Part shown: positions 1 to 64,000 of the stretch, one piece after another | Position numbering within the stretch: the first letter of the stretch is position 1 | Layout of the letters: every line of letters starts with the position of its first letter | NCBI GenBank assembly: GCA_044892525.1 | Contig: CM097886.1 | Span: forward strand, 129,518,001-129,582,000 | Origin: Schmidtea polychroa | Lineage: Eukaryota | Direction: 5' to 3' | Length of the DNA stretch: 64,000 nt | Notes under the pieces: generated by a model | Database searches by the model: none | What the model was told of the DNA's origin: nothing | Seen by the model: only the letters and a program-made list of their open reading frames with translations | Position numbers and translations under genes: made by a program

Positions 1-66
1 TCGCGACCCCAATATTTCGCTAGGCGACCCCAAATGGGGTCGCGACCCATAGTTTAAGAAGCCCTG
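1..66. mobile_element. Terminal part of a hAT-type MITE (same family as 29947-30143), cut by the window edge
   Basis: Reverse complement of the end reads CAGGGCTTCTTAAACTATGGGTCGCGA, matching CAGTGTTTCTCAAACTATGGGTCGCGA at 29947. Confidence 0.7.
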
Positions 67-480
67 TTATATATCAATATACTTGAAATTACATTCTCTA
101 TTTAATGAGACTATGACGTAATCAAATTTGTGAAATTTCACATTTTAGTTCACTATTTTTGAATTTACACATCTTTTTAAATAACTTGAGATATTTTTAC
201 TCAAAGAATATATAGATAGCATTTAAATCTCTACAAATTGACATTATTATTTATTTCAAATTCACACTCAAAACACCTTAAACAATGGTTTATTTGGACA
301 ACTTTTACATATTACAATAAACCCAATAACATGCGTATACATATATTAAAACACACACATATTAACATTATTTCATACACACACAAATTAATATTATTCA
401 ATACATACAAGTCATAGGTTAAGCTCATATCAATCAATCAAAATCAAGCATTGATATTACATCTTTATTGCATATGAGTA
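67..480. repeat. Dispersed repeat; inverted copy at ~22690-23140
   Basis: Blocks such as CTATTTAATGAGACTATGAC and AATATTATTCAATACATACAAGTCATAGGTTAAG recur as near-identical reverse complements in 22690-23140. Confidence 0.7.
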
Positions 481-1062
481 ATATCAAAACCGTAAAACTC
501 ATTACATCATTAAATAAAAAATTCTTTTATAGTATTTTAAACTATATTCAATCACTAATTATTGCAAAATAATAAATTATTTCAGTTATTTGGTTATATT
601 AGATTTTTATTTTTAGGGAGAGTGTATAGAGTTGTTTTTATTTGATTTTTTATGGACAATGCAACATGTGCGTCAAAGGTCTTATCTAGTATAAATGCGT
701 TTAGACAATGGGGACAACATTTAACTATTATTTGTATTACAATCTATATTAGAATGAAAGTTAATTAATTTATTGAAATTAAAAACTGCCGTATAATGAT
801 AATTTTCACCGTCCTGCAAAACTAAAAGATATATATAGAGTTACCATTAGTAACCTTGGACAGGTTAATTATATATAAGTGCGGATGATNNNNNNNNNNN
901 NNNNNNNNNNNNNNNNNNNNNNNNNNNNNNNNNNNNNNNNNNNNNNNNNNNNNNNNNNNNNNNNNNNNNNNNNNNNNNNNNNNNNNNNNNNNNNNNNNNN
1001 NNNNNNNNNNNNNNNNNNNNNNNNNNNNNNNNNNNNNNNNNNNNNNNNNNNNNNNNNNNNNN

Positions 1063-1700
1063 GTGATACCCAGTGCATATCCCAATAGTAGACTAGTTTC
1101 GAGCTTTTGGCTCTCATCAGTACTATGCGGGAGACACGAAGATTTCTCTTCGCGCCAGGTAAGTATACAATATTGTTGATTCAACTCTATTGCATACTTT
1201 CCCCGGTACACTGGAAATCACATCGCTTGCAAAATAGCTTGGTCACAGAAAAAATCTGTAAACTTGTAAACATGGCGTATGAAAAATCATAATCACCTCT
1301 GCGGACTAAAAAATTAGTCGATACACAGAAACTGTTTACAAGTGCATCCGATTACCTTTAGCATTTTTAACTTATAAAGTAATGGTGTAAAATATTTTTG
1401 TCGGATGTCTCACTTGAATAAAATATTTTCCAAGTGCCTCTCGACTTATCGAAAAAATTCTCACGGATATTTGTAGTACAGAAATGGTCGTTGTGCTTCA
1501 GTCATCATTTTCGACTCTAAAATCATTTTCTCTATGGAGATTCAACCTGTCTTTTCTTCATTCTAACTATGCAAAATATTTTCCTTTTCGTCCTCGGCGA
1601 ATCGTCATATGCTATCCACTCAATTTATTTGATTTCAATCCATCCAGCACCATCCTCCATCTAGCAATTCTGGATCTCCATTTCCCAATAATTAACAATA
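1063..1700 (-). pseudogene. Possible highly decayed LTR-retrotransposon RNaseH/integrase remnant
   Basis: Minus-strand peptides SRIARWRMVLD (RNaseH C-terminal RIARW motif) and AKSSKLVYYWDM (integrase Zn-binding YYW.M motif), broken by stops and shifts. Confidence 0.3.
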
Positions 1701-2019
1701 CATCCTACTCGTATCGACCGATGTGAATATAAGAGAAAACGTTACATTAAAATTTAATGATTAAAATTTTATTTAATTATATTTGCTAACATAATAACAA
1801 AATATAAAAAATACAATTAACTAAAATTACATGTTTCTTGTTGTAGTGATGATCGAAGTTGAATAAAAAACAAGTTAATGCAGTGGCTATATCTATATCG
1901 AAAAAGTTAGCATTTGGGGAATCAGTTAAGTCGTTCCTATATATATTAATTCTCGTCCAATCAGGATCCAGTTGTTGTGCAAAATTGTTATTTTTTCTAT
2001 TTTTATTATTTTTAATACC

Positions 2020-3096
2020 ATAACATGTCATAAGAAACGAGAAAGGAAGAATAGCCAATCGATGCACTGAAAAAATGAAAACCTTAAAGAACAATCAAAT
2101 TTCAATAAAATCCTTCACAGAAACAGATACCAAGATGAGGACATTGAAAGAATGAATTCTACCCAAGAAGGATCTAGGGAATTAACACAAAAGAAGAAGA
2201 AATATTTCTATTTGAATATCCCATGGTGAGCTTCCGGCCCGGGCGCTTTTTTGTGGTTAGTTAAATAAAAACTAACCCTTGATTATTTATTATTTTATAA
2301 TATATTTAAAATAAAATAAAATATATTTAAAATAAGAAAATTAACAAGTTTATAAAATAGATTTGTATTTTAAAAGCAAAAAATAATAATGCTTTTAATC
2401 ATATAAAGCTTCCAATATCCTAATAAATGATCTCTCACCATATTTTCTTTTAAACATAAATTCATAAAATAAATCGGTAATGTTGCAATCAGTTGTGGTG
2501 CTCCGAGCCCTAAATTTCTTTTTAAAATAGCTCCAGGTTCCTTCAATCATTTAGTTAGTTTTTTTTTAACTAACTACAAAAAAGCGCCCGGGCCGGAAGC
2601 TCACCTATCCCATGCATCAGTGACATACTCGACTTCAAGATCCTGAAAGAACTTAAACGTACCGGTTTTCCAATTCGTATAGCACATAAATCTTGGACAT
2701 TGAGAAGGCCTCTGGCAGGCAACATAAATAGAAAAAAACAATTGCACAATGAAAAACTGCCAGACACCGAAAGATATGTGCTTTAGAAAAAACATCGTCT
2801 ATTGCATCAGGTGCAATGTATCCAAGGAAATATACATCGGAAGTACACTCAGGACCTTGCACCAAAGAGTTAAAGAACATCTAAATCCTGGTGAAACATC
2901 CTCGATAAACAGACATCTCCAACAATGTCAACCGACAGGGGAAAGAAAAAATTTTTCAATCGAAATCATAGTTAATGGAAACATCCAAAAGAAAAATGTC
3001 AGATTCATAGAAGCAATTCTCATCATAAACAGACAGCCAAAAATCAACACTAAAGAAGAAATCGATGAAATCATGAATTTGTTCTGTTGTCATTGA
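2020..3096 (+). mobile_element. Penelope-like retroelement 3' fragment (post-RT region plus GIY-YIG endonuclease), interrupted by a MITE
   Basis: ORF 2749-3096 has IVYCIRC..YIGSTLRTLHQRVKEH..IEAILI..QPKIN, the PLE-type GIY-YIG. Removing the MITE restores upstream ..KYFYLNIPCISDILDFKILKELKRTGF.. with frameshifts. Confidence 0.8.
2225..2605. mobile_element. 381-bp MITE with ~39-bp TIRs and 8-bp TSD (Merlin- or hAT-like)
   Basis: TIR GGTGAGCTTCCGGCCCGGGCGCTTTTTTGT(G/A)GTTAGTTA at both ends; TSD TATCCCAT at 2217-2224 and 2606-2613. Superfamily inferred from 5'-GG ends and the 8-bp TSD. Confidence 0.9.
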
Positions 3097-4691
3097 CCTT
3101 GAGAATAATTGACAATATATAAAAAATATAATATATTAAAAAGTAATAATTAAAATAATATAGAAAATTTTAGGAAATATAGGATTTAAAAATCGAAATT
3201 GACACATTTATTGAAATATTTAAATAGCGTATATAAATAGTTTGTATCATTTTGGAATTTTAAATGGTATTTATTTTATTTTATTTTTAATTTTAATTTT
3301 CAATAAAAGTTTTGAAATTTTTAATATAAAAAAATTCATAAAAAGAAAGTATATATTTTAGCAAATAAGAATTAAGAAAAAGGAAATAAAAGAAAGAAAG
3401 AAATGTATTTTCGCGAGAAGATTGCTAAATTTCAGGAGATTGACAAGGATTATCTTATAGTCGAAAAATTTTTCATTAAATACATTATTTGCAGTAAAAG
3501 GCTTAAATTATCACTTTATTGTTTTAAAATTTAAATAATAAATGCTGCTNNNNNNNNNNNNNNNNNNNNNNNNNNNNNNNNNNNNNNNNNNNNNNNNNNN
3601 NNNNNNNNNNNNNNNNNNNNNNNNNNNNNNNNNNNNNNNNNNNNNNNNNNNNNNNNNNNNNNNNNNNNNNNNNNNNNNNNNNNNNNNNNNNNNNNNNNNG
3701 CGATCTTAATTTGATAACGATTAAATAAAACAATTTACTTAAATTTGATTAGAAAATCATCATCGTTTGAAGGTATAAAAACTCCTTACGATCTTATGTA
3801 GTTCATAATTCACAAAGACCAAGAAAAATTCAAGTTCAGAGAAACTAAAGGTGTTTTACAATTATAAAATGTATTTTTTGAAAAAATAAATCAATATGAA
3901 ATAGGTAAATCCTATCAAACTACATTAAACTCAGTTCCAATTCATATCAGGACAATCTCAATGATAGATAGTAAATATATAATGTAATTAAATTTGAATT
4001 TTGAGAACTAGAAATTCTGTAATAGAAAAAATGTGATTGGAACCGATCATGCTAAAACATTTTTCAGGTTAAATTAATGCATTCAAAAAAAATTCAAAAT
4101 TCATTCAGATTCACAAACATGCATTTAACACATTGAAAATTATTTATTATGAAATCATTAAAAAAAAATTTTGTTTACACAAATATATTATAANNNNNNN
4201 NNNNNNNNNNNNNNNNNNNNNNNNNNNNNNNNNNNNNNNNNNNNNNNNNNNNNNNNNNNNNNNNNNNNNNNNNNNNNNNNNNNNNNNNNNNNNNNNNNNN
4301 NNNNNNNNNNNNNNNNNNNNNNNNNNNNNNNNNNNNNNNNNNNNNNNNNNNNNNNNNNNNNNNNNNNNNNNNNNNNNNNNNNNNNNNNNNNNNNNNNNNN
4401 NNNNNNNNNNNNNNNNNNNNNNNNNNNNNNNNNNNNNNNNNNNNNNNNNNNNNNNNNNNNNNNNNNNNNNNNNNNNNNNNNNNNNNNNNNNNNNNNNNNN
4501 NNNNNNNNNNNNNNNNNNNNNNNGATAACATATGGAACAAGTGTGCCTCGAGTGTTGTGTAAATATACACAAGCACATTTTTATCCAATCAGATCGATAA
4601 TTAAAACAAAATATATCATATATAAGCACAAAAACACTTGCTATATATCATCGGCTCAGTTTAATTTTAAATATATTGAAAAAAATTACTC

Positions 4692-5820
4692 ATGAGAATA
4701 ATTCTGTGTTTTGGATTAATAATAGCTAGCTTCGTCATCAGTTCGGATTCGGCGAGCGAAACTGTTCCGTTGACCTGGGGCTATAAGGAAGGCCAATGGT
4801 TCAAGGGTCCCTCTAGATGGAAGGAGTTACCGAATGCGTAAGTGATTTTTCAATTCCTTGATAATATAAAAGTTTCAATTTGAATCTCGCTTTTCTAGAA
4901 ACTAATATTTTTAGCTACTATTTTTATCAGGTATTTTTCACATTTTTGTGAATTACTGATTAACTATGAAATTTTTATGGAATATTTCAAAGGTTTTTAT
5001 GATAATGTTTGAAGGTATTTTTCATGGAAATTCACTAAACATAGCAAGTCAGAGCATTATGGAAAAGAGAGTTCCGTATGAATGTTTTGTAATACTCAAT
5101 GATATTGTCCTAGGTCCTGACTGTCTATTGAATCATATGAGCTTTTGTTGATCTTCATTTCCATCTTCATTGCCATCTTTAATATAAAAATGTCGAAATC
5201 AGATATATTTCCTAGTTTACATTTTTCTCTGCAAATTCCAATTCATTGTCCTTCTTATCACAAACATTATTTTATCTTTTCCCGTTAACATTTATTCTGT
5301 ATTATCTTTCGGATGCAAATTGTAGTAATATCCTAAATTCCATTTGCATTCAATTTTTAGCGTTAGTGTCAAACATAATTAATTTTCCTAAAATATTTGT
5401 GCATTTAAAATATCTGAAATTTTTAAATTAAAAAAATTGATTATTTATAAGTAAATATTTCTTTCTCTTGCACGCATAATTGTGCACATTTCCCAGAAAG
5501 GATTGGGTGCGCACTGTCATGAAATATGTTCTGCTTGGAATTGTTAACTTTTTCATTTGAATTATTTCATGATGAGATATTTTTTTAAACACCTCATTAT
5601 AACAAAATAAATAAGTTTCAATTATTTATGCATAATTTTGAAGGATAAATTGAAAATAGTAATTATTTTTAAAATTGACCAGTAAAAATAGAATAAATAA
5701 ATCAATTGTCCAATGAAAGCATTCTATTCATCGGGGAAAGGAGCAATATCGAATGATTTATATAATTGTCTTTGAACATTTATTATTCAAATTCTTCCGA
5801 TTTACCGATTTTGTCAGTTA

Positions 5821-5899
<79 letters not shown>

Positions 5900-7164
5900 A
5901 AAAGTTAAGGGTCCCCTCCATCGGAATTTTACTTTTTATTTATTTTTTTTTTAATTTTTTTTATCATGTACTTATCGTTGTATATTACTTTGAAACTATT
6001 TATGCTATTATCTTCTATCATAGTTATGTAAACATATTAATAAACTGAATCTTACTCCTGTCCAAGAATACCCTGGATATTTACTTTAACATTAACCCCA
6101 CGTTCTAACGGGGTTGGTGAAGCGAAGCGAACAGGGGCGTAGCCCCTAGTTATTATTATTATTATTATTATCATTAGTAGTATTATTCTGATTATGATTA
6201 TTTAGAACATGTGGAGGCCAAAGGCAGTCTCCAATCGATATCACACCAAGATTCACAATTTATTGGAAGGATTTGAAGTTGCCCATCATTTCCCGAATAA
6301 ACTCCACTAATGATTTTGTAACAATTGACAAACATTTTTCAACAAGTACAAAAATTGCTGTTTTACTCATCTTACATTTTATTTATTGAAGTTTATCTTA
6401 ACTTTAATGAAAATTGGAAAATAACCTTTGGCGGATATGGTTGTTTGAAACCGGTTAAAGTCCATTGGCATTGGGGATCAAATAACTATATTGGATCTGA
6501 ACATAGGCTGCAAGGTACCCAATTTCCAATGGAAGGTCATCTAGTAAGCTATGACTGTGATCTTTATACTTCCTTCCAGGAAGCATCAGTTTCACCGAAT
6601 GGCCTCCATGTAATTGGTTTCTTTTACAGGGTAAATATGAATATAACAATTTTCTTCTATTTCATCATTGTTCAGATTGGGTTAGAAAACCCAGAGATAG
6701 AGAAGATAATTAGGGCTATCAAACCGAAAACGAAGTTAAAAGAGTTTTCTGTCAATGTCACAGAAATTCCTCCTAAAGATTTACTCCCAAGAGAACTGAT
6801 GAACTACTATAGATATGAGGGGTCATTAACTACCCCTCCGTGTACTCAAAACGTTATTTGGACGGTGTTACGATCTGTACAAGATATCAGCGAAAATCAA
6901 GTAAAAAATAATGCTTATATTACATAAAAAGTACATAAATCCTTTCAGCTGTCTGTTTTCCGACAATTACTTTTCGGATATCCCGAAATAGGAAACTTAG
7001 TGAACAATTTTCGGCCAGTTCTCCCAATCGAAAAGTCAACTGATTATATACTCCGAGTTGTCTATGCATCTTTCAATCACAGTTCGAAACTTGCAAACAA
7101 TTTCATCTTATCTGCATTTATTTTATTATTTACATCCATTTTCAATAATTATTTACAGAAATAA
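4692..7164 (+). CDS. Alpha-carbonic anhydrase CA1, secreted/GPI-type; join(4692..4837,6206..6345,6392..6630,6676..6900,6949..7164), 321 aa
   Basis: All introns are GT-AG with consistent phases. Signal peptide MRIILCFGLIIASFVISSDSA; WGY..GPSRW, CGGQRQSPIDI, HWHWG, GSEH, MEGHLV, YEGSLTTPPC, NNFRP; hydrophobic tail FILSAFILLFTSIF. Confidence 0.93.
5821..5890. repeat. (ATT)n microsatellite in CA1 intron 1; longer copy at ~34846-34926
   Basis: Directly visible trinucleotide run. Confidence 0.95.
5891..6149 (+). mobile_element. Short non-autonomous Helitron-like element in CA1 intron 1
   Basis: Starts TATATATAAAAA. Ends with hairpins AACCCC..GGGGTT and AGGGGCGTAGCCCCT followed by CTAG|T, with (ATT)n on both sides and no TSD. 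Confidence 0.55.
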
Positions 7165-8347
7165 GGTCCCAGTTGTACAGACCTACACAGTATATTGCAT
7201 AAAACCTATGTAAATGCATGTAAAGGTATAGCCCAATGCTGCTTTCTCGCTCATTTAAGAAGTCAAGTTCAGAAATATTAATAATATTTGTTTTTTAAAT
7301 TGACTTTTTATTTAGATTTTTGTATTATATTCTTAGATTTACAAATAAAAGTGATTTTTTTATAGGAAATTTTTCAAAGTTCTCCTAAAATTTAAATTCA
7401 GACCAACCCAAATAATTCACTCCTTCACAGTTTTAATTTTTAAAAAATATAAATTTAAAAATCAAAATATCTAAAAAATAATATATTAAAATAAAAAAAA
7501 TATTTCTTACCAAGACAAATAATTAAGTTTTCCACAGTTTGAATTAAAAATTAATTTTAATTTCAGAAAATTTGATTTAAAAAGACCATAATATTAGAAA
7601 TTAGAAAGAAACCGATAAAGGATAGAATTTTTTAAGAAGATAAAAATTTTTAAAAATATGAACTATGAGATTATATTTTTTCAGACAACTTTATATTTAA
7701 CTAAAAATCGCGCGAAAGTCAAAATCCGATTCTAGGACGTTTCATCCACGAACTGTTCATCTGATTATGATTCATCTCAAATTAACCAATAATCTATCTA
7801 GATAATTTTTATTTTATTTGGCTTTTTTGTTATATTTCACTCACATATATGCACTTCAGCACTGCACCTCTGCACGATTTTTGCCTCTATGTCTGCACTC
7901 TGTATCATGATCTAATTAAAGTATCTGTCAAACTCGGATCTTTACCATTGTTGACCAATGCTTTTCCACGGACTTGTTTTCATGCTTCCTTACTCAGTTC
8001 TGCATGAGCGATGCTTATTGAGTCGATTTTGGTGTAACGACTTCCATGCTTCCTTTGATTTTGAAACGATTCATTTACATTTCATTTCATCATATCGCTT
8101 GGGTGCTTGCTTGAGTGGTGGCTTTTTATTGTGGCATCGCTAATGTGTTGATGTTTCTTCGCGAAATTAACACTTGAGTTATTAATTATTAATAATAACT
8201 AACAAAGATTAGTATGGACTACTTGTGTTATTTGTAAAATCTGTTAAAGTAGTGTGGAATAAACTTTAAAACTTTAAAAGTTAGTTCGACTTTAATAATA
8301 TATTAAAAAATATTTTTAAATACCAATAATTAAAAAGAGAGCTTGAA

Positions 8348-8476
8348 GACTATAAATCAGTAATATATCGATGTTTGTTGATACTCACGAATTTTCAATT
8401 CTCAATTCACTTGAAAAAGGCAGTGCCGAAAATCCGTGAGTATCATCAAACAACGATATATTACTGATTTATAGTC
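8348..8476. repeat. ~130-bp foldback palindrome/MITE; copy at ~37297-37406 with the left arm clipped; partial copy at ~13645-13715
   Basis: GACTATAAATCAGTAATATATCGATGTTTGTTGATACTCACG..CGTGAGTATCATCAAACAACGATATATTACTGATTTATAGTC. Confidence 0.75.
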
Positions 8477-9552
8477 TCCAAAATCTTTTTAATAAATTCA
8501 ATGGAAAAAATAATCAGTGGTGAAATTGGAAGAAATAAAAATTCTTATAATAATTGTTATAATAATTCTTATAATTGTCACTGAAAAAGGTCAATTACCT
8601 CTTCATGACTTGTGACAACCATCTAGTACAGAAATATTTATTATATATTTCAAAAATGATTTTTTATTTATGTTTTTGTTTTAATGTTGATAAATATGCA
8701 AACGAAAGCCGAGTGCGGATGTTTATGTGAATGCTGAATGAATTATGTTAAAAAATGCATGTTTGAATTTATTATTTAAATTTATAGTAGATTTTTACGT
8801 TCGGAATTTCTGTCAATTTATTGTGAGATTATGTCGCTTTCGCCGATTAAAGTCAGTATAAATAAATTTCTACATTGGCATATTGTATAATTTTGCAGGA
8901 CATACTAAATAGATACAATGGACATATATATGGTACATTTTGGTATGCTGAATATGTTACTTTTTGGGAAATACGGATAATGGTGTTGGCAGCAACGAAT
9001 TTATCCCTTTGCGCTTATAACCTTTGTCAGCGATTAAAAGTTTATATTTGCACCTCATTTTTTATTTCATAAAATAAAACAATTTTAAATGGTAAAAATG
9101 TAATAATAAAAAAATCATTCTTGATAGAATAATAATCAAGTTATATTATAAATGTATATACATATTCAAATTCAATTTTGTTTTAATGCAATGGATGTTT
9201 ATTAATCCAAAGTTTATCAAATTTCGAAGTCATTGAAGAGAAACCTTTATTTAGATCTTTTCTACTATTAAGGAGACTCGATATTTAGATTTCATTGTAA
9301 CCAATGCAGAAAATTTACAACTTAAAATTTATTCACTATTATTATCTTGTGTAAAAATAAATTGTGTAAAAAAACATTTTTAAATTGCTTCGTTATATAT
9401 AAAATTAATATATAAAATATTTAAATTAAACTTTGAATTAATATTAATTAAATCGAAATCGAAATAAATATATAAAATATAAACAACAATGAATTATTTT
9501 AATAAAATAAATGAATAAAATTTTACAAAAATATTAAAAAATATATTTTTGA

Positions 9553-9945
9553 CCCTCTCACGGTTTTTGCAAAAAAATTTTAATTTTATTAGAATTTAAT
9601 TTAAAATAAATTTTATTTTTTTTTAAAATGAAAAATTATTTTCAAAATATGGGGATTAAATATTAAAATTAATTACAAATTATAGAGACTTAATTTTGTT
9701 TTTAAATATCCGAAAAATATTGTCAAATAAATTGCTAATTTTAAATTTTTTATAATATTTTTTACACAATATGTGCCAAAAAATATCACCATAAAATTCA
9801 ATATTTCTGATAAAATGTTCAACTAGATAATTTTTATTCATTATGGTACTCCTTGTATTTTTTATATTTTCCCCCCAAATTTGTGTATTTTTAAACATAT
9901 TTTTCTTATTTTCCACCCAAATTTGGGTGTAAACCCGTGAAAGGG
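9553..9945. mobile_element. piggyBac-like non-autonomous element (copy at 38498-38891)
   Basis: TT(G)A|CCCTCTCACGG ... CCGTGAAAGGG|TTAA; internal hairpin CACCCAAATTTGGGTG. Confidence 0.7.
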
Positions 9946-10880
9946 TTAAGGAATTAAAATTAAAATGTTCGAGATAAAAACTATTAGCCCCCCCCCTTTT
10001 GCAGTAATCCATGCCTTCCGGTAATAAAATTGCTAAGTTATGTGATTCACTCTTCATCGTAATTATTCAGATAGGGTTAATAATGCGTTTTTCTCTGCAA
10101 TAATTATTTATAATGAGAAAAAAGAAATTTAATTAAATCACAATAACAAAATAGAAAACTAATGAATTATTTTTATAAAGAAAATAAAAAATATAGATTA
10201 TTAAAAAATATTTATAAAACTCACCGTAATCTTTTCCATATTTTTTCCCTATATTCTACGTTTATTACTAGAAATCTTTGAATAGCTGATATAACGTTTC
10301 AAATCTGACAATGAAAGTGGGTGAGTGTAAGAAGTTGTGAGTCCCTCTTTTGAGTCTCTTTTTGAGTCTCCTTTGAGTCTCCCTCTTTTGAGTCCCCCAT
10401 TTTATATTGAAACCGATACTATCGAATTATTGTTTGATAAAATTAATAACAGGCCTGGATGTCACACTCAATAAACACTACACAAATGCCCGCGACTTTA
10501 CACAAATATATCTGCCTCTAGGCACAAAATTGTGGATGTTACGGTCGAACGATATAGTATGATTCATTTCGTATATTTATATATTTATATATAAATTCTT
10601 TTTTTCAAGTATATTAAAAGTAAAAAAAATATTTACTTCAACTCTACTAAGCCCCACCACCCAAAAGTAATATGTAGGTGAATACAATATAGCTGTGATA
10701 CACTTTGGTGTGAGTATTTTGATTTAAACACGCGTTTCATGTTGAAAATAATTTCCTATACCTCAGGCACATTATGAAACCTGAAAAATAATTATAAATT
10801 TTACACCAAGATATAATATTTTATTAATATTTACGCTGCACAACATAATTTGAGATTCTAGTAGGTGTCTGATTATGGTA

Positions 10881-11662
10881 CACCAAACGCCACTGAGAAT
10901 CGTTTCCTATAATATAAAAAAAATCAATAATCTTACATTATAGAAATATGTTCTCATTTAGAGTGCAGTCAGATACATCTTATACTATAGAAATCTGAAA
11001 AGTGGAAGAAAAATTAAAAACTGCACACAAACAAACTTTTGATTCATCAAAATGCACGGCTGAGACACGCTGAAAATTTTTTTAAATAAATTTTTAATGA
11101 AATTTTCAAGAGTAGATGAATTTGGTTCAATGTCTTTTAATCTAGATTTACTTTCCTGTAAGAAGCCCCTTACATTGAGCTCAGAAAAATAATTTTTTAA
11201 ATTATTTTATTCATACTCGGCGAATTTTCCCAAAATGTTTTAAAAAAATACATATTTTTGGTAATTGATTTATTTATTTAATTATAAATAAAAACATGTC
11301 TGAATCACATTTTTTCGAAATAATTTCAAAATACTTAAAAATAAATGTCATAGAATTCCTAAAAAAAAGCCCTGAAAATTAATTAAAAATGATTTATAAT
11401 TATACTGTTGATTAAAAGTAATATTTAAGAACTTGAATGATGATCTTATATCTATATGTATCAAAATTCAAGGCTTAAAATTTAATTTAAATTTAATATC
11501 TTACCTGAAAGCCATTTGTAAAATGGCTAAAATAAATTACCAAATTAAATTTCAAATTCATGATGAATGAATGAATGTGATGATGAGTAAGTTAATCGGT
11601 GAGAGAAATTTCTCTACACGCCAACCACCACTATAGAGAACGTATCTCAATGGTGTTTGGTG
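10881..11662. mobile_element. TA-flanked MITE (Tc1/mariner-like) with ~24-bp TIRs
   Basis: TA|CACCAAACGCCACTGAGAATCGTT ... AACGTATCTCAATGGTGTTTGGTG|TA. An internal segment recurs inverted at ~19380-19520. Confidence 0.65.
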
Positions 11663-14600
11663 TAAAGATATTGCGCATTCAAATCTGCAGGATGGAACAT
11701 GCTCGCTGACACATGAAGTTACATAAATTCAAGCGTAAACAACTATTTTAAAAAGAGTGGGTGGCCCACATTTGTTTACGAGTATATACGTTTAGAGCAG
11801 TGAAAGGGTTAACAATATTAGTATCTAAATTATGAAATTAATCCCCCTCCATAGCGGAAATCGCTTTTAAAAACATTATATTTTTTCTAACTATATACTT
11901 TACGACACAAAACAATTAATTACTGCACTTTTTAGCAAAAAAAATTAGACAATTAAAAAGTTTATTTATTTTTTAACCAACCAATGTTTTAAGTTAAAAG
12001 GCTCAATAATTTCGATGTCTTTTCTTTTGAATTTCTTAACCTAAAATGCTTTTGAATAAACGGGCTTTAGTTAAAATATTTTTTTATTTTTTGCGAGGCT
12101 TCAAAACACTTTTAATTTGTTATAATTCTAATAGTTTTCATCGGGGGATACCGAATTTATTTGAAATCTGGTAAAATTCTTGGAATATGAACTTGTTGCT
12201 TTTTAATATTTCACTTGGATTTTCTCTGAAACCCTTCCACAAATACTATTTATTATTGGCGCGTATCACTTTGTTGTTTAGGAAAGAAAGTTTTATTTTG
12301 AGTTTCTCATCAAACCTTTCATATCAATCCAATGATCAAATCACTATTTCATGACAATGCATGGCTTACTGAGAAATGTAACAAACAGAGACTTTGGTTT
12401 GAAAACTTTATTTGGTACTTACCAAGTTTTGACAGATGCCTAAGACCCATAAAGATGTTATAGCAAGAAAAAGTAAATTCAACTCATTCTAGAACGGAGT
12501 AGAAGGGTACAAATGTTCAGCAATGACAGTCAAATTTCATTTAACCTGATTAGTATAACTATGCAACGGATATCTACCGCTGACTTACGTAATAAGTCAC
12601 ATTTTCAAAAATTAAGTTCTTGCACAAACATAATCGTAAACTCTTAGCGAAATGAAGTCGGATTTCTAATATTTTAACCTTTGCTCCATTCTTGATAACA
12701 GAGAAACTGTTGAAATCGATCAAAATATATAACTAACATAATTATAAAATATTATTTCCGAATGACTGATAAATTATTTATAAATTATGATTTTACAAAC
12801 ATTCAAAAACCCCTTTCCTTTAAATTGGTAGCAAGAAAAACTTTCCCTTAATTTTGTTTTAAATATCGAAATATTTTTATTTTTATTTTTTCTAAAGTTT
12901 TAAAAACATGGTTTAAATTAATTCTGTTAGACTTTTCATTCTCTTATAAAGGGTCATGGGCCATAGTTTATGAATAGAATTATATAATGGTTTATTCCAA
13001 AAGATGACTAAACTGTGTAAGATTTGACGGAACTTGCAGAAAAGAAAAGCAAAAACTAACTGTACCTTACATACTAAATACATAAAAACTTGAAAATACC
13101 ATGAACATTAGGTGACAGTACAAAATATAACATCATTGATGTATGAAAAAACGTCAGCTTTTACAACACTGGCTTAACTCATAAAAAGCCCTCATATCTT
13201 AAAAGGTATAACCTTTAAAATCTATATTTCTATGTAAATATTCAAATTTTCCCGCGCAAACCAATTGTTTGATGCGCAGCTAACTTCATTCTATGTCATA
13301 TATTATGTAATTTTAGTTTCAGTATTTCAAGAAATTAAGGTTTAAAGTGTACATTCTAATTTTTAATAAAATAGTCTTGAGTATCTAAAACTCTTTACAA
13401 AAACTAAGCTCCGAAAATCTTTTTCATCAGAAAATAACGCCTCCCTCCATTAATGTTCAGTTAGAATTACAGACGGATTTATTAAATTTTTAAAAGATTT
13501 TTGTCAGAAATTATTATTGATGAGTATTAGGATATTCTTTTATTCTGACTGCCCACGAAATCTGGAACGTTTGCTCACACTAGCTAAGAATAAAATTAAG
13601 ATTGAATAATTATTATGTAACAAACTAATAATATCATTCAATCAAATTCAATTGAAAAAGACAGTGCCGAAAATTCGTGAATATCAAAAACATCGATATA
13701 TTTACTGATTCATGGTCAAGTCAATTATTTTCCTAACTGCGAATTTTGGCATTTAAATAAAGAAAAATTGAATTCATCATACAATAAGGGGTTCAAGTAT
13801 AGTCAATTTATGCGAAATAATTTAGGTTCTATGCGATTGTTTGAATAAATGAAATGTATCTATCCTTTTGCATATAAATATATGTATTTTTCTGTGCAAT
13901 TTTTGTAATTGAGAAAAATGAATTTCTACCAAAGTGCTGTAAATTTTCTACAATATATAAAACTTTCCTTGAAATATCAAATCTCACTTTTCTTCAAAAA
14001 TGCCTTTTTGGAACTTCTGAATTGCTGGAGGAAGTGAGTGAACCACAATGTGTCTTATATTGAAAAATAAAGCCTACATACCCTTTTTGTTATTATGTTA
14101 AAATATACCGTTCACTTTGGTTTCTTTTAGTATTAAGTCCGGGTACTCATTGACCACACCATGTAATTAACTTCATTTAAACCAACATGCATATTTTGTC
14201 ATTTTATTCACATTCATTATTTCTTCATTTTTATATCAATAGATCAATATATCCGAATTATACACAAATATGTAACAGCTGATGCTGATTTTCAAATAAA
14301 ATGTTTTCCTAAAATTTTTACATAATTTGAATGTATTGATTTATTATTGTATAAAAATGAAAAGAAATAAGTTGAAAAAGTCGATCAATGGTGAAGAAGA
14401 TAAAAGAAATTAAATGGTTTTGATTCAAAATTTATAATTTATTGAAAATGGAAACCTTGTTAATGAACTTAGAAACAGTGATAGAAGTTCTGAAGCTGGT
14501 GTCACCAAGTGCACTCTGGTCAGATTGGATCTAGTTTTTGTTCAGATGTAATTGTTGTAGTGATTGTATTTGATCAGTACAACAAATTCATCTTGATAGA

Positions 14601-15619
14601 TCAATTGAGTCATTTTCTGATCGGTGCTAACCATATTTGTTACCTTTGAGAGTTGAAAATTAATTACCTTTGTTTAACATTTACGTAAACACCAATATGG
14701 TCACCAAATTGTTTAACTGTAATTTATTCACTGTCTGAGACAGACTTTATTTTCACTTACATTTCAGTGAGAAATTCAGTAGAAAATATCGTGAGAAACA
14801 TTCCATAACATATGTCCATTGATATCCCAATAAATTGTCCTTTCTCTTGATAATATATTATGTCCTTCCGCCAAGTCTTTTGGTTATTGAAAAATATACT
14901 TTACATAGATATTTGCCTAACATCCGAAATATTTATCGCGAAATATTTATGAATTTCGAAAACAAATCTCGAAGGATGGACTATTTGACTGTATTCTATA
15001 GGTCTAATATAGGTCTTGATAATAGGTCTTCATATAGGTTAGTTATACAGTTTGTCCTTCATAACGAAAGTTATCTTAGGAATTAATGTGAAACTGGAAG
15101 AACTCATTAAAATCTGTAAATCGATATATTGTAAGAATAATTTCCCTTTGACTATCATACCATCGAAGTACAACTTGGTACACTCCTTGAATATCTTTGT
15201 AAAGAATACATTTTCTTTCACTTCATAGATGAAACTTTCAATGATATTCAAAGTTTTTCATTCATTATGAAGCCCAAAAATATTTTCATAGACAAATGTC
15301 ATCCATATTGCATAAAAAGTCTTCAGAAAATTTCTATTTCGAGGAGGATGATTCTAATGATTTCAAAACGGAAATAATTAATTTTATTTCTTTAGTGCCA
15401 TATTTAACAGAATTGCCTGCCTGCTTAATAAAATATAATTCTGAGGTTTTTGGATTACTTCTTGCTATTACCTCTTATCATGTTGACTGCCGTGTCAGCC
15501 ACCAGTGACCGACACCAAGGTATTCCAATTAGACCGGGTCTACCCCCGGAGGTCGACACGACATACCTAACTTTAGATTGTCATTTTGTTCCTTCAGTCA
15601 CGCGTTCTGTATAAACTAC

Positions 15620-18100
15620 TATTAAACTTGGCCTATTATATTAAGTTAAACCTTAAAACGTTAAAACATTTTTTGGGCATTTTATGAAAATCTTATTAGC
15701 AGTAATAAAAATGCATATTTTCTGTAAAGAAGCGAGTATTTTACCATTGACCTACTGATTTTGAATGCATTCTATACATATTGATAAAGCTTTAGTGATA
15801 TCATCATTCATTGATTTCCAATATTATTTGTTTTTTTGATTATTTCTAAGTCTTTTTCATACCGAGACGAGCATGGAACCTGTGGAGGCCTTTTATAATA
15901 CTTTCTTATTTTGCTTTAGGTACCATTAGCCTGTAAACTTCTTTATAACAACGATATTAATGAACCACCTCTTACTCTCAGATTTTTTCTATGAGACCAA
16001 AATAAGGAAATATATGGACTTTTATTCTCCATTGGACCCCTATTTCCATTAGTTAATCTCTCTTCTCTCATACGTTTAATTGCTTTCTCAATATCGATAT
16101 ACCTTTCTTGTTTCTAAGTGATAATATGGACAAGGCATCTGTTCCTTTTCCTTTCGATATCCTATGAAATTTTTGTAATTTTGCCTTCCATGCGAAATTT
16201 TAAAATATATTTGGTCAATTCCGATTTAGTAGTTGTTTCAAATAATGAATAAATTATACAACAAGTGTCAAAATTGCGAAAAGCTTTTACTTTGTTTCCT
16301 TTGTTGTCTCTTATTTTTGAACATTTTTGAACACCCTATCTTTCCAATCTTGTATTTGTAATAATATTGTTTTCAAATGGTCATGTTTGTATAAAGAATT
16401 GTATCAAGTATATTGCTGTTTTCACTTGGTAATACTAACACTAGAACTGATAATAATAATCTTTGAAATTCATAAAAAGTAGTCTTTCTTTGTTCTAAAC
16501 AAAGGTTATCTTCACCTTTTACCTTTGCGCTTACTTTTCCAAACGTTCTTACATAGTTTTTAATGAATCTTCGACAACAATTGCAAAATCATAAAAATAT
16601 TTGCATTTCTTTTTTGCTTATTAGCATCATCCATTTGTGAATGGTTTTGATTTCTTAATATTATAACTATGCATTTCTTTCTCCATGTGATTTGCGTTCT
16701 CAAATAAAAACTTTGTTTATTGAATATTATATAGTTTACTGACAAATTATAAGTAACATATTAAATGAAATATTTTGTGTAGATTTCTATGGATTTTTAT
16801 GAGTCTTATTGTGAAAAGGTTTGAGAAACGCTGAACTAAATTACCAACTATCTTTTATTTCAGAATGCACAGAGATATTAATCAAATATTTTTAATTATT
16901 AGAATTTTGCAGCACTGACTGACAAAGCTAGAATATTTGATAAATAATTTATTAATAAAAATTATACTATTCAATCACCAAATTCAGACATTGTATAAAC
17001 ACAAAACTGCCAAAAGAAAGTCATTTATGATATAAATAATAAAAACAATCTAGTCATTCTACAATGAGTACGAGGGTACAATGTTTGACAGCCAATATGA
17101 CACCCTTGTCATTTTGATATTTTTAGCAAAGGACGTTCAGTTTTATTGATTTAATTATGACTGCATCAATAAATATCGGATCTGGATCAGATTTCTGTAT
17201 TAAATTCAATTTATGATCACCTTTTTATTCAAATGAGAAACGTCGGTTCTTTGAACAACGAGTAAAAATATTTGAAAAATTAATAAAATAAACGACATAC
17301 TATTGTACTTTTACGCACGTTTTACAAACGATAAAACAAAATGAGTATAAAAAGTATCAGTAATTTCATTTATTACAAATTTACTTTAAAAGTTTGATTC
17401 ACCGCAATATTTTATATGAAAACGCTATGATGTATTTTTGTCAAATAAGTGTTGAAAAGTTATCAAGCGGATTTCTGCTCTTACAAAATATGTATTTTCA
17501 ACTCATTATTTTTTAGACTAGCAATAAACTTCTTGGATATTCCTTGGATATTTGAGATCCCAGCACCAAACCAAATATCCCAAGAATATAGTCATTACCC
17601 ATAAATGTATAATATTCTATTCCATTTTTATAATAATAATACGCAACACCGTATTGACCACAGATCCTCTTTATGTGTTTACCCTCGTTTATCAGACTGT
17701 TTAACTAATTGCAATCTAAATTTCCAGTTTGTTTATTCTCCCTAATCCCTCGGGTTCTCCATTGACTCGGACTTCCCATTAGGTGGGGTTTTCCATTAGC
17801 CAATTAAATAATTAATTAATACTTTGTGTTTTCCATATTTGCCTGTTTTTCGACCCTTTCTAAACATTTTCTTGCTCACTGTCTTCTTCACCATTCCCTA
17901 ATCTACACCTCTCCCGTTTTCCAGCTTAAATTTCGACAACATTTCACTTTATTCCAATTCCTCAAATTTGCGCATTTTTCCATTTCGTGTCTGATTGTAC
18001 CCTTTTATAGTTCTGTTTTCGTCATATCTTTCTTTGCCATTACTGCTCTGGTTGATCGTCATTCTCTTTCGTTCAATTTCGGTTTTCTTTTTACTCGAAA
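15620..18100 (-). pseudogene. Decayed Ty3/Gypsy pol remnant (RT end, RNaseH, integrase Zn domain)
   Basis: Minus-strand peptides with frameshifts: CRRFIKNY..LVLP..ILDT, KGKGTDALS, RLMVPK..IIKGLH..HARLGMKKT, YWKSMNDDITKALSICIEC. Confidence 0.7.
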
Positions 18101-19919
18101 CTATTCAATTTAACATTATTAAATTTTTCAACCTCTTTATTGTGATGTTTGGATGTTATAAGTTTTGTATTTATATATACAATTGTTTTTATCTTTAGAG
18201 TTTATGTGTGTAATGGCAATTTTGTTAGAATAAAAAGTGTCGGGACAATCGGTGTGCTTGTATGTACAATAGTTTAAGAGATACAAATTAACAATTAAAT
18301 AAAATTACGAATTTAATTTAACCAAAAATAAATAATACTTTAGAAAATCGTCAGGTAGCAGTGATTGAACTGTTATTTGCAGTAGATACGATACTGATAT
18401 TTGCCAGAACAATTGAGAGAGAAGAATCAGCTTAAGCTATATGATTATGATTTAGATTTTTAGGATTTAGATTCGTTTTAGGGTACAAAATAATTCTCAG
18501 CTTGTATAAAAGCCTGGATCTTCAAATTTGGATGTTGATAGCTTATATTAGAATTAGGGAAAAATGCTTCTTAACTTATATTAAAGCTTGGATCTTTTGT
18601 ATTAAAACTTGGATCTTCTAATTGTTGGGCTAAGAAGAACAAAAAAATAAAATAGCATAAGTAAATGAAAAAGAGAATGACAATAAGTAACAATAAAAGT
18701 AACCAATCAAAAAAACAATCAAAAATAACTTAAAAATAGATATAAAATAAATACAACGAAATAAATAAGGGAAAAACATAGAATTAAAATAGAATTAAAA
18801 GAACTATAAAACCGCAGAATACCGGTAAAAGTAGAAAATAACAAAAATATGATTAATTTAATAAAAATATTTTAAAAATTAAAATAATAACAAGAAAAAC
18901 AGATATAAGAAGACAAAATGAACAATAAAACATTTAATTTAAATTAGATTTAATAAAATATGACCGCTCAATTTTTATTGGTCTAAATAGCCACACTAAA
19001 AAACTATATAAGGATCGCATAAAATCTAGACAGTTAATGTTAAAATTAACCAACTATAGGTAAGTATAATCAAACTAATGTCAATGGTAAAATTAATCAA
19101 CTATAGCTTAACTTTGGAAGCAATCAAATCACTCGACAAATCACTCGTGGACTCAAGCAGAATCTATGAACTATCATTCAACTACTATTTTGGAGAATTA
19201 TTTTGGAGAAACCAGTTCAATTTTTATTTTCATTAATACACCTAATTTCGAAAGTTAACATTGTTTATAATGCACGTTGGTGTGCACACCAGTTGAGGTG
19301 ACTCACCATTTATGTGAAAATGCTTAACTTAACTTCATTTTTGAAAAATCGTTATCAGTTAATTTTTTTAATTTTAAGTAACTTTTAAGACTTGAATTTT
19401 GATTTTATATAATTATGAGATCATTATTCAAGTTCTTAAATATTACTTTTAGCCAGCATTTATAATATAAAATATTGATAATTAAATTTCAGGTGTTGTT
19501 TAGGAATTTTATGACATTTTATGAATTTATTTGGAATTATTTCTAAAAAAATTATTATTAAAAGAACGAATTTTGAGTAAAGTTTTTGATAAGGAGACCC
19601 ACCTTAATTATACTTGGAAAATTCTATGCTTTTTTATATTTGTATTGAAAATCACAGGACCAAAGATACTTGAATTTTTTATTGGAAATCCCATATTTAT
19701 TTTATAGTTCATCATCTTTAAATAATCATTTTTACGAAAAATAATTTGATTATAACTTGTTTTAAACTTTGTTTAAATATAAAAGCAAATTTTATAGTTA
19801 GTTTTTTAAATTCAAAGTAAAGTTATTTTGTATATAAAATAATTTTATAACTCTATTTTAGAACCGAATTTCAAAATTATTTATTCAATATTATTTGTGA
19901 TAAAATTTTAGTGGCTTTC

Positions 19920-20420
19920 AAAATGAGCTTTCGATTAATAAATTCGGATGATGGAAACACTAACTTGTTGCATGACCAAAACCATGTCACCACAAGGCCA
20001 CTAATAATATTTTGAATAATGATAATAATTTCACTATGAAAAAGATGGTGGTCATCAATTGTTAATAACTATACCAATAATAAGGATAATAATAATATTT
20101 ATATATCAGTAGATAGATGTTGCACTGGGCTTTAAAATGAACTTTCAATTAATAAATTCGGATGATGGAAACACTAACTTGTTGCATTACCAAAACAATG
20201 TCACCGCAAGACCACTAATAATATTTTGAATAATAATAATAATTTTTGATAAGTCATCGGATGAGTCATGGTCTTTGTTCTATAAAAGTGATGAGTCATC
20301 GGATTAGTCATTTCTTTGTTCTATAAAAGCGATGAGTCATCGTGTTTGTTCTAAAAATTTCCAACCGGGGGAGGGGTGTATGTGGTCTTGCGGTGACATG
20401 GTTTTGCAGTGCCACAACCA
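19920..20420. repeat. Two direct ~120-bp repeats plus an inverted partial copy and short GAGTCAT repeats
   Basis: AAATGA(G/A)CTTTC..GGATGATGGAAACACTAACTTGTTGCAT..GTCACC..CCACTAATAATATTTTG at ~19920 and ~20135; GTGGTCTTGCGGTGACATGGTTTTG at ~20380 is the inverted form. Confidence 0.65.
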
Positions 20421-23392
20421 TCTACTGCTCATGTTCTGTTTTATTAGATGGTTCAATGTTTAATAGATTTCTTTGTTTATTTCTTTGTTTAACTCATACT
20501 AAGTAATTGATAATAATAATTAAAATGAAAAAATAAATACAAATTTGTTGATATTATTAGAATTTGTCCTCAGAATAAAATCTTAAAAATAATAATAATG
20601 ATAATAATGCTAATAAATANNNNNNNNNNNNNNNNNNNNNNNNNNNNNNNNNNNNNNNNNNNNNNNNNNNNNNNNNNNNNNNNNNNNNNNNNNNNNNNNN
20701 NNNNNNNNNNNNNNNNNNNNNNNNNNNNNNNNNNNNNNNNNNNNNNNNNNNNNNNNNNNNNNNNNNNNNNNNNNNNNNNNNNNNNNNNNNNNNNNNNNNN
20801 NNNNNNNNNNNNNNNNNNNNNNNNGGCCGACAAATTACCGAAGACCTAGGATATTAAAAACATTATTTTGTAAATTAAATATAATAGGGTTGGGGGTCTT
20901 CTTTATTCCTTAATTAATACGTATTTACAAGCTTATCGTCGTGGTGGGCGGTTGTAATCCAAACAGTGGGAGGCCTCTGTAAATATATATTGTTGTTAGT
21001 GAATACATTAATTAATTTGGTTATAGTGCCATTGACGCATTGTCATGCTCGCACATTTGGAATATATTTTAATACGTTTCGAATGTGCTGGTAGTTGACT
21101 ACCCTGACAAGCTAAGCGTTATGTTCCGTACGGAGAACTATGATGCCCAGGTTCGTCTGACCCTACTTTGGGGAGGCACAGAAGACTCATGTGGACACGA
21201 ACAAATATCCACCGTGTCTTTCAGGCACAGATATTTGGTTACTACTCATTAGGCCTGGCAATACTAAATGCATAAACTTCGCCTTGTCCTCTCTTGTCTT
21301 GATTTTTATAGTTTAAATAATTATTAAAAATTATAAAAATAGTATGAGGGTTTAAAGTTTTACATGTGATAATTAAATTTTTATTTTAAAATTATTTACT
21401 AACCCTAATATATATGTGTGTATTTTAAGCTCAAAATACATTTTTTATTTACTCAAAATTCACATTTATTTCCTTAAAATTTTACACTTAATTGTTGACG
21501 AATTTCTATAGGTTAGGCCATATCACCAATAGATTGAGATAACGATCGAATTTTTCATGATTTTAATAAATGTTTAGTTTTAATATGAGAATAGGTTTTC
21601 CTAAGTATAGATTAATAATTTATATATTTTTTAAATATATGTATGTAAAAGTTGACTGAAAAAGGCATTGGTTTAGGTATTTTGATTGTGAATAAATAAT
21701 GATGTCATTTTGTAGAGTTTTAAATTCTATCTATATATATTTGAGTTGACAATTATTCTCATTTACCATTCATTATTTTCAAAAATTATATAAACTTCAT
21801 TTATAACTAGAAAGCTTAATTTTTTAAAATAGAATTAAACTAAACTTACAAAGTTTTTAAACTGTTTTTTAAAATAATATTTAAGCTATAAAAATCATAA
21901 GATTTATTAAATTTTAGAATTCTAAATTAACAGGTTATTCGAATTAATTATGAATTATTTGCAGAAATTAGTAGGTTTTATTAGTGCATTAACATATTAT
22001 CAATTTATAGAATATTGAGAAACACAGTTGAGAAATGAAAAAACTTTAAAAATAATATATTTATCAATAAGATTTATTATTTTCAATAATAATTTATTTT
22101 TAAGTTCATAAAACCGAGAGAAATTTTATTTAATAATATTTACTGTGACAAACAGAAATTCGAATTGATATAAATATTTAATGCCCTGATATAAAATTCT
22201 CACATACCCCAAATAAAAAACACTAAAATAAAAATATAAACAGTTTTGCGTACAGTGCTAACACATATAGTTAACTAATCATCGGTATGTTATTACTTTG
22301 TTGCAATATTTTTATAATCTTGTTACAAATTGCTTAAATATTTTACAATAGTTGAATTTTATCCAAAATATGTTATTACTTTGTTGTAATTTAATGAAAG
22401 GTTTCATAATTTTGTTGTAATTTAGTGTAAAATATTTATTAAGTTGCTGCCATTCACCGAAATAATTTCCCACTTTATTGCAACTTAATGAATAATTTAT
22501 AACATTATTGTAATTTATTGAAAGATTTTCGTTATGTTGTTTTGATTTATTTTAATATTTTTATCAATTTTGTAACCATTAAATAAAATAATTTATTATT
22601 TTGCAATAATTAGTGATTGAATATAGTTTAAAATACTATAAAAGAATTTTTTATTTAATGATGCAATGAATTTTACAGTATTGATATTATTCATATGCAA
22701 TAAAGATGCAATATCAATGCATTATTTTGATTGGTTGGTATGTGCTTAACCTCTATGACTTGTATGTATTGAATAATATTAATTTCTGCGTGTGTATGAA
22801 ATAATGTTAATATGTGCGTGTTTTAATATATGTATACGCATTTGAGTGAGTTTATTGTAATATGTATTAACATCTATTACACTAAGATCTGTGTGTTACT
22901 TATTGATTCTAAATAATACCCTACCCTTACTCGATTTATTGATAACTATTTTTGTAATTAAAACATGTTGGGCTGTAAATATTTCAAAAAAGAGATATAA
23001 AATGAATGAATGCGAAAGATGTATCGTTGCTTAAAAAGATCTGTAAATTCAAAAATGGTGCACTAAAAATGAAATTTCACAATTTTGATTATGTCATAGT
23101 CTCATTTAATAGAGAATTTAATTTCAAGTATATTGACATAAAGATTTCTTATAAAAATTTAAAATTGATAATATAATCAATGATTTAAACAAAATTAAAA
23201 TTATTACATAATCGATAATTACAACAAAATTTAAAAATTAAAAAAAGAAATTTATTGAGGGGAGGCTATCGCAAAAAAGGAAGGTAGTGGGGGTTATCTT
23301 AAAAATTTTTTAAAAAATGTAGGGGGGGATCTTTTAAAAATTAAAAAAGGGGGGTATCTAGATATGGAGTGCACATGGATCTGGAGTGCACA

Positions 23393-24082
23393 TAACTACC
23401 TACTAATATAATTAAATATTTGTATTGAAAATATCCTGAGACCTTAAATTACCATGCTTTTTTAGTGAAGACCCCCATTTTGTATGGAAAATCCCAGGAC
23501 CAAGGAGACCCCCTCACTATATTCAGAGAAATCCTTGGCTTTTTTAGTGTAGAGCCTTTTTGTATTGAAATTCTCAGGTTCCTTCGAGAGCTTCTCACTA
23601 TAGTTAGAAAAATCCTTTTCTTTTTAGTGAGAACCACAATTTTTTATTGAAGACTACCTTTTTCTATTGAAAATATCCTGAGACCTTAAATTACTACACT
23701 TTTTGTATGGAAAATCTCAGGACCAAGGAGACCCAACTTATTTTAATTAGAAAAATCCTTGCTTTTTTAGGGATAGTCGGATTTTGTATTGGAAATCCCA
23801 GGACCAAGGAGACCCCCTCACTATAGTCAGAAAAATCGATGCTTTTTTAATGTAAACCCTTTTTTCTATTGAAATTCTCAGGTTCCACCGAGAGCTCCTT
23901 ACTATAGTCAGAGAAATCTTAGCATTTTTCTATAGGCCCCTTCTATTTGTATTGAAAAAAATATGAGTTGCTTACTGCCGCAATTACATAATCAAAAAAG
24001 CAAAAAAAAACGAGTTGCCGCAATTTTTTTGCCCCCTCCCACTGGGGAGGGGTTTGCGATAGTAGGCTACTAACTACCTACT
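23393..24082 (+). mobile_element. Putative Polinton terminal region: ~80-bp subterminal repeats ending in TAACTACCTACT
   Basis: Units of GTATTGAAAATCCCAGGACCAAGGAGACCCCCTCACTATAG are shared with 51130-51560. The same 12-mer occurs at 23393-23404, 24071-24082 and 51623-51634. A CT-3' end fits the Polinton AG...CT rule. Confidence 0.55.
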
Positions 24083-24104
24083 GATGTGTCAGCAGCTTCT
24101 AATA

Positions 24105-24115
24105 TGGCGACCACG
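24105..24115 (+). promoter_or_regulatory. Primer-binding site, probably tRNA-Arg(UCG), overlapping the gag ATG
   Basis: TGGCGACCACG directly follows the LTR remnant. It is complementary to a tRNA 3' end CGUGGUCG-CCA; tRNA identity is from recollection of Arg-UCG acceptor stems. Confidence 0.65.
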
Positions 24116-27100
24116 TCTATGGATTTCTTCATAAAGAAGCTATTTCCAAACGATTATCATAGAGGAGATGATGTTGAAACATTCATTAAAGAATGCGATA
24201 AATATTTTAAATGGGTACAAATGCCTGCTTCAAGACAAGAAGTGATGATCGAACTACTGATCGACAAACAGATCAGATATATATACAGGAGTTGACCAAA
24301 ATATCAAATGTTATAAGGAAAGATTGTGGAAAGCATTCGTCAAAAAAAGAAGTTTGGCAGAGGATTTCTAATCTGCTATGTCTTTTAGACAGACGAATGC
24401 GGAGCCCGATAAATATTTTACTATCATAGACGAGTTAGTCGATAAAATATTGGGGCATATGTTAAACAAGGAAGGTTTAGCAGAATATCTGCTGGTAAAC
24501 TGTGCACCCAAGAAGACAGAAGCGAGAATTGTGTCTAAGTGACACCAAAGGAACACCAGAGGTGAAGAAAAAAATCAAGAAGTTACATGAATCTCGTATA
24601 GTTGCAGAAGAGATCTATGAGTGAGAGAAAGAATGTCAAAAGAGAATATAACAAGAAGTTACAGAGACGCGTTTACAAATCAAGCAAGAAATATTGTATA
24701 ACCAAGATATAATAGCAAACCGAGAGAGTATCGAGAAGAAGGAAATAACAACGAATGCTGGACATGTCACAAGAGCATATATGCAGTATCGAAGCCAAAA
24801 TTGGGAAGACAATAACGGAGATGGAAGGATTTCAAAGTGCAAAGAATACTTTAAAGATAAATTACCCGATATTACAAAACATTAAAAAAAGAATCAAAAT
24901 ATTTTTATGGCTGATAAATGGGACATAGGTTACACAAAGCTGTTGAAGCATAATATAGAAACTCAAGGAAAATCGATGAATATTAAACCTTGGATACAAC
25001 CAGTCAACTAGGAAGGTAAAATAGATGAAGAGATAAAACACTTATGGGAAAACAATAATATCGAAAAGTGTAATTCGCCATGGAACACTCCATTAATATG
25101 CGTCTGGAAGAAAGAAAAGCAAGATATCAGATTATGCCTGGATTTCAGGCAAATGAACCTAGTAACAGAGAGACAGGCGTTCCCTATGACAAATATAGGA
25201 GAGATGCTAGATAAATTGGGTGGAGCAAAGTATTCCAGTTCAATAGATATTGGAAGTGCATATTATCAAGTAGAACTAGAAGATGAATCAAAGTTAAAAA
25301 CGGCGTTTTCAACCAAATCATGGAATAGCAGCGGCACCAGGTACGTTTCAGGAACTGATGGGAAAAGTATTAATGGGTACGAGATATGCAGCAGTATACC
25401 TAGACGATATTTTGATATTTACAGAAATGATCAATCATCACCACGAAGTTTTAAATGAAGTGCTGGACAAAATTGGAAAGGCGGCTCTTAGAATAAACAC
25501 TGAAAAGTGCCATATCTTTAAAGAGGAAGTCAAATATTTAGGTCATATAATGAACAAAGATGGAATACAGGCGGACCCATCAAAGCTAGACGCGATTAAA
25601 TCATTTGAAAAGCCAAAATGTCTTAAGAATCTGAGAAGCTTCCTAGGAATATGCAATTACTACAGAAGATTTATAAAGGATTACGCAAAAAACGCAAGAG
25701 TTTTAGAAAAGTTATGCGGGTTAAACAACAAAAAATTAATTTGGACTGACAGATGCAACATCGCATTCGAAAATATGAAAAATGCTTTAATGTCCTCAAC
25801 TATTCTAGGGTTTCCAGATTTCGAAAGAGATTTCATTCTGGATACTGATGCGAGTTTTGATAAGATTGGAGCTGTATTATCACAGAAAGACGAAAACGGG
25901 TGTGAAAAGGTTATAGCATACGGTTCTCATGCAATGAGCAATCATGAAAAGGAATATTGCATAACAAGGAAAGAGTTGCTGGCAATCTATTATTTTTGTC
26001 AACACTTCAATCATTATTTATATGGAAAACGCTCCATTTTGAGAACGGACCATAAAGCTATCACGTTTATGTTTTCCACAAAGAAACCAGTAACAACGCA
26101 ATTTCAGACATGGATTAACTACCTCAGAAGTCTTGATATTAAAATAGAGTATAGAAAAGGTACTGATCATGCAAAGGCACACAAATGTTTCTTGACACAC
26201 GAAGACGCGAAAGTGGAAAGAATAAAAACCCGAAGAATAAACAAGATGGAAAAAGCAAAAGATAATAAGTGGCAAAAAGATAATACAGAAATAGAACAAA
26301 TAAAAAAATAAATAGCACAGGGTTCAAGTGGAAATTTATACTGGTAGACAACGTGGTGGAAACTATTGAGGGTAAGATATGGATACCTAGAGACAAAAGA
26401 CAAGAAATGATAAAAAGTATGCATATTTTGCTATCACACGCAGGAGCCGAAAAAGTGACAAAATATCTAGCTGACAACTACGATATGGGAGACATAAAAG
26501 AATCAGTCAAAGAAACAATTGGACAATGCCAGGCTTGTCAAAGAACGAATGTTGTGACAACAAAGATGAAGGAAGAGACAATAAAACTGACAGCAGAGGA
26601 GCCGTAGGAGAAAGTTTACATTGATATATGTGGCCCATTACAGGAAACATTCAGAAAGAAAAGATATATAGTCCAATGATTTATCAATTTAGCAGATATA
26701 TCTCTCTGAGTGCTGTCGCTAAACAGGATGAGGAAACGGTGAAGGAAACAATACTACAAAAATGGATTCTTAGATTTGGAGCACCAATTCACACAGATTG
26801 TTGAAAAGTATTTGAATCTAAAACGATGAAAGATTTTACAAAATCAATGGGAATTACACTATGCTTTTCAAGTCCTTACTACCATAATACAAATGGTGTG
26901 ATAGAACGTCAATTTAGGACAATAGGAGACTATATAAATGCATCATTAAAAGAAAAAGGTAGAACAGATTGGGTAGAGATCATACCAGATATAGAATTTA
27001 CCATGAATGCAACATTTTAGAAATCAATTGTGCGAAGTCCCGCAGAAGTAATATTTGGAAGAAAAATAGCTCGAGAACAATTTCATAGTAAAGCGCGGAT

Positions 27101-27325
27101 TTCACAAAAAGAGGACACACGAGGAACAACGCAAACAAAAGGATCATTCAATATTGGAAATGAGGTTCTGGTAAAAGTAGAATCAAGAAAGAATCACGAA
27201 AGACAAGGAAAGATACGAAGGGCCATATAGAATAATGCAGAAGATCCATGATCGCCGATATTTGCTACAGGACCAAAGTGGGAAAATGCTTCAAAGAAAT
27301 GTTGAAAAGATGAAGAAATTTCTTA

Positions 27326-27658
27326 AAGAAGGGGTGATGTGAGGTGTTTTCAGCTGAGAATTAAATATTTCAATGATTTATTAAGATTAACTTTTAAAAT
27401 AATTATTAAATCGAATTTTTTAAATTGAAATTTTTAAATTAAAAAATTAAAAAATTTAAACAATCTTTTTATTAGTAAATCATTTTTAAATAAATGTATT
27501 TTAAATATGGAAATTTTAATAAATGGTTTTGAAAATATTTTATTCAACGCTGAAAATTTGTTTGAAAATTATACAATATTTCATAAAATAAATTATGACG
27601 TTAACTTTTGAACCGGATTTACAAAATAACTTAGAAGATGTGTTAGCAGCTTTTAATA
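27326..27658 (+). repeat. Polypurine tract and 3' LTR of the Gypsy element
   Basis: AAAGAAGGGG followed by TGATGTGAGG. GATGTGTTAGCAGCTTTTAATA (27637-27658) matches the 5' remnant GATGTGTCAGCAGCTTCTAATA (24083-24104). Confidence 0.7.
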
Positions 27659-28352
27659 AGATGCAAATGTTCGGCATCAATCGTTTTCATGTGTTGCAGT
27701 CGCAACTGAAGTTCCTCCCATGACTGAAAATTCACTAGATGTTCACAGCTTTTCTCGTGTCCTGATAGAATTGTGAAAATGTTTCACCAATCATGTGAAC
27801 CTTTATCAGAAAGAGATGACGCACCTAGTGTGATACTAATAAACAGATTTTATGTAAGTCAAATAAATGTTTTCAACATTTCATAATTTTCAATGTTTTT
27901 TTCAACAAGTTTAATAAAATAAAATTAGGTATGGCTTTTTTCATAACAAAGGAACTATAAATCGGTATCTACGTCATATGAGAAAAGTTACAAATGATTT
28001 AACATAATCGGAAATTAGGACAATTGTAATACATATTGGTATGATATGTGAAAGTTTCAAAGTTTGACGTGACTTTAATAATTTATTATATCTGCACGTA
28101 GAAATATTAGGTTAAATTAAGTTGCCTGTTAAATTCATAAAATGTTTATAAAAATTACTATTCTTAAGATTCTATTAATAAAAGAAATTTATGGATTTTT
28201 CTAATTTTATTGATACTTAGATGAAAATAGCTAATCCAATATTAATAATAAAATAAATATTAAAATCTAAAAAAATTATTTATGGTAAAAATAAGGAATA
28301 CATTTTCAATTAAATCAATGAATTACTTTATTATAAAATAAATATACATTAA

Positions 28353-29167
28353 CCCTTTCAATACTGTAGGGACATATTATCCCAGAAAATTTCTAATAAT
28401 TACTTAAATAATTTAAATGCCTATATGAGGAAGTTTTATGATGAAGAAATTTTTAAATTGAAAATTTTAAAAATTAAAGTTTAGATTAATTTTTAAAAAA
28501 ACAAAATAAGAAGATATTTTAATTAAAAATATCTTCGTAGAAAATTTGTTTAAATAAGAAAGATTAAAGAATATATAATTTGATTTTGATATTTATTGAA
28601 ATAAAATTTATGGAAACAAAAACTGATTTTAATGTTTTACAGGATGAACCTCCTAATAGCCTACAAATGCATTGGGATCTTGGATTTTAGTACTGTACGG
28701 TCATAGGCTCGTAAAGAAGTCCAAACCTGTCTGCTTTGTTGCTATTTGCTGTCTGCTATTTTTCTTTTCTATAAAATTTTGTCAGTATAGATGTTGCTAA
28801 CAAACCGTAGACACGTGTCACACTTATTACTAACTGTGTTTTTATATGTGCTGTGCTCGGAGTTGCCAGGTAAGCTATTTATAATTTTATTTTACTTATT
28901 AAATGCGCAGCAATAGTTTTTATGAGTTTTTTGATTTCCAAAAATAAAAATGGGACTTATATGTCCAAATAACGTTAACTATTTGGATATTATGTCCTAT
29001 CAGTATTGAATAACCTATATATTCAAAATTTTCGTTTTAGAATGGATAAACCTTTGTCATATCATTTATTTAAAATTTTTTTTTCCCGTCAAACTAAATT
29101 AGCAATAAATATTTGGTGTTATAAATATTACATGAATTATTAAAATAAAAAAATCGTATTGAAAGGG
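28353..29167. mobile_element. piggyBac-like non-autonomous element, 815 bp
   Basis: TTAA|CCCTTTCAATAC ... GTATTGAAAGGG|TTAA: perfect 12-bp TIRs and TTAA TSD. Confidence 0.85.
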
Positions 29168-29359
29168 TTAAGGTATAAAAATATTTTACAAGAAGTTTTA
29201 TATAGAGTAGAGATTGCAATGTCGGAATCCGGAATCCCTGAACTCCGATATTAGGAACTTTTTATCTAATACCGTAATTCCGATATTATAATTTTTAAAA
29301 TCGATATTGGTTAAATATGTTTATTGTAAAAAGATTTTTCAGTAAAATAGTAAATTTGT

Positions 29360-29790
29360 ATGTTAGTAAATATGTTAGACCTCAATATGAAACAGGTTAA
29401 CCAAGGCAGAAGAATTGCACCAACAAACTTTAGGCACTGCAAATGCTTACAAGAATCTGTATCACATGTCCTCAACATGTGCAAAGAGGTAATCGTATGC
29501 GTACGAACAAACATAATGAAATACGAAAATCTCTGGAAGATCTCCTTAAAAGCAAGAATATCAGCTTCGAAACAGAGACCAAATTCAAAGATGCCAAGGA
29601 AATGCTTAAACCTGATATAGTGGTAAAGACAAGGGAAAGAATATTTGTAATAGATATCAAGTGTCCATTCGACAAAAATGAAACCATTGAACTAGCCAAA
29701 AACAAGAACATGGACAAATATCGAAAGCTAGCTCAGGATATAAAAAAGGAGACCAGAATCTACACCAAATTGATTTACTACATGAAATTT
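29360..29790 (+). mobile_element. 3' fragment of an RLE-clade (R2/NeSL-like) non-LTR retrotransposon
   Basis: CCHC knuckle RHCKCLQESVSHVLNMC, then KHNEIRKSL..KPDIVV..VIDIKCPFD..KNMDKYRKLA (PD-(D/E)xK restriction-like endonuclease); one frameshift. Confidence 0.75.
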
Positions 29791-29946
29791 ACTTCAAAAA
29801 CAGGCCATCGTTGGATCATGTAGGCCAAATCAAAAATATTTATTTGTAGAGAGTTTTAATGTTTTTTCTCAAAATATTTTCAAAGTTTGATGTATTTAAA
29901 ATCAGATTTATTCAATTTTAACAATTATTAATACATTTCTTTAATA

Positions 29947-30143
29947 CAGTGTTTCTCAAACTATGGGTCGCGAAAGAATTTTTGGTGGGTCGCGATGACT
30001 AGAATAACTAGAGTTAAATAGAGTTATTCTCATTAAATAAACATTTATTTTAAAATTAATCTTTGTCATGTGGGTCGCAATAAAATTTTTGGCATGAAAT
30101 GTCAAAAATTTGGGTCGTGATCAAAAAAGTTTGAGAACCACTG
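29947..30143. mobile_element. 197-bp hAT (Charlie-like) MITE
   Basis: TIRs CAGTGTTTCTCAAAC / GTTTGAGAACCACTG; perfect 8-bp TSD CTTTAATA at 29939-29946 and 30144-30151. Confidence 0.92.
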
Positions 30144-30151
30144 CTTTAATA

Positions 30152-31273
30152 TATTAAATCGACTTTAAGAACCGCCCACCGCTGGATCAAATCAAGTTCA
30201 ACAACTTTTAAGAATCTAAAATTTTTATAAAAATTATGCAAGTCAAATTGAGTTTAAAAGTAGGAGGCCACTAACTCAAAGTTGATTTTTGAGAGTTCTT
30301 GACAAGGTAATTCGTCGATCAATGGCTCATTTCGGTGGGCTTTTATCAGGGTTTCCAGAAGTTTATTATCCAAGGTTCATTTTTAAGGGTTTTATGGACG
30401 GTCAATACAAAATTTATGTAACCGCGCAATCTTAATCAACATGTATTATAAATGTGTATGATAATTTTTTTGAACCTATCAACTTTATTGTTAAACTTAT
30501 TGTTAAACAAATTACAGCGATATAAAAGGGATTTTTTAATTCTTTGCAATACTATTTTTTAGTAATATTTACAATTTCCACGAACAGCATTCACAATAAA
30601 TTCAAGTAAATCATCAATAACAAATGATGGAAAAGCTTTCAAAATAGACATTCGTTTTGTATTTGAAACCTTTATCGAGGCATTAAAATATGGTAAAATT
30701 CGCTCAAATTTCATTATTACTAACATTATTTAACTGCTTGTATTGTTTATAATTTAATCTAATTCTTTTTAGTCTCTTATTCTTCTTTACAGTTGGTTTC
30801 TTACTACATTTATAATTAACTTTTTTGGAAAATTTTGGAACAACAGAGTTTTCAACCATTACTTTTTTAAATGCCATGATTAGTTTAATTAATGGTTTTA
30901 AATTTTGTTTATAAATCGGTACACCATTTACATTAAAAATATCAGTTCTAATACGAAAATAATCAAGACATTGTTGTGTAAAGTCAAAGAATAAATATCC
31001 ATAAGAAACTTTTGTTGCATCTTGGAATGATTCTATTAAATATTTTCTATTATTACGATTAGCTTGTCTTGCAAGAAAATCAATAATTGTTTGATCACGT
31101 GAATTTTTGAAAATAATCAAATATTGAAAATTTAAATTACGTTCCTTCCCTTTGATGGAACAAGTTTGAGTTATAAAATTAACTGTAACTCCTAAATGTC
31201 TTGCAGTTTTGGTAAATAAATTATTAAAATCCTTTTCTCTATTTGCTTCCTAATATAAATCATCGATAATAAT
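30152..31273 (-). mobile_element. Polinton fragment (type A): C-terminal half of a packaging ATPase, a basic ORF and a small conserved ORF
   Basis: Minus strand IIIDDLY*EANREKDFNNLFTKTARHLGVTVNFITQ..IIFKNSRDQ..FLARQ..ESFQDAT..YGYLFFDF..RIRTDIF (~31273-30900). Then MKFERILPYF..KRMSILKAF..LLEFIVNAVRGN from 30714, resembling the small basic Polinton protein. Stops and shifts present. Confidence 0.75.
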
Positions 31274-31674
31274 AGGTTAGGGTTAGGGTTACCGCAACGT
31301 GAATTACCATAAATTACCGGTCCGCAACGTGAGTTGAATAGGAGGAAAATAATGCCAGACTATTATTAAACTGTTTACCCCTCGTAAAATAAATCATATG
31401 AAATATTACAACAAAACTATAAGCGTAAATTTAAATAATGTGCATTTCTCTCTCTGGATTCTTTGGAACATGAATGATGTCCATTATATAAATTTAGTGG
31501 GGGACTTTTATATTTTTCTACTTAAACTTTATGAAAAGTATATTATGTTATACAAATATGGAGTTGTTGTTTAAAATTATTGAAATTTCAAAATTAAATA
31601 ATAAACAGCAAACAAAAACCAGTTAATATATCATCGGCTCAGTTTAATTTTAAATATATTGAAAAAAATTACTC

Positions 31675-34600
31675 ATGAGAATAATTCTGTGTTTTGGATT
31701 AATAATAGCTAGCTTCGTCATCAGTTTTGATTCGGCGAGCGGAAGTTTTTTCTGGGGCTATAAGGAAGGCCAATGGTTCAAGGGTCCCTCTAGATGGAAG
31801 GAGTTACCGAATGCGTAAGTGATGTTTCAATTTCTTGATAATATAAATGTTTCAATTTGATTCTCGCTTTTCTAGAAATTAATATTTTTAGTTGCTATTT
31901 TTATCAGGTATTTTTCACATTTTTGTGAATTACTGATTAATTATGAAATTTTTATGGAATATTTCAAACGTTTTTATGATAATGTTTGAAGGTATTTTTC
32001 ATGGAAATTTACTAAACATAGCAAGTCAGAGCATTATGGAAAAGAGAGTTCCGTATGAATGTTTTGTAATACTCAATGATATTGTCCTAGGTCCTGACTG
32101 TCTATTGAATCATATGAGCTTTTGTTGATCTTCATTGCCATCTTCATTGCCATCTTAAATATAAAAATGTCGTAATCAGATATAGTTCATAGTTTATATT
32201 TTAAATTCCAGTCCTTGTTCTTCTAATCACTAACATTATTTTATCTTTTCCCGTTAACATTTATTCTGTATTATCTTTCGGATGCAAATTCTAGTAATAT
32301 CCTAAATTCTATTTGCATTCAATTTTTAGCGTTAGTGTCACACATAATTAATTTTCCTAAAATATTTGTGCATTTAAAATCTTGGAAATTTTTAAATTAA
32401 AAAAATTGATTATTTATAAGTAAATATTTCTTTCTCTTGCACGCATAATTGTGCAGATTTCCCAGAAAGGATTGGGTGCGCACTGTCATGAAATATGTTC
32501 TGCCTAGAATTGTTAACTTTTTCATTTGAATTATTTCATGATGAGATATTTTTTTAAACACCTCATTATAACAAAATAAATAATTTTCAATTTTTTATGC
32601 ATAATTTTGAAAGATAAATAGAAAATAGTTATTATTTTTAAAATTGCTTGAGCTCTAGAATCCATGTCTTTTTTGTGGTCATTAGTGATATCTAATAGAG
32701 CTTGATAAATTTCTGACATATACATTTTCAGAGGTTTCAGGGCTTCTATCCGACTTTCCCATATAGTTGCAGAAAGTGGTTTTAGGGTTAAGTTTTTATC
32801 GTATTTTTTTAATACATCCCACCGTTTCACACTAATTGAAAAATAATTATATAGTTCTTGAATCACACTAAAAAAATTTCCTGTCTCAAATGAAATTTTA
32901 GCTGCATTGTTCACTACCAAATTTAATGAATGAGCAGCGTATGGAACGAAAGAAGCTCGTGAATTTATTTCAAGAATTTTTTGTTGAAGTCCATTATGTC
33001 TCCCACGCATATTAGCTCCGTTATCGTACGACTGTCCGCGTAAATCTGATATATTAATGTTCATTAATTTCAAATGGTTAATGATGAACTCGAATAAACC
33101 TACACCGGTTGTGTCAGCTACACTTTGGAATCCTAAAAAATGCTTCCGAATTTCTGCAACATTTCTCGATTTATTGTGATAAACAAATCTTATGACAATG
33201 GCTAACTGTTCAGTATGGCTTATGTCTGGTGTTGTATCAAAAATGATTGAATAATATTTTGAAGAGTGGAGCATTTCTAAAACCTTTTTCTTAATAGCAT
33301 CACTTATAATGCTAATTATTTCATTGTGAATCTGATCACCTAAATAATGACTAATATTCTTTTTCTCAAACGTTTGAACGCGATGTAAATGTTCAGACAT
33401 TATTGGATCTAATTTAGCTATGGTTTCTATTAATTTCAAAAAGTTTCCGTTGTCGTTTTGAAAAAGATTTTTAGATGAACCTCTAAATGCCAAGCATTGT
33501 CTTGATAAATACTGTATTATATGAATAATTCGTTCCACGACCGATTGCCAATATTTCTTTTCGGTTTCGTAGAGTCGTTGTACAATTGTACAATTTTCTT
33601 TTAGTGACATTCTCAATTCGCTATATTTTGAACTGTTTTTATGTGCCCAACACTAGTTTCGTGAACTATTAATATATGTGGCTTAAGTGTTGCCAATCAT
33701 TACAACCACTAGTAAGTTGTGTAGTATTGTCAGACATTAATTTGCAAAAGTAACAAAATACTGAATTTTGAGTTTTCGAATAAAGCAAATAACTCCTGCA
33801 AATTTTTCCCCGTTTGATAAAGTTCGATAATAATAATTATCAGAAAATTTACGTCCAGACTCATTTTTTGGGAAGTCTTTCAAAATTAATTGCTTAGGAT
33901 CATTTTCTATTAAACAATCTCTTAATTTTATATTAATTTGTTTGGCCAAGTAGCCGGATCGTTAAAATAAATTTTTTCGGAATCGGAATCGGTTTTATTA
34001 CTTTCTTTCGATTCGTTTTCTATTGTAGAGTTTGTGGATACACCAGAAGAACTGTGTGTTTCGAGATTCAGGTCTTGATTTTCTTCCGTTGCAGTCGTAG
34101 TAGGATTAATAGTTTTAATAGTGAATTTATCTAAAGAACCTGATAGCTTTTGTCGAGCGTCTTCTCGCTGAAGTCTATTTTTCTTATTTTGTGCGCCTGA
34201 TAATTTTGATTTTTTTCCGATTCCAGACATCTAAGGATTTTAAGTTAAAATTTATTATACATTGTAATTATTTAATATTGTTATTTAATATATAATTAGT
34301 TATTTAATATTGTAAATTATACTTACGTTGAAATTTTATAATGAATGCCTGATTAAAATCAATAAATATTTGATTTACACAGAAAACAAATGCAGTGGTG
34401 GTCTTGACTAGACGTAAATTTGCGTAAACTTGACTAAACGTAAACTTGACTATACGTAAATGTGAAATCCCGCGCGTCGCGGTGACGCCTTTATCGAACG
34501 AAGCTGAGCGATCTACACCGATCGCATCGCACGAAGTTACGAGCGCGCTTTCATAGCGTGGTAGAATAAGGTATACGTTGCGCCCGCGTTTCCAGTATCT

Positions 34601-34846
34601 CTCTAATAAATCCATATTTGTCACTTTTTCTTTTTTATCATTTAATTTTTTTATATTTAATTTTAATTTTTTTTATTTAGTGAGTTGGCGCCGATTGAAA
34701 GAGGCGCCTACCGGCGCCTTTTTCACTCAGCGCCCTTGTGCGGGGCACAACATTCATCGGGGAAAGGAGCAATATCGAATGATTTATATAATTGTCTTTG
34801 AACATTTATTATTCAAATTCTTCCATTTTACCGATTTTGTCGGTTA

Positions 34847-34930
<84 letters not shown>

Positions 34931-36224
34931 ATATATAAAAAATTTAAGGGTCCCCTCCATCGGAATTTTACTTTTTATTTATTATTTTTTTAAATTTTTT
35001 TATCATGTATTTTTTCTTATGTACTTATTGTTGTATATTACTTTGAAACGATTTATGCTATTATCTTTTATCATAGTTATGTAAACATAATAATAAACTG
35101 AATCTTACTCCTGTCCAAGAATACCCTGGATATTTATTTTAACATTAACCCCACGTTCTAACGGGGTTGGTGAAGCGAAGCGAACAGGGGCAGAGCCCCT
35201 AGTAATAGCCCCTTGTTATTATTATAATTATCATTAGTAGTATTATTCTGATTATGATTATGTAGAACATGTGGAGGCCAAAGGCAGTCTCCAATCGATA
35301 TCACACCAAAATTCACAATTTATGTAAAGGATTTGAAGTTGCCCATCATTTACAGAATAAACTCCACTAATGATTTTGTAACAATTGACAAACGTTTTTC
35401 ATCAAGTACAAAAATTGCTGTTTTACTCATCTTACATTTTATTTATTGAAGTTTATCTTAACTTTTATGAAAATTGGAAAATAACCTTTGGGGGATATGG
35501 TTGTTTGAAACCGGTTAAAGTCCATTGGCATTGGGGATCAAATAACTATATTGGATCTGAACATAGGCTGCAAGGTACCCAATTTCCAATGGAAGGTCAT
35601 CTAGTGAGCTATGACTGTGATCTTTATACTTCCTTCCAGGAAGCATCAGTTTCACCGAATGGCCTCCATGTAATTGGTTTCTTTTACAGGGTAAATGTGA
35701 ATAGAACAATTTTCTTCTATTTCATCATTGTTCAGATTGGGTTAGAAAACCCTGAGATAGAGAAGATAATTAGGGCTATCAAACCGAAAACGAAGTTAAA
35801 AGAGTTTTCTGTCAATGTCACAGAAATTCCTCCTAAAGATTTACTCCCAAGAGAACTGATGAACTACTATAGATATGAGGGGTCATTAACTACCCCTCCG
35901 TGTACTCAAAACGTTATTTGGACGGTGTTACGATCTGTACAAGATATCAGCGAAAATCAAGTAAAAAATAATGCTTATATTACATAAAAAGTACATAAAT
36001 CCTTTCAGCTGTCTGTTTTCCGACAATTACTTTTCGGATATCCCGAAATAGGAAACTTAGTAAACAATTTTCGGCCAGTTCTCCCAATCGAAAAGTCAAC
36101 TGATTATATACTCCGAGTTGTCTATGCATCTTTCAATCACAGTTCGAAACTTGCAAACAATTTCATCTTATCTGCATTTATTTTATTATTTACATCCATT
36201 TTCAATAATTATTTACAGAAATAA
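31675..36224 (+). CDS. Alpha-carbonic anhydrase CA2; join(31675..31814,35266..35405,35452..35690,35736..35960,36009..36224), 319 aa
   Basis: Same exon structure and motifs as CA1; open frame with GT-AG introns. Confidence 0.92.
32648..34751 (-). mobile_element. Truncated hAT transposase (ZMYM/DUF4371-type) inside CA2 intron 1
   Basis: ORF pieces at 34230-33928, 33949-33737 and 33616-32531: LSGAQNKK, CLAFRGS..NGNFLKLI, FDTTPDISHTEQLAIVIRFV, RGQSYDNGANMRG, AAHSLNLV, WESR. GCGCC-rich subterminal region at 34685-34750; C-terminal dimerisation domain absent. Confidence 0.88.
34927..35202 (+). mobile_element. Helitron-like element, duplicate of 5891-6149
   Basis: Same 5' TATATAAAAA, hairpins and CTAG end. 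Confidence 0.55.
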
Positions 36225-39200
36225 GGTCCCATTTGGACAGACCTACACAGTATATTGCATAAAACCTATGTAAATGCATGTAAAGGTATAGCCCAATGCT
36301 GCTTTCTCGCTCATTTAAGAAGTCAAGTTCAGAAATATTAATAATATTTGTTTTTTAAATTGACTTTTTATTTAGATTTTTGTATTATATTATTAGATTT
36401 ACAAATAAAAGTGATTTTTTTATAGGAAATTTTTCAAAGTTCTCCTAAAATTTAAATTCAGACCAACCCAAATAATTCACTCCTTCACAGTTTTAATTTT
36501 TAAAAAATATAAATTTAAAAATCAAAATATCTAAAAAATAATATATTAAAATAAAAAAAATATTTCTTACCAAGACAAATAATTAAGTTTTCCACAGTTT
36601 GAATTAAAAATTAATTTTAATTTCAGAAAAATTTGATTTAAAAAGACCATAATATTAGAAATTAGAAAGAAACCGATAAAGGATAGAATTTTTTAAGAAG
36701 ATAAAAATTTTTAAAAATATGAACTATGAGATTATATTTTTTCAGACAACTTTATATTTAACTAAAAATCGCGCGAAAGTCAAAATCCGATTCTAGGACG
36801 TTTCATCCACGAACTGTTCATCTGATTATGATTCATCTCAAATTAACCAATAATCTATCTAGATAATTTTTATTTTATTTGGCTTTTTTGTTATATTTCA
36901 CTCACATATATGCACTTCAGCACTGCACCTCTGCACGATTTTTGCCTCTATGTCTGCACTCTGTATCACGATCTGATTAAAGTATCTGTCAAACTCGGAT
37001 CTTTACCATTGTTGACCACTGCTTTTCCACGGACTTGTTTTCATGCTTCCCTACTCAGTTCTGCATGAGCGATGCTTCTTGAGTCGATTTTGGTGTAACG
37101 ACCTCCATGCTTCCTCTGATTTTGAAACGATTCATTTACATTTCATTTCATCATATCGCTTGGGTGCTTGCTTGAGTGGTGGCTGCTTATTGTGGCATCG
37201 CTAATGTGTTGATGTTTCTTCGCGAAATTAACACTTGAGTTATTAATTATTAATAATAACTAACAAAGATTAGTATGGACTACTTGTGTTATTTGTAAAT
37301 CAGTAATATATCGATGTTTGTTGATACTCACGAATTGTCAATTCTCAATTCACTTGAAAAAGGCAGTGCCGAAAATCCGTGAGTATCATCAAACAACGAT
37401 ATATTACTGATTTATAGTCTCCAAAATCTTTTTAATAAATTCAATGGAAAAAATAATCAGTGGTGAAATTGGAAGAAATAAAAATTCTTGTAATAATTGT
37501 TATAATAATTCTTATAATTGTCACTGATAAAGGTCAATTACCTCTTCATGGCTTGTGACAACCATCTAGTACAGAAATATTTATTATATATTTCAAAAAT
37601 GATTTTTTATTTATGATTTTGTTTTAATGTTGATAAATATGCAAACGAAAGCCGAGTGCGGATGTTTATGTGAATGCTGAATGAATTATGTTAAAAAATG
37701 CATGTTTGAATTTATTATTTAAATTTATAGTAGATTTTTACGTTCTGAATCTCTGTCAATTTATTGTGAGATTATGTCGCTTTCGCCGATTAAAGTCAGT
37801 ATAAATAAATTTCTACATTGGCATATTGTATAATTTTGCAGGACATACTAAATTGATACAATGGACATATATATGGTACATTTTGGTATGCTGAATATAT
37901 TACATTTTGGGAAATACGGATAATGGTGTTGGCAGCAACGAATTTATCCCTTTGCGCTTATAACCTTTGTCAGCGATTGAAAGTTTATATTTGCACATCT
38001 TTTTTTATTTCATAAAATAAAACAAACAATTTTAAATGGTAAAAATGTAATAATAAAAAAATCATTCTTGATAGAATAATAATCAAGTTATATTATAAAT
38101 GTATATACATATTCAAATTCAATTTTGTTTTAATGCAATGGATGTTTATTAATACAAAGTTTATCAAATTTCGAAGTCATTGAATAGAAACCTTTATTTA
38201 GATCTTTTCTACTATTAAGGAGACTCGATATTTAGATTTCATTGTAACCAATGCAAAAAATTTACAACTTAAAATTTATTCACTATTATTATCTTGTGTA
38301 AAAAAAATTATGTAAAAAACATTTTTAAATTGCTTCGTTATATATAAAATTAATATATAAAATATTTAAATTAAACTTTGAATTAATATTAATTAAATCG
38401 AAATCGAAATAAATATATAAAATATAAACAACAATGAATTATTTTAATAGAATAAATGAATAAAATTTTACATTAATATTAAAAAATATATTTTTGACCC
38501 TCTCACGGTTTTTGCAAAAAAATTTTAATTTTATTAGAATTTAATTTAAAATAAATTTTATTTGATTTAAAATTAAAAATTATTTTCAAATTATGTGGAT
38601 TAAATATTAAAATTAATTACAAATTATAGAGACTTAATTTTGTTTTTAAATATCCGAAAAATATTGTCAAATAAATTGCTAATTTTAAATTTTTTATAAT
38701 ATTTTTTACACAATATGTGCCAAAAAATATCACCATAAAATTCAATATTTTTTGTTAAAATGTTCAAATAGATAATTTTTATTCATTATGGTACTCCTTG
38801 TATTTTTTATATTTTCCCTCCAAATTTGTGTATTTTTAAAAATATTTTTTCATATTTTCCACCCAAATTTGGGTGTAAACCCGTGAAAGGGTTAAGGAAT
38901 TAAAATTAAAATGTTCGAGAAAAAAACTATTAGCGCCCCCCCCCTTTGCACTAATCCATGCCTTCCAGTAATAAAATTGCTAAGTTATGTGATTCACGCT
39001 TCATCGTAATTATTCAGATAGGGTTAATAATGCGTTTTTAATTTAATTAAATCACAATAACAAAATATAAAACCAATAAATTATTTTTATAAAAAAAATA
39101 AAAAATATAGATTATTAAAATATATTTATAAAACTCACCATAATCTTTTCCATATATTTTCCCTATATTCTACGTTTATTACTAGAAATCTTCGAATAGC

Positions 39201-40149
39201 TGATATAAAATTTCAAATCTGACAATGAAAGTGGGTGAGTGTAAGAAGTTGTGAGTCCCCCATACTTATATTGGAACCGATACTATCGAATTATTGTTTG
39301 ATAAAATAAATAACAGGCGTGGATGTCACACTCAATAAATACCTACACAAATGCTCGCGGCCGTACACAAATATATCTGCCTCTAGGCACAAAATTGTGG
39401 ATGTTACGGTCGAACGATATAGTATGATTCATTTCATATATTTATATATATTTATATTTATATATTCTTTTTTTCAAGTATATTAAAAGTAAAAAAATAT
39501 TTACTTCAACTCTACTAAGCCCCACCACCCAAAACTACCATGTAAGTGAATATAATATAGCTGTGATACACTTTGGTGTGAAAATATTCATTTAAACACG
39601 CGTTTCATGGTGAAAATAATTTCCTATACCTCTGGCACATTATGAAACCTGAAAAATAATTATAATATTTACACCAAGGTATAATATTTTATTAATATTT
39701 ACGCTGCACAACATAATTTGAGATTCTAGTAGGTGTCTGACTATGGTACACCAAACGCCACTAAGAATCATTTCCTATAATATAAAAAAAATCAATAATC
39801 TTACATTATAGAAACATACATATTTACTTTGATTTCACGTTGATGTTCTCATTTAGAGTGCAGTCAGATACATCTTATACTATAGAAATCTGAAAAGTGG
39901 AAGACAAATTAAAATCTGCACACAAACAAACTTTTGATTTATCAAAATGCACCACTGAGACACGCTGAAAATTTTTTAAAATGTATTTTTAATGAAATTT
40001 CCAATAGCAGATGAATTTGGTTAAATGTCTTTTAATACAGATTTGCTTTCCTGTAAGAAGCCCCTACTCGGCGATTTTTCCCAAAATGTTTTATAGGTCG
40101 ATACGACATACCTAATTGCTGATTGTCATTTTGTTCATTCAGTCACGCG

Positions 40150-42357
40150 TTCTGTATAAACTACTATTAAACTTGGCCTATTATATTAAATTAAACCTTA
40201 AAACGTTAAAACATTTTTTGGGCATTTTATGAAAATCTTATTAGCAGTAATAAAAATGCATATTTTCTGTAAAGAAGCGAGTATTTTACCATTGACCTAC
40301 TGATTTTGAATGCATTCTATACATATTGATAAAGTTTTAGTGATATCAACATTCATTATTATTCCAATATTATTAGTTTTTTGATTATTTCTAAGCCGTT
40401 TTCATACACAGACGAGCATGGAACTTGTGGAGGCCTTTTATAATACTTTCTTTTTTTGCTTTAGGTACCATTAGCCTGTAAACTTCTTTATAATAGTGAT
40501 ATTAATAAACAACCTCTTACTCTCAAATTTATTTATGAGACCAAAATAAGGAAATATATGGACTTTCATTCTCCATTCGACCCCTACTTCTATTAGTTAA
40601 TCTCTCTTCTCTCATACATTTAATTGCTTTCTCAATATCGATATACCTTTCTTGTTTCCAGGTGATAATATGGACAAGGCATCTGTTCCTTTCCCTTTCG
40701 ATATCATATGAAATATTTGTAATCTTGCCTTCCTTGCGAAATTTTAAAATATATTTGGTCAATTCCGATTTAGTAGTCGTTTTAAATAATGAATAAATTA
40801 TACGACAAGTGTCAAAATTGCGAAACGATTTTCCTTTGTTATGCAATATTGTCTTTCATTTTTGAACATTTTTCATCTTGTATTTGTAATAATATTGTTT
40901 TCAAATGGTCATGTTTGTATAAAGAATTGTATCAAGTATATTGCTGTTTTCACTTGGTAATGCTAACACTAGAACTGATGATAATAATCTTTGAAATTCA
41001 TAAAAAGTAGTCTTTCTTTGTTCTAAACAAAGGTTATCTTCACCTTATACCTTTGCGCTTACTTTTCCAAACGTTCTTGCATAGTTTTTAATGAATCTTC
41101 GACAACAATTGCAAAATCATAAAAATATTTGCAATTCTTTTTTGCTCATTAGAATCATCCATTTGTGAATGGTTTTGATTTCGTAATATTATAACTATGC
41201 ACTTCCTTCTCCATGTGATTTGCGTTCTCAAAATAATAACCTTGTTTATTGAATATTATATAGTTTACTGACAAATTATAAGTAGCATATTAAATGAAAT
41301 ATTTTGTGTGGATTTCTATGGATTTTTATGAGTCTTATTGTGAAAAGGTTTGAGAAACGCTGAACTAAATTACCAACTATCTTTTATTTCAGAATGCACA
41401 GAGATATTAGTCAAATATTTTTAATTATTAGAATTTTGCAGCACTGACTGACAAAGCTAGAATATTTGATAAATAATTTATTAATAAAAATTATACTCTT
41501 CAATCACCAAATTCAGACATTGTATAAACAAAAAACTGCCAAAAGAAAGTCATTTATGATATAAATAATAAAAACAATCTAGTCATTCTACAATGAGTAC
41601 GAGGGTACAATGTTTGACAGCCAATATGACACCCTTGTCATTTTGATATTTTTAGCAAAGGACGTTCAGTTTTATTGATTATATTATGACTGCATCAATA
41701 AATATCGGATCTGGATCAGATTTCTGTATCAAATTCAATTTATGATCACCTTTTTATTCAAATGAGAAACGTCGGTTCTTTGAACAACGAGTAAAAATAT
41801 TTGAATAAAGTTTGAATCCCGCAATTTTTTATATGAAAACGCTATGATGTATTTTTGTCAAATAAGTGTTGAAAATTTATCAAGCGGATTTCTGCTCTTT
41901 CAAAATATGTATTTTCAACTCATTATTTTTTAGACTATTTTTTAGACTTCTTGGATATTCCTTGGATATTTGAGATCCTAGCATCAAACCAAATATCCCA
42001 AGAATATAGTCATTACCCATAAATGTATAATATTCTATTCCATTTTTATAATAATAATACGCAACACCGTATTGACCACAGATCCTCTTTATGGGTTTAC
42101 CCTCGTTTATCAGACTGTTTAACTAATTGCAATCTAAATTTCCAGTTTGTTTATTCTCCCTAGTCGTTTGGGTTCTCCATTGGCTCGGACTTCCCATTAG
42201 GTGGGGTGTTCCATTAGCCAATTAACTAATTAATAAATACTTTGTGTTTTTCCATTTTTGACTGTTTTTCGACCCTTTCTAAGCATTTTCTTGCTCACTG
42301 TCGTCTTCGCCAATCCCTATTCTACACCTCTCCCGTTTTCCAACTTTAATTTCGACA
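40150..42357 (-). pseudogene. Duplicate of the decayed Gypsy pol remnant, cut at 42357
   Basis: Colinear with 15620-17937. Confidence 0.7.
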
Positions 42358-42499
42358 ATTAGTGTCTAAAATGGGAATCCTAGGCCCCCCACCACAATAT
42401 TCGCTCGTAAAAAAAAACAAAACAAGTTTGTCTTTTTTATCCTCGCTCACCCTTCGGGAGGAGATGGGGCCACCTAGGATTCCCATTTTAGACACTACT
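42358..42499. repeat. 27-bp inverted repeat forming a 142-bp hairpin at the left end of the Polinton region
   Basis: A(T)TAGTGTCTAAAATGGGAATCCTAGG (42358-42384) pairs with CCTAGGATTCCCATTTTAGACACTACT (42473-42499), one mismatch. Confidence 0.9.
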
Positions 42500-43309
42500 A
42501 CAAATCTATGTATATTAAAATAATAATAATTTAAATATACATGTATAGAATGATTTAATAATTTTAAAATAAAAATAATTTCAATAATGTTGGGTACCCA
42601 AATTTTATTGGTAGCCAAGAATAATCAAGTTGTTATATATTATAGATGTAAGGATTTAATAATACAAGGATTTAATAATTTTAATATACACTACTAGACT
42701 TTAATAAATAAAAATATAAGTTACCAATAAAAGAAAAATTGAAAAATAATTTTTTTTTCATATTTATATTTAAAAAGAAATTATTAATTAGTTATTTTTT
42801 TTTATTTGTAATCTTGATGTCTTGAAGAATAAAAAAAATTTATGAAACAGTAAAACTGCTTTGAGAGGACAGTGGTATTTGTTTTTTTTTTCCAATGTCC
42901 TCTCAACAGTTTTTTTTTATCCGGATTATTTTTTATTTATCAATTTTTACCTCTTTCGGTTATCGAATCTCTTCCAATATACAAGCTGGTGAGACTCATA
43001 CATCAGAATCAATTCGATAATAGCAGCACGCCTTATTATTCGCTTCTCGCTCGAATACGATTTCATCGGCGTTTTAAGCGTGCTGCTCGAAAGTACAAAT
43101 GAATTCGAAAGCGAATCCGAAAGAGGTTCGAAAACAACCAAGAAATATTTTGAAATAAATGTGCACATTATGGGATTGATTCGGGGTGTGTCCGAAAGAC
43201 TGGTGGCAATAATTACCGGTTCGCCACCACACCCCGTTTCAATAATTTTATCAATAAAAGAAAAATATGAAAACATAAAAATTGAAAATTTGAAATTTTT
43301 ATTATAAAA

Positions 43310-44574
43310 ATGAACAATATAAATCTCGAGATTTCAGAAAAAAATAAATTAAATCTTGATTATGATAAACAGTTTATTCATGAAATCAAGAAAAATGATG
43401 TACTTAAAATTTGTCCAAACTCTGGTTTCATTTCAAATTTATATCGTTCAGGTGATATAGTTTTTCAATCTCTTCAAACATTAAACCCTATAGATATTTT
43501 AATGCAAAATTATATTACAAAATTGAATTAGAAATTGAAGCAAACAAGGATATAACAGTAGAAAATAATTTCTTCGCAAATTTATTCTCCAACATGAGAA
43601 TAAAATTAGGACCCTCAGAAGTTGAAAATATTTTGAATCCAGGTGTATATTCTACAATGTTAAATTTTGTTTTGACTGGTTGTGATTACAAAAATGAATA
43701 TGGTGAATTAACAAGTTGGATCCCTGATGTAAATAAAGGTGATATAGATAAAGATGGTTTAGATATAAATTATGGTTATCATAAACGTGTAAAAGTTTGC
43801 AAGTCTAAAAAATTTGAAGGTTATTTTGAATTAAAATATTTATTTGGATTCCTTCAAAACTATAATCGCATACTCCATAATGTTTTCATAGAATTATTTT
43901 GTAATAGAATAGATGATGATAAAGTATTATTCTATGGAGCTGCAGATACAAAAGGTAAATTAAAATTAACAACGATTGAAGTACACATACCCGAATGGAC
44001 ATTAAATCCACATGCTGAAATTAAATTACTTGAAAGATTAAAGTCCATAAATGTAAATTATTTAAATATTTAGTGTATTTGACATGAGAGAAGGTTCAAC
44101 ATATTCTATAAAGATTGCAAATTTAGCATATCGACCAAGATATATTTTAATTGGATTCAAAGAAATAGATCCATTCTTTCAAAAAAATAACAACTGGTTT
44201 ATTCAAAAGATTGGAGATGATAATTTAAAATAAATTCAAATTCAATCGAATAATAGTTATTATCAAGTAAATAGAATAGAGTTTAATATAGAAAACAATG
44301 AAAATATATTGCCATATGAAAATTATATTCAGACTTCAAAATAAAAGCACAATTAAGTTTAGAAGATTTCAAAAATTTGTTTTCTATATTCTGTATAAAT
44401 GTATCAGATCAAGATAATAGATTAGCTATAAATAATATTGATGTTACTCTTCATATAACAAAGGATTCTAATTTTAATGCAAAAATATATACATTAATTC
44501 TTGAAGAAAAGAAAATAGAAATGAAGTTATATGGTGGAAAGATTTCAATAATTGAGAATATTAGAGGAGATTAA
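43310..44574 (+). pseudogene. Polinton major capsid protein (double jelly roll), type B, frameshifted
   Basis: Reconstructed ..NLYRSGDIVF..ITVENNFFANLFSNMRIKLGPSEVENILNPGVYSTML..G..SWIPD..RPRYILIGF..FCINVSDQ.., which resembles the Polinton PY/MCP family. Confidence 0.7.
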
Positions 44575-44660
44575 GTTTAATTCTCCAAACTTTTTTGGAG
44601 AAATAAACAAGTTTTAGTAATAAAAGAAAATTATTATAATTAAATTTAACCTTTTTAAAA

Positions 44661-46211
44661 ATGACTACTAAACGTTATTGGAGATGTGAAACTTGTTGTT
44701 GTGATGTTACAACACATCATAAAGCGAGTCATCTTAAAACTAAAAAACACACATCTCGATTAATAATAATATTTCATCAAATAATAATATTCCATCAAAT
44801 AATTTTGAAGGTGAAATAATTTCTTTTATTACCAAAACAAGTTCTGGTAATAAAAGTTCATCTTCAAATAATATTCCATGGTTAGATTTCGATCCTTCAA
44901 GTAGATTTGCTTTGGAAAAACAGGGTGGTGATTTACAATCTTCAAAATTAACATCAACATTATTGAAACCCTTTACTACTGAAAAATATTCAGGTAAAAG
45001 ACATTCATTTAAACACAACTATACTGGACCTGGAACACGATTAGATATTAGACTTGATGAAAATAACAATTCCAAACAAGGAGAGGAACCAATAAATAGA
45101 ATTGACCAAGCTGCTTCGAAATATGACATTGCTTACAATTCAAAAACTCTTAGAGATAGACATATTGCTGATGTTAATTTAATACATTATTTAAATGATA
45201 TACAAAATCCATCAACACAAAAAAGATTCAAAGAGCTCTAGTTAAATTAGCAATGAAGGGTAAAATTTTCAAAGATGCAGGTCTACCAACAATGGCAAAA
45301 GATGTTGCTGATAAAAAGATTATTGAACAAGCAGACATTGAAAAGCATGTGTCCAAGACTAATTTATTAATCCAAACAGAATCACAAATAAAATATGCTA
45401 ACGAATTACACCATGAATTTAGAAAAAATAAAAAATATCTAAAAGTTCAAGTTTATGAAAAAGATCATACTTGGTCTGCTGATTTAGTCTTGATGCCAAC
45501 CAAATCATCAGACCCCGAAAAATATAAAATAATTTTAACTGTAATATATTTATATACAAGATTTGCTTTTGCAAGATGTTTAGAAAATAAAACAGGATAT
45601 TCTATTACAGAAACATTTGAAAATATATTTGAAGAATATCAAAAAATTCCAAAATATTTATAGTGTGATAAAGGAACAGAATTTTATAACGAAGGTTTTA
45701 GAAAATTTTTGCAAGAAAATGATATTAAATTATATTCAACAAAAAATGAAGGAAAAGCAGATGTAGTTGAAAGATTAAATAGAACATTAAAAAATAAAAT
45801 GTGGAAATATTTTACTGCCATTGGAAAACAAAAATGGAATAATGAATTATTACAAAGAATGATAAATGAATATAATAATGATGTACATAGCTCTAGAAAA
45901 GAAACACCTTTAAATGCTTCTACAAACCCTGAAGGAGTTAAAGAAATAAATATTGAAAATGGTGTAGAAAAAGGTTTTATGAGCGTTGATACAACACTTC
46001 TAAAACCAAAGTTTAAAATTGGTGATAGAGTAAGAATATTTAATATAAAAATAAATTTGAAAAACGATTCACAGCGAAATGGACAAATGAAATTTTTATT
46101 ATAAATAAAATACATCATACAATTCCAATGACATATGGTATCATCGATTTAAATAATGAAGAAATATTGGGTAGATTTTGCAATAATGAATTACAGAAAT
46201 CAAGTTTTTAA
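44661..46211 (+). pseudogene. Zn finger + parvovirus VP1u-like PLA2 domain + retroviral-type (Polinton) integrase; one ORF after repair of 4 lesions
   Basis: WRCETC..HLKTKKH; HNYTGPGTRLDIRL..PINRIDQAASKYDIAY..DRHIAD; ELHHEFRK..WSADLV..*CDKGTEFYN..VERLNRTLK..YNNDVHSS..KFKIGDRVRI..WTNEIF..NELQK. Confidence 0.8.
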
Positions 46212-46980
46212 CATTTTTCCAAAATTTTAAAAACAAGTTTTTAAAACAAGCTTTTCTGCATCTCATCACTTTTTCTATCCAAATAAATATAATTGTATTT
46301 TTTTTCCAGTGATTAGCAACAAACACATCAAACATGTACTTCTCAGGTTCAACATTTGAAAATAAATCACTATAAATCATATTCTTGTCACGCTTATCTA
46401 ATTTAAAAAAGATGAAACAATTGGAGTTGTTTCTAATTGAATTTTTATCCAAGGCATAATAAGTTTGAGAGATGTAAATCACATTACAATTATTATGACG
46501 TCCTCGAGTAAAATAATTTTTGTGAATTTCTTGATTTTTCATATTTACAACATCATCAAATATAACTAGATTCTTTTTATCTTTGGAAAGAAAATCACAA
46601 TACAATACATCTTCAGGTTTGTTGGAGAATAAAGTTTGTATTGATTCATCACTAATATAATCATTTTTATTAATAATATCTGACTCGGAAATCTCTTCCT
46701 TATACCAATCAACCATATCACATGGATGATATACTTCTTTAGGACATCTGTGTTGATTTTTAAAAATATCAATGATTGCTTTTTTAGTTAATTTATTTTC
46801 AAATCCATATTTCACAAGTTGTAGTTCTGGTTGGTTTATAGTTGTAGAATAAAATATTAAATTATTATAATCTAAAAACCCATCCTCGAGTAACATTCTC
46901 AAAAGAAGTGCATTCTTTCCACTCCCTGAAGATCCAACAATTAATAATCTAAAATTATCAGGAAAAATTTTATTATTAAA
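46212..46980 (-). pseudogene. Polinton A32/FtsK-HerA-like packaging ATPase, type B, N-terminus lost
   Basis: FRLLIVGSSGSGK (Walker A), LVIFDD (Walker B), YFTRGRHNNCNVIYISQTYY..IRNN. Confidence 0.88.
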
Positions 46981-47906
46981 TCCGATTTCTTTAAATGGTG
47001 ACTGGGAAGTTGTACTGCAAGATTTTACATTCGTGTACAACACATTCCCATTTTATAGTCAATGTAAGATTGATTTCAAAAGGAATGCTATGAAAACATG
47101 TAGTGGTATCTTTGTTATCAGTAATTATGATAAAACATCATATTCCAAATCAAATATTAGATCAGCATTGCTCTATGTTATACAAGGATGGATTAAATAT
47201 CAGTTGTGATTTTAAACCATTTACAATAACATTCGAAACTATTGAAGATGCCAAACGAATGGGTTGCAATAAGTTGAACAATAAAGTTATGGAAACATCC
47301 TATTTATTACGCTTTGATCTATTTGAAGCAAACAGTGTAATGAAAGAAGAAATCAAAATATCCGTGTCATATAATAATGAAGTTGAAGAATCATTCACCT
47401 TTGCTGACGAATTATATATTGATAAACTTGATGTGTTACTTAAATATTTAAAGTACAATTGTTCACATATATTTAAAAGTTTGGACATTGTGAAAGATTT
47501 GTTATTTACCTTCAGTTTGAATGATGAAGTTAATGAAGTTACATTTGATAAAAATTTGACAAATACACTTGGATTAGAGAAGCAACAATATCGGGAAAAA
47601 TCGGCTGGTTTACGTAAACCAAGAATATTTGAACATCATCAACAAATGTTCATATATACTAATATTATTGAGCCCATCATTGTTGGTGATTCCAGTGTTC
47701 CTCTATTGAAATCGGTGTGGATTGGAAGATATGAACACGACGAAGTTGTCAATATAAATATAGATAATCCCATGTATTTACCAATTTCAAGCTCATGTAT
47801 AAACAATATATAAATATATATTCGTGACGATAGTGGAAAACTAATAAACTTTCCGAAAGATTCGAAAACTCATTTGACATTAGATTTTCGTAAAGTAGAT
47901 GGCTAA
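46975..47906 (+). pseudogene. Polinton minor capsid/penton protein, type A, N-terminus lost
   Basis: PISLNGDWEVVLQDF..YN; MFIYTNIIEPIIVGDSSVPLLKSV..NPMYLPI..INNI*I.IRDDSGKLINF..HLTLDFRK. Confidence 0.75.
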
Positions 47907-48268
47907 TTCATATATAGTGATATATAGTGATATATAGTGATAGCCAATCTGGCGGTGAATTACTATATTTCGTTGGTAAACAGTACAGATCAGGTTGGTT
48001 AAAAACAATAGGGAGATTTGCATTACCTATTCTTAAATGTATTGGTAGTTTTGGTATGAAAACTGCTAAATACGTGATTATGAATGAACAGAAAATATTA
48101 CCATCCCTAAAAACAAATGCTTTAGCTGAGTTAGAGAAGGTTCTACCTGGAGTTGCTGGTATGTTTCAAAAAGATACGCCTCCAGCCCCAGCTCCAAAAC
48201 GTAAAGGCCATGGAATATCGCTTATAAACAAACGAATGAAAGGACATGGAACTATATTTGCAAAATGA
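47899..48268 (+). pseudogene. Small conserved Polinton virion (core/cement-like) protein upstream of the MCP
   Basis: MANSYIVIYSDSQSGGELLYFVGKQYRSGWLKTIGRFALPILK after removing one extra 10-bp ATATAGTGAT unit; basic C-terminus; its stop overlaps the MCP ATG. Confidence 0.6.
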
Positions 48269-48440
48269 TTTGTGGTAAATCCGAATTATGTATATTTGAT
48301 AGACCCTCGCCTCAAGTGGTAATCGAATTTGTGGCCTTTGAGGAAGTTTTTCCTATGAATTCAATTACTGATAGTAGAAATGATATCGGGTTTTATATTA
48401 ATGGTTCGCAAACTGAATATTTAGATTTGAACGATACTTT
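48265..48440 (+). pseudogene. N-terminus of a second Polinton major capsid protein (type A), truncated
   Basis: CGKSELCIFDRPSPQVVIE..FPMNSITD..IGFYINGSQTEYLDLNDT matches the C.KSELDLF..P.TQ.SIE..P...I.F.I.G....YLDL..T MCP start. Confidence 0.75.
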
Positions 48441-48873
48441 TGGCATGGTTGTTGTATAGAAAATGTGATGGTTAATAAATTTATATTGTATGCTTTGTTT
48501 TTTATTTAATAGGAAAGATGTTGACAAAGATATATATTTTATAATTTAAAAATAATATTCTATTATTATTATTATTAATATTATTATTATTATTAATATC
48601 ATTATTTTAATTTTATGTTTAACAAAATATGTTTATGTCATAAATTACGTGTTCAGTGCATGCACAGTGTAAAGTAACAAATACTTGGTAATAAGGACAT
48701 GAACTTATAGGTCATCATTAACTGCTTTGTATAAACAAACATGTAGTATGTGTGCGAATGTTTTGCTATTCCATCTCTATTTTCATTGGTCGGTTAATAA
48801 AACTTGCAATATCTCTCTTATATAGTCTACACTTTCATATTTTCAACACTTTTACAAAACTATTATATACAAC

Positions 48874-49167
48874 ATGAACATGAACAACATTAACAAAATT
48901 CAATAAAATAACGGAAAAACGTTGGAGGAATTAATGGTAAATTTATTATTTTATTATTTTATTATTTTAATATGATTATTAGGTTTTAATCAACAAATTA
49001 ATATGAATATCGGCGGATAAGCTGTAGACTTGAATAGAATAAATGGTAATCGTTTACTATTATTATCATTATTATTTTTATTATGTTTTTAGATGGAAAC
49101 GTAATAAATACTTTTGCTGGTTCTGCTGGTTCTGATGCTGGAAAATTTCTTTCGAAAGGACGAAAAT
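48874..49167 (+). pseudogene. Unknown spliced gene fragment with micro-introns (exons ..48936, 48983-49045, 49093-49167)
   Basis: GT-AG introns of 46 and 47 bp, symmetric phase-1 exons of 63 and 75 bp, and a GTAAGT donor at 49168; in-frame TAA in the middle exon. Confidence 0.5.
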
Positions 49168-49399
49168 GTAAGTATTTATTTATTGTTATAAGTTTTNNNN
49201 NNNNNNNNNNNNNNNNNNNNNNNNNNNNNNNNNNNNNNNNNNNNNNNNNNNNNNNNNNNNNNNNNNNNNNNNNNNNNNNNNNNNNNNNNNNNNNNNNNNN
49301 NNNNNNNNNNNNNNNNNNNNNNNNNNNNNNNNNNNNNNNNNNNNNNNNNNNNNNNNNNNNGACTTTGAAAAATATTTCATTGTAATTTTTTATTTAAAA

Positions 49400-51634
49400 T
49401 TATTTTAAAAAAATATTTCATAAAAATTAACATAAAAAATTATTTCATTAAAATTTCCATTAAAAACACCTTTAAAAAATTTTACATTTAAAATTAACTT
49501 AAAAAAATTTCCATTTAAATTTTCAATAAAAATTACATATCTCTAAAATGTTGGTAATAAATTTTGATAATAAATTTAAAAATCTTACTTTAATTTGCTT
49601 CTTTAAAAATTATTTCTTTAATTTACTTAATTTAACTTTAATTTAATTTTTAAGAACATCGATTACTTAATTAACTTTAATTTGGACTTTAATTTACCTA
49701 TTTATCCTTGTATTACTTAATTTAACATCATAATTTAATTAACAGCTAAATATAACCCTTATTTTCATATTTATCCAATAATTTCATGTGGTCATTGATT
49801 TATCCACAGAGATTTGCATCTAAAATTAACATTGAAAATCCCAGAAAAACTTTCATCTTAAATTGACTTTAACTTTAATATTTTAGATCATTGATTACTT
49901 ATTTTAAAAATTAAATATTAATTTACCTATTTAGCCAATAATTTCATGTGGTCATCTGGTCGTAAGTACATGATATCTAGTTGACAGTGCTTTGTACTTG
50001 ATATCTTGTACTTGGTAGCAGGTATCTGGTAGAAGTTTGTAAATACTTAGTACTTGGTTGATAATGCTTAATACCTGGTAGTTGTCGGTTGTGAGTATAT
50101 GGTATCTGGTAACTGGTTGTTATTATCTAATTGTAGGTATCTGGTTGTAAATACGTGTTCGTAAGTTACTGGTAGATGATACTAAATTGTTAGTATCTTG
50201 TACTTGGTAGTTGGTATCTGATTGTTGGTTTGTTGTTCAATTATTATTATTAAATATAATTATTAAAGTTTGTCTTTGAAAAATATTCCATAAAAATTTC
50301 CATTAAAAATTACTTAAAAAATTATTCCATAGAAATTTCCATTAAAAATTATCTTAAAAAATTTTATTTCTCAGAAGCTCTTGGTTATTCAAACTTTTTG
50401 TTAATAAATTTAAAAATCTTACTTTAATTTAATTATTTAAAAATTATTACTTTAATTTACTTATTTAACTATAATTTAAAATTTTTGGCCATTGATTATT
50501 TAATTTTAAAATTTATTATATAAGTTTTTCATTATATAATTTTTAGAACCTTAATTTACTATAATTCAAAAATTTTAGACCATTGATTAGTTTAATTAAC
50601 TTATTTAAACCATAATTTACTTTAATTTTAAATTTTAGACCATAGTTAACTTATTTGAACCCATTGATTACTTTAATTTAATATTTAGAGTCTAAATATT
50701 AAATTAAAGTAATCAATGGGTTCAAATAAGTTAATTATGGTCTAAGATTAAAAATTAAAGTAAATTATGGTCTAAATTAGGTAATTAAATTTTAGACCCA
50801 TCATTTACTTTAATTTAAAATTTGAACCTTAATTTACTTATTTCAGCCAATTCATTACTTTAATTTAAAATTTTAGACCATAATTTACTTTAATTTTTAA
50901 TTTTAAACCTTAATTTACTTATTTGAGCCCATTGATTACTTTAAATTTTAAATTTTAAACTTTAATTTACTTTAATTCAAAAATCTGAACCTTAATTTAC
51001 TTTAATTCAAAATTTTAGACCATAATTCAATTTTTAGGCCCATAATTTACTATAATTCAAATATTTGAGCCCGTAATTTACTGTAATTCAATTTTATTCT
51101 TAATTTACCATGCTTTTTCAGTGTAAACTATCATTTTGTATTGAAATTCTCAGGACCAAAGAGACCCACCTTAATTTACTTGAAAATTTCATGCTTTTTT
51201 AGTGATAATTGAATTTTGTATTGAAAATCACAGGACCAAGGAGACCCTCTCACTATAGTTTGAAAAATACTTGGCTTTTTGTATTGAAAAAAAATTTTTG
51301 TATTGAAAATCTCAGGACCATGGAGACCCCCTCACTTTAGTCTGAATAATCATTGGATTTTTTAGTGTAGACTACCTTTTTCTATTGAAAACTATCTTTT
51401 TGTATTGAAAATCCCAGGACTATGGATACCCCCTCGCTATAGTCTGAATAATCCATGCTTTTCTATTGAAGACCGCCTTTTTGTATTGAAAATCCCAGGA
51501 CAAAGGTGACCCCCTCACTATAGTTTGAAAAAAAAATTTTTGTACTGAAAATCCCTGAAAGCAAAAAAAGTAAGTTGGAACAATTACGTAATCAAAAGTT
51601 GGAAGTTGTTCCAGTGATGCCCTAACTACCTACT
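49400..51634 (+). repeat. Repeat-rich putative right terminal region of the Polinton: AT-rich tandem arrays, a palindrome, ~80-bp repeats and the terminus TAACTACCTACT
   Basis: ~30-bp AATTTTAGACCATAATTTACTTT units (50450-51100), TATCTGGT/TACTTGGT motifs (49960-50230) and GTATTGAAAATCCCAGGAC units (51130-51560). Confidence 0.7.
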
Positions 51635-54600
51635 CAATAAATTATATAGGAATAAAGTTTTCCCACTAGGTCCTACAACTTGATATACAGCATCATTTCT
51701 TAATTCCATATTAATTAAATTAATTTATCTAATTTGGTTATAATTAGAATCATATAAAATAATTATAAATAACATCAATTATGCTTAGTAGATGGAATGA
51801 AGATACTGGCAAGCAAACCCCGGCATGTTGTGGACAGAAGTTGAAAATATCCAATCTTATTATTCAGGAGCAGGCAATGTTCATGTTGGATAATTGGAAC
51901 CAATAATTGGAACCAATAATTGAAACCAATAAAGGAAGATGATCTCAAGTATCAGATTAAAGACTTACAAATTCAGTCAGTTACAGTAACCTTAGATAAT
52001 GTTACTTCTATTGATTTGCATATGGTGTCTGTGAAAGCTACTATAAACCAAAAATATTTGTGACTACTCAAGTACAATTCTTTATGTGTCAATGTTTTTG
52101 CAATCGGAAAAGTAGTGATAATAGGTATTGAAACCATGAATTACTATAACCAGGTTCAAGAAATATACATTTTTATCAAATCTATGATTTATATTCCAAC
52201 AACTGACGACAAAATTCTCGAATTTTTATTAAGTACAGAATGAGTTAGTTTCGTTGATTAATTTCGTTATTGATTCTGAATGTCCATATAATACATCACT
52301 CTGTTTGCCATCTTCTAAACTCCATACAATCATTATATGCTTTTCCATTTTGAAATTAATAAACGAATTTTTAAAACCTTTGTATTTTCAAAACAATCAC
52401 AAAACTTACCAAATTTAAACAACTGATATAAATAAAAAAAATAAAACTTGAAAAACTGACATCTCCAAAAAAATTCGAATATTAAACTCGACAATTGTCC
52501 GCGTCTGTGTGCGCACACAAATCAATCCAAATGTCAAAGCCAAAACAACGCGTACAGACGCGAAACACAATCTCACAATTCACCAATATGTATATCTTTT
52601 ATGTTGTTAGTTTTTGGTACACAGTATCCGATTAATTTTTCGTTGAGTTTTCAAAAAAAAATATTAAATTTGGTGTTTCTGACTCCACATGTTTTATAAA
52701 AACAATTAGACAATCAATACTCAACGTATATATGTATTCAAATTCGTATAATCCACATTCTACCAAACTCTGAATATTGCAATAAAGTATCTATTCGGAC
52801 TATTCGATAAGTCTCGCTGTAACCGCTTTGGTTCTGCACGTTCTACAATATATATGACCTCTTTTATTAATTCCTTTGACTTAATTTGATGTTTTCTTTT
52901 CTGTTCCGTTAATTCTATCTTATGATTTTAAAAATTTTCCTTTTACCTACAGTTGTTTTTTTCGTCCCTACCTGAGGCAAAATGCCAGTTTTTTCTAAAT
53001 TTGAGTTCCTTTATATAGTTAAAATACTCGCATTGATTAATGGCGTTTCTCTATTTGACAATCTTTGCCTGGCAGCCTTTTTCATTTTCTCGTTGTTGAA
53101 GGAAATAGTTAATTGTTCCACCTTGCATCTTCCCTGTGATAATCTTTTTTTGTTTTCCCATTACTCATGCTGCCATGATAATAGTTTTTCAACTTCAACT
53201 TTGTTTATTTCTCTTTATTTTCTGTTTTGTACGTTTCCTTGCATTTCGACCCTTTTTGAACTTAATCCGATAAATCCATCCTTGCCATGATCTTCCGCGT
53301 CATCTAATTGCATCTGACTCGTTTTTCAAATTTTAATTCGATGATTTGTTGATCTCTTGATTTTGAATTTTCCAATATTCTTTTTTTAATTACATAATTT
53401 AAAATTTAACAACCATAACATTTGTATTATCACTATTATTTTTTAATTATTCAAAATTTGCGAGAAATTTCCTACATTTGGGTAGTTGGATTCGAATTTG
53501 AATCACTGACTAATTATGTATATATGAAATTGGTAGGTAACTTTCGTAATCTAATGTTTATTTGCATACACGTACTCGTTTCAAGTGGCTTCACGAAAAA
53601 CTGCCGATTACGCAAAACAATGGTATTCAAACAGAAAGTAAGAAATGGGTAGTGGGCATAGCCCAGTTAAGGATCACGCAAAAACTTTCATTGACAGCAT
53701 GAAAGAAGCTTGACGTGTTATCCGTAAACATCGGCCTTATCCTCACGACAATCATGGCTACACCCACAACACCCACACTACCTAAACGTTTTCAAACAAA
53801 GAAATATTTAACCAATGCACTCGAAACAATTTAAGTAGTTTTCAAATATCGCAAAACTAATTGATATTGTTAGATGTGTCTCCCGCAACCCTGGGGTGCG
53901 GGTACCCCCAATTAAGAATTACTGCTGTACACTTTTTAAACTGAAAAGTGATAGAGTTCGGTGTATATACACGACTGACACGTTTACAACACAAAAACAG
54001 ATTGATCAAATTTTAGAATTAAACTAGTGCGCATTTTTCAACTTAACATGCATATATTGTACTTACTAAAAACATTCGGTTTAAGAGCAATTGTAGAGTT
54101 TGCATTGTGTTCAATTTGTTTTAATCATCACATTTTAATGTTTATTACACAAAATATATGAATAGTGTTTTTTGTTGAATTTAAAAGTATCACATTTAAG
54201 AAATCAAAGGAAATCTCCCGCCATATTAGGTTAGAAAAATCTTTGATAACTCTGTTTCATAACACGGACTTCTTGTGGAAAACGGTGTCTATGTTCATTT
54301 CATTGGAAGAAGAGCCAAAGACAATTGCAATATGTCTTTTTTTTGAAAACATATTTTTCATTCATTTTAACCTTATAAATGCGAATTTTTAAATTTATTT
54401 GTACACTTTTTTGAAAAGTTGCAATGAATAAGGCATTTCCAATCGTCCCCCTCATTCGTAGACAAAATTTGTCCATGACATATATTTGTTGCACCTTGCA
54501 TTTCTTAAAATATTGATAGGCATTAACAGCACCACAATAACGATTTAAATAGTTATCTTTAAGCACTCAGAGTTTTGGTAAAGAATTTTGAAATAATTTT

Positions 54601-56094
54601 TTGTCTGAAAATAAATATTTTTTCTATCTTTTTTGCTACAAAAATAATTAAACTGTCAAAAATTAAAATTTCAATTGATACAATTTTATAATGAGAATAC
54701 AAATGCAAAATGCAAAATTTACTTAATGAAAATTTGTGTTTATTTATTTATTTTTAATTCAGAATTTTCATTGTTTCTAATAATCTGACATTCATGTTGT
54801 TTCTCATTAGCTGTCAACTGATTTTTATTAGTAATAATAGTAATAATAATAATCATAATAATCATAAAAGCAAAAGGCTTAAATTATCNNNNNNNNNNNN
54901 NNNNNNNNNNNNNNNNNNNNNNNNNNNNNNNNNNNNNNNNNNNNNNNNNNNNNNNNNNNNNNNNNNNNNNNNNNNNNNNNNNNNNNNNNNNNNNNNNNNN
55001 NNNNNNNNNNNNNNNNNNNNNNNNNNNNNNNNNNNNNNNNNNNNNNNNNNNNNAAATTATCATTTTATTGTTTTAAATAATAAATGCTGCTANNNNNNNN
55101 NNNNNNNNNNNNNNNNNNNNNNNNNNNNNNNNNNNNNNNNNNNNNNNNNNNNNNNNNNNNNNNNNNNNNNNNNNNNNNNNNNNNNNNNNNNNNNNNNNNN
55201 NNNNNNNNNNNNNNNNNNNNNNNNNNNNNNNNNNNNNNNNNNNNNNNNNNNNNNNNNNNNNAATATCAAAAGATGTACGAAGTATTTTAAATGGCTTATA
55301 AATCAAAGAGTAAGCAAACTAATAAAAAATGCAATCAATATTGAGATTCAACTAATTAAAAGTAATTGTCCAGGTGTAAAAAAAAGGGTTAACGAACGAA
55401 CATTCAAAAAGTGAATATTTATTTCGCGTCTATGATATTATTAAAGAATCGCCGTAAAATTCATAAGCGTGGCGATAAACAACAAAAAACAAAAATCAAA
55501 GATAATGAGATGGTAACAATAAAAGAGCAAATAGAATTGGAAACATATGAATGAATTGATTAAAATGAATTGCAAGAATTGCCGCTACCAAATAATTTTT
55601 CATAGCTTCCAATTACTTCGATGAATGAACACTTTGAATCTCTTTGGGAAGATGAATAATATATGCTGCAGCGACTATTGCGAGCAAGTAATTATTTTAT
55701 AATATTTTATTATTGTTGAGTGTGACTAGTACCCTTGCAACCAGTACCCATAGGGGTCAAAATATATTGTCGGATACCTTGCTTAGTTGTTCTGCGCGCT
55801 ACGATTCTGCGCTCAATAGTCGGAGTGCCATATATATTGCAATACATTTTTTGTTTCAAACTTTTAATTGAATTTGAATTCTGATTTTAAATAATATTTA
55901 AATGTTTCATGATTTTCATGTTTTTTAAAATGCAGCCTTTTCCTAAATATTTTTCTATTTTTTTGATACGTTACGCTTGATTGGGAAAAGGGTTGTGGCA
56001 TTCTGTTTCGATTTGTCACAATATGGTGTGCGGGGCAAAAGGCCTAGTTTTAGCGTTACATAACAAACGAACGTTTCCTTATTGAAAAATAATA

Positions 56095-56331
56095 CTCCCT
56101 CTGTTCAAAAACGATAGTCCAATTGCATTTTAGCCTTTTTCCAAAAATGATTGTCAATAGAGAATATAGAAAATTGAACTGTTTTGTAAAACCTTTTACA
56201 GTAAAAACACAATAAATAATTTTATTTTATTGATTGAACAAATAACAAAACTACATTTTAAGTATCACTGTTACGTATAAAAGAATTACGATTTAAAGTC
56301 AAATTGGACTATCATTTTTGGACAGAGGGAG
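56095..56331. mobile_element. Stowaway-like (Tc1/mariner) MITE
   Basis: TA|CTCCCTCTGTTCAAAAACGATAGTCCAATT ... AATTGGACTATCATTTTTGGACAGAGGGAG|TA: 30-bp TIRs with 2 mismatches. Confidence 0.9.
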
Positions 56332-56538
56332 TAATAATTATTATTTTATACTAACAATTTTAATAATTGTTTTGATTAATTATATTTAATTGATCTAAAT
56401 TCCAATTTCGAAAATGATATAATTTCAGTATTTTCAAGATTTATTTATTCGAAATAATCATAATTTATAAAATTGAAATGAAAAATGTTGTTAATCAAAA
56501 TGAATTAAATGTACTATTTAAATGTTATGAACATATTT

Positions 56539-59500
56539 TTATCGAATCTGTAGGCTCATGAATATTACACAAAGCGCTCCCAATAAAATGTTTTCATTGG
56601 ACTTTACACTTGATCCTTTTTTGAATGAGGTGTAGATTTGTCTTTTATCAGAATCCGGAATGATTGGTCTAAAATTGTCCTCCATTTTCCCAGAATTTGG
56701 CGGCTCGAACTCAAATTTGCGGAAAACTTCCAACTTAAACATTAATTCAATTTTTAAATTTTATTATTAACATTTTAATGATGACATGCAATAATGATTC
56801 TTATCTTAACGACTTTATCCGCAAACCAGTGTTTTTTTCTGACGGAACGGCGTTCCGGCACCTTTTCCGCTGAATTATTTTAAAAAATTGACATGTTTTG
56901 GTTTTTTGTCATATTTCTATTTCTGACATTTCAAATAGTCAATTACAATCATATTAAAAGTAGTAGTCGTACTGTAGTCGTACGCCAAAGCGAGTAAATC
57001 ATAACTCCATGCTTCATATGTGTTATTAATATTATATAAAACACGCTCACGGTAAATATACGCCATTAATATACTACGTCATTAAAATCGTTTCCTGTCG
57101 TCGGCGTTGTAAATTCACATTGTAAAATAATCAATATATTTAAAATTTCAAAAAATCGAATTATAAAATAAATTTAATACTTATAAAATTAGTACATTTG
57201 TGAAAATGAAAAAAGTCATCAGCTATTTTTCAGCTTGCATATAAAGGATAGTACAGATACGTTCCGGCACCTTTTTTTCCAGAAAAAAAGCACTGTCGCA
57301 AACAATATATTTTTATAGTAATATTACCATTGATAGTTCTAGAAAGAGATAATTTAATGTGGGGAGAAAATCCTCCTAGGATTATAATAATTACTATTAG
57401 CTATTGTGAATTTCGAATTGATCCATGTCTGGAATAGCTATTTTTGTTTTCATCATAAAGGTTATTGTTTTGTGGTATGTAGGTATTGTAAATTCTTTCC
57501 CGTTGAGATAATATTTAAAATAGTTTGTAAAATAATATATTACTATAACTTTCTTACTATCAGAAATGAAATATTTCTTTTGAAAATATCAATATTTGAC
57601 ACTGAAAAAAACTCAAATATATTGTGTGTTTAACCCATTAACGCCCAAAAGAAAACTACACGTAATCTAAGAGGTCTAGCGGTTTCATCTATATAATAAA
57701 ATACATATGAATAAAGTAGTGAGATATCTATTGTTGAAATGAGTCACTACTTCCAGGGAAATTATTATAGAAAAACATGAAGTCACGCCTTTAACAAGTG
57801 TACCCATATGAGTGCAGTGGATGGGTTAGGGTTAAATAATATTGTAAAAGATATAGCTTTATTTTTGAATTAAATTACTGGACAATTGTTATTTTATGAA
57901 CATTATAAATACGAAATCCACGATAGCTAATCTACATCCTGTTCTCCTCTAAGTCAGGTGTAGTACAAAAGATTATCAAAAACAAATGGACCCTTATTCA
58001 AAAACCTATAGGCTGGATTACAAACTTCCATTTTATATTTTATATTGAATTCTAAATTGAATGTGCAAAATGCTGTGACCACTTGTGTTTTGAATCTTTT
58101 TAAATTGTGTTGGTTTTAAATGAAGGGTATGTGAATTAAAATATTTTAAATATATTAAAAATATTAGAGATTGTTTTTCAAAATCAAAATTTAAATTATT
58201 ACAAAATTTTGTTAAAGTTTTTAAATATATTTTTTGAAAATAGAGTAAATTTTTTTGATTTATTTTACCCTCTTGAAAACCTGATATCTCAATAAAAAAT
58301 GATGTTTGGTGAAGGTCAGTAAGTTATTTGACAGTGATATCCTCAAAGACAAAGGTCCCACAATATTTGAAGAATTTATTTGAAATAAATTATTAATTTT
58401 CTACATAAATTCCGAATATTTGTAAAACAAATTATTGTCATTTGAAATGTGCCGATTCCTTGGATCAAATTTGAAGGATAAGAAATAATTCTGAAAGATA
58501 TCCTGGAATGTGTGAATGGAAAAATGAGTGAAACTTTGAATTTTTAAAAGTTAAAAAAAAGATTTTAAAAAGATTTATTTAAGGTAGAGAAGCATTATTA
58601 GATGTAATCATTCAAGCGGGGTTAATTATAAATAATTAATCAATTACTTGAGATTCATCAATAGTTAGCTCTTCGTTTAGTACTGTCCATCTAACGTTTT
58701 CCGTACACGGAGGGGTCGTCAATGAGCCATCATATTGATAATACTTATCCAAATTTTTTGGTAGAATTTCCTTCACTGAAATCTCGGTAATATTTATATT
58801 TGAGACATTTGTGGAGATCATTTTTTTCATGTCCGGGATAATTTTGTCAATTAATAAATTTTTCTCACCGATCTGTAAAAGAAAAGGATAGAGTTCAAGT
58901 TAGGGAGAATCATTAAACTTTGACACTTACTTTATAGAGAATACCAATAACATACAAACCTTCTGGACTCGATTTTGAATCATTATAAGAATCGTATTTG
59001 GCACAATTATATGACACAAGGTGACCCTAGGTAATAATATTATAAACTGATGAATTTTAGTATACTTCGATTGGATATTGCTTCCCATTTACAAAGTGTT
59101 CTGATCCGACATTACTCTTTGATCCCCAATGCCAATGAATAGAGTAAGGTCTCAAGCATTCTCCTCCTCCAAAAGATATATTCCAACTATTCTTAAAGTT
59201 TAAGTAAACTAAATGATATTGCTCAGTCCAGGAAAAATGTTTGCAAGAGTAACTAACTAGAGGTCCCATGTATTTTGAGGGTGGAAAAGTCAGAATTATT
59301 GTTAATTTGTATTATTTCAATCGTGTGTAAATCTTTCTTATAAACAGCACGTCCTGTCACGATATCAATCGGTGATTGTCGACTCCCGTTGCATGTTCTG
59401 AAATAATAAATGCAGATTAATAAATATTTCATAACAGTTATTATTGGATTCAAGTTTCAGAAAAAAAATTTATTTCAAAATTATAAATTTCAAAATAAAT

Positions 59501-59685
59501 TTACGGATTAATATCTTTCCAGTTCGAGGGGCCTTTGATGTCATTGGTTGAATTGTAGCCCCACCCTACGGTGGCTGAACAAATCTCATCTCAATTTGTT
59601 ACAAATGAAATTGTAATTCACCTGAAGCATTTGTGATCTTTGGAACTAGAGATGTGACAAGAAATATAAATAAAAATGATTTCAT
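56539..59685 (-). CDS. Alpha-carbonic anhydrase CA3; complement(join(56539..56733,58648..58872,58931..59026,59066..59208,59258..59397,59505..59574,59622..59685)), 310 aa
   Basis: Signal peptide MKSFLFIFLVTSLVPKITNA; WGY..GPSNW, CNGSRQSPIDI, HWHWG, GSEH, IEGHLV, YDGSLTTPPC, DNFRP; tail ILLGALCVIFMSL. All GT-AG; exon sizes 140, 143+96 and 225 match CA1. Confidence 0.92.
56827..57295. mobile_element. hAT-type MITE in the last intron of CA3
   Basis: TIRs CAGTGTTTTTTTCTG / CAGAAAAAAAGCACTG; TSD CCGCAAAC / TCGCAAAC (7 of 8); internal direct repeat CGTTCCGGCACCTTTT. Confidence 0.85.
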
Positions 59686-59765
59686 TTTGTTTGAATTTTT
59701 TATGAAAGAAACGAGTAGTCTCAATATAAATATTATGAAATTTCTAAAATTATCATCAATGGCGT

Positions 59766-59773
59766 CTGATTGG
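59766..59773 (-). promoter_or_regulatory. Candidate CCAAT (NF-Y) box for CA3
   Basis: AACCAATCAG on the minus strand, ~85 bp upstream of the CA3 ATG, in a small GC-richer island. Confidence 0.3.
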
Positions 59774-59874
59774 TTGGAATAAATGTTTCAAATAATCAAG
59801 CATGCTCATAAGTTGTCAATGTCAAAAGTAAAATTCATTATTAAATTTAAAATAATATTACTAATATTATTAAT

Positions 59875-59877
<3 letters not shown>

Positions 59878-59942
<65 letters not shown>
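59878..59942. repeat. (TTA)n microsatellite
   Basis: Directly visible. Confidence 0.95.
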
Positions 59943-59946
<4 letters not shown>

Positions 59947-60340
59947 TAGCAAAAATATGATCTTTCATTACACTCAAAAATTTGATATTATAAATTATGT
60001 CTAATAAATGTTTGTATGAAGCTTCGTGAGATATTACGCAACGGAAACTAGTAAGCACAAAAGAATTGAAAAAGTCATTTGCGTCTTTTAAATAAGTTCA
60101 TTAATTCGAAACGTAATGTAAGAGTCTGTATTTAATTTATTTCGACGAAATTTTATCCGCCTTAATAACCTTAAAGATTATTTTAAAGATTCACAAGCAT
60201 GAGATTTTTTTATAAAAATAGAATTTATAAAATAAATGTATTACTTTTTCATTATTATTATAATGATAATCATCATTTTTCTTCTTATTATTACTATTTG
60301 TGCTGGTCACAATATCAGAATTTTCACACAAATTTTTTTA

Positions 60341-60601
60341 ATTATTTATAAGATATTGAAATATTAAAAATTAAATATTATATTAAGTAATTAAAAAATA
60401 TTTGTTTATCTATACACCTTAATTTTAAATTTTCTGAAATTCAAAAATCATCTTCTTCTGATGATTCGATTTCTTCAGCAACTTCAGTGATGTTTTGAAT
60501 TTGTTTTTTGAATTTCGGAAAATAAAATTAAGGTGTATAGATAAATAAATATATTTTAATTACTTAAAATAATATTTAATATTTAATATCTTATAAATAA
60601 T
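60341..60601. repeat. AT-rich foldback element, ~90-bp arms
   Basis: ATTATTTATAAGATATT..TTTATCTATACACCTTAATTTT pairs with AAAATTAAGGTGTATAGATAAA..AATATCTTATAAATAAT. Confidence 0.75.
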
Positions 60602-63189
60602 AATAAATTATGTCTTATAATTCNNNNNNNNNNNNNNNNNNNNNNNNNNNNNNNNNNNNNNNNNNNNNNNNNNNNNNNNNNNNNNNNNNNNNNNNNNNNN
60701 NNNNNNNNNNNNNNNNNNNNNNNNNNNNNNNNNNNNNNNNNNNNNNNNNNNNNNNNNNNNNNNNNNNNNNNNNNNNNNNNNNNNNNNNNNNNNNNNNNNN
60801 NNNNNNNNNNNNNNNNNNNNNNNNNNNNNNNNNNNNNNNNNNNNNNNNNNNNNNNAAACTGCCGTATCAAAGTCCAGTTTATTATCTTGTACAGCTAGTT
60901 TCAATAACCCCATCAAATATTGAATTAATGAAATTTCAATTAATTAAATTGTGGTGTTTAGTATTTGTATCTTGGTGGACTTGAAATAAACAGAAATTAA
61001 TAGATTTAATTTGTGAATTTTAATAAAATTAAATTAGAGTTGTTCAAATATTTTTCAAATGTTTTTATCCAATCATAACTGTGACCAATTTGCAGTGGAA
61101 TATTGTAATTTTGCACAGAATAATAACTTTAAAAATCATGTTTTATTCCAGTTTTTCTTTATTCATTTTTAATTTATTTTCTTATGTCTTTCTTAATGCT
61201 TTCTGTTACCTACTCATATTTTATTCTCATTCTCATTTAAAAAATGCCCTAGTGAAAAATTTCCACTAACGCATTTTCAAAATTCAAATATGATAATTAC
61301 TTTATCATATTTTGTTTTTTGTACTTTTCACGAGGTGCTATGCACTTTTTCACTAATTCAAAAGTTCTTCTACAAATTCCATCCCTGATTAATATTTTAA
61401 TCCCCAGCTCGGTATAGTTTTCTTATTCAATTTTCAACTATTTCAGTTATTTTATTTAATGATTTTAATATAATTTAATTATTCTTAAATCAAAACTGAC
61501 AAAAAATTAAAACTAAAATTTAATCTCTAATTTACAAATAGAATGAAAAAAATTAGCATAAGATCAACTGCAATTTTATAACAATAAAATGGTTGGATAT
61601 ATCGTAAATTGATTTGACAGTTAATTCTAAATTTTAACCAATCACATGGTGTGAGATCTACGGAATAAAATGCATCGGCGGTATGATCAATCATATTGAC
61701 TAATTTTATTACTACTTTAAATTAACAATGTGAAAAGAAATAAAATAGGAAATTAAGATTCTAGCAAAACTTTGAATATAAAAAATAAAATTATTTGTTT
61801 TAATATTGTTTTATCAATTTAATAAATTAAAAATTAGTGCGTTTTATGTTACCCTTAGTAGAGTAAAAAAATTTTATTTCATCCATCTTTTTTAATAAAT
61901 ATGATTTTAACCGTTGTATATTTCAGCCTTTTTGTTTAAATATCTCATTTCCTAATTATAAGGTCTTTGTGTAATTATACGTTGATGTTTTCAATTAAAA
62001 TTCGGTTAAAAACCTTATTTTGTTATCTAATCATTACGTCTTTTTTGGACTTTAAGGTTTTATAAGTGGTATTATCCTGTTGAAATGTGAAATACACTTA
62101 GATATTCTGTAATACATACTCTTTTTATATATTTTGCCTCAAGAACTTTGATTAATAAAATATATAGTCTAACCGTATTAAACTGTATTAATAATAAGAA
62201 CGATGTTTCCGTTGGTTTCCATATTATATCCAGCGTTTTATGATCGTTTGTGGATCACGTTTTTCTAAAGTTTTCCTATATTAACTATCTCTAGGATTTC
62301 ACAATGTAGTACTTATATTTTTAAAGTCGGTGAATATGTAAAATGAAAAGTTTTAAAAAAGACTTCTAAAAATAATTTAAAACAGCTGCACTAAGATTAA
62401 ATAACAATACGTATTAAGATCTATTAATGAAAAGTAGACCATAAATATACTACATATGTTATTCACGTGTATCATTAGAATAAATAATAAGCAATGACTT
62501 ACTCAGAGGACCCAGATAATCAAGATAATCAATCAAACATGCAGGAATTTATATTTATATATATACATACATATTAATTATAAAGGTTAACATAGCATAA
62601 GATAATGAACAGTGGAAATCAAATAGCCCAATACAAATACATCGCAACAGCAATTTTTAAGAATGGAATCAAGTTGTTTAAAAATACATTCTTTCTGTCA
62701 TGAGAAAAGATGCACTATTTTATCTTAGTATCATTTGATGATATTGTTAATAAACTTTTAAGTGATATTCGATGGTTTTTGTTAGAAATTTTTGTATTTG
62801 TATTTTCGAATAAAACTCCCAGGCCCCTCCTGTCTAAATTACTTGCCTATATATTTGTTGAGTTTCTCAGAATCTCAACCTGATGGTTCTTATATAAATA
62901 AGAACACAAACACTGGTTCAAAAATCTGTATTAACAATTATTTACACGATAATAAAATTACCTTTTATAAAAAATTATACAATTGTTTTGTTTATTTTTC
63001 CTTAGTGTGTTACCTATGTCCCTACTTTCTACTCCCTGGTGGATATCTTGGTGGATACATCAGTATTATGATATCTGATTATAACGATATTCCGATTATG
63101 AAGATGAAATTTTTAATTTTATAAGCATTTATCGCTAACTTTCTAATCACACCGAACGACGAATCTTGTTATATTTTTATATTTATAAC

Positions 63190-63370
63190 CTTTATTGACG
63201 AAAAAAGAGAAGAATTGATACCACAAATAAGGAAACTATAATTTCTGAATTTAATATCCAGAAAATGAAGGCCAAATATATTTCTGAAAGACACAACCTA
63301 CCTTAAAGTACCATATCAAAAATAACTAAGAATAAAGATAAGGTCTTAGAATACACTGAAAACTATCAAA
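63190..63370 (+). pseudogene. CENP-B/Tigger-pogo-like HTH remnant
   Basis: KETIISEF..KMKAKYISERHNLP*STISKITKNKDKVLEY resembles the N-terminal psq-type HTH of pogo transposases. Confidence 0.45.
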
Positions 63371-64000
63371 AATGAAATGGGTAATTTAAGTTAAGAGAAG
63401 AAAAACAGAAGAAGACACTATGAGTTCCAAAATATTTCTTTGCAACAGGAAACGATACGGCAAGAGACTATAAGGCAAGGGGTTATGTTTTATGGATTTA
63501 CTAAAAGATGCAACATTAAAACTGATAATATATGTCGTGAGAGTAAATGTATTAATAAATTTTCGATAGAATAGTGTCTTAAAAAGAATTTTTCCAAATA
63601 AGTTTTCTTGTTTTAATATTGTAGGTAAAGAGTAAACTGAGACACCAGCACAACACAGAAAAGCATAAAGTTTAATTTAAAAAAATCGAAACATCAATTG
63701 AACAGAAATAAAAACATAACAGGACATAATAAATAAAAACAAAAATAATAAAATCCGAAAAACGCAAGAGGTTGCACACGAAACATAAGTTAAAAAGCAG
63801 TAAAACAAAGAAATAATCGCTGAAAAAATACACAGAGATGCAGAAAACAACTCCGAATTCTTGGGATAAAGATGGTGTAAAAAAGCGATTTATTAAACAA
63901 TCAGGATCAAAAAGAAAAGAATTTATTTTGAAAATAAAGTGAAAAATGAAAACAAAAAATTTTAAAAATCAATCAAAATGATTGGAATTTAAAAGATAAG

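What the first reader, a model, noticed from the sequence alone, without database searches (positions are those of the whole stretch)
44661..46211. Zinc finger-PLA2-integrase fusion ORF in an endogenous Polinton/adintovirus
Four small lesions separate the pieces: an extra CA dinucleotide at ~44750, an extra A in the A6 run at 45219-45224, a TAG at 45661 (likely TGG) and a 1-bp loss at ~46040. Repairing them gives one ~515-aa protein: C2H2 finger, N/S-rich linker, a QGG protease-site-like motif, a parvovirus VP1u-type PLA2 (YTGPG..D.AA..(H>Y)D..Y), the helix RALVKLAMKGK, then a DDE integrase. PLA2-like ORFs are reported in adintovirus-like genomes, but I do not know of a described fusion to the integrase. 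It would imply a virion-packaged polyprotein linking endosomal escape to integration.
Basis: partly seen in the sequence, partly recalled or inferred. Interest (0 to 1): 0.75.

Follow-up and report, generated by a model that had tools for sequence, protein, structure and literature searches.

The report
Phospholipase–integrase fusion in a Polinton virus
This broken copy of a virus-like jumping element carries a gene that, in many intact relatives, joins a phospholipase-type domain to the integrase in one protein that is likely packed into the particle and cut apart by the virus's own protease; the fusion is already labelled in two deposited virus genomes but is far more common than that suggests.

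Summary
The fusion is real. Four collinear pieces at 44661-46211 match uninterrupted natural proteins (C2H2 finger, parvovirus-type PLA2, rve integrase) at 78-84% identity. This copy is dead: three frameshifts, one stop, Tyr at the catalytic His.

It is not new as a label.

Not found in print:
- Breadth: 63 of 120 listed integrase relatives are fused, in 33 clusters.
- PLA2 His-Asp-x-x-Tyr is invariant in 33 of 33 aligned proteins, under purifying selection.
- A GG/GxG motif marks the junction in 26 of 31 clusters, background 0.7%. These are the motifs the mavirus protease cuts, and mavirus virions contain integrase.

Best reading (0.62): a virion-packaged precursor cut by the viral protease into entry enzyme and integrase. 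Packaging, cleavage and activity are untested, and split relatives exist.

The parts
44661..44753 (+). Start codon and C2H2 zinc finger (U1/jaz-like); followed by the first frameshift
   Evidence: 78% to P0009 residues 3-29; no Pfam hit for this 31-aa piece; intact relatives L004 and L006 hit zf-U1 at E ~8e-4, below the cut-off
44754..44923 (+). N/S-rich linker, variable in length among copies; longer here than in the closest relatives
   Evidence: joints skipping 36-177 nt
44921..44929 (+). QGG: candidate protease site before PLA2
   Evidence: GG in 12 of 17 aligned proteins with at least 30 residues upstream; low-confidence loop 30-46 in the P0001 model; cleavage inferred
44930..45261 (+). 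Parvovirus-type phospholipase A2 domain, split by a frameshift near 45220; Tyr at the catalytic His position in this copy
   Evidence: PF08398 E 4.8e-6; 83% to P0009 residues 35-137
45262..45282 (+). PLA2-integrase junction; GG/GxG in intact relatives, degraded here
   Evidence: 29 of 31 informative rows of A2; 26 of 31 informative clusters; low-confidence 153-155 in the model
45394..46211 (+). rve (DDE) integrase without chromodomain; in-frame stop at 45661-45663 and a frameshift near 46045
   Evidence: the P0001 model matches foamy virus and MELD virus integrases; no PF00385 in P0001-P0005
43310..44574 (+). Double jelly-roll major capsid gene, broken in several places
   Evidence: PF21738 E 5.8e-11; 35-50% to L002 and L006 capsid proteins in several frames
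46141..47052 (-). A32-like packaging ATPase, convergent with the fusion gene
   Evidence: PF04665 E 1.9e-9; 46-52% to the L001, L003, L006 ATPases
46871..47908 (+). Probable penton (minor capsid) gene, broken
   Evidence: No Pfam hit; weak tblastn match to an L006 ORF, E 2e-4; motif resemblance recalled, not tested
47921..48268 (+). Small basic ORF with a GG motif, probably a core protein
   Evidence: no Pfam hit; the likeness to Maverick PZ is recalled, not tested
48205..48459 (+). Start of a possible second capsid-like gene; the element copy is cut off here
   Evidence: laid depth falls about 20-fold in X1 after 48448; the capsid likeness is recalled, not tested
42360..42497 (.). Short 25-bp perfect inverted repeat with an ACT-ACT-like end, at the point where a duplicated host segment stops; possible remnant of an element terminus
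   Evidence: AGT/ACT end motifs of Mavericks in PMC8097293; link to this element not shown

Best explanation
The stretch is a dead copy of a Maverick/Polinton (adintovirus) gene that in intact relatives is one reading frame, zinc finger-PLA2-integrase, whose product is likely a virion-packaged precursor that the element's adenain-like protease is predicted to cut at Gly-Gly/Gly-x-Gly sites. Shown: one ORF in many relatives; catalytic residues of both enzymes conserved; Gly motifs at the domain borders; two deposited genomes with this fusion also encode adenain. Inferred: the integrase occupies the place of the basic, pX-like tail that follows the same Gly motif in stand-alone PLA2X genes; the precursor is packed with the DNA (the finger perhaps helping in this subclade); maturation frees PLA2 to breach the endosomal membrane, as in parvoviruses, and leaves integrase on the genome to insert it on arrival, as proposed for mavirus. 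It would work like a retroviral Pol precursor in a DNA virus.
For: Uninterrupted PF08398+PF00665 proteins: 5 hits among 46 candidates, the best 80% identical to the window PLA2 piece. 14 of 25 metagenome loci show the junction in one frame, and 4 are complete finger-PLA2-integrase ORFs. 25 of the best 150 representatives and 63 of 120 listed integrase relatives (34 of 120 by precomputed Pfam) are fused. HD..Y in 33 of 33; the integrase D, D, E in every row that covers them (32, 31, 31 of 33). dN/dS for PLA2 is 0.06-0.31 in 15 of 15 pairs, like the integrase. GG/GxG at the junction in 26 of 31 clusters against 54 of 7259 background windows. The model has confident domains and low-confidence linkers at both sites. 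Mavirus protease cuts GG|X and GX|G, and mavirus virions hold the integrase and a cleaved predicted hydrolase (PMC6048507 passages). Adinto6405 and Adinto15303 encode adenain. Some stand-alone PLA2s end at or just after this site; P0295 ends on GG. Other virion-gene fusions use similar joints: protease-GG-integrase P0256 and ATPase-PLA2-integrase P0172.
Against: No cleavage, packaging or enzyme activity was tested. No protease gene was found in the window or in loci that carry the fusion. Only 5 of 31 junctions fit the strict adenovirus consensus with a hydrophobic P4. 5 of 31 clusters lack the motif within 16 residues, including the representative of the largest cluster (25 members), where many members have Gly motifs slightly downstream or none. 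The motif could simply be inherited from PLA2X, or be a flexible hinge. Split forms exist (L020-L023; up to 9 of 16 short hits; BK012049 and uAdinto16360), so fusion is not required. The junction motif is degraded in this copy. The fold match of the PLA2 module is weak (rice PLA2, Z 7.0, rmsd 4.7, 91 aligned; Foldseek E 0.22).
Confidence: 0.62

Rival explanations
1. The fusion protein is packaged but works uncut, as a tethered two-enzyme protein; the Gly motifs are flexible hinges left over from PLA2X.
For: Most junctions miss the strict adenovirus P4 residue (5 of 31 fit). Some fused clusters lack the motif. Parvovirus PLA2 works while attached to VP1 (established knowledge).
Against: The motif is kept across proteins about 30% identical, while linker length varies from 8 to over 200 residues. 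Mavirus protease cuts GG|X and GX|G. Some stand-alone PLA2s end at the site.
Confidence: 0.17
2. The fusion is only genome compaction: the gene is co-expressed, but integrase acts after new synthesis or from an internal start, and is not delivered by the particle.
For: Many related integrases have short N-termini and no PLA2 (74 'short' and 61 unfused of 165 clusters). Adjacent separate PLA2 and integrase genes exist, so loss of a stop could fuse them neutrally.
Against: The fusion is kept over a broad clade (22 fused, 1 unfused, 10 short; support 0.94) and appears in other parts of the tree. No conserved Met is seen at the integrase start in A2. PLA2 is under selection inside the fusion.
Confidence: 0.13
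3. The break in the A-run near 45220 is a programmed frameshift that sets the ratio of PLA2 to PLA2-integrase.
For: An A-rich run lies at the break, and retroviral gag-pol offers the analogy (recalled).
Against: The closest relatives are uninterrupted there. The break lies before the last PLA2 helix. Other copies differ by an indel at this place, and an X9 contig bridges it with one gap. The neighbouring capsid and penton genes are broken too.
Confidence: 0.03
4. The fusion is an artefact of joining separate, decayed neighbouring genes.
For: This copy has four breaks, and stand-alone PLA2 genes exist in relatives.
Against: An uninterrupted natural protein matches all four pieces at 78-84%. Complete ORFs are seen in the DNA of L001, L003, L004 and L006, and two published genomes carry the fusion.
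Confidence: 0.02

Closest known systems
'PLA2-Integrase' of Adinto6405 (BK066529) and Adinto15303 (BK066759), supplement of Buck et al. 2024, PMC11071296
   Same: One ORF with GG near the N-terminus, parvovirus-type PLA2, a GxG junction and an rve integrase without chromodomain, in genomes with hexon, penton, packaging ATPase, PolB and adenain
   Different: Those two lack the N-terminal C2H2 finger. They appear only as labels in a supplementary protein file; no discussion of the fusion, its breadth or its processing was seen in the main-text passages
PLA2X of Alpha adintoviruses / CAP of Sf Mavericks (PMC8502044; PMC5803895)
   Same: Same PLA2 family and the same K-x-x-x-G-x-G end of the domain
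   Different: PLA2X is a separate gene with a pX-like tail. Here the integrase follows, and pX is a separate gene in L001 and L006
Mavirus virion proteins MV02 (rve integrase) and MV13 (predicted hydrolase), PMC6048507
   Same: Integrase and a predicted hydrolase in the particle; a protease that cuts GG|X and GX|G
   Different: Separate genes; an alpha/beta hydrolase rather than PLA2; a virophage of a protist
Retroviral Gag-Pol/Pol precursor (established knowledge)
   Same: Integrase predicted to be delivered as part of a protease-processed precursor; same integrase fold
   Different: A DNA virus with a jelly-roll capsid, a cysteine protease, and an entry enzyme rather than reverse transcriptase as partner

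Membership tests
Maverick/Polinton (adintovirus) | rve integrase | tested here: met
   rve E 1e-9 with X at the stop; D, D, E present
Maverick/Polinton (adintovirus) | A32/FtsK packaging ATPase | tested here: met
   PF04665 E 1.9e-9
Maverick/Polinton (adintovirus) | Double jelly-roll major capsid protein | tested here: met
   PF21738 E 5.8e-11
Maverick/Polinton (adintovirus) | Single jelly-roll penton | tested here: inconclusive
   No Pfam hit; weak tblastn match, E 2e-4
Maverick/Polinton (adintovirus) | Protein-primed PolB | tested here: inconclusive
   None found in 42301-54882, but the copy is truncated and the scan of long X-read frames is insensitive (it also missed the ATPase and capsid); no genome is held
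Maverick/Polinton (adintovirus) | Adenain-like cysteine protease | tested here: inconclusive
   Not in the window or in the short loci with the fusion; present in both published genomes with the fusion
Maverick/Polinton (adintovirus) | Terminal inverted repeats and 6-bp target-site duplication | tested here: inconclusive
   Only a local 25-bp inverted repeat at 42360-42497; no partner at the right end
Parvovirus-type PLA2 (PF08398) | Profile match above the curated cut-off | tested here: met
   27.2 bits against 23.9; 27-40 bits in P0001-P0005
Parvovirus-type PLA2 (PF08398) | Calcium-binding loop Y/F-x-G-P-G | tested here: met
   Present in the window; G69 in 31 of 33 and P70 in 30 of 33 aligned rows
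Parvovirus-type PLA2 (PF08398) | Catalytic His-Asp, in this copy | tested here: not met
   Tyr at the His position here; His-Asp in 33 of 33 relatives
Parvovirus-type PLA2 (PF08398) | PLA2 fold | tested here: inconclusive
   Top match in both searches is rice PLA2, but weak: Z 7.0, rmsd 4.7, 91 aligned; E 0.22
Parvovirus-type PLA2 (PF08398) | Phospholipase activity | not testable with these tools
   Needs an assay
PLA2X (Starrett et al. 2021) | Stand-alone gene with a C-terminal pX-like domain | tested here: not met
   The integrase follows in frame; no PF05829 in P0001-P0005; pX is a separate gene in L001 and L006
'PLA2-Integrase' (Buck et al. 2024 annotation) | PLA2 and rve integrase in one ORF with a Gly junction | tested here: met
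   Closest relatives P0001 and P0009 against the labelled proteins read; compared by eye, not aligned
Adintovirus integrase as defined in PMC11071296 | C-terminal chromodomain | tested here: not met
   Absent in this subclade; present in other fused proteins such as P0205 and P0036

The most novel reading that the evidence does not exclude
PLA2-integrase is a common and probably repeatedly evolved architecture of animal-associated Mavericks/adintoviruses. It is a retrovirus-style precursor that the viral protease cuts inside the particle, so entry enzyme and integrase arrive together one to one. The fusions would then be sequence-level evidence that Mavericks form infectious particles that carry their integrase.
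Probability: 0.5. Interest if true: 0.65.

Novelty: new member of a known kind. Interest (0 to 1): 0.45.

Why it matters
Maverick particles had not been observed (PMC8097293 abstract), and how their integrase reaches the first host cell is open. A fusion to a presumed entry enzyme, with conserved protease-type sites, predicts that integrase is a virion protein. It names an exact cut that can be tested in a tube with two natural proteins. It also matters for annotation: about half of the closest listed integrase relatives carry an N-terminal PLA2, and the few source names seen were 'hypothetical', 'transposase' or 'YMD3-like'. The copy in this window adds nothing functional by itself.

Tried and rejected
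No genome is held, so intact copies in the host assembly could not be searched.

IMG/VR: no relative with P0001, A1 or A4. A3 gave 16 loci matching only the PLA2 part, so no complete element with the fusion was recovered. A2 was too diverse to search with. Prokaryotic genomes: nothing.

Expression: no RNA holder listed. Run X8 is only guessed to be RNA, so it was not used as evidence.

The ATAAAC box at 44603, upstream of the start codon, was rejected as evidence. It occurs 11 times on both strands in 6.3 kb, about what this AT-rich sequence gives by rough composition; no shuffle was run.

Programmed frameshift and chance juxtaposition were rejected (see rivals).

A whole-protein fold search returned almost only integrases; the PLA2 module alone gave only weak matches.

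The tree (15 changes against a shuffled minimum of 18) counted probable fragments as unfused and was replaced. No one-clade test was run, so repeated origin is a lead.

Literature: 10 searches showed no main-text description of the fusion in the passages read. The label turned up only in a supplement. The Starrett 2021 supplement and files 1 and 2 of Buck 2024 were cut when stored, bioRxiv supplements are closed, and Repbase could not be searched, so more annotations may exist.

Earlier scan notes: nothing on this fusion by sequence or words.

Full report
Observation. The six-frame translation shows four pieces in order on the + strand: a C2H2 finger from the ATG at 44661; a linker, QGG and PLA2 core to 45238; the last PLA2 helix and the integrase, with one in-frame stop at 45661-45663; and a last piece ending at 46211. 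Pfam gives PF08398 for the second piece (E 4.8e-6) and rve for the third (E 0.0016; E 1e-9 with X at the stop). The natural uninterrupted protein P0009 aligns to all four pieces at 78-84% identity. The copy is dead: besides the breaks it has Tyr at the catalytic His, a degraded junction motif, and broken capsid and penton neighbours. The first lesion lies in a linker whose length varies among copies.

Setting. The gene lies between a double jelly-roll capsid gene (PF21738) and a convergent A32 ATPase (PF04665), followed by a probable penton and small ORFs. The copy is cut off near 48455. No polymerase or protease was found, in a scan that was insensitive. The family is very high-copy in organism A. 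Earlier scan notes call the genome animal and flatworm-like, and rich in Polintons; these are unchecked leads.

The fusion is real and common. A search among longer proteins gave 5 hits among 46 candidates, all with PF08398 and PF00665. Of 25 metagenome loci, 14 show PLA2 running into integrase in one frame, 4 are stand-alone PLA2 (three near-identical, plus L022 beside a polymerase), and 7 end too early to tell. L001, L003, L004 and L006 are complete finger-PLA2-integrase ORFs. Of the best 150 representatives at 50% identity, 25 are fused; that query held both domains, so the share is biased upward. With the integrase frame as query, which still holds about 25 residues of the last PLA2 helix, 63 of the 120 listed (of 328 found) carry PLA2 by my profile and 34 by precomputed Pfam. 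Of 294 stored proteins, 107 are fused, in 33 clusters at 60%. The ESM Atlas holds clusters of 184, 111 and 72 members with both families, at scores of 0.82-0.85, which count as leads only. The finger is limited to a subclade (2 of the 63, plus loci and proteins).

Both enzymes look alive in relatives. His-Asp-x-x-Tyr is present in 33 of 33 aligned proteins, and the integrase triad in every row that covers it; HD..Y was found in 55 of the 63. Pairwise dN/dS among six loci is 0.06-0.31 for PLA2 (15 of 15 pairs), 0-0.33 for integrase (12 of 15; 3 saturated) and 0.12-0.77 for the finger (13 of 15). The pairs are not independent. The P0001 model (pLDDT 82) has confident domains and low-confidence stretches at 30-46 and 153-155. 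It matches foamy virus, MELD virus and mavirus integrases. The PLA2 module alone folds well (pLDDT 90), and its top match is rice PLA2, though weakly.

Mechanism. A GG or GxG motif follows the last PLA2 helix in 29 of 31 informative rows and in 26 of 31 informative clusters, against 54 of 7259 background windows. A GG precedes PLA2 in 12 of 17 rows with an N-terminal extension. Mavirus protease cuts GG|X and GX|G, and mavirus particles contain the rve integrase and a cleaved predicted hydrolase (PMC6048507, passages; PMC6428243, passages). Stand-alone PLA2X proteins have the same motif before a basic pX-like tail, and in L001 and L006 pX is a separate gene. So the integrase appears to sit where the tail was. 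Among 16 short relatives, up to 9 end at or soon after the site without integrase, 2 run into the integrase start, and 5 are otherwise truncated or chimeric; without DNA, stops cannot be told from contig ends. I infer a packaged precursor cut during maturation. Against it: only 5 of 31 sites fit the strict adenovirus consensus, 5 of 31 clusters lack the motif, split forms exist, no protease gene was seen beside my own examples, and nothing was assayed.

Origin. On a FastTree integrase tree of 165 clusters, fused and unfused states change 8 times, against a shuffled minimum of 19, with short-N-terminus proteins left uncounted. Most fused clusters lie in one clade (22 fused, 1 unfused, 10 short; support 0.94), and others lie elsewhere. 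That fits either repeated fusion or an old fusion with losses. No one-clade test was run.

What is known. PLA2 genes of Mavericks are described as separate genes: PMC8502044 (sections 3.1 and 3.2, passages, cut supplement), PMC5803895, PMC4642659, PMC3671162, PMC11296320 and PMC7805220 (passages), and bioRxiv 2026.06.19.733378 (passages and one section). PMC12220804, bioRxiv 2022.07.28.501842 and PMC8097293 were read as passages; PMC4028283 returned no matches for my terms. None of these passages describes the fusion. But the protein file in the supplement of PMC11071296 labels two complete adintoviruses 'PLA2-Integrase'. I saw all 59 'PLA2' places in the stored, cut file. Both genomes encode adenain, PolB, ATPase, penton and hexon and are deposited as BK066529 and BK066759. 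The main text was seen only as passages and section 16, with no discussion of the fusion. Repbase and uncut supplements could not be seen.

Verdict. It is a new member of a kind already catalogued by label, with a zinc-finger prefix. Its breadth and the processing model were not found in print. Interest 0.45; if packaging and cleavage are shown, about 0.65.

Noticed in passing
P0256: A natural adenain-like protease fused through a GG motif to an rve integrase (ASFV pS273R hit E 0.0032; Peptidase_C5 clusters at 0.92).
   Followed up: partly
P0172: A natural 757-aa ATPase-PLA2-integrase triple fusion; a single record, DNA not seen.
   Followed up: partly
window 43310-44574 and 48205-48459: The element may carry two different major-capsid-like genes; the second label is recalled, not tested. 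Duplicate hexons are mentioned in PMC11071296.
   Followed up: no
window 42360-42497: A 138-bp unit bounded by a perfect 25-bp inverted repeat with Maverick-like end letters, inserted where a duplicated host segment ends.
   Followed up: partly
window 4643-17939 and 31626-42358: A segmental duplication of host DNA at 92-97% identity, including a carbonic anhydrase exon at 6322-6927 and 35382-35987.
   Followed up: no
window 25012-27077; 32531-33652: A decayed LTR-retrotransposon pol (RT, RNase H, integrase zinc finger) and a DUF4371 ORF.
   Followed up: no
P0052, P0302, P0303: In other relatives a different Cys-rich module (DUF5679) precedes the PLA2, so the N-terminal module looks exchangeable.
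   Followed up: no
window 43200-48600: The element family is very high-copy in organism A: 28,580 contigs laid in X1 and 5,490 in X2, mostly 90-99% alike.
   Followed up: partly
Supplement of PMC11071296: Labels such as PLA2X-Adenain, Adintoc3-PLA2X and Adenain-PLA2 show PLA2 joined to other virion genes too; some may be proposed frameshift products.
   Followed up: no
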